A stretch of 64,000 bases of DNA. It comes from an uncultured Candidatus Saccharibacteria bacterium (GTDB lineage: Bacteria; Patescibacteriota; Minisyncoccia; Phycocordibacterales; UBA3531). The stretch lies in assembly GCA_964361405.1 (NCBI GenBank), contig CAYIAA010000001.1, positions 84,917-148,916 on the forward strand, in the 5' to 3' direction. Both the position numbers and the translations under genes were made by a program. The notes beneath the pieces are model-generated. The model was not told the origin of the DNA. It saw only the letters and a program-made list of their open reading frames with translations, and did no database searches. Shown piece after piece: positions 1-64,000 of this stretch. How positions within the stretch are numbered: position 1 is the first letter of the stretch; each line of letters begins with the position of its first letter.

Positions 1-2
1 CA

Positions 3-719
3 ATCCAAGAACTCGAAAAGAAAAAAATTGAGCAGCGTGAAGCAGAAAAAAAGCAAATCCTTAAAGTAACCAAAGGACAAGAGACGCTCTACCAACAGGT
101 TCTCAAGAATCAGGAAAAAACTGCAGCACAAATTCGAACCGAACTCTTCACACTCCGCGGTTCAGCCGCCATTCCATTCGGAACCGCACTTGATTACGCG
201 AATATAGTATCAAAACAAACAGGTGTTCGCGCCGCATTTATTCTCGGCGTCATTGCTGAAGAATCGAACTTGGGGGCGAATGTTGGAACTGGCAACTGGC
301 GCATAGATATGAAAAATCCGCGCGATACTGTTCCATTTCAGCAAATTACTGCCCGCCTCGGGCTCAATCCCGACAAGATGCCGGTCTCAAAAAAGCCCTG
401 GTACGGGTGGGGAGGCGCAATGGGTCCAGCTCAATTCATTCCCTCGACATGGGTTATCTACGAAGAAGAAATTGGTAAACTGACGGGACATAACCCCCCG
501 AACCCATGGGACCCCACTGATGCATTTATGGCGGCGGGGGTACTCCTCCGTGATGGAGGGGCGGCGCAAGGTACACCCGCGGCGGAGCGCAGAGCGGCAC
601 TGTGCTACTTTGCCGGATGCAGGAATGCGAGCAAGGCATCCTATGCGTTCTATGGCGATGAAGTGATGGAACTCGCGGCGAAGTATCAGCACCAGATAGA
701 CATCTTGCAGGGGAGGTAA
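3..719 (+). CDS. lytic transglycosylase-like (SLT-type, AEES motif) domain protein with N-terminal coiled-coil; 5' partial, continues upstream of window
   Basis: Frame 3 reads open from position 3 through the listed 270..719 ORF (IQELEKKKIEQREAEKK...ILGVIAEESNLGANVGTGNW...). The ES motif and Gly/Trp-rich segment are typical of the SLT catalytic region. Confidence 0.5.
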   Translation: MQELEKKKIEQREAEKKQILKVTKGQETLYQQVLKNQEKTAAQIRTELFTLRGSAAIPFGTALDYANIVSKQTGVRAAFILGVIAEESNLGANVGTGNWRIDMKNPRDTVPFQQITARLGLNPDKMPVSKKPWYGWGGAMGPAQFIPSTWVIYEEEIGKLTGHNPPNPWDPTDAFMAAGVLLRDGGAAQGTPAAERRAALCYFAGCRNASKASYAFYGDEVMELAAKYQHQIDILQGR

Positions 720-754
720 GAATCTGATAGATTCCGTTTATTCTATTAAGAAAT

Positions 755-1096
755 ATGAAAAAGGATATTCACCCAAAAGATTACCGGCAGGTTATATTCC
801 TCGATAATGCGAGCAAGGCGCGTTTTTTGATCTACTCCACCGTCGCGACCAAGGAAACGGGAAAATGGGAGGACGGCAAAGAGTACCCCCTCATACGCGT
901 TGAGGTTTCAAGCGCGTCGCACCCCGTGTATACCGGGCAAGATCTGGTGGTTGACACGGCAGGCAGGGTGCAAAAGTTTAAATCGCGGCAGTCAAAAGCG
1001 TCCCCTAAGCTTGCTATCGGAAAGAGCGTAAAAAAAGCGGCGAAGGCCGAGCGTCGCGCGAGCGCCGCATCGAAATCCGGAAAACAATCGAAATAA
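755..1096 (+). CDS. rpmE: 50S ribosomal protein L31 (type B, no Zn-binding Cys) with Lys/Ala-rich C-terminal tail
   Basis: [15 protein letters not shown]...HPVYTG is the L31 signature. Confidence 0.85.
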
Positions 1097-1152
1097 GAAA
1101 AATCGATCCCCGGAGAAATTAGAGAGGTTTTCCTCTCGGCGAGTTATGGCGT

Positions 1153-2100
1153 ATGGACATCGCGGACTATAAAAAGAACCCAAAGACTGCATATCTTGCA
1201 GGTCGTTTCGAAGCGTTTACCAAAAAACTTATAGAGACGGAAGAGCTTGTGCATGAGGGGGGCGAACTTGGAAAAATCGCTCTGGAAGAGCTCTCTCGAT
1301 TGGAGAGCGAGCGAGCGGTGACTCTCAAAGAGATGGAAACCATCCTCGCCAAAGGTCTTAGCGTGAAAGATGAACCGCGCGATCTTATTCTCGAAATGCG
1401 TGCGGGTGCTGGTGGTGCCGAAGCGAGTCTATTTGCGGCGACACTTGCGGATATGTATCGGAGGTATGCGGAGTCTCAGAAATGGAGCTTCACCGTCCTC
1501 GATGAATCAAAAAGCGAGCTGGGTGGGTATAAAGAGGCGACTTTTGAAATTTCCGGTCGCGGGGCATATGCCGCACTTCGAAACGAAGCTGGAGTTCATC
1601 GCATTCAGCGTGTTCCCGCGACGGAGAAAATGGGGAGAATTCATACCTCTACGGCGACAGTTGCCGTGCTTCCGGTTCGGGAAGCACTCGACATGAAAAT
1701 TCCGGAGAGCGAGATAGAAATGGAATTTTCGCGTTCAGGGGGAGCGGGTGGACAAAACGTAAATAAAGTTGAGACTGCGGTGCGCATAATCCATAAACCA
1801 AGCGGCATAGCCGTGCGTTGCACAAGTGAGCGCAGTCAGTTGAAAAATAGGCAAAAGGCGCTTGAAATACTTAAAGCGAAACTGCGTGTACTTCGCGAGG
1901 AGGCTGAGCATGGCGCGGAGTCTCGGGAGCGGCGCGAGCAGGTGGGGCGCGGTGATCGATCGGAGAAGATACGAACCTATAATGAGATCCAAGACCGGGT
2001 AACCGACCACCGCTTGAAGAAATCTTGGCACAACATTGAATCTATATTCCAAGGCAATATCGGCCCAATTCTCGAAGAATTTCGCACAGAGAAGGCGTAA
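1153..2100 (+). CDS. prfA: peptide chain release factor 1
   Basis: GGQ motif (SGGAGGQNVNKVETAV) and PATEKMGRIHTS RF1-type tripeptide region. Confidence 0.9.
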   Translation: MDIADYKKNPKTAYLAGRFEAFTKKLIETEELVHEGGELGKIALEELSRLESERAVTLKEMETILAKGLSVKDEPRDLILEMRAGAGGAEASLFAATLADMYRRYAESQKWSFTVLDESKSELGGYKEATFEISGRGAYAALRNEAGVHRIQRVPATEKMGRIHTSTATVAVLPVREALDMKIPESEIEMEFSRSGGAGGQNVNKVETAVRIIHKPSGIAVRCTSERSQLKNRQKALEILKAKLRVLREEAEHGAESRERREQVGRGDRSEKIRTYNEIQDRVTDHRLKKSWHNIESIFQGNIGPILEEFRTEKA

Positions 2101-2157
2101 CGCTTCCTGGGTTCTCGGGTTTGCGATATAACCCTTCGATGTGTTAGAATCCGCGCC

Positions 2158-2907
2158 ATGGAAGAGATAAAAATAGGGGAGTCCGGCGGAGCTGGAATAC
2201 TTGAGGCGATGTTTACCGCAGGCGCCCACTATGGCCACACCCGTTCACGCAGACATCCGTCGGTCGCGGCTTTTATCTTTGGAAAGAAAAACGCGAGCGA
2301 GATCATTAATCTTGAAGGGACTAGGGTCTCGCTTGAGCGTGCAGAAGAGTTCCTCGAAGAACTTGGGAAGGCAAGGAAGCAGCTACTTATGGTTGGAAAT
2401 AAACCGGAGGCACGCATGGTACTTCGAAAAGAAGCGGAGCGACTGGGTGTGCCGTACGTCTCGGCACGTTGGATAGGCGGGACGATTACAAACTTCGAGG
2501 AAATCAAGAAGCGCCTCGCCAAGCTTGAGGACCTTCGCGCAAAGCGTTCGAGCGGAGATCTCGACGTATATACCAAGCGTGAGCGTGGGGTGATCGACAA
2601 AGAAATCGGTGATCTTGAGCGGAAATTCTCCGGTCTTCTTACTTTGAAAGGTCTGCCGGGAGCCCTCATCGTCGTTGATTCTCGAGCAGAGGAGATTGCT
2701 GTGCTTGAGGCGCGAGCGCGGAAAATTCCTGTCGTTTCAATTTCAAGTTCCAATTGTGATATTTCAAAAATTGATTACCCTATAGTCGCGAATGACTCAT
2801 CGAGCTCGAGCATTACTTTTTTTATCGGACGTCTCGCGGATGCATATAAGAGGGGAAAGGGTAAGGTGGAGAGCACTAGAGACTCCGAGGATTCTCTCGA
2901 AGCATGA
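2158..2907 (+). CDS. rpsB: 30S ribosomal protein S2
   Basis: AGAHYGHTRSRRHP matches the S2 N-terminal signature. Confidence 0.85.
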   Translation: MEEIKIGESGGAGILEAMFTAGAHYGHTRSRRHPSVAAFIFGKKNASEIINLEGTRVSLERAEEFLEELGKARKQLLMVGNKPEARMVLRKEAERLGVPYVSARWIGGTITNFEEIKKRLAKLEDLRAKRSSGDLDVYTKRERGVIDKEIGDLERKFSGLLTLKGLPGALIVVDSRAEEIAVLEARARKIPVVSISSSNCDISKIDYPIVANDSSSSSITFFIGRLADAYKRGKGKVESTRDSEDSLEA

Positions 2908-3359
2908 TTACTAGAGAAGAGGTCAAGGAACTCCGGGACAGAACCGGAATTTCGATTATGCAATGCCGAGAAGCTCTCGAGATGGCGAAGGGAAATATGT
3001 CCAAAGCGCTTGAGTACTTGAAAGAAAAGGGAGCCGCAATCAAGGAAAAGAAAGGAACACGGATGCTCGGAGCCGGAGCCGTCGAAGCCTACGTCCACAC
3101 CAATCGTCGTATCGGTGCTATGGTGATTCTCTACTCCGAGACTGACTTCGTCGCAGCGAACCCGGAGTTCGTGAAGCTCGCCCGCGATATTGCCATGCAA
3201 GTTGCCGCTACCGGGACTACGGACACAGAGTCTCTCCTCAAAGAGCCGTTTATCAAGGATCCTCGGGGGAGTGTAGGGACGCTTGTTCAAGATGCGATCC
3301 AGAAATTTGGCGAGCGAATCGAGATTGGGAAAGTGGTATACTTTTCAAGTAAGGAATAA
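2904..3359 (+). CDS. tsf: elongation factor Ts (short form)
   Basis: ITREEVKELRDRTGISIMQCREALE is the EF-Ts UBA-like N-terminus. Start overlaps the rpsB stop by 4 nt (ATGA). The short ~150 aa form is typical of CPR. Confidence 0.8.
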   Translation: MITREEVKELRDRTGISIMQCREALEMAKGNMSKALEYLKEKGAAIKEKKGTRMLGAGAVEAYVHTNRRIGAMVILYSETDFVAANPEFVKLARDIAMQVAATGTTDTESLLKEPFIKDPRGSVGTLVQDAIQKFGERIEIGKVVYFSSKE

Positions 3360-3371
3360 TAAGGAAAGAAA

Positions 3372-3758
3372 ATGAGTTATCTTTTCTATGTATTACTTTT
3401 CTTTGTGTCGCTTCTCGGGATGCTTGTCATCCTTATTCGAAGTGCGGGGCGGGAGAGATTTAAAGCGGAGCATGTCTATACAGATACAGAGAGAGAAATC
3501 ACCGCTACTGGTGTTCTAGTAGGGGCGGTCGTATCCGGTCTGACATACGCGGCGCAAGTAAGTGTTCGGTTCGCGGCTCCTCACCTGGGCCGAACCACAG
3601 GTATGGCGCTTCAATATCTTTCTCGTGTCCGGGCGTATGCGGGAGAGAGAATTGACCGCGCTATCGCTTTTGTGAGGGGGCGTACGCAGGTGAAGCAAGA
3701 AGGAGCAGTATCGCTTTTTCTTAAACACCTCGCTGAACACAAAGAAAAAAACGGGTGA
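3372..3758 (+). CDS. hypothetical membrane protein
   Basis: N-terminal hydrophobic helix (LFYVLLFFVSLLGMLVILI); no recognisable domain. Confidence 0.4.
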   Translation: MSYLFYVLLFFVSLLGMLVILIRSAGRERFKAEHVYTDTEREITATGVLVGAVVSGLTYAAQVSVRFAAPHLGRTTGMALQYLSRVRAYAGERIDRAIAFVRGRTQVKQEGAVSLFLKHLAEHKEKNG

Positions 3759-3778
3759 ATCTATAACGATTAATCTCT

Positions 3779-3804
3779 GCCGCCCTAGCTCAGTGGTATG
3801 ACAG
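3779..3804 (+). pseudogene. degenerate tRNA 5' fragment (acceptor plus D-arm-like GCCGCCCTAGCTCAGTGGTA, no matching 3' half)
   Basis: First about 20 nt are tRNA-like and resemble the 5' end of the downstream tRNA-Thr. The D-stem does not close and no complementary acceptor 3' strand (GGGCGGC) is present before tRNA-Thr. Confidence 0.3.
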
Positions 3805-3840
3805 TGATGTTCTATTTATCCACACCACTTGTAGGCCAAC

Positions 3841-4287
3841 ATGTGGTATACTTCACAAATGGATATCTGTGTGGAGTGCAAAAAGCCAAGGAAAAGATAT
3901 ACCAACAAGTACTGTTCTAATCGATGTCAGGTAGATCACCAATATAAACAGTACATTTCTGCTTGGCAGAAAGGACAGAAAGATGGGAACAGAGGGATTA
4001 ATGCAAAAAATATATCGAGATATTTGCTTAGATTTCTGTTAGAGAAGTGTGGAGAAAAATGCTCCCATTGTGGTTGGAATCAAAAAAATCCACACACCAA
4101 TAGAGCACCCATAGAAATTGATCACATTGACGGAGACGCTAATAATAACCTAGAGAACAACCTAAGATTATTGTGTCCCAATTGTCACGCGCTCACACCA
4201 AGTTTTAGAAATCTGAATAAAGGTAAAGGAAGGAGCTGGAGAAACAGTTACTTGAAAAAGAGACAGGTGTTGCAGATTCCTTCTTAG
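3841..4287 (+). CDS. HNH endonuclease with N-terminal zinc-ribbon
   Basis: CVECKK...YCSNRCQ zinc ribbon; CSHCGW...IEIDHIDGDANNNLENNLRLLCPNCH is a canonical HNH motif. Low-GC codon usage. Confidence 0.8.
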   Translation: MWYTSQMDICVECKKPRKRYTNKYCSNRCQVDHQYKQYISAWQKGQKDGNRGINAKNISRYLLRFLLEKCGEKCSHCGWNQKNPHTNRAPIEIDHIDGDANNNLENNLRLLCPNCHALTPSFRNLNKGKGRSWRNSYLKKRQVLQIPS

Positions 4288-4317
4288 GCTGTATTCTTGG
4301 TGAAGATGTGTGGAGTC

Positions 4318-4392
4318 GCCGGAGTAGCTCAACGGTAGAGCAATGCTTTTGTAAAGCATAGGTTGGAGGTTCAAGTCCTCTCTCCGGCTCCA
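4318..4392 (+). tRNA. tRNA-Thr (anticodon UGU), CCA encoded
   Basis: Acceptor GCCGGAG/CTCCGGC, D-arm GCTC-AACGGTA-GAGC, anticodon stem ATGCT/AGCAT with loop TTTGTAA, T-arm GGAGG-TTCAAGT-CCTCT, discriminator T then CCA. Confidence 0.9.
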
Positions 4393-4421
4393 GAATTAGA
4401 CTTTCCGATTTTTGAACGACG

Positions 4422-4460
4422 AATTAATAGGTGACACAAAGTGTCACCTATTAATTTTAT
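4422..4460 (+). terminator. rho-independent terminator (16-bp perfect hairpin plus T-tract) after tRNA-Thr
   Basis: aattaataggtgacac-aaa-gtgtcacctattaatt followed by ttat. Perfect palindrome. Confidence 0.7.
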
Positions 4461-4499
4461 GGTGGAAAATCAAAGCCACTCGTTTTGGATTTGTTGGTA

Positions 4500-4528
4500 T
4501 TGACTCTGATAATAAAATATGATTTAAT
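4500..4528 (+). promoter_or_regulatory. candidate sigma70-type promoter for island operon (TTGACT-17-TTTAAT)
   Basis: -35 TTGACT at 4500-4505 and -10 TTTAAT at 4523-4528. The region is AT-rich, so chance matches are possible. Confidence 0.3.
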
Positions 4529-4556
4529 ATGTGTAACCCTAGCAGGGGTTTTTATT

Positions 4557-5864
4557 ATGTCAAAGCAATCCGAATTTATGGAAAATCAAGGCAATAAAAC
4601 AATTGCGGTTGTCGGCCTTGGATATGTAGGGATTCCTTTAGCTTTATTGGCTGAAAGAAAGAGCTATAAGGTTATTGGTATAGATATAAACTTAGAAAAA
4701 GTGGAGTTTTTGAACAGACGTATTGCTCCTTTTTCAGACGAAGAAATAACGAAACAGCTGGAAAATTCGTCTTTGGAGGCAACGACTGATTTCAACAAAA
4801 TAAAAGACGCTTCGGTTATCATTATCTGCGTTCCGACACCGGTTTACGAAAATCATATGCCGAATTTAGAGCCGGTTGAAAATGCATGCAAAAATATTGC
4901 TAAATTTTTGCAGAAAGGACAACTTGTGATTTTAGAATCCACAGTAAATCCTGGAGTTTCCGAAAATGTTGTAATACCTATACTTGAAAAAGGATCCGGT
5001 TTAAAGGCTGGCGAAGACTTTTATGTTGCGCATTGCCCTGAACGGGTAAACCCCGGAGATAAAAACTGGACTGTAGAAAATATTCCTAGAGTTGTTGGGG
5101 GGCTTGAAGAAAAGAGCTTAGAAATGGCTTATAGGTTTTATAGCTCAGTAATTTCTGGGCAGATCAAAAAAATGGGCTCTCTTAAAGAAGCCGAAGCGGT
5201 AAAGGTTGTTGAAAACACCTTCCGTGACATTAATATCGCTTTCGTGAATGAACTGGCGATGTCATTTTCAAAACTCGGCATTGATGTCGTTAATGTAATC
5301 AATGGGGCGGCTACAAAGCCATTCGCCTTTATGGCCCATTACCCCGGAGTTGGCGTTGGTGGCCATTGTATCCCTATCGACCCATATTATTTAATTGATT
5401 ACGCAAAACAAAACGGTTTTGAGCACGATTTTTTGAAACTAGCCAGAAAAATTAACAGCAATATGCCCAAGTTTACCGCAGAAAGAGTAGCCAATGCTTT
5501 GAATGAAATGAAGATGGCAATCAATGGAGCTAAAGTTGCGGTGCTCGGCTTGGCTTACAAACCAAATATAGATGATTGCCGTGAAAGCCCAGCGTTTGAT
5601 TTGATAAAAGCATTAGAAAAATACGGCGCAAATGTGGTTTCTTATGACCTGTTTGTGTTGAACAAATCAACTGCCAAATCTCTAGATGAAGCAGTCAAAG
5701 ATTCGGTGGCGGTAGTGATAGCAACTTGCCACGACCAATTCAAGAATTTAGAGCCAGAGTATCTTTTGAAAAACGGTGTTAAAGTCGTCGTGGACGGCCG
5801 TAACTGCCTCCCCAAAGAAAAATTTATTGAGGTCGGGATTGTTTATAAAGGTATAGGACGATAA
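4557..5864 (+). CDS. nucleotide-sugar dehydrogenase (UDP-glucose/GDP-mannose dehydrogenase family; UDP-glucose 6-dehydrogenase-like)
   Basis: Rossmann motif IAVVGLGYVGIPLA and catalytic Cys context GGHCIPIDPYYL. Start chosen at the ATG preceded by AGGGG; the ORF track begins at 4485. Confidence 0.85.
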   Translation: MSKQSEFMENQGNKTIAVVGLGYVGIPLALLAERKSYKVIGIDINLEKVEFLNRRIAPFSDEEITKQLENSSLEATTDFNKIKDASVIIICVPTPVYENHMPNLEPVENACKNIAKFLQKGQLVILESTVNPGVSENVVIPILEKGSGLKAGEDFYVAHCPERVNPGDKNWTVENIPRVVGGLEEKSLEMAYRFYSSVISGQIKKMGSLKEAEAVKVVENTFRDINIAFVNELAMSFSKLGIDVVNVINGAATKPFAFMAHYPGVGVGGHCIPIDPYYLIDYAKQNGFEHDFLKLARKINSNMPKFTAERVANALNEMKMAINGAKVAVLGLAYKPNIDDCRESPAFDLIKALEKYGANVVSYDLFVLNKSTAKSLDEAVKDSVAVVIATCHDQFKNLEPEYLLKNGVKVVVDGRNCLPKEKFIEVGIVYKGIGR

Positions 5865-5868
5865 TCTC

Positions 5869-7233
5869 TTGAATCTTCGAATAGAAAAACAGGTTCTACA
5901 TCGATTTGTAGAATTTTTTGTAGCATTCGCGCTACTCACTGTTTTATTTGGTAAGATTTTTATTAGCTTAAAAGGAGATGAACTTAATCTTTTAATATTT
6001 TATGGAATCTCCGTAACTCTCGCACTCTGGCTAGTATTTTTCTTTGCATTTGTTATTTATGAAGATCCATACAGTGCTTCTAAAATTAAGCTGAAAGGTA
6101 AAAGGCCAAAGAATTATTTAGTAAGTTGTATGGTTGCAGTTCGCAATGAAGAAAAAAATATATCTCGCTGTATGGATTCAATGCTCGTACAATCCTATGA
6201 GAATAAGGAAATTATTGTAGTCAACGATGCAAGCACAGATAATACTCTAAGGATTCTTAGAGAGTACGAAAAAGATGGGCGCATAATTTTAATCAACCTT
6301 AAAGATAATCTCGGCAAAAAAAAAGCACTGGGACAGGCAATGGTGGTAGCCAAAGGAGATATATTTGCCTTTACTGATAGTGATTCTGTATGGGCTTCGG
6401 ATGCTATAAAAAGGATTGTAACGATATTTCAGGCCAATGAAGATATTGGGGCTATAAGTGGCCACAGTAGAGCTTTAAATGGCGACTACAATTTAATGAC
6501 CAAAACTCAGGATTCCTGGTATGAAGGGCAATATTCTGTACGCAAGGCATTTGAGAGTATCTGGGGCGTGGTGACTTGTGTTTCTGGTCCGCTTGCCGTT
6601 TTTCGCAGGGAGGCTATCTATAATTACATACCTGCTTGGGAAAACGACACATTCTTGGGCCAAGAATTTAAATTTGCTACAGATAGAACTTTAACTGGCT
6701 TTGTTTTGGGCAGTAAAACCATTGGCAAAAAACTAAAAGAGAAGTATAAAAACTCTCCTTTTGTAAAGAATATTGATTATCCAGAGAAAGACTGGAAAAT
6801 CGTCTATTGTAAATCTGCTCGCTCGTGGACTATTGTGCCTGATAATTTCCAGAAAGTTATTACACAGCAAGTCAGGTGGAAAAAGAGTTTTATTAGAAAC
6901 ATATTTTTTACAGGATTATTCTACTGGAAGAAACCCCTACTCCCAGCTTTGATGTATTATCTTCATATTCTATTTGTTATAGCTGGGCCATTTATAGTTT
7001 TTAGACACCTATTTTATCTCCCCATAAAGGGTAATTTTTGGACAGCTTTGCTTTATCTCATGGGCATAGTATTTATTGGTTTTATGTTTGGGTTGGCCTA
7101 CAAGCTGGAAAATAAAAATTGCCACAAGTGGATTTATAGACCCTTGATGAGTTTACTGTCAACCCTTGTTTTATGTTGGTTAATATTTTATTCGGCAATA
7201 ACAATTAAGAAAATGACATGGGTAAGGGGGTAA
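5869..7233 (+). CDS. processive family-2 glycosyltransferase, hyaluronan synthase / NodC chitin-oligosaccharide synthase-like
   Basis: Two N-terminal TM helices. Motifs GKKKAL, TDSDS (DXD), GH..AL, VSGPLAVFRRE, TDRTL and QQVRWKKSF (QxxRW) are collinear with streptococcal HasA and NodC. TTG start 5 nt after the upstream stop; a downstream start is possible. Confidence 0.85.
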   Translation: MNLRIEKQVLHRFVEFFVAFALLTVLFGKIFISLKGDELNLLIFYGISVTLALWLVFFFAFVIYEDPYSASKIKLKGKRPKNYLVSCMVAVRNEEKNISRCMDSMLVQSYENKEIIVVNDASTDNTLRILREYEKDGRIILINLKDNLGKKKALGQAMVVAKGDIFAFTDSDSVWASDAIKRIVTIFQANEDIGAISGHSRALNGDYNLMTKTQDSWYEGQYSVRKAFESIWGVVTCVSGPLAVFRREAIYNYIPAWENDTFLGQEFKFATDRTLTGFVLGSKTIGKKLKEKYKNSPFVKNIDYPEKDWKIVYCKSARSWTIVPDNFQKVITQQVRWKKSFIRNIFFTGLFYWKKPLLPALMYYLHILFVIAGPFIVFRHLFYLPIKGNFWTALLYLMGIVFIGFMFGLAYKLENKNCHKWIYRPLMSLLSTLVLCWLIFYSAITIKKMTWVRG

Positions 7234-10200
7234 ATAAAAAATTTAGGTTAATCGAGTATGTTTTTTTAATACTCATTGTCTTTACGTTTTTAACGGTTGC
7301 TGGTAAATATTCTTACAAAGATTTATACGAAAGCTATAAATCTTATAATGAGAGTCGTCGTCAGCAAACTATTGAAATAGAGCGCCAAGCTTATACATGT
7401 CCTCCAGGAACTACAACAATAATCGTAGTTGGGGGTAAGATATGTCGCACTGAAGTTTCTGATTCAACTTATAAAACAATATTTGATACATATCCATTCA
7501 AAAGTAATGGTAAGGAGCAAATTTATGAGTTTTTTTCCGAAGGAGACATTGAAAGTGCTAATCAAATATTAGCAAATAATATTCCCCTTGAGCGATACGG
7601 ATATACAAAAGTATCTGATCCAATGTCTTGGACTGAAGACCCACTTGGAGATAGATATTGGAGATTTTTGTTTTATGGTTTCCGTCCAGTGCAACATTTA
7701 TTTTTTGCTTTTGACCAAACGAATGAAAAAAAATATTTGAAAAAAGCTGAAGAAATAACTTTAAGCTTTATTGACCACGGAACGGACAAGCCTCATGCAT
7801 GGGATGATTTCCACGCGGTCTCATTTCGGACAATGTATCTCATTAAAACATGGTGGATGCTAAGAGAAAACAACCTACTTACTTATGAAGTTAATGAAAA
7901 AATACTCAAAACCCTAGAAGCACACGGAGATTTTCTAGCAGACCCTAATCATTATGATAAGGGATACAATCATGGACTAAATGAAGCGGCGGCATTGTAT
8001 TTGGTAGCTGTAAATTTTCCCGACTTCTCTCAAGCTCCAAAATGGTTGGAGTTATCGAAAAATCGATTAAACGATAGTCTGATAACCGTAGTTGATACGG
8101 ATGGTGTATTAATCGAGAATTCGCCATATTACCATTTCTATACTCTAGAAAAATACTGGGAACTTTACAATTTTGCTCAAAAACAAAACTTTCCGATAAG
8201 TGATATTTTCAACGAACGGCTTCAAGAGATGATTTCCTATGCCACTTATATACTACAGCCAAATAAAGAAATTCCACTTTTAGGAGCTTCTCTCAAACGC
8301 AAAATATCATATTCAGGAATATATAAAGACATTTCTCAATCTTTCCCAGAATTGAAGTACGTTCTTACTAATGGCAAAGAGGGCAACAAACCAACTAAGT
8401 TAAATATTACATATCCTGAATCAGGTGAAGTAATAATGCGTTCTGGATGGGGAGTGGGGGAAGAATTTGAAAATCAAACACAAGCAATTTTTGACTTTGG
8501 ACCGTATCGAACTTTGCATAGTGATTTTGATGCCCTATCGTTTAGTCTATATGCTAATGGCATAAACCTTATGCCGGATGCTGGCCTATACGCCTATGAA
8601 GAAAGCGATTATAAGAATTATTTCCATGGTACCGCTTCTCACAATACAGTAGTGGTTGATGATTTAGATCAGACGAAAGGGACGGCTGTACGAGGCGATT
8701 TTTTAGAAACCAAGGATTATGTTTCTCAATCAGCCGAACACGAATTGTACAAAGGTGTCAGTCATATGCGTAGCGGCACCCTTATCGGTAAAAGGTATTT
8801 ATTAATATTAGACAAATTGACATCTAATGAAGAACATACTTATAAGCAACTTTTTCATTTATTCCCCGGAGCAAGAATTACTACGTCTGGAACTTCAGTT
8901 AAGGTATTTGCTTCTTCTAAAGATGGCGAAGAAGAAGTAATGAATATATTTCAAATGGCGCCGGACAATATCTCACTCGATACCATAATCGGACAAACTT
9001 CTCCGCCTCGTGGGTGGTGCGCAGAAGAGTACGCCAAAGCAATTCCATGTTATTCTTTGGAATACATACAAAAATTTCAAAATGTAACATACGCAACACT
9101 TATTGAAATTGGGAAGCACGATACACGCTTACTGTATTCTTACGATGGGAAATCTATAATTATTAATGACTCGTCGCAGGTAATTAATATTGATGTTACT
9201 GACATCGAGGGATCCTACGGAAGGGTTGCTATATCAAATAATTCTCCTGTTGAGATTGAAAAATCTTCGCTAAATATTCTAAAACCGGAGAACTGGGAAG
9301 TTACAGAAAAAACAAAAAAATATGGTCAATTAATATTTGAGTCTGACTCAATAAGTTTTAGTACTAATACTAGTGGCAATCCTTTTTATGCCAATATTCC
9401 AGTACAGATTGATCTAAGTAATAAAAATCTTTTAATAAAGATGAGAGTTGTAAATCGTTATGATGTAAATAAGTTGGATATTCTGCTATCTACAAATAAC
9501 TGGGAAGGATATATCAGAAGTAACCTCAAAGATTCTTACCGCAAGGAATATGATGGTGAATGGTTAACGATTAGTCTCGGTAAGGGGCTACAGCGAGAAA
9601 CTGGTGGGCAATGGAGACAATATGGCACTGGGTTTGATTGGTCCAATATTAATGCGATAAGAATCGTATTGGGGACAGAAATACAGAAGACCGCCACATT
9701 GCAGTTGGCAGATATTGCCTTAATCCCATCGCAAAAAGAAGGTGAAGTCATTATTGTTTTTGATGATGGTTTTGAATCAATTCTCCCCGCAGTGACCTTA
9801 ATGAACGACTATGGATTTAAGGGAAATATTGCCGTCATAGCTGATAAAGTTACTGGCAACGAAAGAGGCTATCTTTCATTAAAACAGTTAAAACAAATCA
9901 AAGAAGAGCTTGGATGGGATTTAATAAATCATTCAGGACATCACGTAAGTGCACTCGAAGCTTATGTTAAATATAATGATATAGATGGCTTTACAGAAGA
10001 TTTGCTAGCCGGAGCAAAATTTCTTATAGATAACGACTTAAACACTACTCCTAATTGGTATATTTATCCTCATGGTGCGACTAATAAGGCGATTAAGGAT
10101 ATTGTCGGGAAATATTATGCTTTTGCCAGAACAACTATAAATCAGCCGGAAGCATACCCATTTGGTGATCCTCTTGGAGTAAAAACAATTTCTGCTGATG

Positions 10201-10601
10201 GTATGGAATCGTCTGGAACAAAAGTATTTGTTCCAGTTTCAGAATTGGAAAGTGCTATTATCGATGCTAAAACTTACAAATTACCACTATTTATTACCTT
10301 CCATAGAATTAGTTCTTTGCCTGGCGATAAGCCAGGATATGAATTGGGCGAATTTAAAAAATTAATTGACTTTATCAAAAAAGAAAATTTAAAAGTAAAA
10401 ACACTTCGTGAATTCGATAGCGATAATGGTATTGAACAAAAATCGTTGATATTCATCGAAAATCAACCGCCACAGTTAAGTGTCGAAATATATATAAAAT
10501 CTGTTTCCATATTTGCTAGAATACAAAATATCATCATCAATAAATGGTTATTCTTTAGAACCATTGGGGATAAGGTCACCCAAGGTTTAAATTTTTTATG
10601 A
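7218..10601 (+). CDS. membrane-anchored fusion: heparinase II/III-like polysaccharide lyase fold (N-terminal about 650 aa) plus NodB-type polysaccharide deacetylase (C-terminal about 270 aa)
   Basis: N-terminal TM (LILIVFTFLTVAG). YNHGLNEAAALY then SPYYHFY about 50 aa later match the Asn-His...Tyr catalytic arrangement of heparinase II / PL15 / PL17 enzymes. The C-terminus has NodB motifs IIVFDDGFES and NHSGHH. Confidence 0.7.
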   Translation: MGKGVNKKFRLIEYVFLILIVFTFLTVAGKYSYKDLYESYKSYNESRRQQTIEIERQAYTCPPGTTTIIVVGGKICRTEVSDSTYKTIFDTYPFKSNGKEQIYEFFSEGDIESANQILANNIPLERYGYTKVSDPMSWTEDPLGDRYWRFLFYGFRPVQHLFFAFDQTNEKKYLKKAEEITLSFIDHGTDKPHAWDDFHAVSFRTMYLIKTWWMLRENNLLTYEVNEKILKTLEAHGDFLADPNHYDKGYNHGLNEAAALYLVAVNFPDFSQAPKWLELSKNRLNDSLITVVDTDGVLIENSPYYHFYTLEKYWELYNFAQKQNFPISDIFNERLQEMISYATYILQPNKEIPLLGASLKRKISYSGIYKDISQSFPELKYVLTNGKEGNKPTKLNITYPESGEVIMRSGWGVGEEFENQTQAIFDFGPYRTLHSDFDALSFSLYANGINLMPDAGLYAYEESDYKNYFHGTASHNTVVVDDLDQTKGTAVRGDFLETKDYVSQSAEHELYKGVSHMRSGTLIGKRYLLILDKLTSNEEHTYKQLFHLFPGARITTSGTSVKVFASSKDGEEEVMNIFQMAPDNISLDTIIGQTSPPRGWCAEEYAKAIPCYSLEYIQKFQNVTYATLIEIGKHDTRLLYSYDGKSIIINDSSQVINIDVTDIEGSYGRVAISNNSPVEIEKSSLNILKPENWEVTEKTKKYGQLIFESDSISFSTNTSGNPFYANIPVQIDLSNKNLLIKMRVVNRYDVNKLDILLSTNNWEGYIRSNLKDSYRKEYDGEWLTISLGKGLQRETGGQWRQYGTGFDWSNINAIRIVLGTEIQKTATLQLADIALIPSQKEGEVIIVFDDGFESILPAVTLMNDYGFKGNIAVIADKVTGNERGYLSLKQLKQIKEELGWDLINHSGHHVSALEAYVKYNDIDGFTEDLLAGAKFLIDNDLNTTPNWYIYPHGATNKAIKDIVGKYYAFARTTINQPEAYPFGDPLGVKTISADGMESSGTKVFVPVSELESAIIDAKTYKLPLFITFHRISSLPGDKPGYELGEFKKLIDFIKKENLKVKTLREFDSDNGIEQKSLIFIENQPPQLSVEIYIKSVSIFARIQNIIINKWLFFRTIGDKVTQGLNFL

Positions 10602-11539
10602 AACTAATTATTATTTTCTTTTTATCTTTTATATTTATTGTGTTTTTATATTCACATCCTAAGATTTTAATGCCAACACACTCAACATCAATCAAAGAAA
10701 AGAATCCAATCCTAGTTTCCCCAAGACCTAGCAATACCCCCGTTGTCACAGATGGGATTAAAATACTCTACCCAACGAAAGAAAATGGACGAGTCTGGTA
10801 TGCAGGGTGGTCAGATAGAGACGCGATAACCTTAAAAAGCGGAAAAAGCGACCCTTCTGACTTAGAATTTATTGCCCGAGGTAATGGAACGGTTTCTATT
10901 GGTGGTGAAGGCATAGCCCACCTTCAAGGGGCTTCTCCAAGAATGTATGTTCTTGATCCTGCAAAAAATAAAAAATGGAACAATGTCGAGGTTACGATAT
11001 ATGGAAAACGTATATCAGAAGCTGGTTTCGAGAGCTCGCAAGGCATAGTAATTGGAGCTAGAAGCGAGCATCAGGATGCAACGAAAGAAACCTCCTGCCT
11101 CGGGTGGACATATTATGGAAGATTACTTTATGATGGGCGTGCAGTTTTTCAGAAAGAAATAATTCATGAGGGAGCATATAGTATAAATAAACCAGAGGAG
11201 AATAATAAAGCGATTTGGGACACTACTGACGGTTCATTGCCGCGGAATAAATGGATCGGGGTAAAGTTTATAGTAAAAACAAATCTCGATAGAAAATCAG
11301 TAAAGTTAGAGCTTTACCGTGATTTAACGGACGGCTATAAGGGAGGAAATTGGGAAAAAGTCGCAGAATATACTGATAGCGGTGATTGGTTTCAAACTGA
11401 TACTGACGCAGACGTGATGGCGGTGTGCGGTTACCCAGCAAGTAAAATACTTTTAGACTCCGGTACTTCTGTTTTTATAAGAAATGATAAGGTTAAAGAT
11501 GTGGAATATAAATTATTCAGTATTAGGGAAATAGAGTAA
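10598..11539 (+). CDS. secreted or membrane-anchored beta-sandwich (concanavalin/jelly-roll-like) protein, possible polysaccharide-binding or lyase
   Basis: N-terminal signal/TM (MKLIIIFFLSFIFIVFLYS) and a beta-rich sequence. ATGA overlap with the upstream gene. Family not identified. Confidence 0.5.
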   Translation: MKLIIIFFLSFIFIVFLYSHPKILMPTHSTSIKEKNPILVSPRPSNTPVVTDGIKILYPTKENGRVWYAGWSDRDAITLKSGKSDPSDLEFIARGNGTVSIGGEGIAHLQGASPRMYVLDPAKNKKWNNVEVTIYGKRISEAGFESSQGIVIGARSEHQDATKETSCLGWTYYGRLLYDGRAVFQKEIIHEGAYSINKPEENNKAIWDTTDGSLPRNKWIGVKFIVKTNLDRKSVKLELYRDLTDGYKGGNWEKVAEYTDSGDWFQTDTDADVMAVCGYPASKILLDSGTSVFIRNDKVKDVEYKLFSIREIE

Positions 11540-11657
11540 TTACAAATTGAGTCCAAAGCAAGCAGTGGTGAGGAGGCTTTCATTAGTTAGGAATTTTTGA
11601 TAAAGTAGATTCTAACACAGTCATAAAGATACTTGTGATAAATCTAATAACATTCAT

Positions 11658-12173
11658 ATGGTTAATGTAGGAACACAGGCACCAGATTTTGAACTCGAGG
11701 GAGTGAAGGATGGCACATTCGCGAAGTATGCCCTTAAAAATTTCAAGGGGAAGTGGCTTGTGATATTTTTCTATCCACTCGACTTTACTTTTGTCTGCCC
11801 GACGGAAATCAGAGAATTTTCGAAACATACATCTGACTTTAAAAAGGCAAAAGCTGAAATAGTGGGAGTCTCTGTCGATTCCGTGCATTCGCACAAGGCA
11901 TGGATTGAGCACTCGCTGGGAAAGATTCATTTCCCACTCCTTTCTGATTTTCATAAAACTATGTCTACGGACTATGGAGTTCTAATTCCCGAAGAGGGTG
12001 TATCACTACGTGGGACTTTCATTGTTGACCCAAAGGGAATAATTCGACACATTACTATATCGGATAATGATGTTGGGCGAAGTGTTTCAGAAACGCTTCG
12101 GGTTGTGAAGGCATTACAGACAGGCCGCCTTTGCCCTGTTGAATGGAAACCTGGCGAGAAAACTCTTTCATAA
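11658..12173 (+). CDS. 2-Cys peroxiredoxin (AhpC/TSA family)
   Basis: Peroxidatic Cys motif FTFVCPTEI and resolving Cys near the C-terminus (GRLCPVEW). Confidence 0.85.
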   Translation: MVNVGTQAPDFELEGVKDGTFAKYALKNFKGKWLVIFFYPLDFTFVCPTEIREFSKHTSDFKKAKAEIVGVSVDSVHSHKAWIEHSLGKIHFPLLSDFHKTMSTDYGVLIPEEGVSLRGTFIVDPKGIIRHITISDNDVGRSVSETLRVVKALQTGRLCPVEWKPGEKTLS

Positions 12174-12239
12174 TTTTTACATCGATTCACAAAAAAGCTC
12201 TTTACCAAGGGCTTTTTTGAATGTATAGTTGAGCTACTT

Positions 12240-12980
12240 ATGCATATTGAGAAAATCCAGCGGAATGGTCACCTTCATCCACTCACCCTAATTATTAGGG
12301 ACTTGCTCGAAATATTTATTTCCCTTGGTTTTTCTATAGCCGAGAGTCCGGAACTTGAAAGCGAGCATTATAATTTTGATGTATTAAATATTCCCAAAAA
12401 TCATCCAGCTCGCGATATGCAAGATACTTTTTGGATTAAGGGGAGGAAAGACACCGTTCTTCGTACCCATGTATCAAATACACAAGTTCGTTACATGGAG
12501 AATAATAAACCGCCACTGCGAATTGTCTATTTCGGAAAAGTGTTCCGCAGTGAAGCAACCGACGCTACGCACGAAGCGCAATTTCGTCAATTTGAGGCGC
12601 TTGCCGTGGGGGAAGATATCACACTCGGTAATTTGAAATGGACACTTGAGCTTTTTCTAAAAAAACTTTTTGGCGAAAATGCTGAAATCAGGATTCGCCC
12701 TGGATATTTTCCATTTGTTGAACCAGGTCTCGAAGCGGATGTCGCGTGTTTTAAATGCGCTGGGAGAGGTTGCGGGCTCTGCAAGCACACTGGTTGGATT
12801 GAAGTATTGGGGGCAGGTATGGTGCACCCGAAAGTACTTGAAGCGGGAGGTATTGATAGCACGAAGTGGCGGGGGTTTGCATTTGGAGCCGGGTGGGAAC
12901 GCATAGCAATGCTCAAATACGGCATTGATGACATCCGACTTTTTTCTTCGGGTGACTTGCGGCTCGTGAATCAATTTTAA
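12240..12980 (+). CDS. pheS: phenylalanine--tRNA ligase alpha subunit (short form lacking N-terminal extension)
   Basis: Class II core motifs (FRSEATDATHEAQFRQFE; GAGWERIAM); immediately followed by pheT. Confidence 0.85.
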   Translation: MHIEKIQRNGHLHPLTLIIRDLLEIFISLGFSIAESPELESEHYNFDVLNIPKNHPARDMQDTFWIKGRKDTVLRTHVSNTQVRYMENNKPPLRIVYFGKVFRSEATDATHEAQFRQFEALAVGEDITLGNLKWTLELFLKKLFGENAEIRIRPGYFPFVEPGLEADVACFKCAGRGCGLCKHTGWIEVLGAGMVHPKVLEAGGIDSTKWRGFAFGAGWERIAMLKYGIDDIRLFSSGDLRLVNQF

Positions 12981-12984
12981 CAAA

Positions 12985-14931
12985 ATGGAGATACGTTTCT
13001 CTTATTCAGTATTAGCGTCACTTTTCGATGGAGCACTTCCGTCCGTTAAAGAACTTGAGCACCTTCTAACGCTACATTCATTTGAAGTTACATCAGTTTT
13101 AGAAGATAAGAATGATTCATATATCACAATCGATATTCTTCCAAATCGAGCTCATGACTGCCTAGGATATTATTTTTTGGCAAAGGAAATATCTGTACTC
13201 ACTGGGATTACATTAAAACCGCTTCCGTTTGAAAAAAAAGAAAGTAGCGCAGGTGTAGAGGTTACATTTCCATCGGTTACAGTGTCCACACCTCTGTGCA
13301 GGCGGTATATCAGTCGAAGAATAAATTCAGTGAGTGTAGGAGAAAGTCCAGCATGGCTCCGCGACGCGCTTCTGACAATGGGGCAGAAATCAATCAATAA
13401 CATAGTCGATGCGACGAATTACGTGATGTGGATTACGAATCAGCCTCTACACGCCTTTGACGCCGCGAAAGTCGTCGATTCTGCGATAACCATTCGTTTT
13501 GCAAAAAAAGGTGAGAGTATACTAACGCTGGACGGGAAAAGAATTGAACTTGATACGACCACGCTTACTATAGCTGATCCAGATGGCCCTCTCGCTATAG
13601 CAGGAGTCAAAGGTGGAGTACGGGCCGAAATTACTAGAGAGACCTCGGATATCATTCTTGAGTCCGCAAATTTCGACTCTGTATCAGTGAGAAAGGCTTC
13701 GCAGAAGATTGGCATACGAACCGAATCATCCAAGCGTTTTGAGCACGAAATATCACCAGAACTTGCGGCACTCGGAATGGATTTTGTTACAGACCTTATT
13801 CTCAAAGTCGGAGGATCAGGTGAGACGCGCATAAGTGATGTGGTAGATGTTTACGCGAATAAGGATGAATCACGTAGCATTATACTCTCTCCAGAGAGAG
13901 TAAATCGCATCTTGGGTACTGAATTTTCCGACAAAGATATTACGGAAATTCTCGACCGACTCGATTTTAAGGTTGACAGAGAGGGGGAATCGTATCAGGT
14001 TCAAATCCCTAGTGAACGGATCGATATTCAAATCGAGGCAGACCTCATTGAGGAAGTGGGGCGAGTATGGGGCTATGACAAAATAAAGGGCACTCCTCTT
14101 TCTCTATGGGGAATGGAGCCAAATCTGGGAAAAAACTATTTTTACCGCGCAAAAATAGAAGATATTTTGGTTAATAGTGGTTTTTCGCAAATTGAGATGT
14201 ATTCACTGGTGCCGAAAGGTGACATAGAAATTGAGAATCCACTAGCGGAAGATAAAAATTTTTTACGGAACAATCTGAAAGATGGGGTATTGCTTGCACT
14301 CCGGCATAATGCGCAGTATGGCGACCTCTTAGGAGTTCCGCGGGTGAAGGTTTTTGAAATCGGGACAATATTTAAGAAAAGTGCCGAGAGGGTTTCGTTT
14401 GCGCTGGGAATACGAAACACGAAACTCTATAGGGGCAAAGAAAAAGAATCCGTAGAACTCAAAAATATACTCAATTTCCTTGCGGAAAAATTAGGCATCC
14501 CTGAAGAAAAATTGGCGTCCTATACTGAAGTGCTTGAGTCGGAAGAGGGTGTAATCGCGGAAATTGGTTTCGAAGAACTTATTGCTTCTCTTCCTAACCC
14601 CTCTTCATATAAGGACGTTCTTCGGGTGGAGAGTCCTACGCACCGTTTTGTATCTCTTTCTCCATTCCCGTTTATTTCTCGGGATATTGCTCTCTTCGTA
14701 CCCGAAGGAACGGAAAAGGAACTCATCGAAAAAAGTATTGTTGAGGAGGGCGGTTTTCTTCTTGTTCGGCAAACATTATTCGATGTTTTTGAAAAAGAAG
14801 GAAAGATGTCATACGCCTATCGACTGGCTTTTCAAGCAACAGACCGCACACTCACTGATACGGAGATAAACAATATCATGAAACGCGTAACGGCGCGGCT
14901 TGAAGGTAACCCTGGTTGGCAGGTGAGGTAA
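12985..14931 (+). CDS. pheT: phenylalanine--tRNA ligase beta subunit (reduced-domain form)
   Basis: B3/4 and B5-like regions and C-terminal FDX-ACB-like domain. Operon partner of pheS. Confidence 0.85.
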   Translation: MEIRFSYSVLASLFDGALPSVKELEHLLTLHSFEVTSVLEDKNDSYITIDILPNRAHDCLGYYFLAKEISVLTGITLKPLPFEKKESSAGVEVTFPSVTVSTPLCRRYISRRINSVSVGESPAWLRDALLTMGQKSINNIVDATNYVMWITNQPLHAFDAAKVVDSAITIRFAKKGESILTLDGKRIELDTTTLTIADPDGPLAIAGVKGGVRAEITRETSDIILESANFDSVSVRKASQKIGIRTESSKRFEHEISPELAALGMDFVTDLILKVGGSGETRISDVVDVYANKDESRSIILSPERVNRILGTEFSDKDITEILDRLDFKVDREGESYQVQIPSERIDIQIEADLIEEVGRVWGYDKIKGTPLSLWGMEPNLGKNYFYRAKIEDILVNSGFSQIEMYSLVPKGDIEIENPLAEDKNFLRNNLKDGVLLALRHNAQYGDLLGVPRVKVFEIGTIFKKSAERVSFALGIRNTKLYRGKEKESVELKNILNFLAEKLGIPEEKLASYTEVLESEEGVIAEIGFEELIASLPNPSSYKDVLRVESPTHRFVSLSPFPFISRDIALFVPEGTEKELIEKSIVEEGGFLLVRQTLFDVFEKEGKMSYAYRLAFQATDRTLTDTEINNIMKRVTARLEGNPGWQVR

Positions 14932-14940
14932 AAGTCGCCA

Positions 14941-15059
14941 ACATTGTTTTTGAGAAACACTCGACCCGCTCCGGCGGCGGGTCTCATTCGTCCTCACGCG
15001 TCGTCTCGCAATTTGCGAGTCCAAGCACGCCGTGTTCCGGATGTTCTCAAAAACAATGT
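14941..15059. repeat. 120-bp element bounded by 16-bp perfect inverted repeats (acattgtttttgagaa / ttctcaaaaacaatgt) with internal GC-rich hairpin and a 15-bp palindrome CTCGCAATTTGCGAG; structured RNA or MITE-like
   Basis: IR arms at 14941-14956 and 15044-15059. Internal stem gacccgc/gcgggtc at 14963-14983. Palindrome at 15005-15019. Lies between the pheT stop and the gyrB start. Confidence 0.5.
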
Positions 15060-15205
15060 ATGGCTCGAAGGTTGGAAATAACTCACGAATGTTCCAAAAA
15101 ATGACGCCAGATTCGTCTACTTGCGGAAACGCAGTCTCGTCCTCGGCATCTTTTTTGACCAAGTAAGGGGGGCTTTTCCACACCCAAATACCACTAGATT
15201 TATGA

Positions 15206-17293
<2,088 letters not shown>

Positions 17294-17302
17294 TATCTTA
17301 AA

Positions 17303-17500
17303 ATGAGGTACGCGCCGCTAGGATTGGGACTTATTGGGCTCTTGGTAACTATGGCGATTGCCGTATATCTCTTGGAATTAAATTTGTCGTCTTTTACGGG
17401 TGCTCGATCTGAGAGCGGGACTGATGTAAAATACGGGAATGTTATAGAAGAAGTAGATATGCTGAAACAGGAAATTGAACGCACGCACGGAATTGAGTAA
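17303..17500 (+). CDS. small hypothetical membrane protein (65 aa)
   Basis: Single predicted TM helix; tightly packed between gyrB and the PPIase gene. Confidence 0.35.
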   Translation: MRYAPLGLGLIGLLVTMAIAVYLLELNLSSFTGARSESGTDVKYGNVIEEVDMLKQEIERTHGIE

Positions 17501-17506
17501 AATAAC

Positions 17507-18100
17507 ATGCAAAATACATACACGCTAGGAATAGTGGCAATCGTAATCTTAACGTTAGTGATTATAGGCGTACAGTACATGTCAAAAGATAACGAATCGG
17601 GAGAAGGGATTCAGACCATCGTCATATTGAAAACAAATATGGGTGATGTCACTCTAGAACTTTTTCCGGCTGATGCACCGAAGACGGTAGAAAACTTTAT
17701 CACGCTCTCACAGAGGGGATTTTATGACGGGACAAAATTCCACCGTGTTATCAAGGATTTCATGATTCAAGGCGGGGATCCGAACTCAAAAGACGATGAT
17801 TGGTCTAATGACGGCACCGGAGGCCCGGGTTATATGTTCCCGGACGAGATTAACGAGCATAAGGTTCTCTACGGCGCACTTGCTATGGCAAATGCCGGGC
17901 CGAATACGAACGGGAGCCAGTTTTTCATCGTAACTAGAGAGTCGGCGCCTTGGCTTGATGGCCTCCACACGGTTTTCGGCCGCGTAATCGAAGGAATGGA
18001 CACGGTTACCAAGATTGAAAATCTCCCGACGACTGGGAATCCCACCAACCATCCAACCGAGGACGCCGTGATTGAAAGTGTTGTAATCCGGACGGAGTAA
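17507..18100 (+). CDS. peptidyl-prolyl cis-trans isomerase, cyclophilin type, with N-terminal membrane anchor
   Basis: [15 protein letters not shown] and GSQFFI cyclophilin signatures. Confidence 0.85.
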
Positions 18101-19846
18101 TCAGACTCTCTTTTCCTCTACTTCTTTTCCGAGAGATTCGATGAGCGCTCTTAAAGAGAAGGACTCTGACTTTTTGCCGCTTCTCGATTCTACGGTCACT
18201 GTGCCATTTTTTTCCTCGCGTTCACCAAGAACGAGGAAATAAGGAACTTTCTCGAGTTTTGCATTCCTGATTTTTTTGCCGAGTGTTTCATCCGTGACAT
18301 CGATTTCCGACCGGATACCGGCGTCTTTGAGCTTTTTATGCACCTCCTTGGCATAGGTACTTTGTAGAGCTCCGACTGAGAGCACTTTTACCTGGACAGG
18401 CGAGAGCCAAAGCGGAAATGCTCCGCCAAAGTGCTCGATTAGGACTGCAAGGTAGCGCTCGATTGAGCCCATAATGGCAGCGTGTATCATCACAATTCTC
18501 TCTGGTTTACCTTCTTCATTCACGCATGAGAGGTCGAAGCGCTCGGGAAGGTTCATGTCAAGCTGAATTGTCGCGACTTGCCATTCCCGCCCGAGAGAGT
18601 CCGTTGACATGAAATCAATCTTCGGGCCGTAAAAACTTGCTTCACCCAATCCTTCAGTCGCTTGTACTTTGTGCTCTTTCACAATCTCACGGAGTTTTCC
18701 TTCCGCGTCATTCCATGTTTCTCTACTTCCGAGGTATTCCTCCGGAGATTTCGGATCGTGGAGCGAGAGGCGGATCGAGAGAGGGAATCCTGAAGCTTTG
18801 TTGAAAGATTCCACAATGTCCCAAACGTTTTCTATTTCATTCTTTATGTCATTACTCCGACAAAATACATGTGCATCGTCTTGCGTAAATGCCCGCACTC
18901 GCGCGAGACCAGAAAGCTCACCACTCTGCTCATCTCGATAGACTTTCGTCGTCGATGCGTAGCGCACCGGCAGTTCGCGATAGCTCCACTGTTTTCTTGC
19001 GTAGATTTGTATATGGTGCGGGCAATTCATCGGTTTCAACGCCAACACATGTTTTTCCCGAGTTGTTATCGTGAAGAGTTGGTCTTTGAATTTGTCCCAG
19101 TGACCACTTTTCTCGTAGAGCTCCTTTCGCGTTAAGTGAGGAATGTCAACGCGCTCATAGCCAGATTTTTTCCGGAGTTCCCAGACGAAGTCATCGAGGG
19201 TATTTCGAAGGATTGTGCCCTTGGGGGTAAAGAGCGGAAGCCCGCCGCCAACGAGCGGCGAGAAAAAAAAGAGATCGAGTTCTTTCCCGAGTTTTCGGTG
19301 ATCACGCTCCTTAGCGGATTCCAATTGTAGAAGATGGGCGTTTAATTCTTCGGCGCTTGGAAAGACGGTTCCATAGATTCGCGTCAGCATCGTATTTTTC
19401 TCGTTTCCACGCCAATATGCCCCTGCTACGGAGAGAAGTTTGAAATGCGTGAGAGTGTGCTCTGGATCTTCTACATGCCCGCCTCTACAGAGATCGCTGT
19501 ATTCGCCGGATTGATAGATGGTGAGCTCCGCGCTATCTTTTGAGAATTCTTCTATCAATTCTCGCTTATAGGGATTATCGGGAAAAAGTGCGAGTGCTTC
19601 TTCTTTCGTGACTGTCTTTTTTACAAATCCTTTCCACGTCGAGAGAAGCTCGCGCATTTTTTTCTCGATTTTTGGAAGGTCGGCGTCGGAAATGGGCTGA
19701 GAAAACTCAAAATCGTAGTAGAAACCGTTTTTAATGGGGGGTCCGATAGCGCGCCGAGTGTCGGGCCAGAGATCGAGAACTGCCGCGGCAAGGAGATGTG
19801 CGGCGCTGTGGTGGAGGTCGTCCTTAGTTTGGGGCATACGCTCCAC
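18101..19846 (-). CDS. thrS: threonine--tRNA ligase (lacks N-terminal TGS domain)
   Basis: HSAAHLLAAAV...NGFYYDFEF second-additional-domain motif and class II core. Begins at the region equivalent to about residue 70 of E. coli ThrRS. Confidence 0.9.
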   Translation of the reverse strand: MERMPQTKDDLHHSAAHLLAAAVLDLWPDTRRAIGPPIKNGFYYDFEFSQPISDADLPKIEKKMRELLSTWKGFVKKTVTKEEALALFPDNPYKRELIEEFSKDSAELTIYQSGEYSDLCRGGHVEDPEHTLTHFKLLSVAGAYWRGNEKNTMLTRIYGTVFPSAEELNAHLLQLESAKERDHRKLGKELDLFFFSPLVGGGLPLFTPKGTILRNTLDDFVWELRKKSGYERVDIPHLTRKELYEKSGHWDKFKDQLFTITTREKHVLALKPMNCPHHIQIYARKQWSYRELPVRYASTTKVYRDEQSGELSGLARVRAFTQDDAHVFCRSNDIKNEIENVWDIVESFNKASGFPLSIRLSLHDPKSPEEYLGSRETWNDAEGKLREIVKEHKVQATEGLGEASFYGPKIDFMSTDSLGREWQVATIQLDMNLPERFDLSCVNEEGKPERIVMIHAAIMGSIERYLAVLIEHFGGAFPLWLSPVQVKVLSVGALQSTYAKEVHKKLKDAGIRSEIDVTDETLGKKIRNAKLEKVPYFLVLGEREEKNGTVTVESRSGKKSESFSLRALIESLGKEVEEKRV

Positions 19847-19850
19847 TATA

Positions 19851-22800
19851 TCAGCCCTCGGGCGTAGATTCTACGGGCGAGCCCATAGGTGATTCAATCA
19901 ATGTGATATTTTCTGCGATAATGGAGGGCGATCCGCCGCGCATTGAGAGCCGACCGGAGACTGTGACACAGCGGTCGGGCACAACATTCCGATCTACTGC
20001 GGTGAATGTTTTTGGGAACACTACGACTTCAATGTTGTCACGTTCATCGGACATCCGAACGAAGGCCATACGTTCTCCGCGTCGCGTCGTGACGCGTTTG
20101 ACCTCGTCAATCGTCGCGAGGAATGTAACTGGGCGTCCGTCGGATTCGTCTTTAAGCCCGGTGATGTCATGACTTCCTTTTGTTGAACCTCCGATTATGG
20201 CGAGCGGGTGCCCGGAGACATACAGGCCAAGGAGCTCTTTTTCCCACGTGAGCTTTTGAAGTATGGATGGAGGAGTCGCTTTTTTTAGTTTCAGTTTCGG
20301 GATTGAACTTACATCACTGATTAAACCGAAGAGCGAACTTTGATCGGGTGAATCTTTGAGACGTTCGCGGTTGTACGAGAGGGCTTCGTCGATATTCGCG
20401 AGCATCTCGGCACGTTCACCCAAAGAATCCATTGACCCACTTCGAACGAGCGATTCGAGGGATTTTTTGTTTAAATTTTTGTGTTGTACCCGGTCGAGAT
20501 AATCAGTGAAGTCGGTGAATTTGCCTTTTTCTTCCCGTTCCTCTATGATCGCCGATGATATTTCTGTGCCGAGATTTTTTATGGAAAACAATCCGAATCT
20601 GATGCTCTCTGAAGCGGTATTTTTTCCGACGACGGTGAAATCGCCGTAACTCTCGTTGACATCCGGGGGAAGTACGGGAATACCCATTCTCCGGCACTCG
20701 CTGATAACGCGTGAAACCTCATCCATGTTGCCCGACTCCGCGGAGAGGAGCGATGTCATATAGAGAACGGGAAAATTCGCTTTCATGTATGCAGTCTGAT
20801 AGGCAACCCTGCCATAACAGGCGGCATGCGCTTTATTGAATCCATAGGCGGCGAAAGGTTCGATGAGAAGCCAAAGATGGTTTGAGTCAAGAGCACTCAT
20901 ACCACCCTTTTGACAACCGGTGATAAATGCTTCTTTTTGTTCATTCATGACGGCGGGGATTTTCTTTCCCATTGCCTTTCTGAACTTATCGGCTTCACCC
21001 CACGAATATCCGGCAAGTTTGATTGCAATCAACATCACGTCGTCTTGATACGTAATGACTCCAAAACTATCTTCCAATATCTCGCGCATTCGCGGGTCGA
21101 GGTAGGTGACGAGTTTTGGGTTGTGCTTGCGCCGGATATATTCGGGAATCAATTCCAAAGGCCCTGGCCGATAAAGTGCCACCATGGCGTTAATATCGTG
21201 AATGGTATTTGGTTTCAATTCTTTTAAATATCTCGTCATCCCCGACCCGCCGAGCTGGAATAACCCCATAGTTTCACCTGCGGCAAGAAGGGCATATGTT
21301 TTCTTGTCATCAAGCGGAATTTCTTCGATGTCCACGTCGACGCCCTTCATCTCCCTCGCGAGCCGAACCGCATTCTCAAGAATGGCGAGATTTTTAATAC
21401 CCAGGAAATCGAATTTCAGAAGCCCTATATTTTCGACTGCGTGCATATCGTACTGTGTGATGACCTTATCGCCGTTGGGTTCGCGCTGGAGCGGCACATA
21501 TTCAGTTAAGGGTTCGGGCGTAATGACGACACCTGCCGCATGCACCGAGACATGACGCACACACCCCTCGAGTTTTTTCGCGAGGTCAATGACTTCACGA
21601 ACTTCCTTATCTTCTTCATAGGAGCGGACAAGCTCGGGAGTCATCTTCATCGCAGTGTCGATTGTCATCGGAAATCCCTGTGAGCCAAAGGGAATGATTT
21701 TTGCAATCCTGTCTCCGACACCGTATGGATACCCGAGAGCACGTGCGACATCGCGCACTACGCCACGCGCCATCATGGTGCCAAAGGTACCAATCTGGGC
21801 CACTTTATCCGTGCCGTATTTTTCCTTCGCATACGCGAGCATTTCATCGCGGCGATTGTCGGCAAAATCCATGTCAATATCAGGAGCACTCGGTCTCTCT
21901 GGGTTCAAAAACCGTTCGAATGGAAGTTTATATTCAAGCGGATTTACGTTCGTGATTTTCGTCAAATAGGTTACGAGAGATCCTGCACAAGACCCGCGAA
22001 TCGTAGTGAAGATGCCATGATGACGGGCATAGTACATGAGATCGGCGACGACGAGGAAATAAGGGGCAAAACCTTTATCCTTGATGATTTTCAGTTCATA
22101 CTCGAGGCGATCCGTAATCTCTTTCGTCGTCTCAAGACCGCGCTCTGGTATACCCTCAAATGCGTATTTCCGAAGGCGTTCATCGTAATCCCGCTCCCCG
22201 GCAACTTTAAGGTCGGGGAATACCCAGCCACTCCGCGTAATTTCGAGATTACATATCCCCGCCACAAGTTCTGTATTTTTAATCGCGTCCGGAACATCTT
22301 CGAAATATGCGGCGGCAATTTCCGGTCCAATAAATGAAAAGTCGTCGTTTCCGGAGAAAAGACGTGTCGTATCATCGGCCATACTACTCGGCTGTATAGC
22401 GATGAGCGTTTTGTGAGCTTCTCTGTCTGCCGCATTTGGATAGTAGGATGAGTGAGTTGCAACCAAGGGCACGCCAGTACTTTCGGAGAGTGAAACGATT
22501 GCTTTCCTCACTTCATCGTGCCGTTCAAGATTCGGATGATGCATCACCTCGAGGAAAAAATAATCTTTACCGAAGATATTTTGATACGACTTGATTACCT
22601 CAAGCGCGCGCGAATTGTCCCTTGCCCAGAGTGCGCGTGCGACCTCCCCGTAGATGCCACCGGAGAGTGCGATGAGTCCACCGCGATATTCGTTCAAAAT
22701 ATCTTTGTCGATTCGCGGCTTACCCTGGTACAGACCTTCAAGTTGGCCTGCGGTGACGAGCTTTATCAGATTTTTATATCCTTCCATGTCGCGCGCGAGG

Positions 22801-23069
22801 AGGGTCAGGTGGAAAGTTCGGTTGTCGGGTTTGGGGTCGCGCTCAAAGCGTGAGTTCTCAGCGATATAGCAGTCGACGCCGATAATCGGCTTTATATTTT
22901 CGGCACGCGCTTTTTGATAGAACTCAATCGCGCCGTAGAGATTGCCGTGGTCGGTTAAGGCAAGAGAGGGCATTTTGTATCCTTTGGCAAGACGGATAAG
23001 ATCGTCAATTTTTGAGAGGCCGGTGAGCAAGCTATAATGGCTGTGCGTGTGAAGGTGGATGAACGGCAT
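19851..23069 (-). CDS. dnaE: DNA polymerase III alpha subunit
   Basis: PHP domain start MPFIHLHTHSHYSLL; polymerase core and OB region. Start moved to the internal ATG at 23069; the ORF-track extension to 23156 lacks homology. Confidence 0.9.
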   Translation of the reverse strand: MPFIHLHTHSHYSLLTGLSKIDDLIRLAKGYKMPSLALTDHGNLYGAIEFYQKARAENIKPIIGVDCYIAENSRFERDPKPDNRTFHLTLLARDMEGYKNLIKLVTAGQLEGLYQGKPRIDKDILNEYRGGLIALSGGIYGEVARALWARDNSRALEVIKSYQNIFGKDYFFLEVMHHPNLERHDEVRKAIVSLSESTGVPLVATHSSYYPNAADREAHKTLIAIQPSSMADDTTRLFSGNDDFSFIGPEIAAAYFEDVPDAIKNTELVAGICNLEITRSGWVFPDLKVAGERDYDERLRKYAFEGIPERGLETTKEITDRLEYELKIIKDKGFAPYFLVVADLMYYARHHGIFTTIRGSCAGSLVTYLTKITNVNPLEYKLPFERFLNPERPSAPDIDMDFADNRRDEMLAYAKEKYGTDKVAQIGTFGTMMARGVVRDVARALGYPYGVGDRIAKIIPFGSQGFPMTIDTAMKMTPELVRSYEEDKEVREVIDLAKKLEGCVRHVSVHAAGVVITPEPLTEYVPLQREPNGDKVITQYDMHAVENIGLLKFDFLGIKNLAILENAVRLAREMKGVDVDIEEIPLDDKKTYALLAAGETMGLFQLGGSGMTRYLKELKPNTIHDINAMVALYRPGPLELIPEYIRRKHNPKLVTYLDPRMREILEDSFGVITYQDDVMLIAIKLAGYSWGEADKFRKAMGKKIPAVMNEQKEAFITGCQKGGMSALDSNHLWLLIEPFAAYGFNKAHAACYGRVAYQTAYMKANFPVLYMTSLLSAESGNMDEVSRVISECRRMGIPVLPPDVNESYGDFTVVGKNTASESIRFGLFSIKNLGTEISSAIIEEREEKGKFTDFTDYLDRVQHKNLNKKSLESLVRSGSMDSLGERAEMLANIDEALSYNRERLKDSPDQSSLFGLISDVSSIPKLKLKKATPPSILQKLTWEKELLGLYVSGHPLAIIGGSTKGSHDITGLKDESDGRPVTFLATIDEVKRVTTRRGERMAFVRMSDERDNIEVVVFPKTFTAVDRNVVPDRCVTVSGRLSMRGGSPSIIAENITLIESPMGSPVESTPEG

Positions 23070-23092
23070 AGCGTGATTATAGCAAGTCTCAG

Positions 23093-23701
23093 ATGAAGAA
23101 AACGAAAAAATATTTTTCCTACGCTGTGGGTATTGATGAAGCTGGAAGAGGACCACTTGCAGGACCCGTCTCCGTCGCGGCGGCGATACTTCGAGTAGAG
23201 TCGAGAAAACCTCACTTCTGGCCGGAGGTAAAAGATTCGAAGAAATTAAACTCCGCTATGCGCGAGAGACTCTATCGACTTGCCGAGCTCGAACGAAAGA
23301 AAGGAACACTTGATTTTACCTCCACATTAGTCGGCGAGGCGAAAATCGATGAGCTTGGTATCGTAGAAGCGGTCCGAATTGGCATAAGGCGCTGTCTCAA
23401 TCGCCTCGCCACCCCTCCCGAGCAATCGATTATATTTCTTGACGGAGGCCTCCGGGCGCCAGGGAAATATCTCTATCAGAAGACATTAATCGGCGGAGAG
23501 GAAAGGGAGAAGTTAATCGCTCTTGCGTCAATCGTAGCCAAGGTTTTGCGCGACAGAAAAATGGTTCGACTCTCCAAAAATTATCCGAAATACGGTTTCC
23601 ATATACATAAGGGGTATGGCACAGCCCTCCACATTCGGGCGCTCAGGCGCCACGGCGCTTCCCCGATCCACCGAAAAACATTTGTGAAAAAATTCACTTG
23701 A
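23093..23701 (+). CDS. rnhB: ribonuclease HII
   Basis: [14 protein letters not shown] active-site motif at the N-terminus. Confidence 0.85.
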
Positions 23702-23765
23702 TTTTTTGAGACCGCTTTCGTTTATAATTGCGTTTTATAGGGTTTTTGCTATACTCGGAGGTGTT

Positions 23766-24038
23766 ATGTCAGTCCGGATGAGACATACGCGCGCCCATAC
23801 GCGCAATAGGAGGTCTCACCACGCGCTTGAAGGAGTGCGACTTTCCCGCTGTATAAAGTGTGGGGCAGAGCACCGACGGCACACTATGTGCTTGAACTGC
23901 GGTACCTATCGGGGCAAGGAGGTAGTTGACGTACTCGCGAAACTCGGGAAGAAAGAGCGAAAGCTAAAAGAGCGCGAGCTCGAGCGTGGAGAAGAGGAGA
24001 GGAAAGGGACAAACCAAATAGAACTTTCAAAAAAATAG
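23766..24038 (+). CDS. rpmF: 50S ribosomal protein L32 with Lys/Glu-rich C-terminal extension
   Basis: [21 protein letters not shown]...C..CG..H..C..CG zinc-ribbon L32 pattern. GGAGGTG SD 6 nt upstream of this ATG; the ORF track starts earlier at 23706. Confidence 0.75.
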
Positions 24039-24075
24039 ATTATAGCACCCGAGGCACGGGTATGTATGTTGACAA

Positions 24076-24969
24076 ATGGCTAATCGGCATTTAGCGCGGA
24101 GTATAGTTCTGCAATCTCTCTTTGAGTGGGACTTCAAAGAGGGTAAAGACGCGAACATTTCGTTTATCGTTGAGAATAACGCGCATGAGTTTGGTCCGGG
24201 ACTCCCCGACATTTTGTTCGTGAGGTCGCTCGTGGAGAGCATCATGAAAAAACGGGAAAAGCTCGATGCCGTTATTGAGAGTTCCGCCCCGGAGTGGCCA
24301 ATCGACCGCATTTCCATAGTGGATAGAAATGTGCTCCGCATCGGGCTCTACGAGCTTCTGTATGCGGACCGAGCCGAAGTTCCGGCAAAAGTAGCCATTA
24401 ACGAAGCTATTGAACTCGCAAAGACATTCGGCGGGGAAAATAGCGGCAGATTCATTAACGGAGTGCTCGGCACCGTTTACAAGGAACTCGGAGAGCCGGG
24501 GAAAGATGAACGCGGCAAGCGCACCCTAGAAGATCCATCAAAGATGCCGCGAGAGATCCTCGGTGGAGCTCTCGTGTATCGGCATATCACGGGCGGCGGG
24601 GTTATGGTAGCCTTGGTGCACGATGTTTTCGGGTATTGGACCCTCTCGAAAGGTCACATTGAATCCGAAGAGGACGAGCGCATGGGAGCCGCTCGGGAAA
24701 TACGTGAAGAGCTCGGCGTCGATGTTACGATTGGAGAGAAGATAGGAGAAAACGAATACACGGCGTCCGATCCGGAAAAAGGGAAGCTCCGCAAGCATGT
24801 TTCGTACTTTTTAGCCGAAACCCAGGATACCGAGCTCAAACTTCACTCTGGAGGGGGACTCGTCGAGGCAAAATGGTTTTCACTCGATGATCTCTCCGAC
24901 CTTAAAATTTATGATGACATTCTCCCTATTATCACTACCGGAGTGAAAATGTTGTTCTCTCATCCTTAA
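24076..24969 (+). CDS. nusB: fusion protein: NusB antitermination factor (N-terminal) plus NUDIX hydrolase (C-terminal)
   Basis: VPAKVAINEAIELAKTFGGENSGRFINGVLG is near-identical to the E. coli NusB core. The C-terminus has a perfect Nudix box GHIESEEDERMGAAREIREELGV (GX5EX7REUXEEXGU). Confidence 0.8.
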   Translation: MANRHLARSIVLQSLFEWDFKEGKDANISFIVENNAHEFGPGLPDILFVRSLVESIMKKREKLDAVIESSAPEWPIDRISIVDRNVLRIGLYELLYADRAEVPAKVAINEAIELAKTFGGENSGRFINGVLGTVYKELGEPGKDERGKRTLEDPSKMPREILGGALVYRHITGGGVMVALVHDVFGYWTLSKGHIESEEDERMGAAREIREELGVDVTIGEKIGENEYTASDPEKGKLRKHVSYFLAETQDTELKLHSGGGLVEAKWFSLDDLSDLKIYDDILPIITTGVKMLFSHP

Positions 24970-24982
24970 TCTATTCGCCGCC

Positions 24983-25684
24983 ATGCACAGTGAAGTCAGT
25001 CTGAATGAGTTTGAAAAAAAAATAAGCATCACATTCAAAAATAAGGATTTACTTCTTCAAGCCTTTACGCACCGATCATACTTGAATGAGCATCCGGAAT
25101 CGCGAATTCGTGACAATGAACGCCTTGAGTTTCTCGGAGACGCCGTACTTGAGCTCGCTACCACGACGTTTCTCTATGATCGTTTCACCGATAAAGCCGA
25201 AGGAGAGTTGACGGGGCTTCGGGCGGCATTGGTGAATACCCGCCAGCTTGCGGTGTGTGCTCGGGAGTTGGGGTTGAACGGTTACCTCCGTCTCTCGCGC
25301 GGAGAGATGAGGGATGAGGGCCGCGCTCGGGATGTTATTTTGGCAAACGCGCTTGAGGCACTTCTCGGGGCAATTTATCTCGATCAAGGATACGGAGCGG
25401 CACGCGATTTTATCGCGGTGGAGCTCTTCGGGCGTATTGACGACATTGTGACGCGAGGGCTCTGGCTTGACCCGAAGAGCCGTTTTCAAGAGCGTGCGCA
25501 AGAGATATTTGGACTGACGCCGAGTTACCGGGTACTCCGCGAGTCGGGCCCCGATCATTCGAAACAATTTACCGTGGGATTATTTCTTGGCGAAGAGGAA
25601 GTTGCACAGGGTATCGGAAGTTCAAAACAGGAGGCCGAAGAATACGCCGCGCGCGAAGGGCTTATACGAAAGAGTTGGACCTAA
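24983..25684 (+). CDS. rnc: ribonuclease III
   Basis: ERLEFLGDAVLEL RNase III signature plus C-terminal dsRBD. Confidence 0.9.
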   Translation: MHSEVSLNEFEKKISITFKNKDLLLQAFTHRSYLNEHPESRIRDNERLEFLGDAVLELATTTFLYDRFTDKAEGELTGLRAALVNTRQLAVCARELGLNGYLRLSRGEMRDEGRARDVILANALEALLGAIYLDQGYGAARDFIAVELFGRIDDIVTRGLWLDPKSRFQERAQEIFGLTPSYRVLRESGPDHSKQFTVGLFLGEEEVAQGIGSSKQEAEEYAAREGLIRKSWT

Positions 25685-25709
25685 AGATTAGTGGTACGAA
25701 GGAGAGTAT

Positions 25710-27932
25710 ATGTATCTTCGCGGACTAGAACTCATCGGATTCAAATCGTTTGCAAAAAAAACGATTTTTTCATTTACGTCACCGATTACCGCTATCGTGG
25801 GACCGAATGGTTCGGGAAAATCGAATGTAGCGGAAGCTTTCAGATGGAGCCTTGGCGAGCAGTCTATGAAAGCCCTTCGCGGGAAAAAAGGTGAAGATCT
25901 TATTTGGAACGGGTCACCAGGTGCTCCGCGCACGAATCGCGCGAGCGTTGTGCTTACATTTGAGAACGAAGGAAAACAGTTTCCGATTGATTTTGATACG
26001 GTGACCATTGCACGCGAAGTGTATCGGGACGGAACAAACGACTATTCAATCAACGGGAGCAAGGTGCGTCTCCGCGATGTGGCTGAGCTCCTCTCTGGAG
26101 TATCTATCGGTGGATCGGGGCACCATATCATAAGCCAGGGCGAGGCAGACAGAATTCTTAGAGCGAATCCGTCAGAGCGTCGGGCCATGGTTCACGATGC
26201 GCTCGGACTCAAAATTTACCACTGGAAACTCTCGGAGAGCGAGAAAAAACTTGCGAAAACGAAAGAGAATCTCGAGAAAGCGGAATCGCTCCGGAAAGAA
26301 GTGAGCGGTCATTTGAGATTTTTGAAGGGCGAAGTTGAAAAGATGGAGCATTCACGGCAAATCCGCGAAGAGCTCGGAGTTTTATACCGAGAATATCTCG
26401 CTCTTGAGGCAAGCTATCTCGAGCATATGAGTGAAGAGCTCCAAGGACGAGAAGAGGAACCCACGCGGGAACTAAGAGTCCTCGAGGAGGAGATTAAAAG
26501 CGCAGAAAAAGCGGCTGGAGGACTCACGGAGAATAAAGCGGAAGGAGGTGTAAGAGAAATCGAAGGAAGCATTGAAATATTACGGCGAGAGAAAGACGAA
26601 CTTGGGCGGAAACTCGGCAAACTCGAAGGCATGCTCGAGTTTTCGAAGAAAGGCACAGCAAACCCGCACGCTTCAGAGCGTGCGGACCAAGGGTTGGTGC
26701 GCGCTCTAGACGTCAGGGTGTTTGCGAGTGAAATCACGTCAATCCTCGGAGAAATCGAGGATACCGAATCGATTGAAGGCGCTCACAAGCTCGTTTCGCG
26801 GGCGAAGAGCGCAATATCGCGGTTCTTGAATAAAATGACAGCACCGGCGGGGGGCGAGGATGAAGGTACGGAAGATACTGGAATGCTCGGTGAACTTGAA
26901 GAAGAAAGAGCACACCTTGAGGAGGAGCTCAAACGGATTATCGAACGTGAGGAAGAATTACTCGCTCATCGCGAGCGAATCCGCGAAGGTGAGCGCGAAT
27001 CACTCTCTCGCGTAAGGGAGATGGACCGGCGTCTCTATGAGGGGCGTGAACGGCGAATCGCTCTTCACGGAGCGCTCGAAGCGATTAAATTTGAACGAGA
27101 GAAACTTGCGATTGAAGAGGCTGATTTTGAACGAGAAAAGGCAGAGGCCCGATCGTTTGTCGGAAGTAGTTCTCTCGAGGAAGGGAAACCACAAGGCACC
27201 ACCCATGTGTTTGAAGAGAGGATAAAACAAACTGAAAGGCGCAAAAAAATCGAGCGACTTAAGGTGAAACTTGAAGATGCTGGCCCTTTTAACGAAGCTC
27301 TTGCAAAAGAATATCAAGAAGTGTCGGAGAGGAGCGCATATCTCCTCAAGGAGATGAGCGACCTTACCGAAAGTACTGTGTCGCTTAAAAAACTGATTGA
27401 GGATTTGCATATCGAGCTCGACAAAAAATTCACGGATGGTATTGCCAAAGTGAATGAAGAGTTTAAAAATTTTTTCTCCCCACTCTTCGGAGGAGGAGAT
27501 GCATCTCTTAGAGTTATTGGGAGGAAAAGTTCCCAGGCACGGCATGAAGAAGAGGAAGGAGATGAAGAAAATGAAGAAGAGGGGATTGACATTAAGGTGA
27601 ATATCCCGCGCAAGAAAGTCCACGGGCTTGAAATGCTCTCTGGCGGCGAAAGAGCGCTCACGTCAATTGCCCTCCTTTTTGCCCTGACCCGGGTGTCTCC
27701 GCCGCCATTCCTCATTCTTGATGAAACTGACGCGGCACTTGATGAAGCAAATTCGAAGAAATATGCGGATATGCTGGAAGACCTTTCAAAGGTGTGCCAA
27801 CTCATTTTAATCACGCATAACCGCGAGACCATGTCTCGAGCCGGAGTGCTCTATGGAGTTACCATGGGATCCGATGGGGTGTCTCGACTCCTTTCGGTTA
27901 AGTTTGAAGAGGCCGTTAAGATTGCAAAATAA
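25710..27932 (+). CDS. smc: SMC-family chromosome partition ATPase, unusually short (740 aa), no recognisable hinge
   Basis: SMC N-head (MYLRGLELIGFKSFA...GPNGSGKSN...RWSLGEQS) and SMC C-head (LSGGERALTSIALLFAL...LILDETDAALD). Only about 400 aa of coiled-coil between the heads; acidic insert EEEEGDEENEEEG. Confidence 0.75.
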   Translation: MYLRGLELIGFKSFAKKTIFSFTSPITAIVGPNGSGKSNVAEAFRWSLGEQSMKALRGKKGEDLIWNGSPGAPRTNRASVVLTFENEGKQFPIDFDTVTIAREVYRDGTNDYSINGSKVRLRDVAELLSGVSIGGSGHHIISQGEADRILRANPSERRAMVHDALGLKIYHWKLSESEKKLAKTKENLEKAESLRKEVSGHLRFLKGEVEKMEHSRQIREELGVLYREYLALEASYLEHMSEELQGREEEPTRELRVLEEEIKSAEKAAGGLTENKAEGGVREIEGSIEILRREKDELGRKLGKLEGMLEFSKKGTANPHASERADQGLVRALDVRVFASEITSILGEIEDTESIEGAHKLVSRAKSAISRFLNKMTAPAGGEDEGTEDTGMLGELEEERAHLEEELKRIIEREEELLAHRERIREGERESLSRVREMDRRLYEGRERRIALHGALEAIKFEREKLAIEEADFEREKAEARSFVGSSSLEEGKPQGTTHVFEERIKQTERRKKIERLKVKLEDAGPFNEALAKEYQEVSERSAYLLKEMSDLTESTVSLKKLIEDLHIELDKKFTDGIAKVNEEFKNFFSPLFGGGDASLRVIGRKSSQARHEEEEGDEENEEEGIDIKVNIPRKKVHGLEMLSGGERALTSIALLFALTRVSPPPFLILDETDAALDEANSKKYADMLEDLSKVCQLILITHNRETMSRAGVLYGVTMGSDGVSRLLSVKFEEAVKIAK

Positions 27933-27947
27933 GCGCTCTTCTAGAAT

Positions 27948-29948
27948 TTAGGATGCGAGTACGTAGTCAATCTGCCGCCGCTCAAGGTTGGTCCGTTTAA
28001 TGCGGACTTGAATGGCATCTCCTAAGCGGTATACGCGTTTGTGACGGGTTCCCGTCACTGCAAGTTTTTTTTCATCAAAGATGTAGTAGTCGTCAGGAAG
28101 ATCTTTGAAGCTCACCATTCCTTCGGCGAGTGTTTTCTTTTCCTGAACAAAGAATCCCCACGGGGTTACGCGGGAAATGATTCCATCGAATGTTTTTCCG
28201 CCATGGCCCTCCATGAACTCAACCTGTTTATACTTGATGGATTCGCGCTCGGCTTCCTGGGCTCTCCGTTCGAGTTCCGAGCACTCGCGGGAAATCTCCT
28301 CGCATTCTTCATACTCCGAGAGAGGTACGATTTCGCCCGAGAGGTAGCGCATAAGGAGACGATGGACAATTAAATCCGGATAACGACGGATTGGGGAAGT
28401 GAAGTGGGTATAGGTCGGGAGAGCCAGCCCGAAGTGCCCTTTGTTTTCCGTAGTATAAAATGCCCGTTCCATGGTTTGGATCATCGCGGTTTGCACCAAA
28501 GCCTCTTCAGGTTTCCCAGCCGCTTCTTTGATGAGGTCATTTAATACATGTCTTCCCGATTCCCCGGGCGTGCGGCGGTACCCAAGCGCTTGGAGAAATC
28601 CAAAGAGGTCATTTAGTTTCTGCTGATTTGGGGAAGGGTGTACCCGATAGATGAAGGGAAGAGCTGCTTCACGGCCATCCTTTCCGGATTTCCGCGCGAC
28701 GAAGTCTGCGGTTCTATGGTTTGCGAGAAGCATAAACTCCTCGATTAGTTTGTGCGTATTGAGCCGCGCTTTCCGTGAGATGTCCACTGGTTTGTTGTCC
28801 GGCCCGAGAGTGATTTTGAGTTCCAAATCCTCAAAAGTGAGGGCGCCTGATTCCATCCTCCTCTCTCTAAGCGTTTTTGCAGTGGTCGAGAGAAGGTTCA
28901 ATTCTTCGTACCATTCGCCGCTCCCAGAGTCGATAAGTTTTTGAGCTTCTTCATAGCTGAATCGTCTATCGGACCGGATGATGGTTTTTCCAAACCATTC
29001 GTTTGTTACATGGAGCTGTTTATCGAGAGTGAAGAGAGCAGAGAAGGCGAACTTGTCTTCATTCGGGTTCAAACTACAAAGATCATTTGAAAGGCGCTCG
29101 GGGAGCATCGGTATGGTTCGATCGACAAGGTAAATTGACGTGCCCCGCCGGCGTGCCTCGAGATTGAGTGACGTCCCCGGCGCCACGTAGTGTGATACAT
29201 CGGCGACATGGACCCCGACTTCAAGCGCACCGTTCTCGAGCCGCCGCACCGAAAGCGCGTCATCAAAGTCTTTTGCATTTTCTGGATCGATGGTAGCGGT
29301 GCGGACACTCCGGAGATCTTTCCTGGCGCGGATGGATTCATCCCCACCTTCAGGGCCACTCAGTTTATCCGCCTCCTCAAGTACTTCACTCGGAAAATCG
29401 ATTTCAAAGTTTTTTTCGTAGACAATCGACATCATTTCGACATCGTGAATTCCAGGTTTCCCGATGATGCGCAGTACTTCGCCTATGGGGTCACGAAGCG
29501 GGTCATCCCATTCGAGTATTCGAGCAAGAATTTTTTCTCCGCCTTTGGCATCCCCAAGGTTTGCCTCGGGAATCAAAATATCGCGGTACATTCTCGAATC
29601 GTCGGGCACTAAGTAGAAGAAGTTATTTTTTTTCTCAAGTACGCCGACAAAGCGCGTTCGGAGACGTTTGATGATTTTTGCGACCTCTCCCATCGCAGAA
29701 CCGTCCTGTCGTGCCGAAGTAATGAAGACGAGAACTGTGTCGCCGTGGAGTGCGGTGTGAAGGAAGTTCGGGTCAATTTCGATTGATCGCTTCGTTTGTG
29801 CTCCTGGGTCGTCGAGGTAGCCGATCCCGGAGGAAGTTATCCGGATGGTTCCCGTTACTTCCCGCGTTGGCACCTTATGTTCCACCACACGCCTTTTTGG
29901 GTGTGCGTCCGGGCGCTCTCGATGGTCTCTTTGGGGATTCTTTTTCAT
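27948..29948 (-). CDS. rnr: ribonuclease R (RNB family 3'-5' exoribonuclease with C-terminal S1 domain)
   Basis: RNB catalytic region and S1 domain (GIISRVTPWGFFV). Start moved to the internal ATG at 29948 (MKKNPQRD...) preceded by TATAAT; the ORF track extends to 30101. Confidence 0.85.
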   Translation of the reverse strand: MKKNPQRDHRERPDAHPKRRVVEHKVPTREVTGTIRITSSGIGYLDDPGAQTKRSIEIDPNFLHTALHGDTVLVFITSARQDGSAMGEVAKIIKRLRTRFVGVLEKKNNFFYLVPDDSRMYRDILIPEANLGDAKGGEKILARILEWDDPLRDPIGEVLRIIGKPGIHDVEMMSIVYEKNFEIDFPSEVLEEADKLSGPEGGDESIRARKDLRSVRTATIDPENAKDFDDALSVRRLENGALEVGVHVADVSHYVAPGTSLNLEARRRGTSIYLVDRTIPMLPERLSNDLCSLNPNEDKFAFSALFTLDKQLHVTNEWFGKTIIRSDRRFSYEEAQKLIDSGSGEWYEELNLLSTTAKTLRERRMESGALTFEDLELKITLGPDNKPVDISRKARLNTHKLIEEFMLLANHRTADFVARKSGKDGREAALPFIYRVHPSPNQQKLNDLFGFLQALGYRRTPGESGRHVLNDLIKEAAGKPEEALVQTAMIQTMERAFYTTENKGHFGLALPTYTHFTSPIRRYPDLIVHRLLMRYLSGEIVPLSEYEECEEISRECSELERRAQEAERESIKYKQVEFMEGHGGKTFDGIISRVTPWGFFVQEKKTLAEGMVSFKDLPDDYYIFDEKKLAVTGTRHKRVYRLGDAIQVRIKRTNLERRQIDYVLAS

Positions 29949-30099
29949 CAGGGGATGATTATAGCATGGCACTATGGCGATGGGTACTGACTCTATTGCG
30001 CACCTCGGTTTTTTCTGGTATGGTGCGCCCACCTGAGGGTTACTGCCTATGCGTATACATCTTTCTACTGCGAAGCCGAAAAAAGTTGCGAAAGGCGCC

Positions 30100-31431
30100 A
30101 TGAGCGCCTATGTTGAGCTAACCGTCGGGAAGCGGGCTCTTATGGTTCTCGATAACGGCAAACGAATTCTCCAAATTGGCGTTGATGCAAAAAAAATGAA
30201 CCGGAGAAAGCTTATTGTGCTTTTCCGGCGCATTATCTCCCTTGGAAATGCACATGGTGTTACGCACCTCGTTGTCCGGCTTGAAGATTTTTTGTTTCCA
30301 AATATTCCTGCATCCTCCGAGGAAGTGGCTCTCCTTATGACGAGCAACTTTGGTACGGCAAATTTTTCTTTTACTCAATATAAGAGTACGACGGATGATC
30401 GAACCCGTATCGAGGACGTAGTGATTCTTACCAAGAAGCCAGATCCTATCCGTTTACCCGTTCGTCGCGGGAGCATAATTTCTGACGAGGTTAATAGGTC
30501 ACGCATTGTGGCGAATACCCCGGGCGGCGAAATGACGCCCAAGGTACTTGCCGCATGGGCTCAATGTCGCGCTCTTGCGACGGGTGTCTCGGTCCAAGTT
30601 TTAGGGCGTGGGGAAATGGAGCACCTCGGTATGGGAGCGCTTCTCGGTGTTGCTCGCGGATCGGTTGAAGAACCGAAATTTATTATTGCAGAGTATCGTA
30701 ATGATGAGGGAGCACCAATCGTTCTTGTAGGGAAAGGAGTGACCTTTGACACCGGCGGGATTAATCTAAAACCCACGAATGCTCTCGCTGACATGCATAT
30801 GGATATGGCGGGGGGCTCCGCGGTTTTGTCTACTGTATTTTTAGCCGCGCGACTAAAAATAAAAAAACACCTGATTGCGCTCGTGCCGGCGGCCGAGAAT
30901 ATGCCGTCTGGTTCAAGCTATCGCCCGGGAGACATCTTGAAGAGTATGTCGGGAAAAACGATTGAGATTTTGAATACCGATGCCGAAGGAAGGGTAATCT
31001 TGGCGGATGCTTTGACATATGCTAAGCGTTATCGCCCGAGCGTTGTGATTGATGTGGCGACCTTGACCGGCGCCGCGATGGTTGCGCTCGGCACTCGAGC
31101 GTCAGCCCTTTTCACTAATGACGAAAAATTGAGAGATATTTTAATGGAAGCAGGGGAGAGTAGCGGGGAGTATCTCTGGCCCTTACCTCTCTGGGAGGAA
31201 TATGAAAGCGATGTCAAAGGTACCTTCGGTGACATTGCAAATACAGGGAAGAGTTCATACGGCGGCGCAATAAACGGCGCACTATTTCTCAAACAATTCA
31301 CGAAAGGGCTTTCACGCTGGGCACATATCGATATTGCGCCTCGGATGACGTCCGTTGAAGGGGACTATTTGGCCAAAGGCGCCACGGGAGTTCCAATCCA
31401 ACTCCTTATCCGGGCAGTCGAGATGCTTTGA
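30100..31431 (+). CDS. pepA: leucyl aminopeptidase (M17 family)
   Basis: VGKGVTFDTGGINLKP and NTDAEGRV M17 metal-site motifs. Start at internal ATG 30100 to avoid a long overlap with the divergent rnr. Confidence 0.85.
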   Translation: MSAYVELTVGKRALMVLDNGKRILQIGVDAKKMNRRKLIVLFRRIISLGNAHGVTHLVVRLEDFLFPNIPASSEEVALLMTSNFGTANFSFTQYKSTTDDRTRIEDVVILTKKPDPIRLPVRRGSIISDEVNRSRIVANTPGGEMTPKVLAAWAQCRALATGVSVQVLGRGEMEHLGMGALLGVARGSVEEPKFIIAEYRNDEGAPIVLVGKGVTFDTGGINLKPTNALADMHMDMAGGSAVLSTVFLAARLKIKKHLIALVPAAENMPSGSSYRPGDILKSMSGKTIEILNTDAEGRVILADALTYAKRYRPSVVIDVATLTGAAMVALGTRASALFTNDEKLRDILMEAGESSGEYLWPLPLWEEYESDVKGTFGDIANTGKSSYGGAINGALFLKQFTKGLSRWAHIDIAPRMTSVEGDYLAKGATGVPIQLLIRAVEML

Positions 31432-31461
31432 TTGACCCCGGGTTTCCATTCGTGATAGTAT
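31432..31461 (+). promoter_or_regulatory. candidate promoter for rpsP operon (TTGACC-18-TGnTAGTAT), near-leaderless
   Basis: -35 TTGACC at 31432-31437 and extended -10 TGATAGTAT at 31453-31461. The start codon lies only about 10 nt downstream of the -10. Confidence 0.35.
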
Positions 31462-31471
31462 CGCTTCACCA

Positions 31472-31855
31472 ATGTTAATGATACGACTCCAAAGAGTTGG
31501 CAGAAAGCATGATCCGACGTTCCGCGTTGTGGTGACGGAGAAGGCGCGTGGTCCGCGGAGTGGCAGGAGTATTGAAGTACTCGGTTTCTATGACGCTCGA
31601 AGTGGAAAGCGAAACGTGAATCCCGAGCGCGTCAAATACTGGCTCGGAGAAGGAGCAAAACTCTCGGCAACCGTCCATAACTTTTTAGTTGATGCGAAAT
31701 TGCTTGATGCGAAGAAAGTGAATGTTCTTCCTAAAACGCGTCCATCACCCGTTACTCCGGCCGAAGAGGTCGTTCGAGTAGCGGATGGAAATAGCACCCC
31801 AGAAACTCCAAAAGAAGAGGAAACAAAAGAAGGCGAACCGGAGCCCGCAATTTAA
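31472..31855 (+). CDS. rpsP: 30S ribosomal protein S16 with acidic/Pro-rich C-terminal extension
   Basis: MLMIRLQRVGRKHDPTFRVVV is the S16 N-terminal signature. Confidence 0.85.
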   Translation: MLMIRLQRVGRKHDPTFRVVVTEKARGPRSGRSIEVLGFYDARSGKRNVNPERVKYWLGEGAKLSATVHNFLVDAKLLDAKKVNVLPKTRPSPVTPAEEVVRVADGNSTPETPKEEETKEGEPEPAI

Positions 31856-32029
31856 GGATGCAGTACCAAAAAGAAGCGCTGTTGAGGGCTCTTTAGGGTT
31901 CGCTCTACTGATTTTTTTACCAACCCTTATTTTCCTTTTTAGGTTCAATGAAGTCTGCCTATCGGCAGACAGGGAAGGTAGGTCGCTCCCCAGCGGGACA
32001 TTAAAAGACCAGAGTACTCAAAGAGAATT

Positions 32030-32311
32030 ATGGCTTCCAAAGAAAGAGATGTTTTATTTCTTGAAAACGTTGTGAAGGATCTTGTTGATTATCCAGAAGA
32101 CGTCAAAGTGATGCGGACAGTGGATGAAATGGGAGTACTCCTCTCGCTTGATGTCCATAGAGATGACATGGGAAAAGTAATTGGGAGGCAGGGTAATATT
32201 GCAAAGGCCATAAGGGTCCTTCTCCGTGTCGTCGGAATGAAAAATAATGCACGGGTGAATTTAAAAATTAACGAGCCTGCCGGCCAGGCAGGCCCGCCGC
32301 TTCTACTGTAA
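32030..32311 (+). CDS. KH-domain RNA-binding protein (YlqC/UPF0109 family)
   Basis: VIGRQGNIAKAIRVLL contains the KH GXXG loop. Conserved position between rpsP and trmD. Confidence 0.75.
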   Translation: MASKERDVLFLENVVKDLVDYPEDVKVMRTVDEMGVLLSLDVHRDDMGKVIGRQGNIAKAIRVLLRVVGMKNNARVNLKINEPAGQAGPPLLL

Positions 32312-32402
32312 ACATGACCAAGTCGGCCGCGGAGAACGTTGAGCAAGCGATGGAAGATTTAAAGATGTGACCAGAGGTTACGCCAGGTTGTTTGATTGAG
32401 TC

Positions 32403-32434
32403 GCGTCGAACCACTTGGACGCGGTTTTCTCTTA
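32403..32434 (+). terminator. terminator/attenuator-like hairpin upstream of trmD
   Basis: cgcgtc-gaaccacttg-gacgcg followed by gttttctctt. Confidence 0.3.
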
Positions 32435-32457
32435 CTGGTAGTGTGTAAGGTACAAAG

Positions 32458-33165
32458 ATGTCAAATAAAGACAATAAAAATAAAAAAAAGCCGCTTCGAT
32501 TCCACGTTATTACTATCTTTCCAGAGGCGCTCACTTCGTATCTTTCGTCATCTATGATGAAGCGGGCTGTTCGTAGCGGTGCTTTGGAAGTGTATTCATA
32601 TAATCCGCGTGATTTTGCGACCGAAACCAGTGAGCGCCCTGATTCGCGTCCTTATGGTGGGGGCCCAGGAATGGTGCTTAAGCCCGGACCGGTGTTGAAA
32701 GCTGTTCAGAAGGCACAGAAAAAAGCGAAAAGGGGAGGAAAAACGCGGATTATTCTTTTTAAACCCTCTGGCAAACCATTCGAAGCTAAAATGGCGCGGA
32801 GTTTTTCACAAAACTACACCGATCTCATTTTAATTGCCGGGCGTTATGAAGGGGTTGATGAACGTGTCCGGCAAATACTTAAGCCGCTTGAGCTTTCCAT
32901 TGGCCCATATATTTTAACCGGAGGAGAACTGCCAGCACTCATAGTGATTGACGCAGTAGCGAGACAACGCGAAGGTGTTCTTGGAAACCCTGAATCTTTG
33001 GAAGAGTTACGTCGAGTCGGGGACAGAGTTTACACGAGGCCATCCTCCTTCTCTTGGGAAGGCAAAACCTACCGCGTGCCCAAGGTACTCATGTCGGGGA
33101 ACCATCGGGACATTGAGTCATATCGAGCAAAGCAAGGCAGGCCGACAGGTAGGTTGACAAGATAA
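32458..33165 (+). CDS. trmD: tRNA (guanine37-N1)-methyltransferase
   Basis: FHVITIFPE start and SPOUT-fold TrmD motifs (GGGPGMVLKP). Confidence 0.85.
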   Translation: MSNKDNKNKKKPLRFHVITIFPEALTSYLSSSMMKRAVRSGALEVYSYNPRDFATETSERPDSRPYGGGPGMVLKPGPVLKAVQKAQKKAKRGGKTRIILFKPSGKPFEAKMARSFSQNYTDLILIAGRYEGVDERVRQILKPLELSIGPYILTGGELPALIVIDAVARQREGVLGNPESLEELRRVGDRVYTRPSSFSWEGKTYRVPKVLMSGNHRDIESYRAKQGRPTGRLTR

Positions 33166-33191
33166 CTTCCTATCGGCTATAGTGAGAGTCC

Positions 33192-33234
33192 TAAAGCCTG
33201 AAACCCTAAAGGCTTGTTTTATACGTTTATTTAT
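33192..33234 (+). terminator. rho-independent terminator after trmD
   Basis: aaagcct-gaaaccctaa-aggcttg followed by ttttatacgtttatttat. Confidence 0.6.
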
Positions 33235-33428
33235 CAGGGTTTTTCATAGCTAAAGAGAGCCTCGGAAAGTCCGAGGCAAAAAAGAGGCGTGCACCCCAAA
33301 AGGGAACGGCTGTGGATATCTTGCGTTCTCTTTTCTAACTCTCCCAGACCTTTCCGTGGCAAAACCCTTCTTACAAGATAACAGCGCTCCCGTGAAATAG
33401 GTATTACCCGTTACCTCATATCTCGCCC

Positions 33429-36400
33429 ATGCCTCGAGAGCAGAAAACATTCAAAAAATATCGTACACCACTTGCGCCTCTGCCGAACCTTGTATCGGTT
33501 CAGCTCGAGTCGTACCGCTCCCTTCTCAAATCGGGGCTCCGGGAGATTTTTGACGAATTTTCTCCGATTAAAGATTATTCGGAGGGTAAATTTGAACTCA
33601 CGTTCGGCGATCTTAAAATCGAAGAGCCTCGCTACAACGAACACTACGCGAAAGCAAATAATCTTTCCTACGACGCACCACTCAAAGTGAATGTGGTGCT
33701 TAAGAACCTTACTTTAAGGGAGGAAAAAAAGCAGGAAATTTTCATGGCGGATTTTCCGCTCATGACGGAGCATGGCACGTTCATCATTAACGGCGTCGAA
33801 AAAGTGGTTGTTCCACAGCTTGCGCGATCATTCGGCGTTTTCTTTACCGCACATGAACACAAAGGAAAAGTGCTCTTTGGCGCAAAGATAATTCCCGCTC
33901 GTGGGGCGTGGATTGAAATCGAAACCGACCCCGATGAAAGTATCTACGCGCGTATTGATCGAAAGAGAAAGTTCCCGGTGACAGCACTCCTTCGAGCACT
34001 GACGACCCCGGAGGGCGCAACGGACGAAGCAATCGCGGAGCAGTTTCGTGATGTCTCCCCGGATGCTCCTTACATCGAGCACACGCTCAAGAAAGATCAC
34101 GCAAAATCAAAAGAGGACGCGTATCTGGAAATTTACCGCAAGCTTCGCGACAGTGAGCTCATAACCGCAACGAATGCCCGAACCTACATCACCGATCTTC
34201 TTTCGACGGCGAAATACGACCTCTCTCTTGTTGGTCGATATCGTTTTAATACGCGTTTTGGAAAGGGAACTGGCGAAGAAGATTTCGAACGGCGCACCCT
34301 CTCTTTTGACGACCTCGTTACGACGATTAAACACATTATCTCGCTCAATCGAACTCCAGGAGCAGAGGCCGATGATATTGACCACATGGGACTCCGGAGA
34401 ATCCGCGCCGTCGGAGAGATGCTTCAGGCAAGAGTTCGCGTAGGATTGGCACAATTGAAGCGCAATATTCAAGATAAGATGTCTACGGTGGATACTTCTA
34501 CGACAATGCCAATTCTCATTGTCTCACCGAGACCACTCCAGGCGCGGCTGAAGGAATTTTTCAACACGAACCAGCTCTCGCAGTTCATGTCGCAGGAGAA
34601 TGTGCTCTCCGAGCTTGAGCACTTGCGCCGTCTTTCGGCGCTCGGCCCCGGGGGACTCACGCGGGAGCGCGCGGGGCTTGAGGTTCGCGACGTGCACCCC
34701 TCCCACTACGCCCGTCTGTGTCCCATCCAAACTCCGGAAGGACCAAACATCGGACTCATTCTTTCGCTCGCATCTTACGCGCGACTCAATGAATTTGGAA
34801 TCGTCGAAGCGCCGTACCGAAAAGTTTTGAACGGAAAAATCACGGATGAACTCGTGTATCTAAACGCACTCGAGGAGGAGAATTATAAAATCGCGCATGC
34901 AAGCATTTCTTACGACGAATCCGGAAAAATCCTTGCCGAGAACGTGGAAGTTCGCTTTAAAGGGAAGCCCAACTTTTTCAAGCGAGATGAAGTTGAATAT
35001 ATCGATGTCGCGGCGAATCAAGCATTCTCGATAGCAACGTCTATGATTCCGTTTCTTGAACATGACGATGCAAACCGGGCGCTCATGGGTTCGAATATGC
35101 AAAAGCAGGCGACGCCATGCGTTATCCCGGAGGCCCCTCTCGTGGCGACCGGCGTTGAAGGACGCGCAGTGCTTGATACTGGACGCGTTATTATGGCGCG
35201 CAATGCCGGCAAGGTGACGAGCGTAGACGCGCGAAAAATTACGGTAACTGGGGCGAATGGAGTCGATGAATATACACTTCTCTCAATGGTAAAGACGAAC
35301 CAGTTTACGGTAATTCAACACCGTGCCGTTGTATCTCTTGGGGCTAGCGTCAAGCGCGGAGATCTTCTTGCCGATGGGTCATCGACCGACCAAGGGCAGA
35401 TCGCCCTTGGTCAAAACGTATTTGTCGCTTTCATGTCTTGGGGAGGCGCGAACTACGAAGACGCCATTATTCTCTCCGACCGACTCGTGAAGGAGAGCAA
35501 GTTCACCAGTATTCACATCGAGGAATTTACATCGAATGTCCGGGATACAAAATTGGGACCTGAAGTAACGACGCACGACATTCCGAATGTTGGCGAAGCA
35601 AAATTAAAAGATTTGGATGAGGACGGTATCGTTCGTGTCGGTGCCGAGGTAGGGCCGGGTGATATTTTGGTTGGGAAAATTACACCGAAAGGCGAGACAG
35701 AACTTACCGCAGAGGAGCGTCTTCTCCGGTCAATTTTCGGAGAGAAAGCGCGTGATGTGAAAGATACGTCGATGCGCATGGAGCACGGGAAAAGCGGCAG
35801 GGTGGTTGGGGTTAAGATATTTTCCCGTGAGCACGGAGATAAGCTGGAATCCGGAATCATTAAGACCATCGAAGTCGAAGTTGCCCAACTCCGGAATGTT
35901 TCCGTAGGAGACAAACTTGCCGGTAGACACGGCAATAAGGGGGTTATTTCGAGAGTGCTTCCGATCGAAGACATGCCGTATATGGCCGACGGTACCCCTG
36001 TTGACGTTATCTTGACTCCGCTTGGCGTTCCTTCCCGCATGAACCTGGGTCAAATTCTTGAGATGCACTTAGGACTTGCCGCGCACGCCCTTAATTATCA
36101 AGCCATAACGCCGCCCTTCCAAGGGGCCACGGAGGATGAAATTCGCGGGGAACTCGAGCGAGCCGGATTTCCAAGAAGCGGCAAGGTGAAGCTCTATGAT
36201 GGACAGACCGGTGAGGCATTTGAGCAGGACATTGCTATCGGCTACATGTACGTAATGAAGTTGCACCACATGGTTGAAGACAAAATTCACATGCGTTCTA
36301 TTGGTCCTTATTCGCTTATCACTCAGCAACCCTTGGGAGGCAAGGCCCAAGGAGGAGGACAACGTTTCGGAGAAATGGAAGTGTGGGCACTCGAAGGTTA

Positions 36401-36590
36401 CGGCGCGGCGTATACGCTCCGTGAAATGCTTACGATCAAATCAGACGACATTAACGGACGTGCCGCGGCCTTTGACTCAATAGTGAAAGGAGAGCCACTT
36501 CGTCCGCCGGGTCTTCCAGCCTCGTTCAATGTTCTCATGTATGAATTGAAGGGTCTCGGACTTGATGTCGAACAAAAGCGGGGAGATTAA
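33429..36590 (+). CDS. rpoB: DNA-directed RNA polymerase beta subunit
   Basis: Full-length RpoB homology throughout (1053 aa). Confidence 0.95.
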   Translation: MPREQKTFKKYRTPLAPLPNLVSVQLESYRSLLKSGLREIFDEFSPIKDYSEGKFELTFGDLKIEEPRYNEHYAKANNLSYDAPLKVNVVLKNLTLREEKKQEIFMADFPLMTEHGTFIINGVEKVVVPQLARSFGVFFTAHEHKGKVLFGAKIIPARGAWIEIETDPDESIYARIDRKRKFPVTALLRALTTPEGATDEAIAEQFRDVSPDAPYIEHTLKKDHAKSKEDAYLEIYRKLRDSELITATNARTYITDLLSTAKYDLSLVGRYRFNTRFGKGTGEEDFERRTLSFDDLVTTIKHIISLNRTPGAEADDIDHMGLRRIRAVGEMLQARVRVGLAQLKRNIQDKMSTVDTSTTMPILIVSPRPLQARLKEFFNTNQLSQFMSQENVLSELEHLRRLSALGPGGLTRERAGLEVRDVHPSHYARLCPIQTPEGPNIGLILSLASYARLNEFGIVEAPYRKVLNGKITDELVYLNALEEENYKIAHASISYDESGKILAENVEVRFKGKPNFFKRDEVEYIDVAANQAFSIATSMIPFLEHDDANRALMGSNMQKQATPCVIPEAPLVATGVEGRAVLDTGRVIMARNAGKVTSVDARKITVTGANGVDEYTLLSMVKTNQFTVIQHRAVVSLGASVKRGDLLADGSSTDQGQIALGQNVFVAFMSWGGANYEDAIILSDRLVKESKFTSIHIEEFTSNVRDTKLGPEVTTHDIPNVGEAKLKDLDEDGIVRVGAEVGPGDILVGKITPKGETELTAEERLLRSIFGEKARDVKDTSMRMEHGKSGRVVGVKIFSREHGDKLESGIIKTIEVEVAQLRNVSVGDKLAGRHGNKGVISRVLPIEDMPYMADGTPVDVILTPLGVPSRMNLGQILEMHLGLAAHALNYQAITPPFQGATEDEIRGELERAGFPRSGKVKLYDGQTGEAFEQDIAIGYMYVMKLHHMVEDKIHMRSIGPYSLITQQPLGGKAQGGGQRFGEMEVWALEGYGAAYTLREMLTIKSDDINGRAAAFDSIVKGEPLRPPGLPASFNVLMYELKGLGLDVEQKRGD

Positions 36591-36602
36591 AAGTATAGTG
36601 CA

Positions 36603-39600
36603 ATGAGAAATACAAAGACCGTTGAAGAGGTGCCAGTACAAATCGTGAAACGCCGAGAGCAGTCCGATTTCGGCGCGATTTCACTCAAACTTGCATCCCC
36701 AGAGAAAATCCGCGAGTGGTCTTTTGGCGAAGTAACGAAGCCGGAAACCATCAACTACCGCACCCAGCGTTCCGAGCGAGGGGGACTTTTTGATGAGAGA
36801 ATTTTCGGCCCGGAGAAAGATTACGAATGTTATTGTGGAAAATATCGTCGTATCCGTTACAAAAATATCGTCTGCGAGAAATGCGGTGTTGAGGTGACGA
36901 GAAGCATCGTGCGTCGCGAGCGAATGGGGCATATCGAGCTTGCGAGCCCGGTTGCGCACATCTGGTTTTTGCGCGGTATTCCTTCTCGAATTGGCATGCT
37001 TTTAAACGTTTCCCTCACCGATCTTGAGAAAGTCATTTATTTTGCGGGGCATATTGTGATGAGCGTGAATGAAGGAGAGCGGGCTCGTATGCTGGAAGAA
37101 CTCGATCGGGAGTACAAATCAAAAATAAAATCGATTAAGACCGCGGAAGACAAAGAACGTATCAAAGACCAACTCTCGCAGGTAAAGAAAGAAATTGAAG
37201 GGATTCGGGTTGGTCTTGTTTTGGATGAAGCGAATTATCACCACTATGTTCTTAAATATGGAAGTGTTTTCGAGGCGGGCATCGGCGCTGAAGCACTCTC
37301 AAATCTTTCGAAGCGTCTTAACTTTGAAGAATTAAAGGTTGAGCTCGCTCAAACACTCGAAACTGCGAGTTCAACCGAAAAACCGAAAGTGAGACGACGT
37401 CTCAATCTCATAAAGACAATGCTCCGCGCGGGAGTGAAACCGGAATGGATGTTTCTCTCGGTAATCCCGGTAATTCCCCCGGCCTTGCGCCCTATGGTGC
37501 CGCTCGACGGAGGGAGGCATGCAACCTCCGACATTAACGATCTTTACCGACGCGTCATTAATAGGAACAACCGTCTCAAGAAACTTATCTTACTCCATGC
37601 TCCGGATGTTATTTTGCGCAATGAAAAAAGAATTCTTCAGGAAGCCGTGGACGCCCTCATCGACAATTCTATTCGCCGTGGGTCGGAAGGTGCCATGAAT
37701 CAAAGCCAGCGCAGACCACTCAAATCTATTGCCGATATGTTGAAAGGAAAGCAGGGTCGCTTCAGGCAGAACCTTCTCGGGAAACGGGTGGATTATTCCG
37801 GGCGTAGCGTTATCGTTGTCGGCCCCGATCTCCGGCTTGATCAGTGTGGTCTGCCTAAGCATATGGCGCTCGAACTATTCAAACCATTCGTCATCTCGAA
37901 ACTCCTCGAGCGTGAGCTCGCATTCAATATTCGCGGAGCCAATCGCTTGATTGACGAAGGCATTCCGGATGTATGGGTGATTCTCGAGAAAGTCATTAAG
38001 GATAAATATGTTCTCTTAAATCGAGCTCCCACACTCCACCGTCTTGGTATCCAGGCATTCAAGCCGATTTTGATTGAAGGAAATGCAATCCAAATTCATC
38101 CGCTTGTCTGTACTGCGTTTAATGCCGACTTTGACGGAGACCAGATGGCGGTGCATGTTCCGCTCTCCTATGAGGCACAGAGGGAAGCGAAAATACTCCT
38201 CGCGGCAAACACGAACTTGCTGAAACCCGGAAACGGCGATCCGATTGTGAATCCGAAACTCGATATGGTGCTCGGTTGCTATTGGATGACCAAGGTTGTC
38301 GCTCTCGAGAAAGGGGAGGGGAAATACTTCCAAAGCCCGAACTCTGCAATCAATGCCTATGATTTTGGACATGTCGGTTTTCGCGCACTTATTAAAGTCA
38401 TGGGGACCGACAAGCCAAAATACGCGGAGTTCGGTGGTGGTGTTTTTGAGACATCTGTAGGAAGGATTCTTTTCAACAGCATTCTTCCCGAAGATTTTCC
38501 GTACATCAATTCCCCGGTCACGATGAAAGAAATCACTGGAATCATTGAAAGGCTCATCATCCGCTATGGAATCGGGAACATTACCAGCGTTCTCGATAAG
38601 ATAAAAGATTTCGGATTCCGTTACGCCATGCGTAGCGGCGTTACCTGGGGAATAGACGATTTGCCCGTAATCCCCGAGAAACCGGCGATTATAGAGGTGG
38701 CAGCGGCAAAGGTGCGCGACATCGAAGGAAATTTCGAGAACGGTCTTCTTTCGGAAGATGAACGCTACCGTATGGTAATCGAAGTATGGAGTGCCGCTAA
38801 AAACGAAATCGAGGAACTCATCCCCGGAGCGCTTAACCCGAACGGCTCGGTGCACGACCTTTTGATATCGAAGGCGCGGGGATCAATCACGAACTTAAGT
38901 CAGATGACTGGAATGAAAGGGTTGATTCAAAATACCGCGTCACAGACCATTGATTTCCCCATCATTCCTTCATACCGCGAAGGTCTCTCTCCACTTGAGT
39001 ACTTTATAACGACACACGGTTCGCGAAAGGGCCTTGCTGACACCGCTCTTCAAACCGCAAAAGCTGGCTATCTGACGCGTAAGATGGTTGATGTTGCACA
39101 GGACGTCATTGTTTTACTTGAGGATTGCGGCGACCGGGAAGGACGGCTCTATTCGAAGGACGATATTTCTGGTTTTGATGTCGGTATTGCAAGCAATGTG
39201 AACGGGAGGGTTCTCGCAAAGTCAGTCGCGGATGAGAAAGGAAAGACGATTTTCCCGCGAGGGCATTTGCTCTCGAAGCGCGACGCGGAGGAACTTGAAT
39301 CACTCGGCGTTACGGAGGTTCACGTGCGATCTCCAATTACTTGTAGAGCGGAAAGAGGTGTGTGTCGGCGTTGTTATGGGCTCGACTTGGGGAGAAATAA
39401 GTTGGTTGAAATCGGCGAAGCTGTCGGTATTATCGCCGCTCAAGCTATCGGCGAACCCGGAACACAGCTCACGATGCGGACATTTCATACCGGCGGCGTC
39501 GCTTCAGCGAGCGGAGATATCACCATGGGGTTGCCGCGTGTTGAAGAAATTTTTGAAGCGCGTACTCCGAAGTATGGAGCATTGATTGCGCTTGAGGCTG

Positions 39601-40310
39601 GTGTAGTGATCGAAATCAAAACCGAGGGATTGGACAAGATTCTTATCGTTGCGGAGCTAGAGGGGAAAGGTAAGAAGAAAAAAGATGCAATTGCCGAATA
39701 TCGTTGTTTATATCCCCGAGCCCTCTATCCGAAGGTGGGAGCGGAAATCAAGAAGGGAGATGTTCTTTCGGACGGTCCAGTCGATTTGGAAGATCTTTTC
39801 GAGCTCGGCGGGAGACGTAAGACGGAAAACTATATCTTAAACGAAGTGAGCGAAATTTATGAACTTTTCGGCGCTTCGATAGCGCGTAAACATATTGAGG
39901 TAATCATTAAAAAAATGTTTTCGCGTTTCAAAGTTACCGATGCCGGGGAAACGAAGTTCGTTGAGGGTGAAATTGTCGATCTCGAAGTTTTATCAGAGGA
40001 AAATGACATTACCACTCGTGCTGGCGGATCTCCGGCAAAGGCCGAAATCGTCCTTCGCGGCATTTCCGATGTCGCACTTTCGACGACAAGCTTCCTTTCT
40101 TCTGCATCATTCCAGAACACGACTAAGGTATTGATTGAGAGCGCTGTCAGCGGGAAAATCGACCGACTGAAGGGTCTTAAGGAAAACGTTATCGTCGGGC
40201 GTCTGATACCCGCAGGCACAGGACTCCGAAGAAGCTATTTCGGCGTTCTCGAAGACGAAGTCGTTTTGCCTATTGAAACAAACCTTCCAGAAAAGAAAGA
40301 AGAATCGTAA
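36603..40310 (+). CDS. rpoC: DNA-directed RNA polymerase beta' subunit
   Basis: Zinc-binding CYCGKY...C..CGV and NADFDGD catalytic motif. Confidence 0.95.
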   Translation: MRNTKTVEEVPVQIVKRREQSDFGAISLKLASPEKIREWSFGEVTKPETINYRTQRSERGGLFDERIFGPEKDYECYCGKYRRIRYKNIVCEKCGVEVTRSIVRRERMGHIELASPVAHIWFLRGIPSRIGMLLNVSLTDLEKVIYFAGHIVMSVNEGERARMLEELDREYKSKIKSIKTAEDKERIKDQLSQVKKEIEGIRVGLVLDEANYHHYVLKYGSVFEAGIGAEALSNLSKRLNFEELKVELAQTLETASSTEKPKVRRRLNLIKTMLRAGVKPEWMFLSVIPVIPPALRPMVPLDGGRHATSDINDLYRRVINRNNRLKKLILLHAPDVILRNEKRILQEAVDALIDNSIRRGSEGAMNQSQRRPLKSIADMLKGKQGRFRQNLLGKRVDYSGRSVIVVGPDLRLDQCGLPKHMALELFKPFVISKLLERELAFNIRGANRLIDEGIPDVWVILEKVIKDKYVLLNRAPTLHRLGIQAFKPILIEGNAIQIHPLVCTAFNADFDGDQMAVHVPLSYEAQREAKILLAANTNLLKPGNGDPIVNPKLDMVLGCYWMTKVVALEKGEGKYFQSPNSAINAYDFGHVGFRALIKVMGTDKPKYAEFGGGVFETSVGRILFNSILPEDFPYINSPVTMKEITGIIERLIIRYGIGNITSVLDKIKDFGFRYAMRSGVTWGIDDLPVIPEKPAIIEVAAAKVRDIEGNFENGLLSEDERYRMVIEVWSAAKNEIEELIPGALNPNGSVHDLLISKARGSITNLSQMTGMKGLIQNTASQTIDFPIIPSYREGLSPLEYFITTHGSRKGLADTALQTAKAGYLTRKMVDVAQDVIVLLEDCGDREGRLYSKDDISGFDVGIASNVNGRVLAKSVADEKGKTIFPRGHLLSKRDAEELESLGVTEVHVRSPITCRAERGVCRRCYGLDLGRNKLVEIGEAVGIIAAQAIGEPGTQLTMRTFHTGGVASASGDITMGLPRVEEIFEARTPKYGALIALEAGVVIEIKTEGLDKILIVAELEGKGKKKKDAIAEYRCLYPRALYPKVGAEIKKGDVLSDGPVDLEDLFELGGRRKTENYILNEVSEIYELFGASIARKHIEVIIKKMFSRFKVTDAGETKFVEGEIVDLEVLSEENDITTRAGGSPAKAEIVLRGISDVALSTTSFLSSASFQNTTKVLIESAVSGKIDRLKGLKENVIVGRLIPAGTGLRRSYFGVLEDEVVLPIETNLPEKKEES

Positions 40311-40331
40311 GAGGATTACCCACCCGCACCC

Positions 40332-42053
40332 ATGTCGGATTCGGTAGAGAAGATTAAGGAGCGGCTCGGAATCGTGGATGTTGTATCGGGCTACTTGAAA
40401 CTCGAGCGAGCCGGGCAAAACTTCAAAGCACGCTGTCCATTCCACAACGAAAAGACACCGTCTTTTTTCGTCTCCCCATCACGGGGAACGTACCACTGTT
40501 TCGGCTGTAACCGCGGAGGAGACCAGTTTTCCTTTGTGGAGGAGGTTGAAGGTATTCCATTTCTCGAGGCGCTCAAGCTCTTAGCTGATCGAGCGGGGGT
40601 GACCTTAACGCACGAAGATCCCAAGCAAAAGACGGAGCGTGACCGAGCGCTTGCCGCTCTCACTGCCGCGACGGAATATTATGAGTCGCAGTTGGAAAGA
40701 AACACTAATGTCAAAAACTATCTCCAGGAGCGCGGACTCACCCCCGAGACCACTCGGTCGTTCAGACTTGGCTTCGCCCCGAGCGGCTGGAGGAATGTGA
40801 AAGAACGATTAGTCCAACTCGGATTCAAAGAAAACGATGTGGAGCGGGCAGGACTTATTATTCGTTCGCCGAAAGATGAAAAACAGACATATGACCGTTT
40901 TCGGAGCCGTATTATGTTTCCGATTGAAGACGGAAGCGGGAGGATTATAGGATTTTCCGGACGCATTTTTGGGTCTACGGATGAGAATGAAGCGAAGTAT
41001 ATTAATTCGCCGCAAAGTATCCTTTTCGACAAATCGAAGGCGCTCTACGGATATTCCCGGGCTAAAGATGAAATGCGCAAGGAGAACCGCGTCGTCTTGG
41101 TTGAAGGGCAAGTTGACGTACTTCTTTCCCATCAAGCGGGATTTAAGAATACCGTCGGTGTATCCGGTACGGCTCTCTCGCCCGAACATCTCCGCATGAT
41201 GAAGCGCATGACAGACAATTTGGTGACGGCATTCGACGGTGACACCGCTGGCGTTGCGGCAGGCACGCGAGCGTATAAGCTTGCAATTGAAGAAGGTTTT
41301 AACGTCACACTTGCCGAACTCCCAGAAGGTATGGATCCCGCTGACCTTGTCCTCCGCGACCCTTCTTTATGGCGGAAGGCGCTTCTCGAGGCGCGGCATG
41401 TGATTGAGGTTTACCTCGAAAGGATTTCAAGAGCTACCGATCGGCGGTCACAGGCCATCAGCCTCTCGCGCGAAGTTTTACCGCTTGTAGCTCGGATTCC
41501 GTCACAGAGCGAATCTGCGCATTTTATCCGTCTCGCGTCCTCGCTCCTTAACCTGAAAGAAGACGCGCTTTGGGAAGATTTGGAGAAAGTTCGCAGTACA
41601 ACTGGTGATGAGATTCCACCCGAGAGTTATGCACTTCCCAAGCGGACAAGAAAAGAAATGATTATGGAGAAAATTGCAGGCAGTCTGTTTTGGCAAGGAA
41701 AGATGACCGAAATCAAAAAGGCCCCAGATGAAGACCATGACGTTATGCGTTTTCGAACGCTCGTCGGAGAGGAAGCGTGGAAACGATTTTTGACATTGCC
41801 GAAAGATGACCGTGAACGTATGGCTTTTGAAGCTGAACTCTATTATGGTGGAGCAGGAGATCCAGGAAAGGTTATTCAAGATCTCCTCAATAACCTCGAA
41901 ATTGAAATGCTTCGCGACGAGCTTGTATCCTCGATTGAGCGCCTTCGAGCATCCGAGCGTGAAGACGATGAACGAGAAATAAAGAAGTATTTGGAACGGT
42001 GCCGGGATTTAAGTTCGCGGCTGTCAGCGATGAAAGAAGCTATCGAGGTATAA
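40332..42053 (+). CDS. dnaG: DNA primase
   Basis: Zinc-ribbon [11 protein letters not shown]...CFGC and TOPRIM (EGQVDVLS; DGDTAG). Confidence 0.85.
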
Positions 42054-42063
42054 CATAAATCAC

Positions 42064-43311
42064 ATGTCCATAAAAAAGAGAGTTCAATCTAAGTCGCGAC
42101 GGCTCACCCGGAGAGCTCCCCACCGGGTATCGGTAAAGCCGAAGGGAGGGGGAGTACGACCGAAAACTTCCCCTTCGAAGACCCGTCCGGCACTTTCTCC
42201 ACAGGCAAAGGCGGCGAAGACGAGATCGGCTCGCTCGCTTGAACGGAAGGCGGAGGCACTCGTGACTCGGGGAAAGGAACGGGGATTCCTCACCTATGGG
42301 GAACTCTTGAAGGAATTTCCGGACATTGAATACAATTTACCCTTTCTCGACGAACTCTATGGACGCCTCGCCGAAGGGAATGTTGACGTTATCGAAGGGG
42401 GAGGATTACTTGATCTTGATCTCGAATCGCGGAAAGGGAAGGCGGGAGATGACTTGAGCGATCTCGAGCGCCCCCACGACCCCTCGCTCGATTCCGTGCA
42501 GATGTATTTAAAGGAGATCGGCCAGTATAAACTCATTGCCGCGAAAGACGAGCGAGAGCTTGCTCAACGCATTCAGCGTGGCGATGAAGAGGCAAGAGGC
42601 ACACTCGCAAAAGCAAACCTCCGCCTCGTGGTCTCAATTGCGAAGAAATATATCGGCCGGAGCTCGGACCTCACTCTTCTCGATTTGATTCAGGAAGGGA
42701 ACATTGGCCTTTTTAAGGCCGTCGAGAAGTTCGATTGGGAGAAGGGCTTCAAATTCTCAACGTATGCGACATGGTGGATTAGACAGGCAATTACGCGGGC
42801 ACTTGCGGACCAGAGCCGAACTATCCGGATTCCCGTTCACATGGTGGAAACGATCGCGAAATATAAGCAAGTGGTGCGGCGGCTGACGCAGGATTTGGGA
42901 CGTGACCCGCTTCCTGAAGAGGTCGCAATCGAGATGGGGCTCGACGTTGAGAAAATCCACCAAATAGGACAGATCAATCAAGGTACCGTTTCCCTCGAAA
43001 AACCGATCGGCGACGATGACGAGAAATCAACGCTCGGCGAATTTATTCCTGACGATAAAATCCTCTCACCGGATAATCAGAGCGCTCGGAGGATTCTTTC
43101 TGATCAAATTAAGGAGATTTTGAGCGATCTCTCGCTGAAGGAGCGAAAAATCCTCGAAATGCGTTACGGGCTTCATGACGGTATCATGCGAACTCTCGAA
43201 GAGGTCGGCAAGGAATTCGGAGTGACACGCGAGCGGATACGCCAGATCGAAGCGAAAGCCCACGAGAAGATCCGCCAGCACGAAAAGGTGAAGCGGCTTC
43301 TTAGCTATTAA
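42064..43311 (+). CDS. rpoD: RNA polymerase sigma-70 factor RpoD with basic (K/R-rich) N-terminal region in place of acidic region 1.1
   Basis: Regions 1.2-4.2 conserved ([11 protein letters not shown]; [10 protein letters not shown]; [11 protein letters not shown]; regions 3 and 4). The first about 60 aa are rich in K/R/S/P. Confidence 0.9.
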
Positions 43312-43314
43312 ACT

Positions 43315-44067
43315 ATGTTCTCTCCGGCGCTGTATGCTATCGGGAGTGTCATCCTCATATCGGCCGTGTCTTTCGTTGGACTCGGGACAATCGCGATGGG
43401 AGGGGAGAGGCTCAAAAAACTGGTTTTTATTTTGGTGTCCCTCGCCGCGGGGGGGCTGTTGGGCGACGCGTTCATCCATCTGATTCCCGAAGCATTTCTT
43501 TCCGGCGGTGACCCATCGCGGATCTCCCTCCTCGTACTTGCTGGAATACTTCTCTTTTTTATCTTGGAGAAAATCCTCCGCTGGCACCACTACCACGATA
43601 CGGAGGAAAGTATGCATACGACCAAGCACATCGGCCACATGAACTTGGTTTCCGATGGTATGCATAATTTTATTGATGGCCTTTTTATCGGAGTCTCATA
43701 CTTGGTAAGTGTTCCGGTCGGCATTGCGACGACGGTCGCGGTCTTTCTTCACGAGATTCCGCAGGAAATCGGCGACTTCGGCGTTCTTATTCACTCGGGC
43801 TATTCCACCTTCCGCGCGCTATTTTTGAATTTCTGCATAGCACTGTTTGCTCTTCTTGGTGTGATTATTGCGGTTATCGTTGGTCCTGCGGTTCAAGGAT
43901 TTTCCGAAGCCATCCTTCCTCTCACGGCAGGGACATTTATCTATATCGCCGCCTCTGACTTGGTACCCGAGCTCCACAAGATTTCCGATCCCAAAAAATC
44001 TCTCCTTCAACTTCTTTTTATGCTTATCGGAATCGGTATGATGTACGGACTCCTTCTCTTTGACTAG
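43315..44067 (+). CDS. zupT: ZIP family divalent metal transporter
   Basis: HEIPQEIGDF ZIP signature and multiple TM helices. Confidence 0.8.
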   Translation: MFSPALYAIGSVILISAVSFVGLGTIAMGGERLKKLVFILVSLAAGGLLGDAFIHLIPEAFLSGGDPSRISLLVLAGILLFFILEKILRWHHYHDTEESMHTTKHIGHMNLVSDGMHNFIDGLFIGVSYLVSVPVGIATTVAVFLHEIPQEIGDFGVLIHSGYSTFRALFLNFCIALFALLGVIIAVIVGPAVQGFSEAILPLTAGTFIYIAASDLVPELHKISDPKKSLLQLLFMLIGIGMMYGLLLFD

Positions 44068-44841
44068 ATGCGTCTCCTCTCGTGGAATATTAACGGCCTT
44101 CGATCATCGCACAAATCCGGCTTTCTCGACTGGCTCTACAATGATTCCCCGGACGTGCTCGCTCTTCAGGAAGTAAAAGCCGAAGCCGAGGATTTGCCCG
44201 ATGACCTCCGCACTCCGCGCGGGTATCATTCGTTCTTTTTCGCCGCCCGCATAAAAAAGGGGTATAGCGGCGTGGCACTTTATACGAAAGAGGAGCCGAA
44301 AGACATACGTTACGGTTTTGGTATTAAAAAATTCGACGAAGAGGGGAGGGTATTGACCGCCCGTTTCAAGGAATTCACGCTCGTCAACGCTTATTTTCCA
44401 AACAGCAGTCGAGAGGGGAAACTTAAGTATAAACTCGATTTTGATGATGCGTTTTTGGATTATATCGAAACGCTCCAAAAAAAAGGCGAGCGTATTGTTT
44501 TCTGCGGGGACATGAATGTTGCGCACGAGGATATCGATATCGCGCGGCCGAAAGAAAACGAGGGGAATGCGGGGTTTACCGTGGGTGAGCGCGCCTGGAT
44601 TGATGAAGTGGTCGCGCATGGCTATATCGACACCTTCCGATATTTCCATCCAGCGAAGCGCGACGCCTACAGCTGGTGGGACCTGAAATCGCGCGCCCGC
44701 GACCGGAATGTGGGCTGGCGGATAGACTATATCTTTATTACCCCAGACCTCCTCAAGCATTTGAAAAGTGCTTCAATTCTTTCTCACGTCATGAGCTCCG
44801 ACCACTGCCCGGTGGGAATCGAACTCGATTTTAAGAAATAA
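44068..44841 (+). CDS. xth: exodeoxyribonuclease III (AP endonuclease)
   Basis: MRLLSWNINGLRS N-terminus and C-terminal SDHCPV motif. Confidence 0.85.
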   Translation: MRLLSWNINGLRSSHKSGFLDWLYNDSPDVLALQEVKAEAEDLPDDLRTPRGYHSFFFAARIKKGYSGVALYTKEEPKDIRYGFGIKKFDEEGRVLTARFKEFTLVNAYFPNSSREGKLKYKLDFDDAFLDYIETLQKKGERIVFCGDMNVAHEDIDIARPKENEGNAGFTVGERAWIDEVVAHGYIDTFRYFHPAKRDAYSWWDLKSRARDRNVGWRIDYIFITPDLLKHLKSASILSHVMSSDHCPVGIELDFKK

Positions 44842-45241
44842 GTCGAGAAACAATAACTAGGCTGGTAATACCAGTCATAGCAACCTCAAAAAGAGGTGTC
44901 AGACCAACACCTAAAATAGTTGGCATTTCCTTCGCGTAGCTCCACCGCCCGCGGGTGAGGGAGATTTTTTCGTCAATGAATGAGAATGCGAGTGCCAGGG
45001 TTATAAAAGCGGTGAGTTGGAAGGGTTTCTCAAAGATGGCAGTGTTTTGGAATAAGAGGACTGTGATGCCATAGAAAGAGATAATCCAAAAGGCATCTTT
45101 TAAAGACATCACTGTGATGAGTTTTACGTATCGGTCGAGAGGCATTGTGTGGCACGTTTCATAGAGCCGGCTATGCCAGAGTTCCCAAAGGAGGTTTAGG
45201 AAAAAAGCGATGGCGAAAAGTATGAAAAGAAATTCGAGCAT
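44831..45241 (-). CDS. hypothetical membrane protein (136 aa)
   Basis: Several hydrophobic helices; converges on xth with an 11-nt overlap. Confidence 0.4.
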   Translation of the reverse strand: MLEFLFILFAIAFFLNLLWELWHSRLYETCHTMPLDRYVKLITVMSLKDAFWIISFYGITVLLFQNTAIFEKPFQLTAFITLALAFSFIDEKISLTRGRWSYAKEMPTILGVGLTPLFEVAMTGITSLVIVSRLIS

Positions 45242-45250
45242 TACTATCTG

Positions 45251-47887
45251 TTAGGCATATTCGGGACCGCAAATGTCCTTAACCGTCATCGCTTTTGCGA
45301 ATTCGACAAGAGCGAATTTTACGAGTCCCAGCCCTACGATGAGAAAGAGGTAGTAGGGCGGAAGCGGCACGGTGTGAAGAACGTCATTGAAGATCGGGAG
45401 ATAAATCGCGGCGAGCATCGCGATCATTCCGAAGATAACCGCGGTATTGAGATACGGGTTCCCGAAGATTGGAGATTTCAAGAGAGGATTGCGGAGCGAT
45501 TTGATGGCGAATGAGTAGAGGAGGGCGTCGATACCGATTGCGGCAAACATAACCGTCCGGATAACGTCGGGGGTAATGTTCGTTTTAAATACGAAGTAAG
45601 CGAATATCGCAACGAGGAACAGATCGGTGATGAGACCGATGGCAAAAATAATTATCTTTGACGTGCGGTCGAGTATCGGTTCATTTTTCGGTCGCGGGGG
45701 ACGTTCCATAACATCCCGTTCTCCCGGTTCAAATGCCATTGCAATCGAGGGAAAGCCGTCGTTGAGGAGATTAATATAGAGGATTTGGAGTGGAGCGAGG
45801 GGGAGCGGGGTGGCCGGGAAGAATATTTTCAGGACAAGCGATGAGAGAATAAGAATGATTTCGGTGAAGGACGTTGAGAGGAGGAAAACGGTAACTTTTC
45901 TGATGTTCTCGAATGAGATCCGTCCTTCTTCAACCGCGGCGACGATCGTCGAGAAACTGTCGTCGAGGATGACGATGCCGGAGGCCTCTTTTGCAACGTC
46001 AGTTCCGCTTCCGAGCGCAATGCCGACGTGCGCCTGTTTCAATGCCGGAGCGTCGTTGATGCCGTCTCCGGTCATCGCCACCACTTCGCCCTGCCGCTCT
46101 AGCGCTTGAACGATGCGCATTTTGTGCTCCGGCGTGACGCGGGCAAATATGTTGGTTTCTTTGAGTTCTTTTTCGAGCTCAAGATCGGAGAGTCGGTCAA
46201 GCTCGTCTCCACGAATGAGTGAATGCGATGTCGCGGGAAGGCCAAGTTCCCGCGCCACCGCAAGTGCAGTCATCGAATGATCGCCAGTCGCCATAATTAC
46301 CCGTATGCCCGCGCGGCGGGCCCGCTCAAGCGCACCTTTAACGTCAGGTCGCACCGGGTCGGAAATGACTACACATCCAAGGAAACAAAGGTCGGAAACG
46401 AGACCGAGGAGCCCTCCCTCATCTCTTCGTTCTTCATCTGTAAGTGTTTTCCTAAGCGTACGCACACCAAGAGCAATGACGCGGTATCCTTGTCGCGCCA
46501 GCTCTTCAGCATTCCGAGCAATTTCTTTCTGTCTTCCAGCGATGGAACGCGCCTTTCCGCCAAAGAAACACTCACTTGATCGACGGAGTATCTTTTCCGG
46601 CGCTCCGGAGACGTACACGTTGAGATCTTTTTTCTTTTGGTGGAAGGAGGCAAGGAACCCCCAGCTATTATCGAATGTCAGCATAGCGACCCTGGGCTCC
46701 TTCTCAAGAAGGAGGTCGAGCTTCCCGCCGCCCGAGAGAAAGTACTGCATTTTGGCCACATCCGTTGGGTCTCCATGGATGCGTACCTCCCGCTCACCGC
46801 GTTCAACGATTGCTTCATTTGCGAGCGCCATCGCAATACTCGCTTCATCCTCATTCCCGCTCTCCGTTATCACGCGCTCGACGTGCATCCTGCCTTCTGT
46901 CAACGTGCCGGTTTTATCGACGCAGATGACGGTGGCTGCGCCTAAGGTTTCCGTTGCGGTGAGTTCCCGAACGACCCCCCGTTTCCGTAAAATACGTTCG
47001 GCTCCGATAGCGAGCGCGATCGATATCGCAGCGGGGAGTCCCTCGGGGATGCCCGCGACCGAGAGAGCGATTGCCATCGAAAACATTTCAATGAGGGGGA
47101 GTCCCTGTAGCCGGCCGATGGTGAAAATGAGTATTGCCGAGAGGAGCACGGCAAGCGCGATAATCCGGCTCAGGGTCGTCATACCTGCCTTCAGCGGAGA
47201 GACGGCGTGAGCCGCCGCTTGCGTCAACGCGCTGATGCGGCCGATTTCGGTTAAGGCGCCGGTGTGTACCACGACTGCCAGCCCCTCTCCGCGCACGATG
47301 ACGCTCCCCATAAAGACCATGTTTCGTCTATCGGCAAGCGGAGCGTCTTCGTGGATTAAGAGCGTTTCCTTGACTATCGGCATTCCTTCTCCGGTGAGAC
47401 TTGCCTCATTCACAGAGAGGCTCTGCACTTCGATAATTCTTGCGTCTGCCGGTACCAAGGAACCGGCCTTTAAAATGATGACATCACCTGGAACAAGTGT
47501 GTGCGCATCAAGTTCATGCACCTCCCAATTGCGGCGCACAAATGCCCGCATGGGGACGATTCGTTTGAGCGCCTTGAGGATATTGCTCGAGCGATATTCT
47601 TGCCAGAAACCGACACCGATATTTATGACAACGGCAAGGGTAATGAATATCGCGTCTTCGAATGCCCCAAGCCAAAGCGTAAGAGAGGCTCCGATGAGGA
47701 GGATATAGACGAGCGGGCTTACGAGTTGTCGGAGGAGAAGTCGAAATGCTCCATCCTCTTTTCGCTCAGGCAAAATGTTACTGCCATAGCGTTTAAGACG
47801 CCGACTCGCTTCCTCATTTGAGAGTCCTTTTCCTTCATCACTCTCGAGCTCCGCGAGTGTTTTTGAAACTGTTTTATGATGCCACAT
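45251..47887 (-). CDS. cation-transporting P-type ATPase (P2-type, Ca2+/Mg2+-like)
   Basis: DKTGTLT phosphorylation motif, MTGDGINDAPAL hinge, P2-type N-terminus and 10 TM-like segments. Confidence 0.9.
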   Translation of the reverse strand: MWHHKTVSKTLAELESDEGKGLSNEEASRRLKRYGSNILPERKEDGAFRLLLRQLVSPLVYILLIGASLTLWLGAFEDAIFITLAVVINIGVGFWQEYRSSNILKALKRIVPMRAFVRRNWEVHELDAHTLVPGDVIILKAGSLVPADARIIEVQSLSVNEASLTGEGMPIVKETLLIHEDAPLADRRNMVFMGSVIVRGEGLAVVVHTGALTEIGRISALTQAAAHAVSPLKAGMTTLSRIIALAVLLSAILIFTIGRLQGLPLIEMFSMAIALSVAGIPEGLPAAISIALAIGAERILRKRGVVRELTATETLGAATVICVDKTGTLTEGRMHVERVITESGNEDEASIAMALANEAIVERGEREVRIHGDPTDVAKMQYFLSGGGKLDLLLEKEPRVAMLTFDNSWGFLASFHQKKKDLNVYVSGAPEKILRRSSECFFGGKARSIAGRQKEIARNAEELARQGYRVIALGVRTLRKTLTDEERRDEGGLLGLVSDLCFLGCVVISDPVRPDVKGALERARRAGIRVIMATGDHSMTALAVARELGLPATSHSLIRGDELDRLSDLELEKELKETNIFARVTPEHKMRIVQALERQGEVVAMTGDGINDAPALKQAHVGIALGSGTDVAKEASGIVILDDSFSTIVAAVEEGRISFENIRKVTVFLLSTSFTEIILILSSLVLKIFFPATPLPLAPLQILYINLLNDGFPSIAMAFEPGERDVMERPPRPKNEPILDRTSKIIIFAIGLITDLFLVAIFAYFVFKTNITPDVIRTVMFAAIGIDALLYSFAIKSLRNPLLKSPIFGNPYLNTAVIFGMIAMLAAIYLPIFNDVLHTVPLPPYYLFLIVGLGLVKFALVEFAKAMTVKDICGPEYA

Positions 47888-47997
47888 TCCCCTGTGTTTT
47901 AACTTCGTCCATACATTAAACCACGCTCGGATAAGAAAGAATACTTGGCTGCGCTTTTTTTGCTGGATTTCTGGTGATTTTTGTGGAAGAATCTTAA

Positions 47998-49323
47998 ATG
48001 AAACCTATGGCACCCGATCTCGACACTATTGTTTCCCTCGCCAAGCGGCGGGGTTTTGTATTTCCATCTTCTGAAATCTACGGTGGACTCGCGGGAGCAT
48101 GGGATTACGGCCCTTTTGGCAGCGAACTCAAATACAACATTGAACACCTCTGGTGGAAGCGGTTTGTCTCGGGTCGTGAGGATATGTACGGCATCAACTC
48201 CTCAATTTTAATGAATCCCAAGGTGTGGGAATCTGCCGGGCATGTTCAAGGGTTCGGCGACCCACTCATGACATGCGCAAATTGCAAGAACTCATTTCGG
48301 GCTGACGAATATGGTGATGGCGCTCCGGCTTTATGCTCTTTCTGCGGCGCTGACACGAAGTCTCTCTCGACACCCAGGGTGTTCAATACCATGTTTGCGA
48401 CGCATGTCGGGGTATCCAAGGACGAAGAGCACATAACATACCTTCGTCCCGAAACGGCGCAAGGGATGTTCGTGAATTTTAAAAACATACTGGATTCTCT
48501 GCATCCAAAACTTCCTTTTGGAATGGCACAAATCGGGAAAGCATTCAGAAATGAGATCGCGCCGCGGGATTTTCTCTTTCGCGCGCGTGAGTTCGGGCAA
48601 ATGGAGATAGAGTATTTCGTGAAAGAAGCGGAGTGGGAAAAGTGGTTTGAATACTGGCGAGGAGAGATGGTTGGGTGGATAGAGGAGATAGGTATTTCAA
48701 AAAACCGCTTTCATGAACGTGAAGTCTCCGACACTGACCGGGCGCATTACTCGAAACGCACGATTGATTTCGACTACGATTTTCCTTTTGGGAGGAAAGA
48801 ATTATACGGACTTGCGTATCGTGGCGATTACGACTTGCGCAAGCACGAGACGGGGAGCGGGGCGGATATGCGCTTCACGGACCCCGAGACAGGGGAGAAA
48901 TTCGTTCCTCATGTGATCGAACCTACATTCGGCGTGGACAGAACTGTTCTTGCCATTCTTTGCGAAGCGTATGCTGAAGAGGGTAGCGGCGAAGAGAAGC
49001 GTGTTGTTCTTCATTTTAAGCCCAAACTTGCTCCGGTTAAGATCGCAGTCTTTCCGCTCCTGCGGAATAAACCAGAGCTCGTTACGGGAGCTCGAGAGGT
49101 ATTTCAGGCGCTTAAAGGTATGTTCCCATCAACCCTTTGGGATGACAATGGCAATATTGGGAAACGTTATCGAAGACAAGACGAACTCGGGACCCCATAC
49201 TGTGTGACTTTTGACTTCGAATCAATAGAGGACAAAGCTGTTACAGTCCGCGACCGCGACACGATGGAACAAGAAAGGATTAAGGTGGAGGAGCTTCCCG
49301 CCTACCTTTCTGAGAAATTCTAA
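47998..49323 (+). CDS. glyQS: glycine--tRNA ligase (homodimeric alpha2 type)
   Basis: N-terminus RRGFVFPSSEIYGGLAGAWDYGPFG and class II motifs. Confidence 0.9.
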   Translation: MKPMAPDLDTIVSLAKRRGFVFPSSEIYGGLAGAWDYGPFGSELKYNIEHLWWKRFVSGREDMYGINSSILMNPKVWESAGHVQGFGDPLMTCANCKNSFRADEYGDGAPALCSFCGADTKSLSTPRVFNTMFATHVGVSKDEEHITYLRPETAQGMFVNFKNILDSLHPKLPFGMAQIGKAFRNEIAPRDFLFRAREFGQMEIEYFVKEAEWEKWFEYWRGEMVGWIEEIGISKNRFHEREVSDTDRAHYSKRTIDFDYDFPFGRKELYGLAYRGDYDLRKHETGSGADMRFTDPETGEKFVPHVIEPTFGVDRTVLAILCEAYAEEGSGEEKRVVLHFKPKLAPVKIAVFPLLRNKPELVTGAREVFQALKGMFPSTLWDDNGNIGKRYRRQDELGTPYCVTFDFESIEDKAVTVRDRDTMEQERIKVEELPAYLSEKF

Positions 49324-50111
49324 ATAAAAGCGGCAAGTACGGTGAGCAGGCCGAAGCCGATAATAAAATAGCTGAAATTGACGCGGTGCGCGACCTTGAG
49401 AAGGACGTGTATGCTTGCGATTCCCGTCACGAAAGCTGTGGCAAGGCCTATCAATGAATCTGCCGTGAACGCCGCAACGTTGGTGTTTAAAATGATATTT
49501 CCGCCTAAGACAGCAGGGAGACTCATGAGGAAACTTATCCGCAAAGCTTCTTCTTTTCCAACACCCCGGAAGATGAGTGCTGCAAGGGTAAATCCCGAGC
49601 GTGAAAATCCCGGAATTACGGCAAGCCCCTGCGCAAACCCAGTGATAACCGCGTCTGCCACACTCGTTCCCGAGGCGGTTTTTTTTCCGAAGTAATTCTT
49701 ATTTCTCTGGATAAGACCGGTCACGATAAGCAGGGTGCCGATTATTCCGGTCAAGAGTTGCGCCGAAACGAGCTTTGTTTCGATTTTTCCGATGCCCCAG
49801 TAGATGCCGAGCCCGAGTATTCCGGAAACAAAAGTCGAGAAAAAGAGAAATACAAGGAGCGCTCGGCCTCGGGAGTCGGTATGCTTAAAGTTATATGCGC
49901 TTTGTATGATAAGGAGAACATCCTTTCGCAAATAAACAAGAGCGGCCAAAAATGTTCCGGCGTGGAGGAAAAGCCCCTCTCGGATGATTGTCGTAAGAGT
50001 CGCCTCTTCTCCGAAAACACGCGTTTTCACGAGAATGAGTAACGACTTCGAGCTTATAGGGAGCCATTCCGTAAGCCCCTGAATTATCCCCAGTACGAAT
50101 CCCTCTATCAT
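49320..50111 (-). CDS. uppP: undecaprenyl-diphosphatase
   Basis: GLTEWLPISSKSLLIL BacA/UppP signature. Converges on glyQS with a 4-nt overlap. Confidence 0.85.
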   Translation of the reverse strand: MIEGFVLGIIQGLTEWLPISSKSLLILVKTRVFGEEATLTTIIREGLFLHAGTFLAALVYLRKDVLLIIQSAYNFKHTDSRGRALLVFLFFSTFVSGILGLGIYWGIGKIETKLVSAQLLTGIIGTLLIVTGLIQRNKNYFGKKTASGTSVADAVITGFAQGLAVIPGFSRSGFTLAALIFRGVGKEEALRISFLMSLPAVLGGNIILNTNVAAFTADSLIGLATAFVTGIASIHVLLKVAHRVNFSYFIIGFGLLTVLAAFI

Positions 50112-50135
50112 TTTATTGTGAACTATAGCACGGAA

Positions 50136-50173
50136 CGTAAAGAAGAAGCCCCGTCGATATTCGCCGGGGCTTC
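50136..50173 (-). terminator. hairpin (gaagccccg / cggggcttc) with T-rich tail on the minus strand, between the small gene and uppP
   Basis: 9-bp GC-rich stem with 11-nt loop; minus-strand downstream ttctttacg. Confidence 0.35.
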
Positions 50174-50196
50174 TTAGCCGGAGATTCTAGGGGAAC

Positions 50197-50403
50197 TTAT
50201 GTTCTCCAGTTGATGTTGTGGAGCTTGCAGAGACTCCGTACTATGTGACGTTGGAGAACCATTTTTTCTCCAACGTAGTCGAGGCAATCAATGCCCACAA
50301 GGTCTTTTTCTTTGGCTTCAGCAATGTGCCCGATGATCTCAATGACAATCTTATCCTGCTTACGCTTATGGTCGGCTTCGGTGTACATGTCTCTCTTTTC
50401 CAC
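50197..50403 (-). CDS. small hypothetical protein (68 aa) with strong expression signals
   Basis: GTG start preceded by AGGAGG (6-nt spacer) and a near-consensus promoter upstream. No family recognised. Confidence 0.55.
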   Translation of the reverse strand: MEKRDMYTEADHKRKQDKIVIEIIGHIAEAKEKDLVGIDCLDYVGEKMVLQRHIVRSLCKLHNINWRT

Positions 50404-50435
50404 CGTATACCTCCTATCGTTTCGAATCTAGAAAA

Positions 50436-50464
50436 ACTATATTTATTATGTATATCTTTGTCAA
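50436..50464 (-). promoter_or_regulatory. near-consensus sigma70 promoter (TTGACA-17-TATAGT) driving the 68-aa gene
   Basis: Minus strand reads TTGACA aagatatacataataaa TATAGT, then about 25 nt to AGGAGG and GTG. Confidence 0.5.
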
Positions 50465-50669
50465 TATATTTGATCTATTTCGTAAAAAAAGTGCCGTACC
50501 CGAAGATCGTGCGCTTTATTTTATTGAAGCTCGCCTTTTTGCTTGGATTTTCCTAGCTTATAGCGCCCACTTCTCTATGATGCACAAGATGAGCTTCGGT
50601 ATGGGAAAGAACACGAAGAGAGTGGGGTTCCCCGAGGTTAAATCTTGGGGACGAGATGAAAAGTCAATA

Positions 50670-50722
50670 AGAAAAAACCCGCCGTTCGTTTCGCTTCGTG
50701 CGGAACTACTAGGCGGGTTGTT
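50670..50722 (-). terminator. rho-independent terminator for the 183-aa gene (bidirectional shape: A-run/stem/T-run)
   Basis: aacccgcc...ggcgggtt 8-bp stem. The minus strand follows with ttttttc directly after the gene stop at 50743. Confidence 0.55.
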
Positions 50723-50742
50723 TAACTCATTGCGGCTCTGGG

Positions 50743-51294
50743 TTACGCCGCGAGAGTTTCCAGGTTGTCGATGATGCCAATCATCCGGCCGGTGTGCGAG
50801 GTCATAAACTTTCGGGCTTGTTCCGAGACGACATCGTAGGCGTTCAGGTGCTCCATTCCGGGGTGTCCCCAACCGCCCTTCATCTCATCCTTTCCCAGTC
50901 GCCAGTAGTTGACTGGATGGGTGAAAAGGCCGTGGATGTTGCCCAGAAAAACCTTGCTATCCGTGACCGTCTCGCCGCGCTTGGTGCGATTCCAGCCGTG
51001 CTCGCTCCGTCCAGCATTCTTGAAGTGCTTCTCGAGCATTCGTAGCTCCTGAAGCACCCCGCGGTACTGGCCGTAGTCGACCTCCTCGAATGCTAGGATG
51101 AGATCGCCGATTCCGCGATCGTGCCACCTCGACACAGTGTTGAAGAAGTAGACGATCTCGGTGAGCGGGTCACTCGATTTTGATGAACGTTCAAGAGCCT
51201 GACGGAGTTGTTGGAATTCTGGCTTCAGCGCAGTGAGATTGTGCTCCGGCTTGGTGAAAATTGCCTTCACTCGCTTTCTGATACTCATGACCAA
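50743..51294 (-). CDS. hypothetical protein (183 aa), His/Trp-rich, possibly a helical-bundle metalloprotein
   Basis: Own promoter (TTGACA), SD AAGGA and terminator. No confident domain assignment. Confidence 0.6.
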   Translation of the reverse strand: MVMSIRKRVKAIFTKPEHNLTALKPEFQQLRQALERSSKSSDPLTEIVYFFNTVSRWHDRGIGDLILAFEEVDYGQYRGVLQELRMLEKHFKNAGRSEHGWNRTKRGETVTDSKVFLGNIHGLFTHPVNYWRLGKDEMKGGWGHPGMEHLNAYDVVSEQARKFMTSHTGRMIGIIDNLETLAA

Positions 51295-51335
51295 TTCCTT
51301 TTTTGCAAAGAACTAACTATCAATCCACTGTTTAA

Positions 51336-51364
51336 AGCATAGCATATATAAGTTATATTGTCAA
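51336..51364 (-). promoter_or_regulatory. candidate promoter (TTGACA-17-TATGCT) for the 183-aa gene, abutting tRNA-Arg
   Basis: Minus strand reads TTGACA atataacttatatatgc TATGCT, then a leader with AAGGA before the ATG at 51294. Confidence 0.4.
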
Positions 51365-51368
51365 TTTA

Positions 51369-51440
51369 TGCCCTCAAGAGGAATCGAACCTCTATTTCAA
51401 GCTTCGGAGGCCTGTGTCCTATCCGTTGAACGATGAGGGC
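51369..51440 (-). tRNA. tRNA-Arg (anticodon CCG), no encoded CCA
   Basis: Minus-strand fold: acceptor GCCCTCA/TGAGGGC, D-arm GTTC-AACGGATA-GGAC, anticodon stem CAGGC/GCTTG with loop CTCCGAA, T-arm AGAGG-TTCGATT-CCTCT, discriminator A. Confidence 0.85.
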
Positions 51441-51469
51441 TTTGTGTGCAAGCTTAGTATATCACTGCT

Positions 51470-51508
51470 AAAAAATGGTGCGGCCGCGATGATTTCTCAT
51501 CGCGGCCG
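51470..51508 (-). terminator. rho-independent terminator (12-bp stem cggccgcgatga/tcatcgcggccg plus T-tract on minus strand)
   Basis: Immediately follows the stop of the 62-aa minus-strand gene. Confidence 0.6.
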
Positions 51509-51514
51509 ATACTC

Positions 51515-51703
51515 TTACTTTTCTTCCTCTCTTGCCTCGAGCCCCCAGAGCTTCCGCCATGCCCAATCGTTTATCCCAAAAACTATCACCAAAAAGGTGA
51601 CAGCGATGATGAATCCAATCCCACTAAGGTCGGATTTATCATCATAGTCGTCATCGAACCATGGTGTGCGGTTCTCTTTGTTTACCTCATCCATATTTCT
51701 CAC
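51515..51703 (-). CDS. small single-TM protein (62 aa), acidic N-terminus
   Basis: IGFIIAVTFLVIVFGI TM helix; a dedicated terminator lies directly downstream. Confidence 0.45.
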   Translation of the reverse strand: MRNMDEVNKENRTPWFDDDYDDKSDLSGIGFIIAVTFLVIVFGINDWAWRKLWGLEAREEEK

Positions 51704-51739
51704 TTTCGAGGAGGACGGTACAGGAGAGGGTATGCGTTG

Positions 51740-53707
51740 TCAACGGATGTGTTTCGCTTTGTCGAGATAGTCGAGGATTGTATTAATGAATTCGGCATGG
51801 CTCCACGTGAGCGGTGCCACCGATATTTGTTCTCCGGTGTGTGGGTCGAGTTGCTCGGACATAATGCCCGAGGGGAGTGCACGATCGCAGACCCATTTGA
51901 ATCCATCACGCACCATCTCGAGGTCTTTTTTCGTTTCCGCTATTGCAATCTGGTACTGATGGAGCCAGAGCGTTGTCAAAAACCATGGATTTCCCGTGAT
52001 GTGAGCGTCCTTTCTGTGGTACGGATCATTTTCGTGACGCGCGATGCCGCCAATGTGGCCGTGATCTCCGGTAGTTGAGAAAGAAAGTTTATTCACCACT
52101 GTTTCAAATGATTTTTTGATTCGCTCGTCGTCTTTCGGGAGAACTCCGAATCGATAGGGCCCGTAGAAACTACTCACGTCAATGGTGCGGTCAACATGCA
52201 TTTCTCCGCCTCTCGTATCGATGAGTTTTACGAAACAGCCGAGTTTCTCATCATACAGGTGTGCCAAGATGCCTTCTTTAACCTCGCGCGCACCCTGATC
52301 GTACTTTTCCGATTCTTCTTTTTTCCCGAGGACATCGGCAAAATTACTTGCGGCGCGGAGCGCCGCATAGACCGTCGCCGCCGTAAACGTGGACGTCCCG
52401 AACTTTTCTTCCCAAAGATCATACGATCCGTAGGGGAGACCGGTTTTCTCATCGCGGTAGAAATAGAGGAAGTCCGCGATTTTTTTCACGAACGGATTGT
52501 AAATTTTCTCGATGAACTCGAGATTGTGGTGAAGCGCATAGTGGTTCCACAAAGCGTGGAGAACGAGTGCCGTTTCGTCTTCTTGTATGGCGAGTTGTTT
52601 CTTGTCGTTATACACCCACGGATGCCAGGAACTCCCGAGCGAGCCGTCGGATTGGTATTTGTGATGGAGGTATCCTTCCTCGGAGAGAACTTTATTGCAA
52701 AATTCGAAAAAACGATTTGTTACTTCGATATAGCCCATCCGATCGAGCGCAATCGCCGTGAGTGCGCCGTCGCGTGGCCACATATAGTTATAGGTGTCGC
52801 GTCCATACTGGAGAATGTCCGAATCTCCGGAGGCAATAATGGCTCCGCCGTTATCCACGTGAGTGCGAATGATAAGGAGGGATTTTTTGAAAAGGTCTTC
52901 GAGTCGCGTGTCGATGTCGATTAAGTTTACCTGATTCTTGTTGACCCATGCTCTCCAATAGTTCGCCGTCGTTTCCACCATGTGGTTCGGAGTTTTCAGC
53001 TTGATTTCTTTCCAGAGCGTTTTTATTTCACTGAGGTCTCTTGCGGCGATGATGATGTAGTCGAATGTGCTCGAGCTCATTGCCGGGATATCGTGATGGA
53101 AACCGATGGTGGAATCAACCGAGCCGTGCTCAACCGGGTTTTTTGAAAGCACTCCGTCTTCGGCATCGCGCCAGGTGCCTTCCTTTCCTTCGATGTTGAA
53201 TACCCCAACGGAGTAGTCGTCGAAACTTCTGCCGTCTAAGTGTGCCCCGGTGACGAGAAAAATTCTTCTGCCGCGGTAGTGAATGATTGATGCAAAATCC
53301 GGGTCATAGTAGGCGGTGTTCCCGTGGTTTAATCCACTGATTTCGAACTGCTGGTTAAAAAATATCCTGATCGAGCGGTTACGGTTCCAGCGGTTTTCAA
53401 TGGTGATGCGCCGTATAAATACGTTGTCTTCGTTATAAACCGTATCTCGGAAGTGAAGGGAAATATTCAATTCGCGGTTCTCCGCGTCAATCCGTGAGAC
53501 GAGGGTTTCTCCGTCATAGTTGGTCCGCACATCCCAACCTTCGCCAACCCAGCTGTACGTTCCGTCAACCCAAATACCGATCCGATGAATGCAGTCAGCG
53601 GTTTGGTTCTCGAGTCCCACATGAGGGAAGTGGAAGTCGCGCACTCTCCCGTAGCGGTCGAAACCGATGAGAACATTCCCATTTCCCAATACGAGAGATC
53701 GAGGCAT
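51740..53707 (-). CDS. glycoside hydrolase family 15 (glucoamylase/glucodextranase/trehalase-like)
   Basis: N-terminal beta domain plus (alpha/alpha)6 region with the MWPRDGALTAIAL (WxRDxA) GH15 motif. Confidence 0.85.
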   Translation of the reverse strand: MPRSLVLGNGNVLIGFDRYGRVRDFHFPHVGLENQTADCIHRIGIWVDGTYSWVGEGWDVRTNYDGETLVSRIDAENRELNISLHFRDTVYNEDNVFIRRITIENRWNRNRSIRIFFNQQFEISGLNHGNTAYYDPDFASIIHYRGRRIFLVTGAHLDGRSFDDYSVGVFNIEGKEGTWRDAEDGVLSKNPVEHGSVDSTIGFHHDIPAMSSSTFDYIIIAARDLSEIKTLWKEIKLKTPNHMVETTANYWRAWVNKNQVNLIDIDTRLEDLFKKSLLIIRTHVDNGGAIIASGDSDILQYGRDTYNYMWPRDGALTAIALDRMGYIEVTNRFFEFCNKVLSEEGYLHHKYQSDGSLGSSWHPWVYNDKKQLAIQEDETALVLHALWNHYALHHNLEFIEKIYNPFVKKIADFLYFYRDEKTGLPYGSYDLWEEKFGTSTFTAATVYAALRAASNFADVLGKKEESEKYDQGAREVKEGILAHLYDEKLGCFVKLIDTRGGEMHVDRTIDVSSFYGPYRFGVLPKDDERIKKSFETVVNKLSFSTTGDHGHIGGIARHENDPYHRKDAHITGNPWFLTTLWLHQYQIAIAETKKDLEMVRDGFKWVCDRALPSGIMSEQLDPHTGEQISVAPLTWSHAEFINTILDYLDKAKHIR

Positions 53708-53822
53708 CTAGGTCAGATGGATTTTTTTTCGCGAACGTGAAATTTTTATTCCCGCCCCCCATTTCATAATAGATGTATGCTCATACGCTATCCTTAAGTA
53801 TATCGTTTGCAGTTTTTCTCGT

Positions 53823-55052
53823 CTACACGGTTGCGAGCGCCTCCGCCCTTTTTTCTTCTTTTCCACTCGCGAGCCGCAACTCCAAATCTTTGAGCACGTT
53901 CATATAGGAAAGATAGGCATCGTAAGGAGTGTCGTAGGGATTAAAGTATTTGTGGACATCGCCGTCGGCGAACCACTTTGTGCACATGTAGTAGAAATGG
54001 TCCGAGGTTTGCATGCGACGCCACGCGTCAAGGATATCGTAGCTCTTACTCGCGAGGACGCGCTCTCTTAGGCCATAGAGTGCTCGGAGCGCATCGTGTT
54101 GCATCGAGTTCGAGAGCCATGCCGAGAGGTCGCGCTCAACGTCTGCCCAGGAAACGTAGTGGGGGACATCGAGCTCGGCAACCGGCTTAAAGAGCGTCAT
54201 CGCCTCGGATGGCGTGATGAAACAATTATTGGAACTTTTCAGAAGTTCTCCGGGGAGTGCGCGGAGGAAGTCAAAAATTCCGGTGTCTTCCCACTGGTGT
54301 TCACCGAAAGTTTCATAATCCATAAAGAGATTTACGACCTGCGCATTGCCCTGCTTCGCATTTATCCACGAGCCGTATTTCCCAGTATCAAGCGGCCACT
54401 CTTCCCACGAACGTGAAGAAAATCTGAAAGCGATATCGTCGGAGAGTTTGTAATTCTTGAGAAGAAGTCCCATCTTCTTTGTTCCTCGTGGGCGGTAGAG
54501 AAAATCGGGACTTCGCCAGCCCAAAACATGATCCGCCCCTTCGGCGAGTATTCCCCGGAAACCCATACCTTCCGCGGCGAGCGCGAGGTCGTTTCGGTAG
54601 ATGAGTTCGGTGTTCCGGAAAACTTGCGGTCGCACCCCGAATACTTTTTCTATGGTACGGCGGTGCATATCAACCTGCTCGGCGAATTCTTCCATTGAGT
54701 AAAGGAATGAAAGCGAGTGGTAATACGTTTCGCCAAGGATTTCGACGCGGCCCGTTTTGACCAGGTCCTGAAACGATTTGAGCACCTCTGGAGCGAATTC
54801 CTTAAATTGTTCAAGGATTACACCGGTCAGAGAAAACGTCACTTTGAACTCCGGGTGTTGTTTCAAAAGTTCGAGGAGAATGCGATTTGTGGGGAGATAC
54901 GATTTCTCCGCTACCTTTCGGAGGACAAACTGATTGTTTAAGTTGCCATTCGTCCCGTTAAAATAGTTCCGGTCTTTCCCGATATCGAAGACGCGGTAAG
55001 GTTTGAGACGGTAGGGTTGATGGACTTGGAAGTAGAGGCAGAGTGCAGGCAT
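53823..55052 (-). CDS. glycoside hydrolase family 57 (alpha-amylase/4-alpha-glucanotransferase/branching enzyme family)
   Basis: YFQVHQPYR matches GH57 region 1 (HQP). Start set at internal ATG 55052 to avoid a 43-nt overlap. Confidence 0.8.
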   Translation of the reverse strand: MPALCLYFQVHQPYRLKPYRVFDIGKDRNYFNGTNGNLNNQFVLRKVAEKSYLPTNRILLELLKQHPEFKVTFSLTGVILEQFKEFAPEVLKSFQDLVKTGRVEILGETYYHSLSFLYSMEEFAEQVDMHRRTIEKVFGVRPQVFRNTELIYRNDLALAAEGMGFRGILAEGADHVLGWRSPDFLYRPRGTKKMGLLLKNYKLSDDIAFRFSSRSWEEWPLDTGKYGSWINAKQGNAQVVNLFMDYETFGEHQWEDTGIFDFLRALPGELLKSSNNCFITPSEAMTLFKPVAELDVPHYVSWADVERDLSAWLSNSMQHDALRALYGLRERVLASKSYDILDAWRRMQTSDHFYYMCTKWFADGDVHKYFNPYDTPYDAYLSYMNVLKDLELRLASGKEEKRAEALATV

Positions 55053-55057
55053 AGCTT

Positions 55058-56278
55058 CTATGTTAAACCAGAGGTCAGTTTTCCGTAAATCGAGAGACAT
55101 TTCTCCGCGGCCTTATCCCACGTCACACCGCGCGCCTCCGCACTGCCATATTCGCCGAGTGTGTCCTTGAGCGGTGGGTACGCGAGGACTCCGAGGATTT
55201 TATTCGCCATTTCCTCGACATCCCAAAAATCGACCTTAAGCGCGTGTTTCAAGACTTCGGACACGCCCGACTGCTTCGAGATAAGTACGGGAACCCCCTC
55301 TATTAGTGCTTCAAGCGGGGTAATGCCGAAAGGTTCTGATACGGAGGGCATGACATAGAGATCGCTCGCTCGATAGACCTCCGCAAGTTCCTCTCCACGG
55401 AGAAATCCAGTGAAAATAATTTTATCGCCGATGCCCATATAACTCGCTTCCGCGATGAGCTGGCGCTCCATGTCGCCGGATCCCGAGATGATAAAAATAA
55501 CTCGAGGATTCACTTCAAGCACGCGCTTCGCTGTGCGTAAAAAGTAATCCGCGCCTTTTTGAATGGTGAGGCGCCCCACGAAGGAGACCACGCTGTACCC
55601 ATGACTCTTGAATGCGAGTGTAGTTTCTCCTACCTTTCGTCGCGGATCCGCACTCATTTCGACACCATTATGAACCACTTCAACTTTGTCGGGGTTAATT
55701 CCGTACCTACTGGTGACGATGTCTTTCGTAAATCCTGAAACGGTTGCGACGCGGTCGGCGGTTTCCATACCCCAGCGCTCTTTCCCGTAGACATGTTCAT
55801 TAATATTGTGTCCACCGGTACGATCGAATTCCGTTGCGTGTACGTGTACGACAAGCGGTTTTCCACTTACTTCTTTTGCGCCGACTCCGGCGCCGAAGGT
55901 GAGCCAGTCGTGCGCGTGGATTACGTCGAAGCGCTCGCGAGCGGCAATTGCGCGCGAAAGTTGGGCAAAGCGCTCGACTTCTTGAAAAAGATTTGCTCCG
56001 TAGAGCCGCTGTTTCTTCGAGTCGAGGTTCCCATACTCTTCATCGTATGATTCGCTCGAGAGATAGGGCGAGAGGGGAGAGTCAACGATGAGATAATCAA
56101 TGCCATCGCCCGCAAAGACAAGTTTCAAATGATCCGCCTTGATAGGCTGTTTTTTTGGAAGCACGAAAATCACTTTTGATCCGCGCGCCACGAGCGCCTT
56201 GCTCAAACCAAAGCAGGCGACACCAAGCCCACCGCTGTTAAAAGGAGGGAGCTCCCAGCCGAACATTAAAATGGTCAT
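55058..56278 (-). CDS. GT4-type glycosyltransferase (archaeal-type glycogen/alpha-glucan synthase-like)
   Basis: N-terminal MFGWELPPFNSGGLG and C-terminal GITPLEALIEGVPV (E-x7-E). Clustered with GH57 and GH15. Confidence 0.7.
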   Translation of the reverse strand: MTILMFGWELPPFNSGGLGVACFGLSKALVARGSKVIFVLPKKQPIKADHLKLVFAGDGIDYLIVDSPLSPYLSSESYDEEYGNLDSKKQRLYGANLFQEVERFAQLSRAIAARERFDVIHAHDWLTFGAGVGAKEVSGKPLVVHVHATEFDRTGGHNINEHVYGKERWGMETADRVATVSGFTKDIVTSRYGINPDKVEVVHNGVEMSADPRRKVGETTLAFKSHGYSVVSFVGRLTIQKGADYFLRTAKRVLEVNPRVIFIISGSGDMERQLIAEASYMGIGDKIIFTGFLRGEELAEVYRASDLYVMPSVSEPFGITPLEALIEGVPVLISKQSGVSEVLKHALKVDFWDVEEMANKILGVLAYPPLKDTLGEYGSAEARGVTWDKAAEKCLSIYGKLTSGLT

Positions 56279-56484
56279 CCGATTTGGATGGTAACAGTGC
56301 TTTTTGCACACTTAAAAGCGCGAGCAGAAGCACTTTCTCAAGTATATCTCGAAAACACTCTATAGTGTGCTCATTATTTGCCTTTCGGCTGTGCATAACG
56401 CACTACGTGATAAACATTTTTCTGATTTTTCTCTATAGTGAGCGAAAAAAGAGATTTTCCGTGTCAAAATAGTCCAATTCATCC

Positions 56485-56619
56485 ATGAAGACACCATCTC
56501 TCGGTAAAAAAGCACCCGATTTTACGCTCCCTGACGAGGATGGAGGTAAACACACGCTCTTTGGGTACCGTGGAAGATAGGTGCTTCTCTATTTTTACCC
56601 GAGAGACAATACCGCCTAG
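56485..56619 (+). pseudogene. decayed remnant of a Bcp-type peroxiredoxin gene (two in-frame TAG stops)
   Basis: MKTPSLGKKAPDFTLPDEDGGKHTLFGYRGR-TAG-VLLYFYPRDNTA-TAG aligns with the Bcp N-terminus (KAPDFTLPDQDG...RGKWVVLYFYPKDDTPGC). The conserved Trp codon is replaced by amber and homology is lost after the second TAG. Confidence 0.55.
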
Positions 56620-56730
56620 CGGGATTGTCTTCCCCGATCAAGCGTCCGTGTGTGAGTTTTGTAAAAATTGACAGTGGTTGGAAACTGGATATAGCTCAGT
56701 GAGACCAACCCAAGAAGAAGGATTTGAGAA

Positions 56731-56919
56731 GTGAAAGGAGAGGTGAGAGGGAAGTTCCCTAATCGTGTGCGTGAGATACGCGAAGATCTTCTCATGACGC
56801 AATTGCGACTCGCCAAGAAAGCGGGCATAGCGGTTCACACTGTTTCGAATACCTTAGGGATGTGGCTTAGGGCAGATGTAGACACTTCTGCAAAAAACTG
56901 CTCACAGGTTCGCACTTAG
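56731..56919 (+). CDS. XRE-family helix-turn-helix transcriptional regulator (62 aa)
   Basis: VREIREDLLMTQLRLAKKAGIAVHTVSN is the HTH_3 pattern. GTG start preceded by GAAGAAGGA. Confidence 0.55.
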   Translation: MKGEVRGKFPNRVREIREDLLMTQLRLAKKAGIAVHTVSNTLGMWLRADVDTSAKNCSQVRT

Positions 56920-56974
56920 GCGCGAGGTAGTTTATTGCACCCATTCGGGTGCAATCGTATACTATCTAGGCAAC

Positions 56975-57907
56975 ATGAGAACCATCTTGCCTTGTACTTT
57001 TTATCGCACACTTGTGTGCGAGGTTGCTCTATTTATTATTGTGGTGGTTTTTTTCGCTTCATTCCCCGGAATTACTTTTGCGCAGGATGGTGAGTACACT
57101 TTTCTTGAACCATTTCCCTCCACGGATGGAACCTCGCTTACTCAAGTTTCCCGGCAAGATCTCTTCGCCCGATACGCCCAAACCGTTTTCAATCTAAGCC
57201 TCGGCGTAGCTGGAGTCTTGGCAGTTCTTATGCTCATCATAGCGGGAGTGCAATATACACTCGGAGCGGTGAGTGAACAGTCAAAATCGGATGCTAAAGA
57301 TCGTATCCGCTCGGCGATTCTCGGTCTTCTTATCGTGCTTGCCGCTTATCTTATTCTCTGGACCATTAATCCCGACCTCGTCAGACTCGAGCTCAATGTG
57401 CCCTCTCTCACAGAGTTTATGCCCTCACCGGGTCCGGGCGGTGCACCACCCGCGGGAGTGCCGCCGCCTGTATCGGTGCCGCCGGCGGCAGTATGTCCGG
57501 GCTGTAATCCGGTCACTGACTACAACTTTCCTAAAAAAGCACCCGGCGCCGGGTGTGCCGGTTCTACATGCTATCTTGAAGCATCGCTTGCGCTCCGTCT
57601 TGAGCAATTAGATACCTCCCTTCAGGCGGCCGGTATTTCGTGGCAAGTGAATGAGATGTACCCGCCGACGCGCACCCACAGCAATTCCTGCCACCAATAC
57701 GGAACCTGTACTGATGCAAGTATTACTGGTTCGCAGACGCCGGCACGTATTATCACTTTTCAAGAACTGGCGGCTGGGAGGGCGCTCCGTGCGCAGTATG
57801 AAGTCACTTCTCCGGCGCGGGAAGCGCAACTCCGGGCCGCGGGCGTAACGGACGTTCGCTACATTCCCGGAATCACCGGAGAGCACTTTTCGATATACAG
57901 TAACTAA
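56975..57907 (+). CDS. CPR-type T4SS pilin-like (TrbC/VirB2-family) secreted protein with Cys-rich C-terminal domain
   Basis: Signal peptide (..ASFPGITFA|QDG). Two hydrophobic helices (NLSLGVAGVLAVLMLIIAGVQY ... ILGLLIVLAAYLILWTINP) in the arrangement seen in CPR TrbC/VirB2-like pilins. Then a Pro-rich linker and an 8-Cys domain. Confidence 0.55.
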   Translation: MRTILPCTFYRTLVCEVALFIIVVVFFASFPGITFAQDGEYTFLEPFPSTDGTSLTQVSRQDLFARYAQTVFNLSLGVAGVLAVLMLIIAGVQYTLGAVSEQSKSDAKDRIRSAILGLLIVLAAYLILWTINPDLVRLELNVPSLTEFMPSPGPGGAPPAGVPPPVSVPPAAVCPGCNPVTDYNFPKKAPGAGCAGSTCYLEASLALRLEQLDTSLQAAGISWQVNEMYPPTRTHSNSCHQYGTCTDASITGSQTPARIITFQELAAGRALRAQYEVTSPAREAQLRAAGVTDVRYIPGITGEHFSIYSN

Positions 57908-58014
57908 TGTAGCCGATTTTTTGAGCATGGACTTACCCACCATGCTTGATTGCTCCGTTCTTTCTTTCTTTCTATAATAATAAGCGGTGTAATAGTAGTA
58001 AAAAGTAGATTACT

Positions 58015-58554
58015 ATGAATAATTCAAGTATAGTCGCAGTTCTCGTCGTAGCCGCGGCTCTCGGTTTTATCATTTGGTTTTCCATGGGTGCCGATACCAC
58101 CCTTCCTGCTCCGGAGGAAGAAGGTACAGTTGAGAAGACAGACAATACTTCCGATGCTTCCTCGGCATGGGACGCGGTCTTAAGTGGAAATACGGCAGGA
58201 GAAGTTAAAAAACCATCCGCTCCGACCACATCCGCTCCGGTAACGCCACCAGCGGCAAGAGGAGAAGATGGGGTATATGTCGTGACGTATGGAAACAATG
58301 GTTTTTCTCCAGTTTTTACGCAGGTGAAGGCAGGGGAGGCGGTTCGTTTTATGAATAACAGCTCCCGGGCGATGATGATTAAATCAACGACCAAGCCGCC
58401 GTCTGACCAAGTTTTTTACTCCGGTTTCTCGCAAGATTCTTCCGTGGGTAAAGGAGGGACGTGGACATATCTCTTCACGCAAGTTGGTGCATGGGGATAT
58501 ACGAACTCTAATTATCCGTCGCACGCGGGGACCATCCTCGTTTTGCCTCAGTAG
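58015..58554 (+). CDS. membrane-anchored protein with cupredoxin-like beta domain (no Cys ligand)
   Basis: N-terminal TM, Pro/Thr/Ser-rich linker, then a beta-rich domain (GVYVVTYGNNGFSP...GGTWTYLFTQVGAWGY...HAGTILVLP) resembling plastocyanin-like folds. Confidence 0.5.
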   Translation: MNNSSIVAVLVVAAALGFIIWFSMGADTTLPAPEEEGTVEKTDNTSDASSAWDAVLSGNTAGEVKKPSAPTTSAPVTPPAARGEDGVYVVTYGNNGFSPVFTQVKAGEAVRFMNNSSRAMMIKSTTKPPSDQVFYSGFSQDSSVGKGGTWTYLFTQVGAWGYTNSNYPSHAGTILVLPQ

Positions 58555-58584
58555 CAGGAACTAAGAAAGTCATATAAAAAAGAA

Positions 58585-58649
58585 CCCCTGGGAGTACTGG
58601 TGGGGGGGTGGGGCGCGGTGTTCCCAATCCTTTCCAGTACTCCCAGGGG
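58585..58649. terminator. long stem-loop (16-bp perfect stem cccctgggagtactgg/ccagtactcccagggg) with G-rich 34-nt loop between convergent genes
   Basis: A-run upstream gives a T-run on the minus strand, so it is terminator-like for the 58708..59259 gene. The loop contains tgggggggtggggcgcgg. Confidence 0.4.
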
Positions 58650-58707
58650 TCGAAAATAACTCTTCTCGCATTGTAGATGATCAGGGTTTAAGTGTCAAGC
58701 ATGCGGG

Positions 58708-59259
58708 TTAAAAGAATCGGGAAAGCTCTGCAATTGCGAGTATCCCAAGAAAGTTCGCGAAGAATGAGAAGGGGATGAAAAGAAGGGCACGCGTTTTCAC
58801 AAAACCGAGGATCATGATTCCGAGCTCGTCAGGGAATGGAGAAGCGATAATCGCTGCTGCGACAAAGGGCGAAAACCATCTGAAGAGTTTACGTTTGAAG
58901 ATGTGGCGGACCATCTCTCTACGTCGTTTATTGAAGAGCGACATGATGTCGTCCGAGAACCTATCTTTCACAAAGAGATAAAGAACTAAGTCGCCCAAAA
59001 GAGCGCCCAATCCGCCAAAAAAGGCAGTGTTGAGAATAGAGCCCGACTTTGCCAGGTGTGCGAGGGTGGCGATTGCGGGAGCTGTGGTAAAGGCGGAGGT
59101 AAAAAAGAATCCCGCAATAAAATTCTCAAGCGGCTCAAAACCTTCTCGCGCCATAAGGAACGCGTGGAGAGCACCGCTCTTTGAAAGCCATACCGCGAAG
59201 GCGATACTTGCCGTGATGAGTATCGCATCTTGGTAGAGATTGTTTTTTACGCCGTTCAT
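58708..59259 (-). CDS. hypothetical polytopic membrane protein (183 aa)
   Basis: 4-6 hydrophobic segments; no family assigned. Confidence 0.5.
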   Translation of the reverse strand: MNGVKNNLYQDAILITASIAFAVWLSKSGALHAFLMAREGFEPLENFIAGFFFTSAFTTAPAIATLAHLAKSGSILNTAFFGGLGALLGDLVLYLFVKDRFSDDIMSLFNKRRREMVRHIFKRKLFRWFSPFVAAAIIASPFPDELGIMILGFVKTRALLFIPFSFFANFLGILAIAELSRFF

Positions 59260-59305
59260 TTGAGAATAGTATAACGTACCCTCATGTTATACTGAGCATT
59301 CCACT

Positions 59306-59896
59306 ATGTTCGATCTTGTTCCACATATTGTCTCCGCGGGGTACGTGGGGCTCTTTACCGTCGTTTTTGTAGAGTCGGGGCTTTTTTTTGGTTTTTTTCT
59401 CCCCGGTGACAGCCTGCTTTTCACGGTAGGCCTTCTCGCGTCGCAGGGAGTATTTGATATCGCCCTCATGTTGGCGCTTTTAAGCGTTGCCGCCGTAGCG
59501 GGGGATAGTGTTGGGTATGCATTCGGCAAACGCGTTGGGCAGGCGCTTTTTTCAAGGCCGGAGTCACGCTTTTTCAAACCAGATCACATGCTTCGCGCGA
59601 ATAAGTTTTTCACAAATCATGGGAAGAAATCGGTTTTCCTCGCACGCTTTATCCCGATTGTGCGTACGTTTGTACCCATTGTTGCCGGTATCGCGCGCAT
59701 GCCCTATCGGGATTTTCTTTTTTATAACATGTTCGGCGGGGTCTTCTGGGTTTTCAGCATGACGCTTTTCGGATACACGCTCGGCGTGTATGTCCCGAAT
59801 GCTGAAGCGTATCTGTATCCGATTGTCGCCCTCATCGTCGCCATTTCCTTTTTCCCCGTGTTTTTTCAGGCGGCCTCGCGCCGTTCAAAAAAGTAG
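59306..59896 (+). CDS. DedA/SNARE-associated (TVP38/TMEM64) family membrane protein
   Basis: VESGLFFGFFLPGDSLLF and ARFIPIVRTFVPIVAG DedA motifs. Confidence 0.8.
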   Translation: MFDLVPHIVSAGYVGLFTVVFVESGLFFGFFLPGDSLLFTVGLLASQGVFDIALMLALLSVAAVAGDSVGYAFGKRVGQALFSRPESRFFKPDHMLRANKFFTNHGKKSVFLARFIPIVRTFVPIVAGIARMPYRDFLFYNMFGGVFWVFSMTLFGYTLGVYVPNAEAYLYPIVALIVAISFFPVFFQAASRRSKK

Positions 59897-59916
59897 CTAG
59901 CCCGGGGCCGTTTTCT

Positions 59917-61065
59917 TTATTGCGTGCTGTCGGCTCCGCGCGACCAGACGCTCACGCCGTTTGGTTCTTTGCCGACGGAAATCTTGGCGATTTCGGTATC
60001 ACTCGCTGTGTCGATAACAGATAAGTCTCCGCTTAAGAGGTTTGTGATATACACACGCGCCCCATCGTTTGAGACGGCGATGCCATGCGGGCCGTCCCCG
60101 ACTGTAATTTCCTTTGCGACCGCCATGGTCCCAAGATCGATTTTATAGACGAGCGATCCCTGTGGCTGCCCGGAATAGTATCCTTGGTCGGCAAGGTAAA
60201 CGTATTGCGAATCCGGGGTCGCGTACATCTGGATGGGTCCCTTTGATCCATTGGGCAAATCGATCATTCTGACTGACGCATCGCGGACTGTATAGACGGC
60301 GAGTTGTTTCGTATCGTAGAGCGAAGCGACGACGTATCTCCCGTCCGCGGTGATGCCGACTTGCACCGCTTTTCCACCGAGCGGGACGATTGAGAGCTCG
60401 TTTGAGGCAATGTCGAGAATGCCAAGCGATTTCCCGCCGAAGTTTGCGATATACGCCGTTTTACCATCGGGACTGACACGCACACCGTGTGGTTCGGGAG
60501 GCGTTTTCTCGGGGCCGACCGCCGGCACGAAGATTCTTTTTTCGATCTCGAATGTTTCCGCGTTTATTTTATAGATAACACCCTTTGTCTGCGCCGTCAC
60601 AATGGCAGTTTTGCTGTCGGGTGTGATGGAAACGTGGGCGAGGTGTATACCGCGCTCGATGGGGATGCGCTTTATAATGCGGTCGGTTATCGGGTCAATG
60701 ACGATCACTTCGTCGGAATCGTCACCGGCTTCTTTTTCTTCTCCGTGCGCATTAGCTTCCGGCACGACCCGGGACGCGTGTCCTTGGTGGGAGCCAGAAT
60801 TTGCCGTTACCCAGACGCTTCGCATATCGGGCGCGACTTGCACATTGTGGGGCGCGTAGGGGAGTATACCTCCATCATGCTCGACCGCGAGACTGATTTT
60901 TGAGATAACTTTTTGTTTTATTGGATCGACGACGGCGATGAATCCGTCGCCCTCGACGGCAGTGTAGACTTTTTCTCCAGGAAGTTCCCGGGGGATTGCT
61001 TGGTATCCGATAATTGCCACCGCTCCGGTGACGATGAAAAGCGAGAACAGTACCAGTTTGTTCAT
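59917..61065 (-). CDS. secreted or anchored YVTN-type beta-propeller repeat protein
   Basis: N-terminal hydrophobic anchor and repeated units of about 40 aa (…DG..VYVTN/…DGKTAYIANFG…). Confidence 0.6.
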   Translation of the reverse strand: MNKLVLFSLFIVTGAVAIIGYQAIPRELPGEKVYTAVEGDGFIAVVDPIKQKVISKISLAVEHDGGILPYAPHNVQVAPDMRSVWVTANSGSHQGHASRVVPEANAHGEEKEAGDDSDEVIVIDPITDRIIKRIPIERGIHLAHVSITPDSKTAIVTAQTKGVIYKINAETFEIEKRIFVPAVGPEKTPPEPHGVRVSPDGKTAYIANFGGKSLGILDIASNELSIVPLGGKAVQVGITADGRYVVASLYDTKQLAVYTVRDASVRMIDLPNGSKGPIQMYATPDSQYVYLADQGYYSGQPQGSLVYKIDLGTMAVAKEITVGDGPHGIAVSNDGARVYITNLLSGDLSVIDTASDTEIAKISVGKEPNGVSVWSRGADSTQ

Positions 61066-61142
61066 GGGTTCAAATTTCTTATTAGCTTTTTAATCAGATT
61101 GTATTATATCATCCGTTTCTATACCGGGGCAATTTCTCTTAT

Positions 61143-61787
61143 TTAATGTGTAAGCGGGTGACGCTGTGGTTTCTGCCACGCGGTCAGTTTTCCGGCTTTT
61201 TGCTCGATAGGATCAGCGCGCCTTAGGAAGCGGGCGCGCGCGGAGGTTACGATGGGGAAGTGGCGCGCGGCGACGAGCGCACGTTCGATGTACCAGAGAT
61301 CTTCTTCGTCCGTCGTCCAGTTGCGGCGGTTGAAGCGCGCGAGATTTAACGTTCCGTATGAGCGGAGCGTTTTCGTGCCGGAATCAAGAAAATATTCGTG
61401 GAAATAGGAAATTGCAAGTTCCCGCACACTGCGATACACCGGATCCCGATAGCGCAGCGCGGCATGGTTCGTTTTGCTTACTGCACCCCAGCGCCCGCGC
61501 TCGCGGAAGACGGTCACTACATGACTTTCGTCATTTGGTGTTGTTTCAAGGTCAAGGAGAAGCGGCGGACGGCCGTGGACAGCGAGCGCGGAGGCGGCGA
61601 ATACTGCGCCCTCAAGACAGTGTGCTTTTCTCTCGCGGAGGATGCGCCGTGGAGACATGAATGTGTCGTGGTGTTCTTCGAAATTGATTGGCAGGGTTTC
61701 GAGAAAATCTTGGATGTGCCTTGGGTTTTTCAGTTTTTGGAACACGCGGAGTTCTTTTTCATTAAAACCAAGTGCGTGTCGCGCCAT
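61143..61787 (-). CDS. hypothetical protein, possibly transglutaminase-like Cys-His fold
   Basis: AHCLEGAVFAASAL (Cys in a G-x-C-x-x-x-A-x-FA-like context) and downstream DESHVV. Start placed at the internal ATG 61787 with TATACT upstream. Confidence 0.5.
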   Translation of the reverse strand: MARHALGFNEKELRVFQKLKNPRHIQDFLETLPINFEEHHDTFMSPRRILRERKAHCLEGAVFAASALAVHGRPPLLLDLETTPNDESHVVTVFRERGRWGAVSKTNHAALRYRDPVYRSVRELAISYFHEYFLDSGTKTLRSYGTLNLARFNRRNWTTDEEDLWYIERALVAARHFPIVTSARARFLRRADPIEQKAGKLTAWQKPQRHPLTH

Positions 61788-61804
61788 AGTTTGTAGTATA
61801 TCTG

Positions 61805-61848
61805 AAAAATAAAAAGGAAAACGCCGCGAGATCAAATATCTCGCGGCG
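61805..61848 (-). terminator. hairpin (11-bp stem cgccgcgagat/atctcgcggcg) plus T-tract on minus strand, upstream of the 61787 gene promoter
   Basis: Minus-strand downstream sequence is ttttcctttttatttttc. Confidence 0.5.
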
Positions 61849-61994
61849 TCCCCACCGTCTGGTTGTTCCCCCTTTGTGCTCCGCTCGAAGCGAAGATTCA
61901 TGCATCAAAGCAACCAGACGGCAGTAAAAATCTCGATATGCTTTTCCTCCGTCAGATTAAAATACTTTCAAATTCTTTGCAAGGTTGTGGCAAT

Positions 61995-62046
61995 AGATAA
62001 CAAAAGCCGCCGCCAGACAGGAAACGACTTTTGTCTGGGGCGGCGC
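61995..62046 (-). terminator. rho-independent terminator after the 62063..62521 gene
   Basis: Imperfect GC stem gccgccgccagaca / tgtctggggcggcg, then minus-strand ttttgttatc. Confidence 0.55.
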
Positions 62047-62062
62047 TAGTCCGTCCGGACGA

Positions 62063-62521
62063 TCATGTTGAAACTGGAGACAGGCGTGCTAAGAGTCTTC
62101 CATCTCCTGCTCTTCTTCGAGAGCTTGGGTTTGACATCCTCCTGATTCTCTCGGGAGGGGGCCTACTTGACCCCATCTGCTCGAGCACATCAGCGTCGTG
62201 AACCGAGATAACCGTCACCATGAGCGGAATTTCGTGTGGGGGAAGATAGGGCTCCACGAACTTGTAGGTACAGGGTCCTTGCCCTCTTCTGTGTCTTGTT
62301 CGTGCTTGGCCACTCTTCACCACTGCGTAGCGACGAAGATGGTGAGCCGGAATGGCCCACTCCATCTTGACTCCGTACTGATTCTGCGAGAGAACCCGAC
62401 CCTTCAAATCCAGGGGAAAGATCCCGATGTCCGTGAGAAAATTGCGCGGCATCACGATCTCTTCTCCGACCTTGAATTTCCGCCCCCGATACTGGGAGTA
62501 TTTAGCCTCTTTACGTCCCAT
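62063..62521 (-). CDS. hypothetical basic protein (152 aa)
   Basis: Intact ORF with a dedicated terminator; no family recognised. Confidence 0.5.
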   Translation of the reverse strand: MGRKEAKYSQYRGRKFKVGEEIVMPRNFLTDIGIFPLDLKGRVLSQNQYGVKMEWAIPAHHLRRYAVVKSGQARTRHRRGQGPCTYKFVEPYLPPHEIPLMVTVISVHDADVLEQMGSSRPPPERIRRMSNPSSRRRAGDGRLLARLSPVST

Positions 62522-62635
62522 GTGGGCCTCCTTGCCTACGTCTACCGGTAGTGGTAAGACTTCTGGGATATGTATACCCTATTTCCGCCGTTTTGTACAG
62601 GTAGCGGGTGATAGAAGAGGATGGTGTTTACTAGC

Positions 62636-63187
62636 TTAGCGGATGCCTGTGTCTACGTCGAGAGCGAGCTCCAGTGTCTTATTTGCTTTGACAGAGATGG
62701 TGGTGGGGAAGGTAGTGCGGCAACCGAGGAATTCACACTCCGAGAGAGTAACACGGTAATTGCCTTCCGGTATTTCGTCTTTGAACGTCCCGTCCGGCGC
62801 GAGCTTGATATAAAGCGGGGAATCAACTGGTTTCCCGCCGCCGAGCGGCTCGAGCTTGAGGGTGCGCGACGAATATGGATCGGGCACGGGGCCGGGGCAT
62901 GGCTCGACGGGGCAGAGTGGCCCGATTGTGATACGGCCGGTGACGGTCCCCGATGTGCTAAACCATTCGTTGTCGGTATCTGTATCGTCGCCCCCGCCAT
63001 CATTTGGGCAGGCGGCAAATTCGCAATTGGGGCCTGTACGCCCGACGGCGGAGCCGTCGGGGCAGAGTTTTGCTTCCATGGTGCAGGCAACGAGACCGCC
63101 TCCGTCTTGCCAAGATTTCAGGAAGAATATACCTCCTGCGAGAGTGAGGAGAACAATTACCAGAATGCTAACGGTGATTTTAATCAC
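62636..63187 (-). CDS. secreted/anchored Cys-rich protein (183 aa)
   Basis: N-terminal anchor MIKITVSILVIVLLTLAGGIFFL and 10 Cys in CP..G/C..GC patterns. Preferred over the overlapping plus-strand ORF 62621..63226, which lacks these features. Confidence 0.55.
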   Translation of the reverse strand: MIKITVSILVIVLLTLAGGIFFLKSWQDGGGLVACTMEAKLCPDGSAVGRTGPNCEFAACPNDGGGDDTDTDNEWFSTSGTVTGRITIGPLCPVEPCPGPVPDPYSSRTLKLEPLGGGKPVDSPLYIKLAPDGTFKDEIPEGNYRVTLSECEFLGCRTTFPTTISVKANKTLELALDVDTGIR

Positions 63188-63206
63188 CAGAGTTCAACAA
63201 GAGATT

Positions 63207-63332
63207 CTATTTATTTTTTTTCTTAGCAGCTTTTTTCTCAAGCATCAGCCGTTTGATTTCAAGCCGCTTCTTGGTTTTATGGGAGTGTTTTGATTTTTTG
63301 TGCATTTTTCGTGCACCATCTCTTTTTGCCAT
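63207..63332 (-). CDS. possible small basic Lys-rich protein (41 aa) not in the ORF track
   Basis: Minus-strand ATG at 63332 reads MAKRDGARKMHKKSKHSHKTKKRLEIKRLMLEKKAAKKKNK then stop. Ribosomal-protein-like composition but no family match. Confidence 0.25.
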   Translation of the reverse strand: MAKRDGARKMHKKSKHSHKTKKRLEIKRLMLEKKAAKKKNK

Positions 63333-63352
63333 ATGAATATTTTAATAAAAAG

Positions 63353-63727
63353 TTAGATTTTTATCATCTTAGCGAAAGAACCGATCAGTGGAAGCTCTTT
63401 TTCTCTTCCGTGGGTAACATTTATGATTCCAAGAACAGATAACACAATAGTGGCAAGGTTCCATATATTCCAGAGCATATAAAATTGCCAGCTCACAATA
63501 CTCATTAACAATGGCACAGCAATTTCTAGTCCAAATAATACGAGACCTTGCTTTATGTGATATTTTACAAAGCTATCATCCTTCGCAGAGAGATAAGAGA
63601 CAATGACCAGAGGTCCGATATAGGCCAATATTGCCATTAGGTTCTTATTATCTGCTGAGTTATGGCTTCCACCATGATCTTGAGATTGTGCCGCGTTGCC
63701 AGTCGAATTATAGTTTTGCGAGTCCAT
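63353..63727 (-). CDS. small membrane protein (DUF4870-like two-TM family)
   Basis: LMAILAYIGPLVIVSYL...KYHIKQGLVLFGLEIA is the typical pattern of this family. Low-GC region. Confidence 0.5.
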   Translation of the reverse strand: MDSQNYNSTGNAAQSQDHGGSHNSADNKNLMAILAYIGPLVIVSYLSAKDDSFVKYHIKQGLVLFGLEIAVPLLMSIVSWQFYMLWNIWNLATIVLSVLGIINVTHGREKELPLIGSFAKMIKI

Positions 63728-64000
63728 GAAACTTAACAGTTATTTATAATAACCTTAATTATAACATATGACCCTCTAAGTTTTCTACTGGCTCGCATGG
63801 GAGGACGCCTTCCGAACCACAGAATGGGAGAAAATCTTCCCATTTCCTGATGTTTCTGTGCGTCAGATCCGTTACTTATTGACTTTAGTGTAGCATTTTT
63901 CTCCCTGCTGGAAAATTTTCGAACCGACCCCCAGCCCGAAAAACCAGATTCTTTTTAGAGGGTATATACATGAAAATAGGATCCTCCAGCGCGCTAGTGT

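Follow-up and report, generated by a model that had tools for sequence, protein, structure and literature searches.

What is encoded by the low-GC DNA that separates the tsf side of this locus from pheS, and how did it come to lie there? In CPR bacteria, which are tiny episymbionts, attachment to the host is governed by a surface chemistry of which almost nothing is known; the organism considered here is a groundwater CPR bacterium. We analysed a stretch of 64,000 nucleotides (the window), establishing the gene content and domain identities of the low-GC block, the conservation of its catalytic residues, its synteny across phyla, its absence from a close relative and its foreign composition. 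With a probability of roughly three in five, we consider the block at approximately 4402-12190 to have been acquired horizontally, inserted just 3' of tRNA-Thr, and to carry a four-gene operon for a synthase-dependent extracellular polysaccharide.

Composition and borders of the inserted block

The segment 3779-11540, which the initial annotation had described by eye as a low-GC island, has a GC content of 36.9% against 49.4% outside it. Windowed GC and codon usage bear that description out: within 12-64 kb no stretch of 7.76 kb falls below 46.1% GC, and GC3 is 0.28-0.37 in the island genes but 0.45-0.60 in nearly all other open reading frames of at least 200 amino acids. The borders were set by comparison with a close relative (L050), whose flanking proteins are 73-92% identical to those of the window. 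That genome has tsf, a small membrane protein, tRNA-Thr and then directly pheS, with nothing between them and no cassette, which is the island-free tRNA-Thr neighbourhood whose existence in related genomes had been suggested as a check. Homology with the relative stops at 3798/4401 and picks up again at 12191. The inserted block defined in this way, at approximately 4402-12190, has 36.9% GC against 49.5% across the remaining window (Table 1).

The extent of the island as first drawn therefore needs amendment at both ends. The HNH gene represents a small insertion of its own within the tRNA locus, between a tRNA remnant and the intact tRNA, and is missing in the relative. The remnant occupies the position of the 5' end of tRNA-Thr in the relative; neither Rfam nor ARAGORN calls it, Rfam reporting only the intact tRNA in this region, and a search for its 3' partner found none. 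The intact tRNA-Thr matches the relative at both its 5' and its 3' ends, and the island starts just beyond the latter. At the other border the peroxiredoxin gene, originally taken as a flank, is missing at this site in the relative and adjoins the cassette in no other locus; it is within the inserted block and outside the conserved cassette.

Table 1. Features of the tRNA locus and the inserted block, in window coordinates
Feature	Position	Strand	Evidence
tRNA 5'-end remnant, 20 nt (GCCGCCCTAGCTCAGTGGTA)	3779..3798	+	homology to L050 up to 3798
HNH endonuclease gene, 148 aa, 38% GC	3841..4287	+	Pfam HNH 1.2e-3 (weak); PHROG 1271 3e-17
tRNA-Thr, intact, anticodon TGT	4318..4392	+	ARAGORN; Rfam tRNA 72.5 bits
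NAD-dependent nucleotide-sugar 6-dehydrogenase, UDP-N-acetylhexosamine clade, 435 aa	4557..5864	+	Pfam, NCBIfam and PDB scores
Predicted membrane-embedded processive GT2 synthase, 454 aa	5869..7233	+	Glycos_transf_2 2e-31; Chitin_synth_2 1e-14
Membrane-anchored fusion protein, 1127 aa	7218..10601	+	Hepar_II_III_N, Hepar_II_III_C, Polysacc_deac_1
ConA-like beta-jelly-roll protein, 313 aa, membrane-anchored or secreted	10598..11539	+	AlphaFold model
2-Cys peroxiredoxin, AhpC/TSA type, 43% GC	11658..12173	+	Pfam 3e-42
Right junction, terminator-like hairpin (AAAAAAGCTC...GGGCTTTTTT) upstream of pheS	12191..12218	+	L050 homology resumes

An assembly chimera was rejected as the origin of this arrangement: four independent assemblies are 100% identical over the whole island, one of them (L001) crosses both junctions and two more (L002 and L003) cross the right junction. 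The block shows three marks of a tRNA-linked genomic island: a position at a tRNA 3' end, deviant composition and absence from a close relative. No integrase was found among the island open reading frames, and the opposite junction has no convincing att-type direct repeat matching the tRNA 3' end; promoter and terminator scans gave matches no more frequent than in shuffled sequence. Because the block is foreign in composition and absent from the close relative, we agree with the initial annotation that it was acquired horizontally, and we propose that the cassette is an accessory, strain-variable trait.

The dehydrogenase and the synthase

The four genes of the operon are tightly packed. Dehydrogenase and GT2 genes are 4 nt apart, the GT2 and fusion genes overlap by 16 nt, and the fusion gene and that of the 313-aa protein overlap by 4 nt. 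Pfam searches returned the domains that had been assigned to them from the sequence: UDPG_MGDP_dh, Glycos_transf_2/Chitin_synth_2, Hepar_II_III and Polysacc_deac_1.

The dehydrogenase contains the three UDPG_MGDP_dh domains (E 5e-25 to 4e-45), but its specificity appears to be other than the UDP-glucose type that had been predicted. Among NCBIfam models it scores 362 bits with the archaeal UDP-ManNAc dehydrogenase, 265 with TviB, 207 with AglM, 170 with TuaD and 77 with Ugd; among solved structures the UDP-ManNAc/HexNAc dehydrogenases give 293 (4r16), 252 (3g79) and 241 bits (Cap5O), against 117-132 bits for UDP-glucose dehydrogenases. A UDP-glucose 6-dehydrogenase identity was rejected on these scores, and on sequence similarity the enzyme is a member of the UDP-N-acetylhexosamine 6-dehydrogenase clade (WecC/TviB/WbpA/Cap5O). 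It lies far below every NCBIfam equivalog cut-off (362 against 750, 265 against 592 and 255 against 459 bits), and it is the reaching of such a cut-off for a specific enzyme that would fix the substrate as GlcNAc, ManNAc or GalNAc. A 2-epimerase, which the UDP-ManNAc route would need, was not found within the 64-kb window. TviB oxidises UDP-GlcNAc to UDP-GlcNAcA (PMC8760489).

The GT2 has two N-terminal and three C-terminal transmembrane helices around a GT-A domain with the DxD motif, the catalytic Asp of (G/E)DR and QxxRW, which is the architecture of class I hyaluronan synthases (HAS); its motifs are DSD170, GPLAVFRR240, DRTLT272 and QQVRW333. In a search of PDB entries with an orthologue profile, class I HAS were the best matches (99 and 98 bits), ahead of chitin synthase (30) and BcsA (23), and the alignment with HAS is colinear through the transmembrane regions and the GPLxxY/F, DRxLT and QQxRW motifs. 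A DPM/WcaA-type identity was rejected. Judged by its motifs and topology, the protein is a membrane-embedded, processive synthase of the HAS/NodC type, as the initial annotation had it, with a remote similarity to HAS and a sugar specificity that cannot be read from sequence.

From these enzymes the initial annotation had predicted a polymer of GlcA and GlcNAc, similar to hyaluronan or heparosan, that undergoes extracellular trimming or N-deacetylation. In its favour, the GT2 does find its best structural relatives in class I hyaluronan synthases, the lyase domain of the fusion protein most resembles PL12 heparinase III, an enzyme that cuts GlcNAc-(1->4)-GlcA bonds, and a UDP-glucose-type dehydrogenase lies 5 kb from the cassette in one lineage, the Magasanikbacteria. 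Against this stand the remoteness of the likeness to HAS (99 bits) and, above all, the dehydrogenase: it matches the UDP-HexNAc clade here (293 against at most 132 bits), as does the GT2-adjoining dehydrogenase in nine of nine other loci tested, and neither the island nor the 64-kb window contains a UDP-glucose dehydrogenase. As a UDP-HexNAc-type enzyme would supply no GlcA, another product is better predicted than hyaluronan or heparosan, which we judge unlikely.

The fusion protein and the ConA-fold protein

The 1127-aa protein consists of a transmembrane anchor (residues 11-29), a PL12-like lyase domain (~113-630), a CBM-like beta-sandwich (~635-841) and a CE4/NodB deacetylase (~839-1033). 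All three Pfam matches exceed their cut-offs: Hepar_II_III_N (E 5e-19) with 69.1 bits against 22, Hepar_II_III_C (E 2e-28) with 100.2 against 24, and Polysacc_deac_1 (E 8e-6) with 26.3 against 23.1. Its score with the HepC equivalog model is well below the cut-off (130 against 700 bits). The single N-terminal transmembrane helix supports a location of the lyase and deacetylase domains outside the cell, where they had been predicted to act.

Heparinase III uses Tyr294 and His424 as catalytic residues and Asn240 as neutraliser (4MMH numbering; PMC12088678). Residues Y305, H434 and N251 of the fusion protein align with these three, and each is kept in 18 of 18 homologues, including those of cassettes that have no adjacent dehydrogenase. 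The NodB residues D849, D850, H905, H909 and H1029, the first two within the Asp-Asp motif FDDG848-851, are kept in 17-18 of 18. With the PL12 enzymes themselves (Pedobacter 4MMH, Bacteroides 5JMD/4FNV) the protein shares both Pfam domains, colinear over ~480 residues, and the triad; it differs from them in being membrane-anchored and joined to a CBM and a CE4 domain, and in belonging to a biosynthetic rather than a catabolic locus. We found no published description of the domain combination, or of heparinase-like operons in CPR bacteria, in the open-access literature, and we regard the lyase-deacetylase fusion architecture as unprecedented.

The conserved triad bears on a second alternative, in which the GT2 product is a neutral homopolymer of GlcNAc (like chitin/chitosan or PNAG) that is deacetylated by the CE4 domain. 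The lyase domain would then leave the cell's own polymer untouched, and the dehydrogenase would belong to a different pathway. In favour of this reading, the GT2 scores best in NCBIfam with PgaC/IcaA and NodC (~115-119 bits, over the GT-A half), its Chitin_synth_2 match exceeds the Pfam cut-off, and about one cassette in two lacks a dehydrogenase next to it. Beta-elimination, however, requires a uronate, and the triad persists even in cassettes without an adjoining dehydrogenase; the dehydrogenase gene ends 4 nt before the GT2 start here and lies adjacent in 12 other genomes. A neutral product is thus quite unlikely.

The 313-aa protein has a single N-terminal transmembrane helix and no Pfam match, its family being without a Pfam model. 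Its AlphaFold model (pLDDT 88) is the beta-sandwich that had been expected, with a ConA-like beta-jelly-roll fold. Homology to the actinobacterial Laminin_G_3 proteins that occupy the same slot was rejected (no BLASTP match; profile-profile probability 1.5%), and the two have only the ConA-like fold in common.

Distribution, proposed product and known systems

Thirty-nine species-representative genomes, drawn from CPR, Actinomycetota and some archaea, contain a GT2 gene followed by the lyase-CBM-deacetylase fusion gene. An automatic criterion places the GT2 gene immediately before the fusion gene in 28 of 33 loci, to which L021 (from gene calls on its contig) and L024 (from the open reading frame table) are added. 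Twelve of 25 loci have a HexNAc-type dehydrogenase next to these genes, and 17 of 31 have a ConA-fold protein downstream. Other conserved neighbours (2-epimerase, transporter, integrase) were not found around the cassettes, and the smaller clusters are antisense shadow open reading frames. The nearest cassette (L005), with a fusion protein 79% identical, sits in an unrelated neighbourhood and is of low GC there too (37% against 48%). The idea that the combination is undescribed stands within the literature searched, but it is not unusual for CPR bacteria: the operon is a self-contained unit of three or four genes, horizontally mobile and recurrent in many CPR lineages, Actinomycetota and some archaea.

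This distribution also bears on whether the fusion protein matures a self-made polymer at all, or is an offensive or scavenging enzyme directed at glycosaminoglycan-like polymers of the host or environment, as virion-associated depolymerases are. Its CBM and CE4 module is similar to the turret deacetylase of Haloferax virus HFTV1, attachment to hosts is the way of life of CPR bacteria, and Poseidoniales archaea have stand-alone lyase homologues without a GT2; on known plasmids and phages the protein finds remote single-domain matches only. Such a role is very unlikely, given that the fusion gene is translationally coupled to the synthase in ~30 of 33 genomes, that transporter or sugar-catabolism genes were not found alongside it, and that the cassette fits the rule for biosynthetic operons: every synthase-dependent exopolysaccharide operon includes a gene for an enzyme that breaks down the operon's own product, PgaB being a bifunctional deacetylase/hydrolase (PMC8829089).

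The biosynthetic reading suggests the following scheme. In the cytoplasm the dehydrogenase would oxidise a UDP-N-acetylhexosamine to the matching uronic acid, with UDP-GlcNAc as the most economical choice, since this compound is made by the cell in any case and the cassette lacks a 2-epimerase. The five-helix HAS-like GT2 would polymerise UDP-HexNAc and/or UDP-HexNAcA, the chain leaving through the GT2's own membrane channel. Outside the cell the CBM-like domain of the anchored fusion enzyme may hold the chain while the CE4 domain strips some N-acetyl groups and the PL12-like domain breaks hexosamine-(1->4)-uronate linkages through beta-elimination, to control chain length, to release the polymer or to clear it; the ConA-fold protein may bind the polymer or process it further. 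Such a pathway would yield a surface or matrix polymer that is acidic and, having lost some of its N-acetyl groups, zwitterionic. The substrates, the chemistry of the polymer and its biological role are inferences from the gene content; the polymer probably contains HexNAc-uronate and is partly de-N-acetylated. The uronate may differ by lineage, since the dehydrogenase is often not adjacent and one lineage has the UDP-glucose type.

More specifically, and tentatively, the cassette may make an undescribed glycosaminoglycan-like polymer whose units are N-acetylhexosaminuronic acid, alone or together with HexNAc, and which becomes zwitterionic by partial N-deacetylation outside the cell, the heparinase-fold domain being either a chain-release lyase or a uronate C5-epimerase. 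The latter role is conceivable because lyases and C5-epimerases share the first, proton-abstracting step; if it applied, the fusion protein would be a prokaryotic counterpart of NDST and GLCE, the pair that matures heparan sulfate in animals. The operon could lead to an acidic, zwitterionic polysaccharide not seen before and to a new enzyme architecture that unites PL12-like lyase, CBM and CE4 on a single membrane-anchored chain. Such an architecture would also be of interest for glycosaminoglycan engineering, a field that seeks bacterial N-deacetylases and lyases.

By analogy, the locus is best read as an exopolysaccharide system that follows the logic of PgaB, PelA and AlgL. In the PNAG (pgaABCD/icaADBC) and Pel systems, too, the gene for a GT2-type synthase adjoins one for a single extracytoplasmic protein with both CE4 and polymer-cleaving domains (PgaB, PelA), and the amino-sugar polymer that results is partly de-N-acetylated, as proposed here. 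The cleaving domain of our cassette, in contrast, has a PL12-like lyase fold and not that of a GH153 or GH166 hydrolase; outer-membrane export parts and PgaD/IcaD are absent, and there is a nucleotide-sugar dehydrogenase, which implies an acidic polymer. The alginate operon likewise brings together a dehydrogenase of the same superfamily (AlgD), a GT2 synthase (Alg8) and a polymer-specific lyase (AlgL), the last a housekeeping or clearing enzyme (PMC8829089). There the lyase is PL5 and not PL12-like, the sugar is GDP-mannose rather than of HexNAc type, and the polymer is O-acetylated or epimerised, whereas ours would be de-acetylated by a protein in which lyase, CBM and CE4 are joined. The streptococcal and chlorovirus hyaluronan systems (HasA/CvHAS) provide the nearest solved relatives of the GT2, with the same transmembrane and GT-A layout and motifs, and in them too a dehydrogenase gene adjoins the synthase; the cassette departs from them in the remoteness of its similarity to HAS, in a dehydrogenase of the UDP-HexNAc clade rather than a HasB-type partner, and in the addition of the extracellular lyase/deacetylase and ConA-fold proteins. 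TviB, WbpA, WecC and Cap5O, finally, form the top-scoring family of the dehydrogenase by a wide margin, although the island enzyme falls under every equivalog threshold and is paired with a processive GT2, not with a GT4 or a Wzy-type pathway.

Extent and origin of the low-GC block

In 1-kb windows GC content is about 0.50 but drops sharply, to 0.34-0.40, over the segment from 4 to 12 kb. The initial annotation had placed a low-GC, horizontally acquired island at 3779-11540, and this stretch does have a GC content of 36.9%, against 49.4% outside it; no other 7.76-kb stretch within the window is below 46.1%. The four cassette genes, encoding a dehydrogenase, a GT2, an 1127-aa fusion protein and a 313-aa protein (p313), have GC3 values of 0.28-0.37, compared with 0.45-0.60 in nearly all other long ORFs, and the annotated gene order from the tRNA remnant through p313 was confirmed (Table). 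The window originates from Hainich groundwater metagenomes, and the island is 100% identical in four independent assemblies; a chimeric contig is thereby ruled out. Elsewhere the window encodes core information-processing functions, with an EF-Ts that most resembles Paceibacterota-type sequences, as fits a CPR genome. A second low-GC patch (41.4% GC, short ORFs only) lies at its extreme end.

Table. Features of the locus and of the rest of the window
Feature	Position	Strand	Remarks
tRNA 5' remnant	3779-3798	+	20 nt
HNH endonuclease gene	3841-4287	+	PHROG 1271, 3e-17
tRNA-Thr(TGT)	4318-4392	+	
Inverted repeat	4407-4471		31 nt, imperfect
Nucleotide-sugar dehydrogenase	4557-5864	+	
GT2	5869-7233	+	
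1127-aa fusion	7218-10601	+	Hepar_II_III_N/C + Polysacc_deac_1
p313	10598-11539	+	no Pfam match
Peroxiredoxin	11658-12173	+	43% GC
pheS, pheT	12240-14931		right of island
Small alpha-glucan cluster	51743-56311	-	GH15 glucoamylase-like, GH57, GT4/GT5 glycogen-synthase-like gene
341-aa protein	56882-57904		type IV secretion system pilin domain (PF18895, 2.4e-8)
Second low-GC patch	63001-64000		

In L050, a close relative without the island, the flanking proteins are 73-92% identical to those of the window (RF1 89%, RpsB 88%, EF-Ts 91%, GyrB 92%, PheS 85%, PheT 73%). The order there is rpsB, tsf, a small membrane protein, tRNA-Thr, pheS, pheT and gyrB, and the HNH gene, the cassette and the peroxiredoxin gene are all absent from the locus. 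Nucleotide homology between the two extends to 3798, returns for the tRNA ends (4316-4344, 4372-4401) and restarts at 12191, in a terminator-like hairpin upstream of pheS. Because homology breaks and resumes at these points, the inserted block spans about 4402-12190 (7.8 kb, 36.9% GC), immediately 3' of tRNA-Thr, with the peroxiredoxin gene included. The HNH gene is a second, separate insertion, bounded by the decayed 5' remnant on one side and the intact tRNA on the other. The annotated island keeps its cassette but not its limits, and horizontal acquisition is upheld by the foreign composition and by the absence of the cassette from the L050 tRNA-Thr site. No integrase was found among the block genes, nor any att-like repeat. 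The most similar cassette elsewhere, at locus L005 (fusion protein 79% identical), has an unrelated neighbourhood and is likewise low in GC (37% vs 48%); across 25 loci, cassette GC is usually below that of both flanks.

The tRNA-Thr site (window 3779-4401; L050:7937-8270) is a hot spot for insertions. Two pieces interrupt the homologous tRNA-Thr of L050: an insert with a second intact tRNA-Thr(TGT) at 8010-8082 and, within the T arm, a GC-rich stretch of 117 nt. The inverted repeat that adjoins tRNA-Thr and the left edge of the block (77% complementary, 3-nt loop) might function as a terminator or in recombination. On the right, pheS and pheT have GC3 values of 0.38-0.40 against 0.47-0.54 in their L050 orthologues, and PheT is less conserved than its neighbours (88-92%); the cause may be a recombination tract that entered together with the island, or just an ordinary, faster rate of evolution. 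None of the other genomes examined has the peroxiredoxin gene beside its cassette, and the gene may have arrived with the cassette or separately.

Predicted activities of the cassette proteins

The cassette genes form one operon, since neighbours have either a 4-nt gap or overlaps of 16 and 4 nt. The dehydrogenase has all three UDPG_MGDP_dh domains (Pfam). Against NCBIfam it scores 362 bits with the archaeal UDP-ManNAc dehydrogenase, 265 with TviB and 255 with WecC, compared with 207, 170 and 77 for the UDP-Glc dehydrogenases AglM, TuaD and Ugd; in the PDB it scores 293, 252 and 241 bits with 4r16, 3g79 and Cap5O and at most 132 with UDP-glucose dehydrogenases. It thus belongs to the UDP-N-acetylhexosamine (HexNAc) clade and not to the UDP-Glc type first assigned, and nine other genomes (CPR, Actinomycetota) show the same pattern in the dehydrogenase that immediately precedes GT2. 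It reaches no NCBIfam equivalog cut-off that would fix the exact HexNAc substrate. The GlcA/GlcNAc polymer of the initial annotation is less likely because of this dehydrogenase type. TviB oxidises UDP-GlcNAc to UDP-GlcNAcA (PMC8760489); UDP-GlcNAc is weakly favoured as the substrate here by the lack of a 2-epimerase, both alongside the cassette and elsewhere in the window.

The GT-A domain of GT2 is flanked by TM helices, two on the N-terminal side and three on the C-terminal side, and carries the motifs DSD170, GPLAVFRR240, DRTLT272 and QQVRW333. A profile built from 21 cassette orthologues best matches class I hyaluronan synthases (Chlorella virus HAS 99 bits, Xenopus HAS1 98 bits), colinearly across motifs and TM regions; chondroitin and heparosan synthases reach 94 bits over the GT-A half only, chitin synthase 30 and BcsA 23. 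GT2 is a processive synthase of the HAS/NodC/PgaC type, in line with the HAS/NodC-like enzyme first annotated, and not a DPM/WcaA-type enzyme; its sugar specificity is not legible in the sequence.

The annotated fusion of a lyase fold with a NodB deacetylase is substantiated. An N-terminal TM anchor (residues 11-29) precedes three extracellular modules. The PL12-like lyase module matches heparinase III (4MMH) at 2e-28, a value that the family profile improves to 3e-44. In heparinase III, Tyr294 and His424 act as base/acid residues and Asn240 as neutraliser (PMC12088678); they align to Y305, H434 and N251, each kept in 18/18 diverse homologues. Strict conservation of this triad makes a neutral GlcNAc polymer less likely. 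In the CE4/NodB module the FDDG, H-x3-H and catalytic His are kept in 17-18 of 18. The protein p313, annotated as a secreted beta-sandwich, indeed has an N-terminal TM or signal anchor and a modelled ConA-like beta-jelly roll (pLDDT 88). Its fold scores similarly for lectins, CBMs, GH16 hydrolases and PL7/PL14/PL36 lyases, so it may bind the polymer or cleave it.

Distribution of the cassette

The fusion architecture occurs in at least 314 homologous clusters and in 39 species-representative genomes. Its CPR holders are Ryan-, Magasanik-, Yanofsky-, Morani-, Ames- and Berkelbacteria, Saccharibacteria and Paceibacterota, and its Actinomycetota holders are Gaiellales, Thermoleophilia, Micropruina, Acidimicrobiaceae and Nostocoides; the GT2-fusion pair is also found in MAGs labelled Bathyarchaeia, Iainarchaeum and Woesearchaeota. 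Poseidoniales and Thalassarchaeaceae archaea have only a stand-alone lyase-like homologue (~30% identity) with no GT2 adjoining. The fusion is on none of the annotated plasmids and phages. Among loci with enough sequence, GT2 lies directly upstream of the fusion gene in 28 of 33. In L021 and L024 it was additionally recovered, from gene calls and the ORF table respectively, having been masked by long stop-to-stop ORFs. A HexNAc-type dehydrogenase precedes GT2 in 12/25. Downstream of the fusion gene is a p313-type protein in CPR (10/31) or a Laminin_G_3 protein in Actinomycetota (7/31), families that share the ConA fold with no detectable homology; no further gene family recurs in these neighbourhoods. 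The cassette had been thought exceptional for CPR, a view that its recurrence in many CPR groups with conserved context contradicts; it is a recurrent, apparently uncharacterised module.

Split or decayed GT2 or fusion genes (L005/L006, L012, L027, L030, L047, L048) are as expected for an accessory trait. The GT2 of the closest related cassette may be a pseudogene: two independent samples (L005:8726-10103, L006:2164-3541) both show it divided into fragments of 383 and 124 aa. Five CPR cassettes (L018, L019, L020, L023, L025) have a divergent second GT2 subtype upstream of the fusion gene, scoring 180-200 bits to the window GT2, compared with 510-680 for the remaining GT2s.

Proposed product and relation to known systems

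The initial annotation was right in what it observed and only partly so in its interpretation. We propose that the HexNAc-type dehydrogenase would supply a uronate, that the HAS-like synthase would polymerise and export the chain, and that a single membrane-anchored extracellular enzyme would bind it, de-N-acetylate it and cleave it by beta-elimination. The most likely product is an amino-sugar polymer that is acidic, partly de-N-acetylated and contains HexNAc-uronate; this scheme is an inference as to substrates, product and role. A purely degradative role for the fusion enzyme is unlikely because it is tightly coupled to the synthase. No description of the domain combination or the operon was found in the searchable open-access literature, and the cassette would represent an EPS system of the synthase-dependent kind, in which a HexNAc dehydrogenase accompanies an unprecedented fusion of PL12-like lyase, CBM and CE4. 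Synthase-dependent exopolysaccharide operons each carry an enzyme that degrades their own polymer, such as PgaB, a bifunctional deacetylase/hydrolase, or AlgL, a lyase that clears stray alginate (PMC8829089). The cassette follows the same logic as these operons but with different parts.

Follow-up and report, generated by a model that had tools for sequence, protein, structure and literature searches.

A four-gene operon of an ultra-small groundwater bacterium encodes a hyaluronan-synthase-like glycosyltransferase and a putative pathway for an acidic surface polymer

Clusters that combine UNGD, a chitin-synthase-like GT2 glycosyltransferase (CHS8, or the CV and ESV classes) and a polysaccharide deacetylase are found in fungi and phycodnaviruses, in which they are patchily distributed, horizontal transfer has been proposed, and the product has never been chemically defined (Chen 2014, PMC4059230; Goncalves 2016, PMC5122149; Kappel 2020, PMC7053769). 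This uncharacterised cluster of fungi and algal viruses is the closest precedent for the bacterial cassette described here, with which it shares a three-part module of a UDP-GlcNAc 6-dehydrogenase, a GT2 resembling hyaluronan synthases (HAS) and chitin synthases, and a CE4 deacetylase. It differs in its eukaryotic or giant-virus hosts and in the GT2 family employed (ESV-1-84 and the GT2 of the cassette are 17% identical with a TMq of 0.59, no closer than HAS), and neither a PL12-like domain nor a P313-type partner, both present in the cassette, is reported for it. Literature searches found no paper describing the prokaryotic GT2 family or the cassette, and the bacterial 'division 1' chitin synthases represent a different, gammaproteobacterial group (Goncalves 2016, PMC5122149).

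Other described systems share single elements with the cassette. The Class I HAS (HasA of Streptococcus and of B. cereus pBCXO1, Chlorella virus HAS, Xenopus HAS1) are single-polypeptide membrane GT2 enzymes with two N-terminal TM helices, and they have in common with the cassette GT2 the GK(K/R), DSD, (C/S)GPL, xDDR-type and QQxRWxKS motifs and a C-terminal W..R gating loop, at which bacterial HasA, like the cassette GT2, directly ends. The rhizobial NodC/NodB pair likewise places a GT2 with the same motifs next to a CE4 deacetylase; however, NodC matches the cassette GT2 at 23-29% identity and mostly over the N-terminal two thirds, and a dehydrogenase is missing from the nod cluster. In addition, NodB is small and cytoplasmic, while the CE4 of the cassette lies outside the cytoplasm and shares its chain with a lyase-like domain. 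Moreover, in synthase-dependent exopolysaccharide systems the synthase is accompanied by an enzyme that cleaves the polymer and often also by a deacetylase, as in alginate (Alg8/AlgL), PNAG (PgaC/PgaB), Pel (PelF/PelA) and cellulose (BcsA/BcsZ). The logic of a processive synthase with extracytoplasmic cleavage and deacetylation (in alginate, epimerisation by AlgG) is the same for PNAG, Pel, alginate and the cassette, although those systems cleave with a glycoside hydrolase or a PL5 enzyme in place of a PL12-like module, and the neighbour census of cassette loci finds no genes for a c-di-GMP receptor, a TPR scaffold or a porin nearby.

The window, the whole stretch of 64,000 nucleotides analysed, comes from an ultra-small groundwater bacterium and carries on its plus strand a single four-gene operon (4557-11539) encoding 2,329 aa in total. 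It consists of a dehydrogenase, the GT2 synthase, a PL12-like/CE4 surface protein and P313. An earlier note, made from the sequence alone, had described the first two genes as a hasB-hasA-like unit separated by 5 nt; the pair is real, with a measured gap of 4 nt, but the unit does not end there, as the PL12/CE4 gene overlaps the GT2 gene by 16 nt and is in turn overlapped by the P313 gene by 4 nt. No ORF of at least 80 aa lies on the minus strand beneath the dehydrogenase-GT2 pair, and promoter and terminator scans performed no better than on shuffled sequence. The GC profile places the operon within a low-GC stretch, a compositional anomaly that also contains, directly 5' of the operon and outside the pathway, a tRNA-Thr(TGT) gene (4318..4392, plus strand). 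An integrase-type island was considered and rejected, since neither an integrase nor a direct repeat of the tRNA 3' end was found.

The synthase gene (5869..7233, plus strand) opens with TTG at 5869, as the earlier note had read it, and codes for 454 aa in agreement with the ENA call. The protein is laid out as TM1 (9-33), TM2 (40-63), a GT-A domain (85-321), QQVRW (333-337), TM3/4 (357-414), an interface helix (420-444) and a gating-loop-like W451-V-R453 followed by the stop codon. The two N-terminal helices that had been noted as a feature of Class I synthases recur in the AF2 model (pLDDT 88.9). Pfam assigns Chitin_synth_2 (PF03142, 54.4 bits, gathering threshold 27) and Glycos_transf_2 (PF00535, 109.9 bits, threshold 23.3). 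All the motifs previously matched to HasA and NodC prove to be invariant columns in an alignment with B. cereus HasA and Sinorhizobium NodC, namely G149-K150, D170-S171-D172, S239-G-P-L242, D272-R273..T276, Q333-Q334.R336-W337..S340 and the C-terminal W451. These features support the reading of the GT2 as a processive, membrane-integrated synthase like HAS, NodC and the chitin synthases.

Within this group, the Class I HAS are the nearest characterised and solved relatives, in sequence as in predicted fold. At levels well beyond chance, sequence searches match Chlorella-virus HAS (phmmer E 4e-18, or 1e-24 with the GT2 family profile), HasA (tblastn E 1e-25) and NodC (tblastn E 2e-24), and the best Foldseek matches are Xenopus HAS1 (E 2e-19) and CvHAS, at TMq 0.67-0.74 vs approximately 0.5 for chitin and cellulose synthases. 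The best homologues are thus neither cellulose-synthase-like nor dolichol-phosphate transferases, the outcome named in advance as contradicting the HAS-like reading. Identity to known HAS is nevertheless only 19-28% (27-28% to HasA), short of close orthology, and the scores against the NodC (TIGR04242, 114.8 bits, residues 82-280 only) and PgaC/IcaA (TIGR03937, 119.3 bits, residues 40-260 only) models stay far under their cut-offs of 550 and 422.3. Conversely, the window protein shares 59-83% identity with aligned members of its own family. The family further departs from Class I HAS in its catalytic variant, in which T271 takes the place of the first acidic residue (ATDR vs GDDR), in its terminus, in which the WGTR at the end of HasA finds its counterpart in WVRG, with the motif one residue shorter (W-x-R), and in an insertion of 25-28 aa. 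On these comparisons, the GT2 forms part of a large and highly conserved family of its own, distinct from Class I HAS.

The insertion, G281-D308 in the window protein (6709..6792, plus strand; GSKTIGKKLKEKYKNSPFVKNIDYPEKD), lies after the catalytic ATDR helix and ahead of the strand preceding QxxRW. The earlier description of a Lys-rich block of 28 aa at this place, foreign to HasA and NodC, is borne out by the alignment, in which the block is also missing from a Paenibacillus GT2 and does not align with CvHAS. AF2 models it as a helix (282-292) and a short second helix (297-300) at a pLDDT of about 95, and it is kept in 26/26 aligned family members with K290 and W309 invariant, which marks it as a hallmark of the GT2 family and not a local oddity.

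The dehydrogenase (4557..5864, plus strand, 435 aa) starts at ATG 4557; the mechanical ORF extends to TTG 4485, and the public gene call likewise gives 435 aa. Its membership of the UDP-sugar 6-dehydrogenase family, already recognised, is confirmed by all three Pfam UDPG_MGDP_dh domains and by TIGR03026 (433.7 bits, cut-off 189.8), with the NAD motif GLGYVG at aa 20-25. The likeness to HasB is not. The catalytic Cys271 sits within GGHCIPIDPYY and not GGSCFPKD; the Ugd model scores just 77 bits; identity to E. coli WecC is 34%, compared with 26% to the pXO1 HasB-type enzyme; and scores are 210-293 bits against HexNAc-type enzymes (241-293 for the UDP-ManNAcA/Cap5O type, with 4r16 as the top PDB match at 293) vs 74-127 against the HasB type (74 for S. 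pyogenes HasB, 1dli). By these matches the enzyme is WecC/TviB/Cap5O-like, a member of the UDP-N-acetylhexosamine 6-dehydrogenase clade, which is the outcome of the subfamily check at the catalytic Cys that, according to the proviso of the earlier note for a UDP-ManNAc/UDP-GlcNAc dehydrogenase, would shift the predicted polymer. As every equivalog score lies below its cut-off (archaeal UDP-ManNAc dehydrogenase NF040825, the best, 362.5 bits vs 750; TviB UDP-GlcNAc 6-dehydrogenase NF011729, 265.8 vs 592; WecC NF008286, 255.6 vs 459), the assignment holds at clade level and spans GlcNAc and ManNAc (or GalNAc). With a UDP-HexNAc enzyme the UDP-GlcA precursor is gone, so hyaluronan is not the predicted product. 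Gene order also differs, since hasB/hasC lie downstream in has operons (hasA-galU-dehydrogenase in Bacillus), which moreover lack extracellular PL12/CE4 partners, whereas here the dehydrogenase is upstream. Of the hasB-hasA-like interpretation, therefore, the HAS-like GT2 survives, and the dehydrogenase, the gene order and the hyaluronan-type pair do not. The known relatives TviB (Vi antigen), WbpA/WbpO, WecC and Cap5O, under whose equivalog cut-offs this enzyme falls, feed Und-P/Wzx-Wzy or ABC-transporter pathways, while the operon enzyme adjoins a HAS-like synthase.

The third gene (7218..10601, plus strand) codes for a protein of 1127 aa with a TM anchor (aa 7-33), a heparinase-III-like PL12 domain (about 113-581), an uncharacterised middle part (about 600-830) and a CE4 domain (about 839-963). 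The PL12 part contains the two Pfam domains of the heparinases III of Pedobacter heparinus and Bacteroides thetaiotaomicron (Hepar_II_III_N, 69.1 bits; Hepar_II_III_C, 100.2 bits), and its N251, Y305, H434 and H516 align with chain positions N216, Y270, H400 and H486 of HepIII, which are N240, Y294, H424 and H510 in the literature numbering. These four residues are kept in 26-27/28 homologues, and the range is 26-28/28 when H475 is included. In contrast to heparinase III, the PL12 domain shares a membrane-anchored chain with a CE4 domain and its gene lies in a biosynthetic operon, and the protein reaches only 102 bits against HepIII (4mmh) and 129.7 bits against the HepC equivalog NF045573 (cut-off 700). 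The CE4 part matches Polysacc_deac_1 (PF01522) at 26.3 and 28.9 bits (threshold 23.1) and contains F848-D-D-G and H905-S-G-H-H909, in line with the D-D and H-[ST]-x-x-H pattern; the second metal-binding His is kept in only 14/28 homologues. The fourth gene (10598..11539, plus strand) codes for P313, a protein of 313 aa with an N-terminal TM/signal anchor, a disordered linker and a ConA-like beta-sandwich (AF2 pLDDT 88.5), for which Foldseek returns weak lectin/ERGIC-53-type matches (TMq 0.33-0.40) and Pfam and PDB sequence searches, profile search included, no match. None of its 150 homologues is informatively named ('hypothetical protein' where named); they follow the deacetylase in many loci and are sometimes fused to it.

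The reading favoured here, to which we give about an even chance, is that the operon constitutes a synthase-dependent pathway for a beta-linked GlcNAc/GlcNAcA surface polymer that is partly de-N-acetylated and is cleaved or epimerised extracellularly. Specifically, family placement suggests that the cytoplasmic dehydrogenase would oxidise UDP-GlcNAc at C6 to UDP-GlcNAcA. The GT2, which has the architecture of a membrane-embedded processive synthase and is probably inverting, would polymerise GlcNAcA, alone or with GlcNAc, into a beta-linked chain, presumably extruded through its own TM channel like the products of Class I HAS, NodC and chitin synthases. Outside the membrane, the anchored PL12-like domain would abstract the C5 proton of a 4-linked uronate and either cut the polymer by beta-elimination, so as to control its length or release it, or epimerise it at C5, and the fused CE4 would strip some N-acetyl groups to give an acidic or zwitterionic chitosan-like polymer. 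More speculatively, the ConA-like P313 could bind or further process the polymer. In a CPR cell without an outer membrane an export porin would be unneeded, and the polymer might form a capsule or an adhesive layer. Tentatively, the product could be new to nature, that is, a beta-linked poly-GlcNAcA or a chain in which GlcNAc and GlcNAcA alternate ('acidic chitin'), made zwitterionic by partial de-N-acetylation and remodelled by the PL12 fold as a chain-length lyase or C5-epimerase; it would possibly represent a third product class of the chitin-synthase/HAS lineage and a surface or attachment layer of CPR/DPANN, parallel to the UNGD-CHS8-CDA clusters.

The distribution of the cassette bears on these proposals. 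Among GTDB species genomes, the dehydrogenase-GT2-deacetylase set, with or without the PL12 domain, recurs in CPR bacteria, DPANN archaea, Methanosarcinales and Actinomycetota, whereas flanking-gene synteny of the window with other cassette loci is absent; a search of IMG/VR for viral carriage found no relatives. The neighbour census of GT2 loci shows no recurring neighbour beyond the dehydrogenase, CE4 and PL12. A link to methanochondroitin was considered for the Methanosarcinales members and dropped, no supporting literature or chemistry having been found. The dehydrogenase is of the UDP-HexNAc type in 10/10 diverse loci tested, Streptomyces and DPANN included. Its co-occurrence with PL12 is a trend that depends on gene calling (p=4e-4 for ORF-based and p=0.11 for tblastn-based calls, the latter of which recover high-GC actinomycete genes that ORF calling missed; neither value is phylogeny-corrected), and the dehydrogenase and PL12 states are intermixed on the NJ tree.

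A rather unlikely alternative, better supported than those that follow, is a chitin- or chitosan-like system in which the GT2 polymerises GlcNAc alone, CE4 deacetylates the chain, and the dehydrogenase feeds another glycan or an occasional residue, on the model of NodC/NodB or of chitin synthase/CDA. The deacetylase is the most constant partner, encoded downstream of the GT2 in 53/66 loci (the PL12-like domain in 30/66), and HAS enzymes given UDP-GlcNAc alone make chitin oligomers. An adjacent dehydrogenase is missing from 26/72 loci, and the GT2 sequences of both groups are alike, with no alignment column separating them, so the synthase may be a GlcNAc polymerase for which the uronate is optional. 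Some family members (60-63% identical) bear an N-terminal GlmU-type uridylyltransferase domain, which indicates UDP-GlcNAc; one such fusion locus has the PL12 domain and no adjacent dehydrogenase. A more distant Paenibacillus relative lies in a deacetylase-GT2-deacetylase-GH18 locus, which follows the same logic of synthase, deacetylase and cleaving enzyme with a chitinase-family enzyme in the place of the lyase. Against a uronate-free product, the dehydrogenase is translationally coupled to the GT2 in the window and directly upstream of it in 46/72 loci (64%), the operon contains no other glycosyltransferase to use its product, and a PL12-type domain that retains its whole catalytic set would have no substrate.

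Less probable still is the same pathway with a UDP-ManNAc (or UDP-GalNAc) dehydrogenase, which would yield a polymer with ManNAcA, possibly epimerised at C5 by PL12 to L-GulNAcA in an alginate-like manner. The top NCBIfam and PDB matches of the dehydrogenase (NF040825, 4r16) do carry UDP-ManNAc(A) dehydrogenase names, but all equivalog scores are far under their cut-offs, and no UDP-GlcNAc 2-epimerase homologue is present in the window or in the 80-plus related loci, whereas wecB directly adjoins wecC in E. coli. This absence, together with the GlmU-type fusions, points to UDP-GlcNAc as the precursor. It is very improbable that the PL12/CE4 protein and P313 degrade foreign (host or environmental) glycosaminoglycans and lie beside the biosynthetic pair by chance; characterised PL12 enzymes are indeed catabolic heparinases, but here the ORF overlaps that of the synthase, its place directly 3' of the GT2 is kept from phylum to phylum and across domains, unlike the flanking genes, and the protein is membrane-anchored rather than secreted. 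Lastly, a true hyaluronan synthase operon, or one for a heparosan- or chondroitin-type GlcA-containing chain, is scarcely credible despite the kinship with Class I HAS and the heparinase-III-like domain encoded next to the GT2, given that no Ugd-type UDP-Glc dehydrogenase was found in the operon, the dehydrogenase scores as HexNAc-type, the GT2 has the low identity to HasA and the ATDR, W-x-R and insertion features of its own family, and the alpha linkage of heparosan is beyond an inverting GT2 mechanism.

The genomes of CPR bacteria and DPANN archaea are tiny, these organisms live mostly attached to other cells, and their surface coat is largely uncharacterised. A compact and strongly conserved cassette that many of them retain and that passes between domains offers a concrete candidate for this coat, and its small size and the proximity of its enzymes to tractable models (HAS, CE4, PL12) make heterologous tests feasible. 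HAS-like synthases that accept UDP-HexNAcA would also serve the chemoenzymatic synthesis of glycosaminoglycan analogues. Should GlcNAcA prove to be part of the product, a new glycosaminoglycan-like polymer would be added to those known in nature, the many orphan PL12-like proteins of non-degrading organisms would gain a substrate, and a chemistry would be suggested for the CHS8/UNGD/CDA clusters of fungi, which have been linked to virulence and mycoparasitism.

The dehydrogenase gene (4557-5864, plus strand, ATG start, 435 aa) is followed by the gene for the GT2 synthase (5869-7233, plus strand, 454 aa), and both ORFs coincide exactly with those publicly annotated on the source contig, a 150.6-kb sequence from a 0.1-µm-filtered Hainich groundwater metagenome. 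The adjacency of the GT2 to a sugar dehydrogenase and its TTG start, both proposed in an earlier note, are confirmed by the ORFs and gene calls, while the claimed 5-nt spacing measures 4 nt. The opposite strand under the pair contains no ORF of at least 80 aa, and tRNA-Thr (4318-4392) is the only Rfam family found near it. Downstream, the ORF of a 1,127-aa protein (7218-10601) begins in a 16-nt overlap with the end of the GT2 ORF, the ORF of a 313-aa protein (P313; 10598-11539) overlaps that of the 1,127-aa protein by 4 nt, and a 118-nt gap separates P313 from an unrelated peroxiredoxin gene. These four genes form a genuine, coherent operon that is conserved widely. Its order was said to be that of has operons; those of Bacillus place the dehydrogenase downstream of hasA, so the arrangement in the window differs from theirs. 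Between tRNA-Thr and the operon lies an imperfect inverted repeat of 31 nt whose 15-bp core is perfect (4407-4471; ATTAATAGGTGACAC / GTGTCACCTATTAAT); it might terminate the tRNA transcript or be a palindrome bound by a protein. A small GC-containing hairpin (4535-4550; AACCCTAGCAGGGGTT then TTTATTATG) overlaps the likely ribosome-binding site directly before the dehydrogenase ATG and could affect translation initiation or be due to chance.

The GT2 is indeed a HAS/NodC-like enzyme. When aligned with HasA of B. cereus pBCXO1 and NodC of Sinorhizobium, both taken from annotated plasmids, every motif listed in the earlier note is invariant, and the invariant positions comprise G149-K150, D170-S171-D172, G240-P241, D272-R273..T276, Q333-Q334.R336-W337..S340, and W451. 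Pfam assigns Glycos_transf_2 and Chitin_synth_2, and the NCBIfam NodC and PgaC models cover only the N-terminal half, far under their cut-offs. The best sequence matches among solved structures are the Class I hyaluronan synthases of Chlorella virus (CvHAS; E 4e-18, or 1e-24 with the family profile) and Xenopus (HAS1). The AlphaFold2 model, built with 26 family members as input (pLDDT 88.9, pTM 0.88), contains the two expected N-terminal TM helices, followed by the GT-A domain, an interface helix with QQVRW, two more TM helices, an amphipathic helix, and W451-V-R453 immediately 5' of the stop codon. Foldseek ranks Xenopus HAS1 and CvHAS at the top (E as low as 2e-19, TMq 0.67-0.74), above chitin and cellulose synthases (TMq ~0.5). 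In the alignment, the C-terminus of bacterial HasA likewise coincides with its WGTR gating loop, and the GT2 therefore matches it helix for helix, at identities of 27-28% to HasA, 23-29% to NodC and ~20% to CvHAS. By its sequence, the GT2 is placed in a family of its own, distinct from HAS: 1,435 cluster representatives match it at E<=1e-5 (the best 120 of the 1,435 all at least 59% identical to it), and 199 GTDB species genomes contain relatives. The family carries ATDR as catalytic motif in place of GDDR/GEDR and W-x-R as gating motif in place of W-x-x-R. The Lys-rich segment of the GT2 that was noticed earlier (G281-D308, 26-28 residues) is borne out by alignment and has no counterpart in HasA, NodC, a Paenibacillus GT2 or Chlorella-virus HAS. 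The insertion is conserved within the family, with invariant K290 and W309; in the AlphaFold2 model it forms, at high confidence, a short hairpin of helices after the catalytic-Asp helix.

The hasB identity proposed for the dehydrogenase does not hold, since subfamily models, PDB scores and the cysteine motif all assign it to the UDP-N-acetylhexosamine type. The protein exceeds the TIGR03026 family cut-off (434 bits), and N-acetylhexosamine enzymes account for all of its top specific models (archaeal UDP-ManNAc dehydrogenase, 362 bits; TviB, 266; WecC, 256), against 77-208 bits for UDP-glucose dehydrogenase models. Among solved structures, it scores 293 bits with the P. horikoshii enzyme, 252 with that of M. 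mazei, 241 with Cap5O, and 74 with S. pyogenes HasB; it shares 34% identity with E. coli WecC and 26% with the HasB-type enzyme of pXO1. The catalytic Cys271 lies within GGHCIPIDPYY, where HasB has GGSCFPKD. The dehydrogenases beside the GT2 in ten diverse loci (from Streptomyces, Kitasatospora, Micropruina, other Actinomycetota, Saccharibacteria, Binatia, Pacearchaeota, Bathyarchaeia, and Ryanbacteria) all score N-acetylhexosamine-type models over UDP-glucose types. No equivalog cut-off is attained by the window enzyme, so that homology does not fix the epimer of its substrate.

The 1,127-aa protein combines an N-terminal TM anchor, both heparinase II/III Pfam domains (PL12-like) and a CE4 polysaccharide-deacetylase domain over the Pfam threshold; in the PDB, P. 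heparinus heparinase III (HepIII, 102 bits) matches it best. N251, Y305, H434, and H516 are identical, in the HMMER alignment, to the essential residues of HepIII (N240, Y294, H424, H510; literature numbering, chain + 24). Like H475 and R518, they recur in 26-28 of 28 homologues. In the CE4 domain, the D849-D850 pair is retained in 26-27 of these homologues, H905 in 21 and H909 in 14. P313 has no match in Pfam or among PDB sequences, profile search included, and its 150 homologues bear no informative name, the named ones being 'hypothetical protein'. In its confident AlphaFold2 model, a disordered linker joins a TM anchor to a ConA-like beta-sandwich, with only weak lectin-type matches in Foldseek; the conserved R155, H158, Y172, and E187 could point to an enzyme rather than a lectin. 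In some comparison loci, the P313 domain forms part of the deacetylase or of the PL12 protein, and in six (L018, L031, L041, L044, L045, L050) P313-like domains lie within proteins of 640-1,600 aa, fused to CE4/PL12 or repeated, so that P313 behaves as a mobile module of the system.

The conservation of the cassette was surveyed across GTDB species genomes: ORFs were called in 78 non-redundant loci and searched with an iterated profile for every domain encoded in the window operon. The recurring neighbours of the GT2 are limited to the dehydrogenase, CE4, PL12-like, and P313 components. Two architectures dominate: that of the window, in which dehydrogenase and GT2 precede a protein of about 1,100-1,200 aa (TM, PL12-like, middle and CE4 regions) and P313, and one in which the GT2, with or without the dehydrogenase, precedes a ~510-560-aa CE4 protein and P313. 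Of the 66 loci with enough flank, 53 have a deacetylase and 30 a PL12-like domain downstream of the GT2; the dehydrogenase lies upstream in 46 of 72. It is commoner in PL12-bearing than in PL12-less loci, a trend only, as its significance varies with the gene-calling method (p=4e-4 or p=0.11, kinship ignored in both). No GT2 alignment column separates loci with and without the dehydrogenase, and dehydrogenase and PL12 states are interleaved across a neighbour-joining tree. The cassette loci share no flanking genes, and IMG/VR yielded no relatives. The GC content of the cassette tracks that of the host (0.27-0.73), yet is often under that of the flanks, as in the window (0.37 vs 0.48), where it adjoins a tRNA gene; given also that bacterial and archaeal GT2s still share 56-66% identity with that of the window, repeated horizontal transfer, including between bacteria and archaea, would fit. 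The low-GC stretch of the window (3800-12200; 0.32-0.42 vs about 0.50 elsewhere) takes in an HNH-like ORF (3841-4287) and tRNA-Thr as well as the operon and the peroxiredoxin gene, and yielded no integrase or tRNA-derived direct repeats. In five CPR loci (L009, L010, L012, L017, L028), another GT2, of greater length, lies just 5' of the cassette together with large multi-TM proteins that look by eye like GT-C/ArnT-type glycosyltransferases, which hints that the cassette sits in a larger surface-glycan region. The window also encodes unusually short EF-Ts (151 aa, 2904-3359) and PheS (246 aa, 12240-12980), a hint of a reduced CPR/Patescibacteria-type genome.

Several observations point to UDP-GlcNAc as the probable entry metabolite: the ~700-aa members of the GT2 family have an N-terminal domain matching the uridylyltransferase half of GlmU, the constant partner is a deacetylase of N-acetyl-sugar polymers, and tblastn with E. 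coli WecB, covering the 64-kb window and up to 10 kb from the GT2 of every locus, turned up no UDP-GlcNAc 2-epimerase, while in E. coli wecB directly adjoins wecC. In the CPR-like locus L091 (2881-13431; ENA ERZ27275259 k141_33306), the GT2 with fused GlmU-type uridylyltransferase is followed by PL12+CE4 and P313-like genes; there is no adjacent dehydrogenase, and the neighbours are T4SS-pilin/TraC-like genes and a sortase. A more distant GT2 relative (31% identity, 625 aa, long N-terminal extension) on a Paenibacillus cellulositrophicus plasmid (L087; NZ_CP045296.1, 4445-12075) lies in the order deacetylase - GT2 - deacetylase - GH18 and may belong to a bacterial chitin/chitosan-type synthase system; the logic of synthase, deacetylase and cleaving enzyme is alike, with a chitinase-family GH18 in place of the lyase-like domain of the window. 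This is consistent with a beta-1,4 HexNAc backbone to which uronate is added when the dehydrogenase is present. Given the clade of the dehydrogenase, its gene context and the missing epimerase, it would convert UDP-GlcNAc to UDP-GlcNAcA. The GT2, as its architecture and catalytic motifs suggest, would then build and translocate a GlcNAcA or GlcNAc/GlcNAcA chain, presumably from these substrates and with the beta linkage that an inverting GT2 produces. To judge by its domains, its topology signal and its conserved residues, and by analogy with AlgL/AlgG, PgaB, and PelA, the anchored ectoenzyme would take H5 off 4-linked uronates, with cleavage or epimerisation as the outcome, and strip N-acetyl groups; more speculatively, P313 might bind the polymer or process it further. 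We give this GlcNAcA pathway as a whole an even chance.

The main rival is a GlcNAc-only, chitosan-like polymer in which uronate is minor or absent, which is unlikely. A ManNAcA version of the polymer, in keeping with the best-scoring dehydrogenase model, is quite improbable. True hyaluronan, and with it the 'hasB-hasA' label, is not borne out and is very unlikely indeed, since no UDP-GlcA source is encoded, the dehydrogenase being of the HexNAc type, and the GT2 family is separate from HAS.

For the cassette, the nearest precedent is the pair of a UDP-GlcNAc 6-dehydrogenase (UNGD) and a chitin-synthase-like gene; a full-text literature search returned no description of this prokaryotic GT2 family or cluster. 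The pair is conserved in some fungi, chloro- and phaeoviruses, with a deacetylase as third gene in one clade (Chen 2014, PMC4059230; Goncalves 2016, PMC5122149). The Trichoderma UNGD-cda1-chs8 cluster is induced during mycoparasitism, and its CHS8 was noted as resembling hyaluronan synthases (Kappel 2020, PMC7053769); none of the three studies chemically defined the polymer. The window GT2 is no closer to the viral chitin-synthase-like proteins (EsV-1-84, 17% identity, TMq 0.59; chlorovirus protein, 16%) than to HAS, so that the prokaryotic cassette, with its additional PL12-like and P313 components, is an analogous module on a separate GT2 family. We rate the operon as a synthase-dependent polysaccharide system of the HAS/chitin-synthase type.

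Follow-up and report, generated by a model that had tools for sequence, protein, structure and literature searches.

The locus analyzed here raises the question of what role a single polypeptide that joins a heparinase-like domain to a NodB-type deacetylase might play beside a hyaluronan-synthase-like enzyme. The gene for this fusion protein is described here with three neighboring genes of the window, that is, the whole 64-kb (64,000-nucleotide) stretch of DNA that was analyzed.

4557..5864, plus strand: NDP-sugar 6-dehydrogenase of the UDP-N-acetylhexosamine (UDP-HexNAc) clade, with three UDPG_MGDP_dh Pfam domains
5869..7233, plus strand: membrane-embedded processive GT2 synthase, class-I hyaluronan-synthase (HAS)/chitin-synthase-like, with Pfam Glycos_transf_2 and Chitin_synth_2
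7218..10601, plus strand: fusion protein of 1127 aa, comprising an anchor, a PL12-like domain, a beta domain and a CE4 domain
10598..11539, plus strand: protein of 313 aa that begins with a hydrophobic anchor or signal and has a concanavalin-A-like (ConA-like) jelly-roll

Domain architecture of the fusion protein

The fusion protein divides into the following parts, given together with the residues of its two catalytic sets.

7236..7316, plus strand: N-terminal membrane anchor, aa 7-33 (hydropathy peak 2.36)
7503..8366, plus strand: PL12-like helical (alpha/alpha) toroid, aa ~96-383 (Pfam Hepar_II_III_N)
7968-7973, plus strand: N251/H252 in the toroid, aligned with HepIII N240/H241
8130-8132, plus strand: Y305 in the toroid, aligned with HepIII Y294
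8406..9110, plus strand: PL12-like beta-sandwich, aa ~397-631 (Pfam Hepar_II_III_C)
8517-8519, plus strand: H434 in the beta-sandwich, aligned with HepIII H424
9135..9728, plus strand: middle beta domain, aa ~640-837, galactose-binding-domain-like
9744..10427, plus strand: CE4/NodB deacetylase domain, aa ~843-1070
9762-9767, plus strand: D849/D850 of CE4 motif 1 (VFDDG)
9930-9932, plus strand: H905 of CE4 motif 2 (HSGHH)
9942-9944, plus strand: H909 of CE4 motif 2 (HSGHH)
10302-10304, plus strand: H1029 (TFHR)
10509..10595, plus strand: C-terminal amphipathic helix, aa 1098-1126, poorly conserved (structure model)

Inspection of the N-terminal half reveals an (alpha/alpha) toroid followed by an antiparallel beta-sandwich, the PL12-type arrangement, which bears out the heparinase II/III-like fold proposed in a preliminary description of this DNA. 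The structure model is helical over aa 146-383, and the Hepar_II_III_N and Hepar_II_III_C matches both exceed the Pfam gathering cut-offs (69 and 100 bits). PL12 lyases are the only relatives of this half detectable at the sequence level (phmmer against 4mmh, E 2e-28), and the solved PL12 structures that it matches are all heparin-sulfate lyases. Among the closest known systems is HepIII/HepC (PL12; Pedobacter heparinus 4MMH and Bacteroides thetaiotaomicron BT4657 5JMF/4FNV), where Tyr294 and His424 are catalytic and Asn240 neutralizes the substrate carboxylate (PMC12088678). The corresponding Asn/His...Tyr...His set, on whose conservation the proposed fold assignment hinged, is nearly invariant across 72 homologs of 35-78% identity, where N251 is kept in 71/72, H252 in 69/72, Y305 in 72/72 and H434 in 71/72; equivalents of Y305, H434 and N251 also persist in the versions from archaea and Actinoplanes and in distant paralogs. 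Paralogs of the lyase-like domain that lack a synthase partner occur in Solirubrobacterales and Myxococcota. The NCBIfam cut-offs for HepC equivalogs were not reached (129.7 bits versus a cut-off of 700, and 76.2 versus 600), and these scores mark the fusion protein as a remote member of the family rather than an ortholog of HepC.

The C-terminal domain has the distorted (beta/alpha) barrel of the NodB fold and carries the Asp-His-His metal triad and the catalytic Asp, as expected for the deacetylase suggested earlier. Its motif 1 and 2 residues are conserved among the same homologs (D849 in 72/72, D850 in 70/72, H905 in 70/72 and H909 in 72/72), as is H1029 (70/72), which sits at the expected place of motif 5, the motif of the catalytic-acid His, and aligns with the "FH" of the Haloferax tailed virus 1 (HFTV1) protein. 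The Polysacc_deac_1 match is marginal at 26.3 bits against a gathering threshold of 23.1, and some homologs also match PF10096/DUF2334. The motif-3 position reads YIYPHG, without the usual Arg (RxPY), and an invariant R971 lies 20 residues further on. Related loci also contain a second CE4 type, in which the second motif-2 His is absent. The idea that the CE4 domain is optional in synthase-linked proteins, drawn from tblastn and our own HMMs matching only the lyase-like part, was rejected, since Pfam finds a different, more canonical CE4 at their C-terminus.

Positively charged residues (K3, K7, K8 and R10) precede the hydrophobic stretch of the N-terminal anchor by hydropathy and sequence, and the structure model renders aa 5-57, anchor included, as one long helix. 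Two Cys pairs are conserved in the family; for the beta-sandwich pair C601/C611, the two residues are present in 66 and 65, respectively, of the 72 homologs. This single anchor and the two Cys pairs argue for a protein body that lies outside the membrane, in agreement with the earlier prediction of one N-terminal transmembrane helix and external domains. The C-terminal helix is too weakly hydrophobic for hydropathy to call a transmembrane segment; pLDDT drops along it in the structure model and the family consensus is undefined there. The middle beta domain is probably carbohydrate-binding.

The same architecture occurs in 109/120 of the best homologs, which come from Patescibacteria, Actinomycetota and other bacteria as well as from DPANN archaea. 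The description of this architecture as unusual holds only among characterized enzymes. A plasmid collection yielded separate lyase-like or deacetylase genes and no fused version, and no description of the fusion or its cassette was found in the literature searched.

Linkage to a processive synthase

The genes of the locus are tightly packed, where the GT2 gene and the fusion gene overlap by 16 nt and the fusion gene and its downstream neighbor by 4 nt. A scan for promoters and terminators over 3600-12400 was uninformative (25 promoter-like sites versus 27.8 expected, and 8 terminator-like sites versus 5.9). Hydropathy places two membrane segments at the N-terminus of the GT2 and three at its C-terminus. 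Its best solved relatives are the Chlorella-virus HAS (CvHAS, 4e-18) and Xenopus HAS1, and the motifs DSD, (S/G)GPL, TFLG..xDRxLT and QQxRWxKS line up with CvHAS. A processive GT2 is the adjacent gene in 23/27 related loci, which corresponds to 23/25 of those with usable flanks, and this linkage spans distant phyla and archaea. Because the gene almost always adjoins a hyaluronan-synthase-like enzyme, tailoring of an acidic surface polysaccharide is its most likely task, and the target is most likely a so far uncharacterized polymer of that kind which many uncultured bacteria and archaea produce. The genomic context points to a synthase-dependent exopolysaccharide operon.

The dehydrogenase speaks to the possible composition of this polymer. 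The gene caller starts it at 4557, with an alternative TTG start at 4485. In NCBIfam it ranks highest as a UDP-ManNAc dehydrogenase (362 bits), ahead of TviB (265) and UDP-Glc dehydrogenases (170-207), all below the equivalog cut-off. Comparison with PDB sequences gives the same order, where the UDP-ManNAcA dehydrogenase 4r16 (3e-86) and Cap5O (2e-70) precede UDP-Glc dehydrogenases (~1e-37). Adjoining dehydrogenases in related loci belong to the UDP-HexNAc clade as well. Because such a gene adjoins the fusion/GT2 pair in only about a third of related loci (8-9/27), we infer, rather than show, that the polymer contains uronic acid. No UDP-GlcNAc 2-epimerase, sought to narrow the dehydrogenase substrate, occurs in the 64-kb window, a weak hint in favor of UDP-GlcNAc.

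The downstream 313-aa protein matches no Pfam family; its family profile found no match among PDB sequences, nor did the protein itself among PHROGs. Comparison by hhalign was positive for related locus L022, but negative for L005, where the protein compared is a Laminin_G_3 protein, and for the same-position protein of L007. Three residues of the downstream protein, R155, H158 and Y172, are invariant. In some homologs a ConA-like domain is fused to the fusion-type enzyme itself.

Proposed function and competing readings

With moderate confidence, we propose that the fusion protein is a membrane-anchored, extracytoplasmic polysaccharide-tailoring enzyme with two activities, serving as the dedicated partner of the upstream HAS-like processive GT2. 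What was established directly here is the folds and that catalytic residues and gene linkage are conserved; polymer identity, topology and chemistry are what we infer in the following scheme. The dehydrogenase, going by its clade, would produce a UDP-N-acetylhexosaminuronic acid. The GT2, by homology to HAS, would then polymerize a chain containing HexNAc and uronic acid and extrude it by way of the membrane channel that the synthase itself forms. On the outer side, some N-acetyl groups would be stripped by the CE4 domain, using a metal bound to its Asp-His-His triad. In the lyase-like domain, N251 would neutralize the uronate carboxylate while the Y305/H434 pair takes the C5 proton, and the domain would most likely cut the chain by beta-elimination, leading to release or length control. 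Binding of the polymer may fall to the middle beta domain and to the ConA-like protein encoded downstream.

Several observations count against this proposal, namely that the PL12 structures matched are all heparin-sulfate lyases, that the scores lie far below the HepC equivalog cut-offs, that a dehydrogenase gene adjoins in only about a third of related loci, that the CE4 match is marginal, that the motif-3 Arg is off its canonical place and that the second CE4 type of related loci lacks a motif-2 His. To our knowledge, the PL12 family is represented only by degradative enzymes.

Sequence cannot separate chain cleavage from C5 epimerization by the lyase-like domain. A tentative possibility is that the domain works in the same biosynthetic setting as a polymer-level uronyl C5-epimerase, where the proton is returned from the opposite face with no 4-O elimination, such that the epimerase and CE4 domains together form a minimal "deacetylate and epimerize" enzyme, the combination put forward in the preliminary description. 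However, PL12 lyases are its sole relatives detectable at the sequence level, and all three lyase residues are intact, including the Tyr that acts as general acid. The searches made found no prokaryotic epimerase with such a fold, and Glce is absent from the top structural matches. The lyase-like domain is also the obvious candidate for chain cleavage, a role seen in the PgaB and PelA systems, and every characterized synthase-dependent system that we know of has a chain-cleaving enzyme. The archaeal C5-epimerase Agl32 was set aside, as its paper mentions neither heparinase nor lyase.

A broader version of the epimerase reading, which we regard as doubtful, would have Patescibacteria, DPANN archaea and Actinomycetota share, in this cassette, a widespread and as yet undescribed prokaryotic route to a glycosaminoglycan-like polymer, where the lyase-like domain as polymer-level uronyl C5-epimerase and the deacetylase mature a HAS-type product. 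If true, it would represent a prokaryotic counterpart, and possibly the evolutionary source, of the lyase-fold epimerases in animal dermatan and heparan sulfate biosynthesis.

The near invariance of both catalytic sets over 35-78% identity, together with the persistence of lyase-type residues in all divergent versions, is hard to explain by binding alone. This makes it improbable that the fusion protein is mainly a non-catalytic or partly catalytic scaffold, one that guides the nascent chain as BcsB does for BcsA and uses one or both catalytic domains as binding modules.

The least probable reading is that of a degradative or foraging enzyme for foreign glycosaminoglycan-like or host-cell surface polysaccharides, with incidental GT2 adjacency. 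It draws on the heparin-sulfate lyases among the matched structures and the degradative record of their family, on the probable host, a bacterium of ultra-small size from groundwater (0.1 um filter fraction), a kind of organism that is often episymbiotic, and on the resemblance of the CBM and CE4 module to a viral host-glycan-modifying protein; however, synthase linkage is kept with overlapping genes in 23/25 evaluable loci over distant phyla and archaea, the gene tables of this and the inspected related loci list no sugar-uptake or downstream catabolic genes, and the protein is membrane-anchored, not secreted.

Relation to known systems and significance

The tailoring enzyme proposed here is best read as an analog of PgaB (PNAG) and PelA (Pel), in which a deacetylase is joined to a domain that cleaves the glycan of a synthase-dependent system (PMC5933820, PMC12022489). 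As in that class, a processive membrane GT2 synthase is encoded in the same operon (16-nt overlap; 23/25 evaluable loci). The cleaving domain of PgaB and PelA is a glycoside hydrolase (PMC5933820, PMC12022489), whereas in the fusion protein its place is taken by a polysaccharide-lyase fold, and this implies that the polymer contains uronic acid. Homology to PgaB or PelA is confined to the CE4 domain, with none to their hydrolase domains, and no TPR/porin export partners of the Gram-negative PgaB/PelA systems were seen at the fusion locus. Lyase genes inside biosynthetic operons are known from alginate, where AlgL has a different fold (PL5). HepIII is a soluble, degradative enzyme, while the lyase-like domain of the fusion protein is membrane-anchored, shares its chain with CBM-like and CE4 domains and is encoded in a synthase operon.

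Streptococcal and chlorovirus hyaluronan synthesis likewise pairs a single membrane-embedded HAS-like GT2 with a nucleotide-sugar 6-dehydrogenase, where the dehydrogenase belongs to the UDP-glucose clade rather than the UDP-HexNAc clade of the fusion locus. We know of no deacetylase or lyase in has operons. Among animal enzymes, DS-epi1 has the toroid and beta-sandwich fold and the His/Tyr active site in common with the lyase-like half, with no relation at the sequence level. The parallel with heparan-sulfate maturation drawn in the preliminary description found no homology support: the deacetylase is of the CE4 type, Pfam finds neither a Glce nor an NDST-type domain, Glce is absent from the top structural matches, and no sulfotransferase gene was called in the 10 kb to the left and right or seen at the related loci that were inspected. 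The turret head protein of HFTV1 (gp31; PDB 8QPG), a trimer that decorates the capsid and is proposed to both bind and modify host glycans, resembles the CBM and CE4 module and has neither a lyase-like domain nor a synthase context. A cassette described in a paper on horizontal transfer of bacterial chitin synthase (PMC5122149) is a different one (DUF1501/DUF1800).

If the proposed tailoring function holds, it would place a heparinase-III-type domain at work in biosynthesis, and the three-gene core, comprising a HAS-like synthase, a lyase-fold/CBM/CE4 modifier and a ConA-like protein, would constitute a new synthase-dependent system, joined in about a third of related loci by a UDP-HexNAc dehydrogenase. 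The carriers of the cassette are ultra-small groundwater bacteria, DPANN archaea and soil Actinomycetota. Its product is probably an acidic, partly de-N-acetylated surface polymer, and hence possibly zwitterionic, which could matter for the attachment of episymbiotic cells to hosts or surfaces. The family also offers a natural experiment on switching between lyase and epimerase within one fold. At about 3.144-3.152 Mb of NZ_CP192038.1, the cultured strain Actinoplanes sp. CA-030573 has separate neighboring genes for a lyase-like protein, a GT2 and two proteins of the CE4 type, and this unfused version makes the choice between lyase and epimerase directly testable.

Organization of the cassette and the fusion protein

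Inspection of the window reveals the fusion gene to be the third of four genes in one direction.

Cassette genes (window positions)
4557-5864 (+), nucleotide-sugar 6-dehydrogenase, from sequence relatives
5869-7233 (+), GT2 with 2+3 membrane segments, from hydropathy and sequence relatives
7218-10601 (+), fusion gene, 1127 aa
10598-11539, downstream protein, 313 aa, family lacking a Pfam model

The cassette occupies a low-GC block (~3750-12400; GC about 0.33-0.41 vs about 0.49 in the flanks) with housekeeping genes on both sides, on a groundwater metagenome contig from the 0.1 um filter fraction. An HNH endonuclease ORF (3841-4287; phrog_1271, E 3e-17) marks the left edge of the block, and its right end lies near peroxiredoxin and pheS genes; this setting is compatible with the cassette having been acquired horizontally by a housekeeping region. 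Elsewhere, the window holds a small glucan-metabolism cluster at 51740-56311 (-), comprising GH15 (51740-53707), GH57 with a weak Polysacc_deac_1 match (53823-55100) and a GT4 glycosyltransferase (55058-56311), as well as a T4SS-pilin-like gene (56975-57907).

The dehydrogenase is nearest to UDP-ManNAc, UDP-GalNAc and UDP-GlcNAc dehydrogenases (4r16, 3e-86; Cap5O, 2e-70), with UDP-glucose dehydrogenases more distant (about 1e-37). For the GT2, class I hyaluronan synthases (HAS) are the best solved relatives, and its motifs DSD, (S/G)GPL, TFLG..xDRxLT and QQxRWxKS align with Chlorella-virus HAS; its product cannot be named because the NCBIfam models PgaC and NodC rank alike, both under their cut-offs. 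The GT2 and fusion genes share an overlap of 16 nt.

The fusion gene is a single unbroken ORF with three Pfam domains and the motifs YNHG (250), SPYYH (302), VFDDG (847) and HSGHH (905), which confirms, far beyond chance, the joining of a heparinase-like domain to a NodB deacetylase reported in the preliminary description. The single N-terminal membrane helix described there is also borne out by hydropathy, with K3, K7, K8 and R10 ahead of it. An AlphaFold2 model built from 72 homologs is confident (pLDDT 92.4, pTM 0.86).

Segments of the fusion protein (aa)
5-57, long anchor and stalk helix, AlphaFold2 model
7-33, lone membrane helix, hydropathy
113-379, Hepar_II_III_N, Pfam E 5e-19
~146-383, helical region (toroid), AlphaFold2 model
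~397-631, beta-sandwich, AlphaFold2 model
400-581, Hepar_II_III_C, Pfam E 2e-28
~640-837, further (middle) beta domain, AlphaFold2 model
839-963, Polysacc_deac_1, Pfam E 8e-6, 26.3 bits vs cut-off 23.1
~843-1070, alpha/beta domain (CE4), AlphaFold2 model
1098-1126, poorly conserved amphipathic helix, AlphaFold2 model

Only four cysteines occur in the protein, and they fall into two conserved pairs, C61/C76 (kept in 52 and 51 of 72 homologs) and C601/C611 (66 and 65 of 72). Together with the single N-terminal anchor, these pairs point to an extracytoplasmic location, and it is from them that we infer the topology.

Structural relatives and conserved residues

Fold, sequence and residues all place the N-terminal half in the heparinase II/III (PL12-like) family, as a distant member. 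Heparinase III leads the structural match list (5jmf, 39.8; 4fnv, 37.3), followed by the HFTV1 turret head protein (8qpg, 34.1), PL17 (31.7), PL40 (26.8), PL15 (26.4), human dermatan-sulfate epimerase 1 (6hzn, 26.1), PL39 (25.5), PL35 (24.9), heparinase II (23.8) and CE4 deacetylases (16-19). Foldseek gives the same picture (4mmh, E 1e-31), and Glce is absent from both lists. The lyase fold initially proposed thus stands, with PL12 heparinase III, rather than heparinase II, PL15 or PL17, as its closest family. By sequence, heparinase III proteins are the only solved structures related to this half (E 2e-28); it is not a HepC ortholog, scoring 130 bits where the cut-off is 700.

Only one solved protein is related by sequence to the C-terminal half, the HFTV1 turret head protein (E 4e-6), in which a galactose-binding-like domain precedes a Zn-binding deacetylase-like domain (PMC12494034). 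Because of that layout, the middle beta domain and CE4 look like a unit of carbohydrate-binding module and deacetylase.

In heparinase III (4MMH), Tyr294 and His424 are catalytic and Asn240 neutralises the carboxylate (PMC12088678). These align by phmmer with Y305, H434 and N251 of the fusion protein, with the 4MMH chain numbering offset by 24. The His/Tyr pair and the Asp-His-His metal triad, both expected from the preliminary description, are near-invariant.

Residues kept among 72 homologs (35-78% identity)
Lyase-like domain: N251 71/72, H252 69/72, Y305 72/72, H434 71/72
CE4: D849 72/72, D850 70/72, H905 70/72, H909 72/72, R971 72/72, H1029 70/72

The C-terminal domain belongs to CE4 and has its metal triad intact; its motif-3 position reads YIYPHG, so that the usual Arg is missing from its canonical place. 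Archaeal versions, distant paralogs and the unfused protein of Actinoplanes also retain the lyase-type residues. Such near-invariance of both catalytic residue sets weakens a mainly scaffolding role for the fusion protein, which we consider very unlikely.

Distribution, linkage and proposed role

A large protein search returned 314 relatives, and the order lyase-like, middle, CE4 is common to 109 of the best 120. The co-occurrence is therefore widespread and the architecture is not rare, contrary to what had been supposed. Scanning one genome per GTDB species matched at least 600 stretches; among the matches listed, 493 encode a relative, and these matches include Patescibacteria (Ryan-, Sacchari-, Moran- and Berkelbacteria), Actinomycetota (Gaiellales, Micropruina, Actinoplanes), Bdellovibrionales, Dehalococcoidia, Gammaproteobacteria and DPANN archaea. 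Database labels of relatives read only 'heparinase II/III family protein', 'polysaccharide deacetylase' or 'hypothetical', and within the limits of the literature searched no description of either the fusion or the cassette turned up.

Linkage was counted over 27 non-window loci, chosen by a family-profile score of 560 bits or more for the lyase-like domain. In 23 of them the immediate neighbour is a processive chitin-synthase/HAS-type GT2; two of the four others lie at contig edges. A same-clade dehydrogenase is present in 8/27 loci (9 with a truncated copy counted). At a Magasanikbacteria-type locus (L004, 1496-5551), the neighbouring dehydrogenase belongs to the UDP-glucose type and forms a pair with a TviC-like 4-epimerase; an IS1595-family transposase lies between this pair and the GT2. 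Since that dehydrogenase is of another type, uronic-acid supply may differ among lineages, or the pair may be unrelated to the cassette.

In synthase-dependent exopolysaccharide systems it is an established design that one extracytoplasmic enzyme carries both a deacetylase and a chain-cleaving domain, as in PgaB (PNAG) and PelA (Pel) (PMC5933820, PMC12022489). The fusion protein matches this design but lacks homology to the hydrolase parts of PgaB and PelA: the fold of its putative cleaving module is that of a polysaccharide lyase. Chemistry of that fold needs uronic acid, which matches the often-accompanying dehydrogenase. On these two grounds we propose that the fusion protein is a modifying enzyme of a synthase-dependent pathway, a general role that we hold to be very probable. 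Beyond the folds, the kept residues and the conserved linkage, which the data show, we infer a polymer and two reactions: the cassette would make an acidic polymer containing N-acetylhexosamine, CE4 would partially de-N-acetylate it, the heparinase-III-like domain would abstract the uronate C5 proton, most likely cleaving the chain by beta-elimination, and the middle domain and the ConA-like downstream protein would bind it. For this full statement, lyase chemistry included, we judge the chances to be about even.

The heparinase-III-like domain could instead be a C5-epimerase, which is unlikely but the strongest of the alternatives and would preserve the idea of the preliminary description. 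Human DS-epimerase 1 uses the same fold and residue types, and its authors suggest that minute active-site changes may turn a lyase into an epimerase (PMC8006597); on sequence, cleavage and epimerisation are not separable. Against epimerisation, the protein shows homology to neither Glce nor NDST and the neighbourhood lacks a sulfotransferase, which also leaves the earlier analogy to heparan-sulfate maturation unsupported. A degradative or foraging role, weakened by the conserved, overlapping synthase linkage, is the least probable of all. The main interest of the proposed modifying enzyme is that a PL12-type domain probably serves biosynthesis in it, together with the breadth of the cassette across poorly known lineages and a lyase-versus-epimerase question that is testable.

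Variant arrangements

The downstream protein belongs to a family of at least 150 members (43-77% identity) with a ConA-like jelly-roll fold and numerous invariant residues of polar or aromatic character (R115, E131, R155, S156, H158, Y172, Y173, E187, K223, D242, D260, R295 and E311). Its 'ARSEHQD' stretch may recall jelly-roll lyase motifs, and the protein could act as a lectin or as an enzyme. The fusion homologs P0014 and P0027 end in a C-terminally fused domain of the downstream-protein type; in others, extensions of comparable length are Laminin_G_3 or have no assignment. Conversely, the two halves are adjacent ORFs at a DPANN locus (L056), and the cultured Actinoplanes sp. CA-030573 encodes the parts as separate neighbouring genes in a different order (L045, 9824-16903; NZ_CP192038.1): lyase-like (657 aa), HAS-like GT2 (481 aa), CE4 (334 aa), a protein of 281 aa that matches nothing in Pfam, and another CE4 (606 aa), with a DDE transposase near the set. 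The split Actinoplanes and fused P0014 and P0027 forms tie all the parts into one functional unit, and the Actinoplanes strain offers a practical experimental system.

That CE4 is optional in the family was considered and rejected: apparent lyase-only proteins at four loci have another, more canonical CE4 (Pfam, 52-72 bits).

Second fusion version (locus positions)
L017, 9767-13375
L019, 3291-6665
L021, 1717-5352
L022, 1555-5136

This alternative CE4 keeps the Asp-Asp motif, and its motif 2 is H-T-x-x-(T/G/S/A), missing the second metal-binding His; it is possibly inactive or has a different metal site. The C-terminal tail of this version (~200 aa) is unlike that of the window protein, and the protein 3' of the L022 fusion is a remote homolog of the window's downstream protein (hhalign 95%). 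Four further homologs (P0044, P0045, P0055, P0067) have an additional N-terminal extension of 480-575 aa, which in P0055 holds an extra CE4-like segment (residues 147-214). In Solirubrobacterales and Myxococcota loci (L027-L034, L036-L044, L048-L053), the lyase-like domain has numerous paralogs at about 32-36% identity that keep the catalytic residues; they frequently make up the C-terminal half of an ORF of about 1000 aa, and no HAS-like GT2 or CE4 adjoins them.
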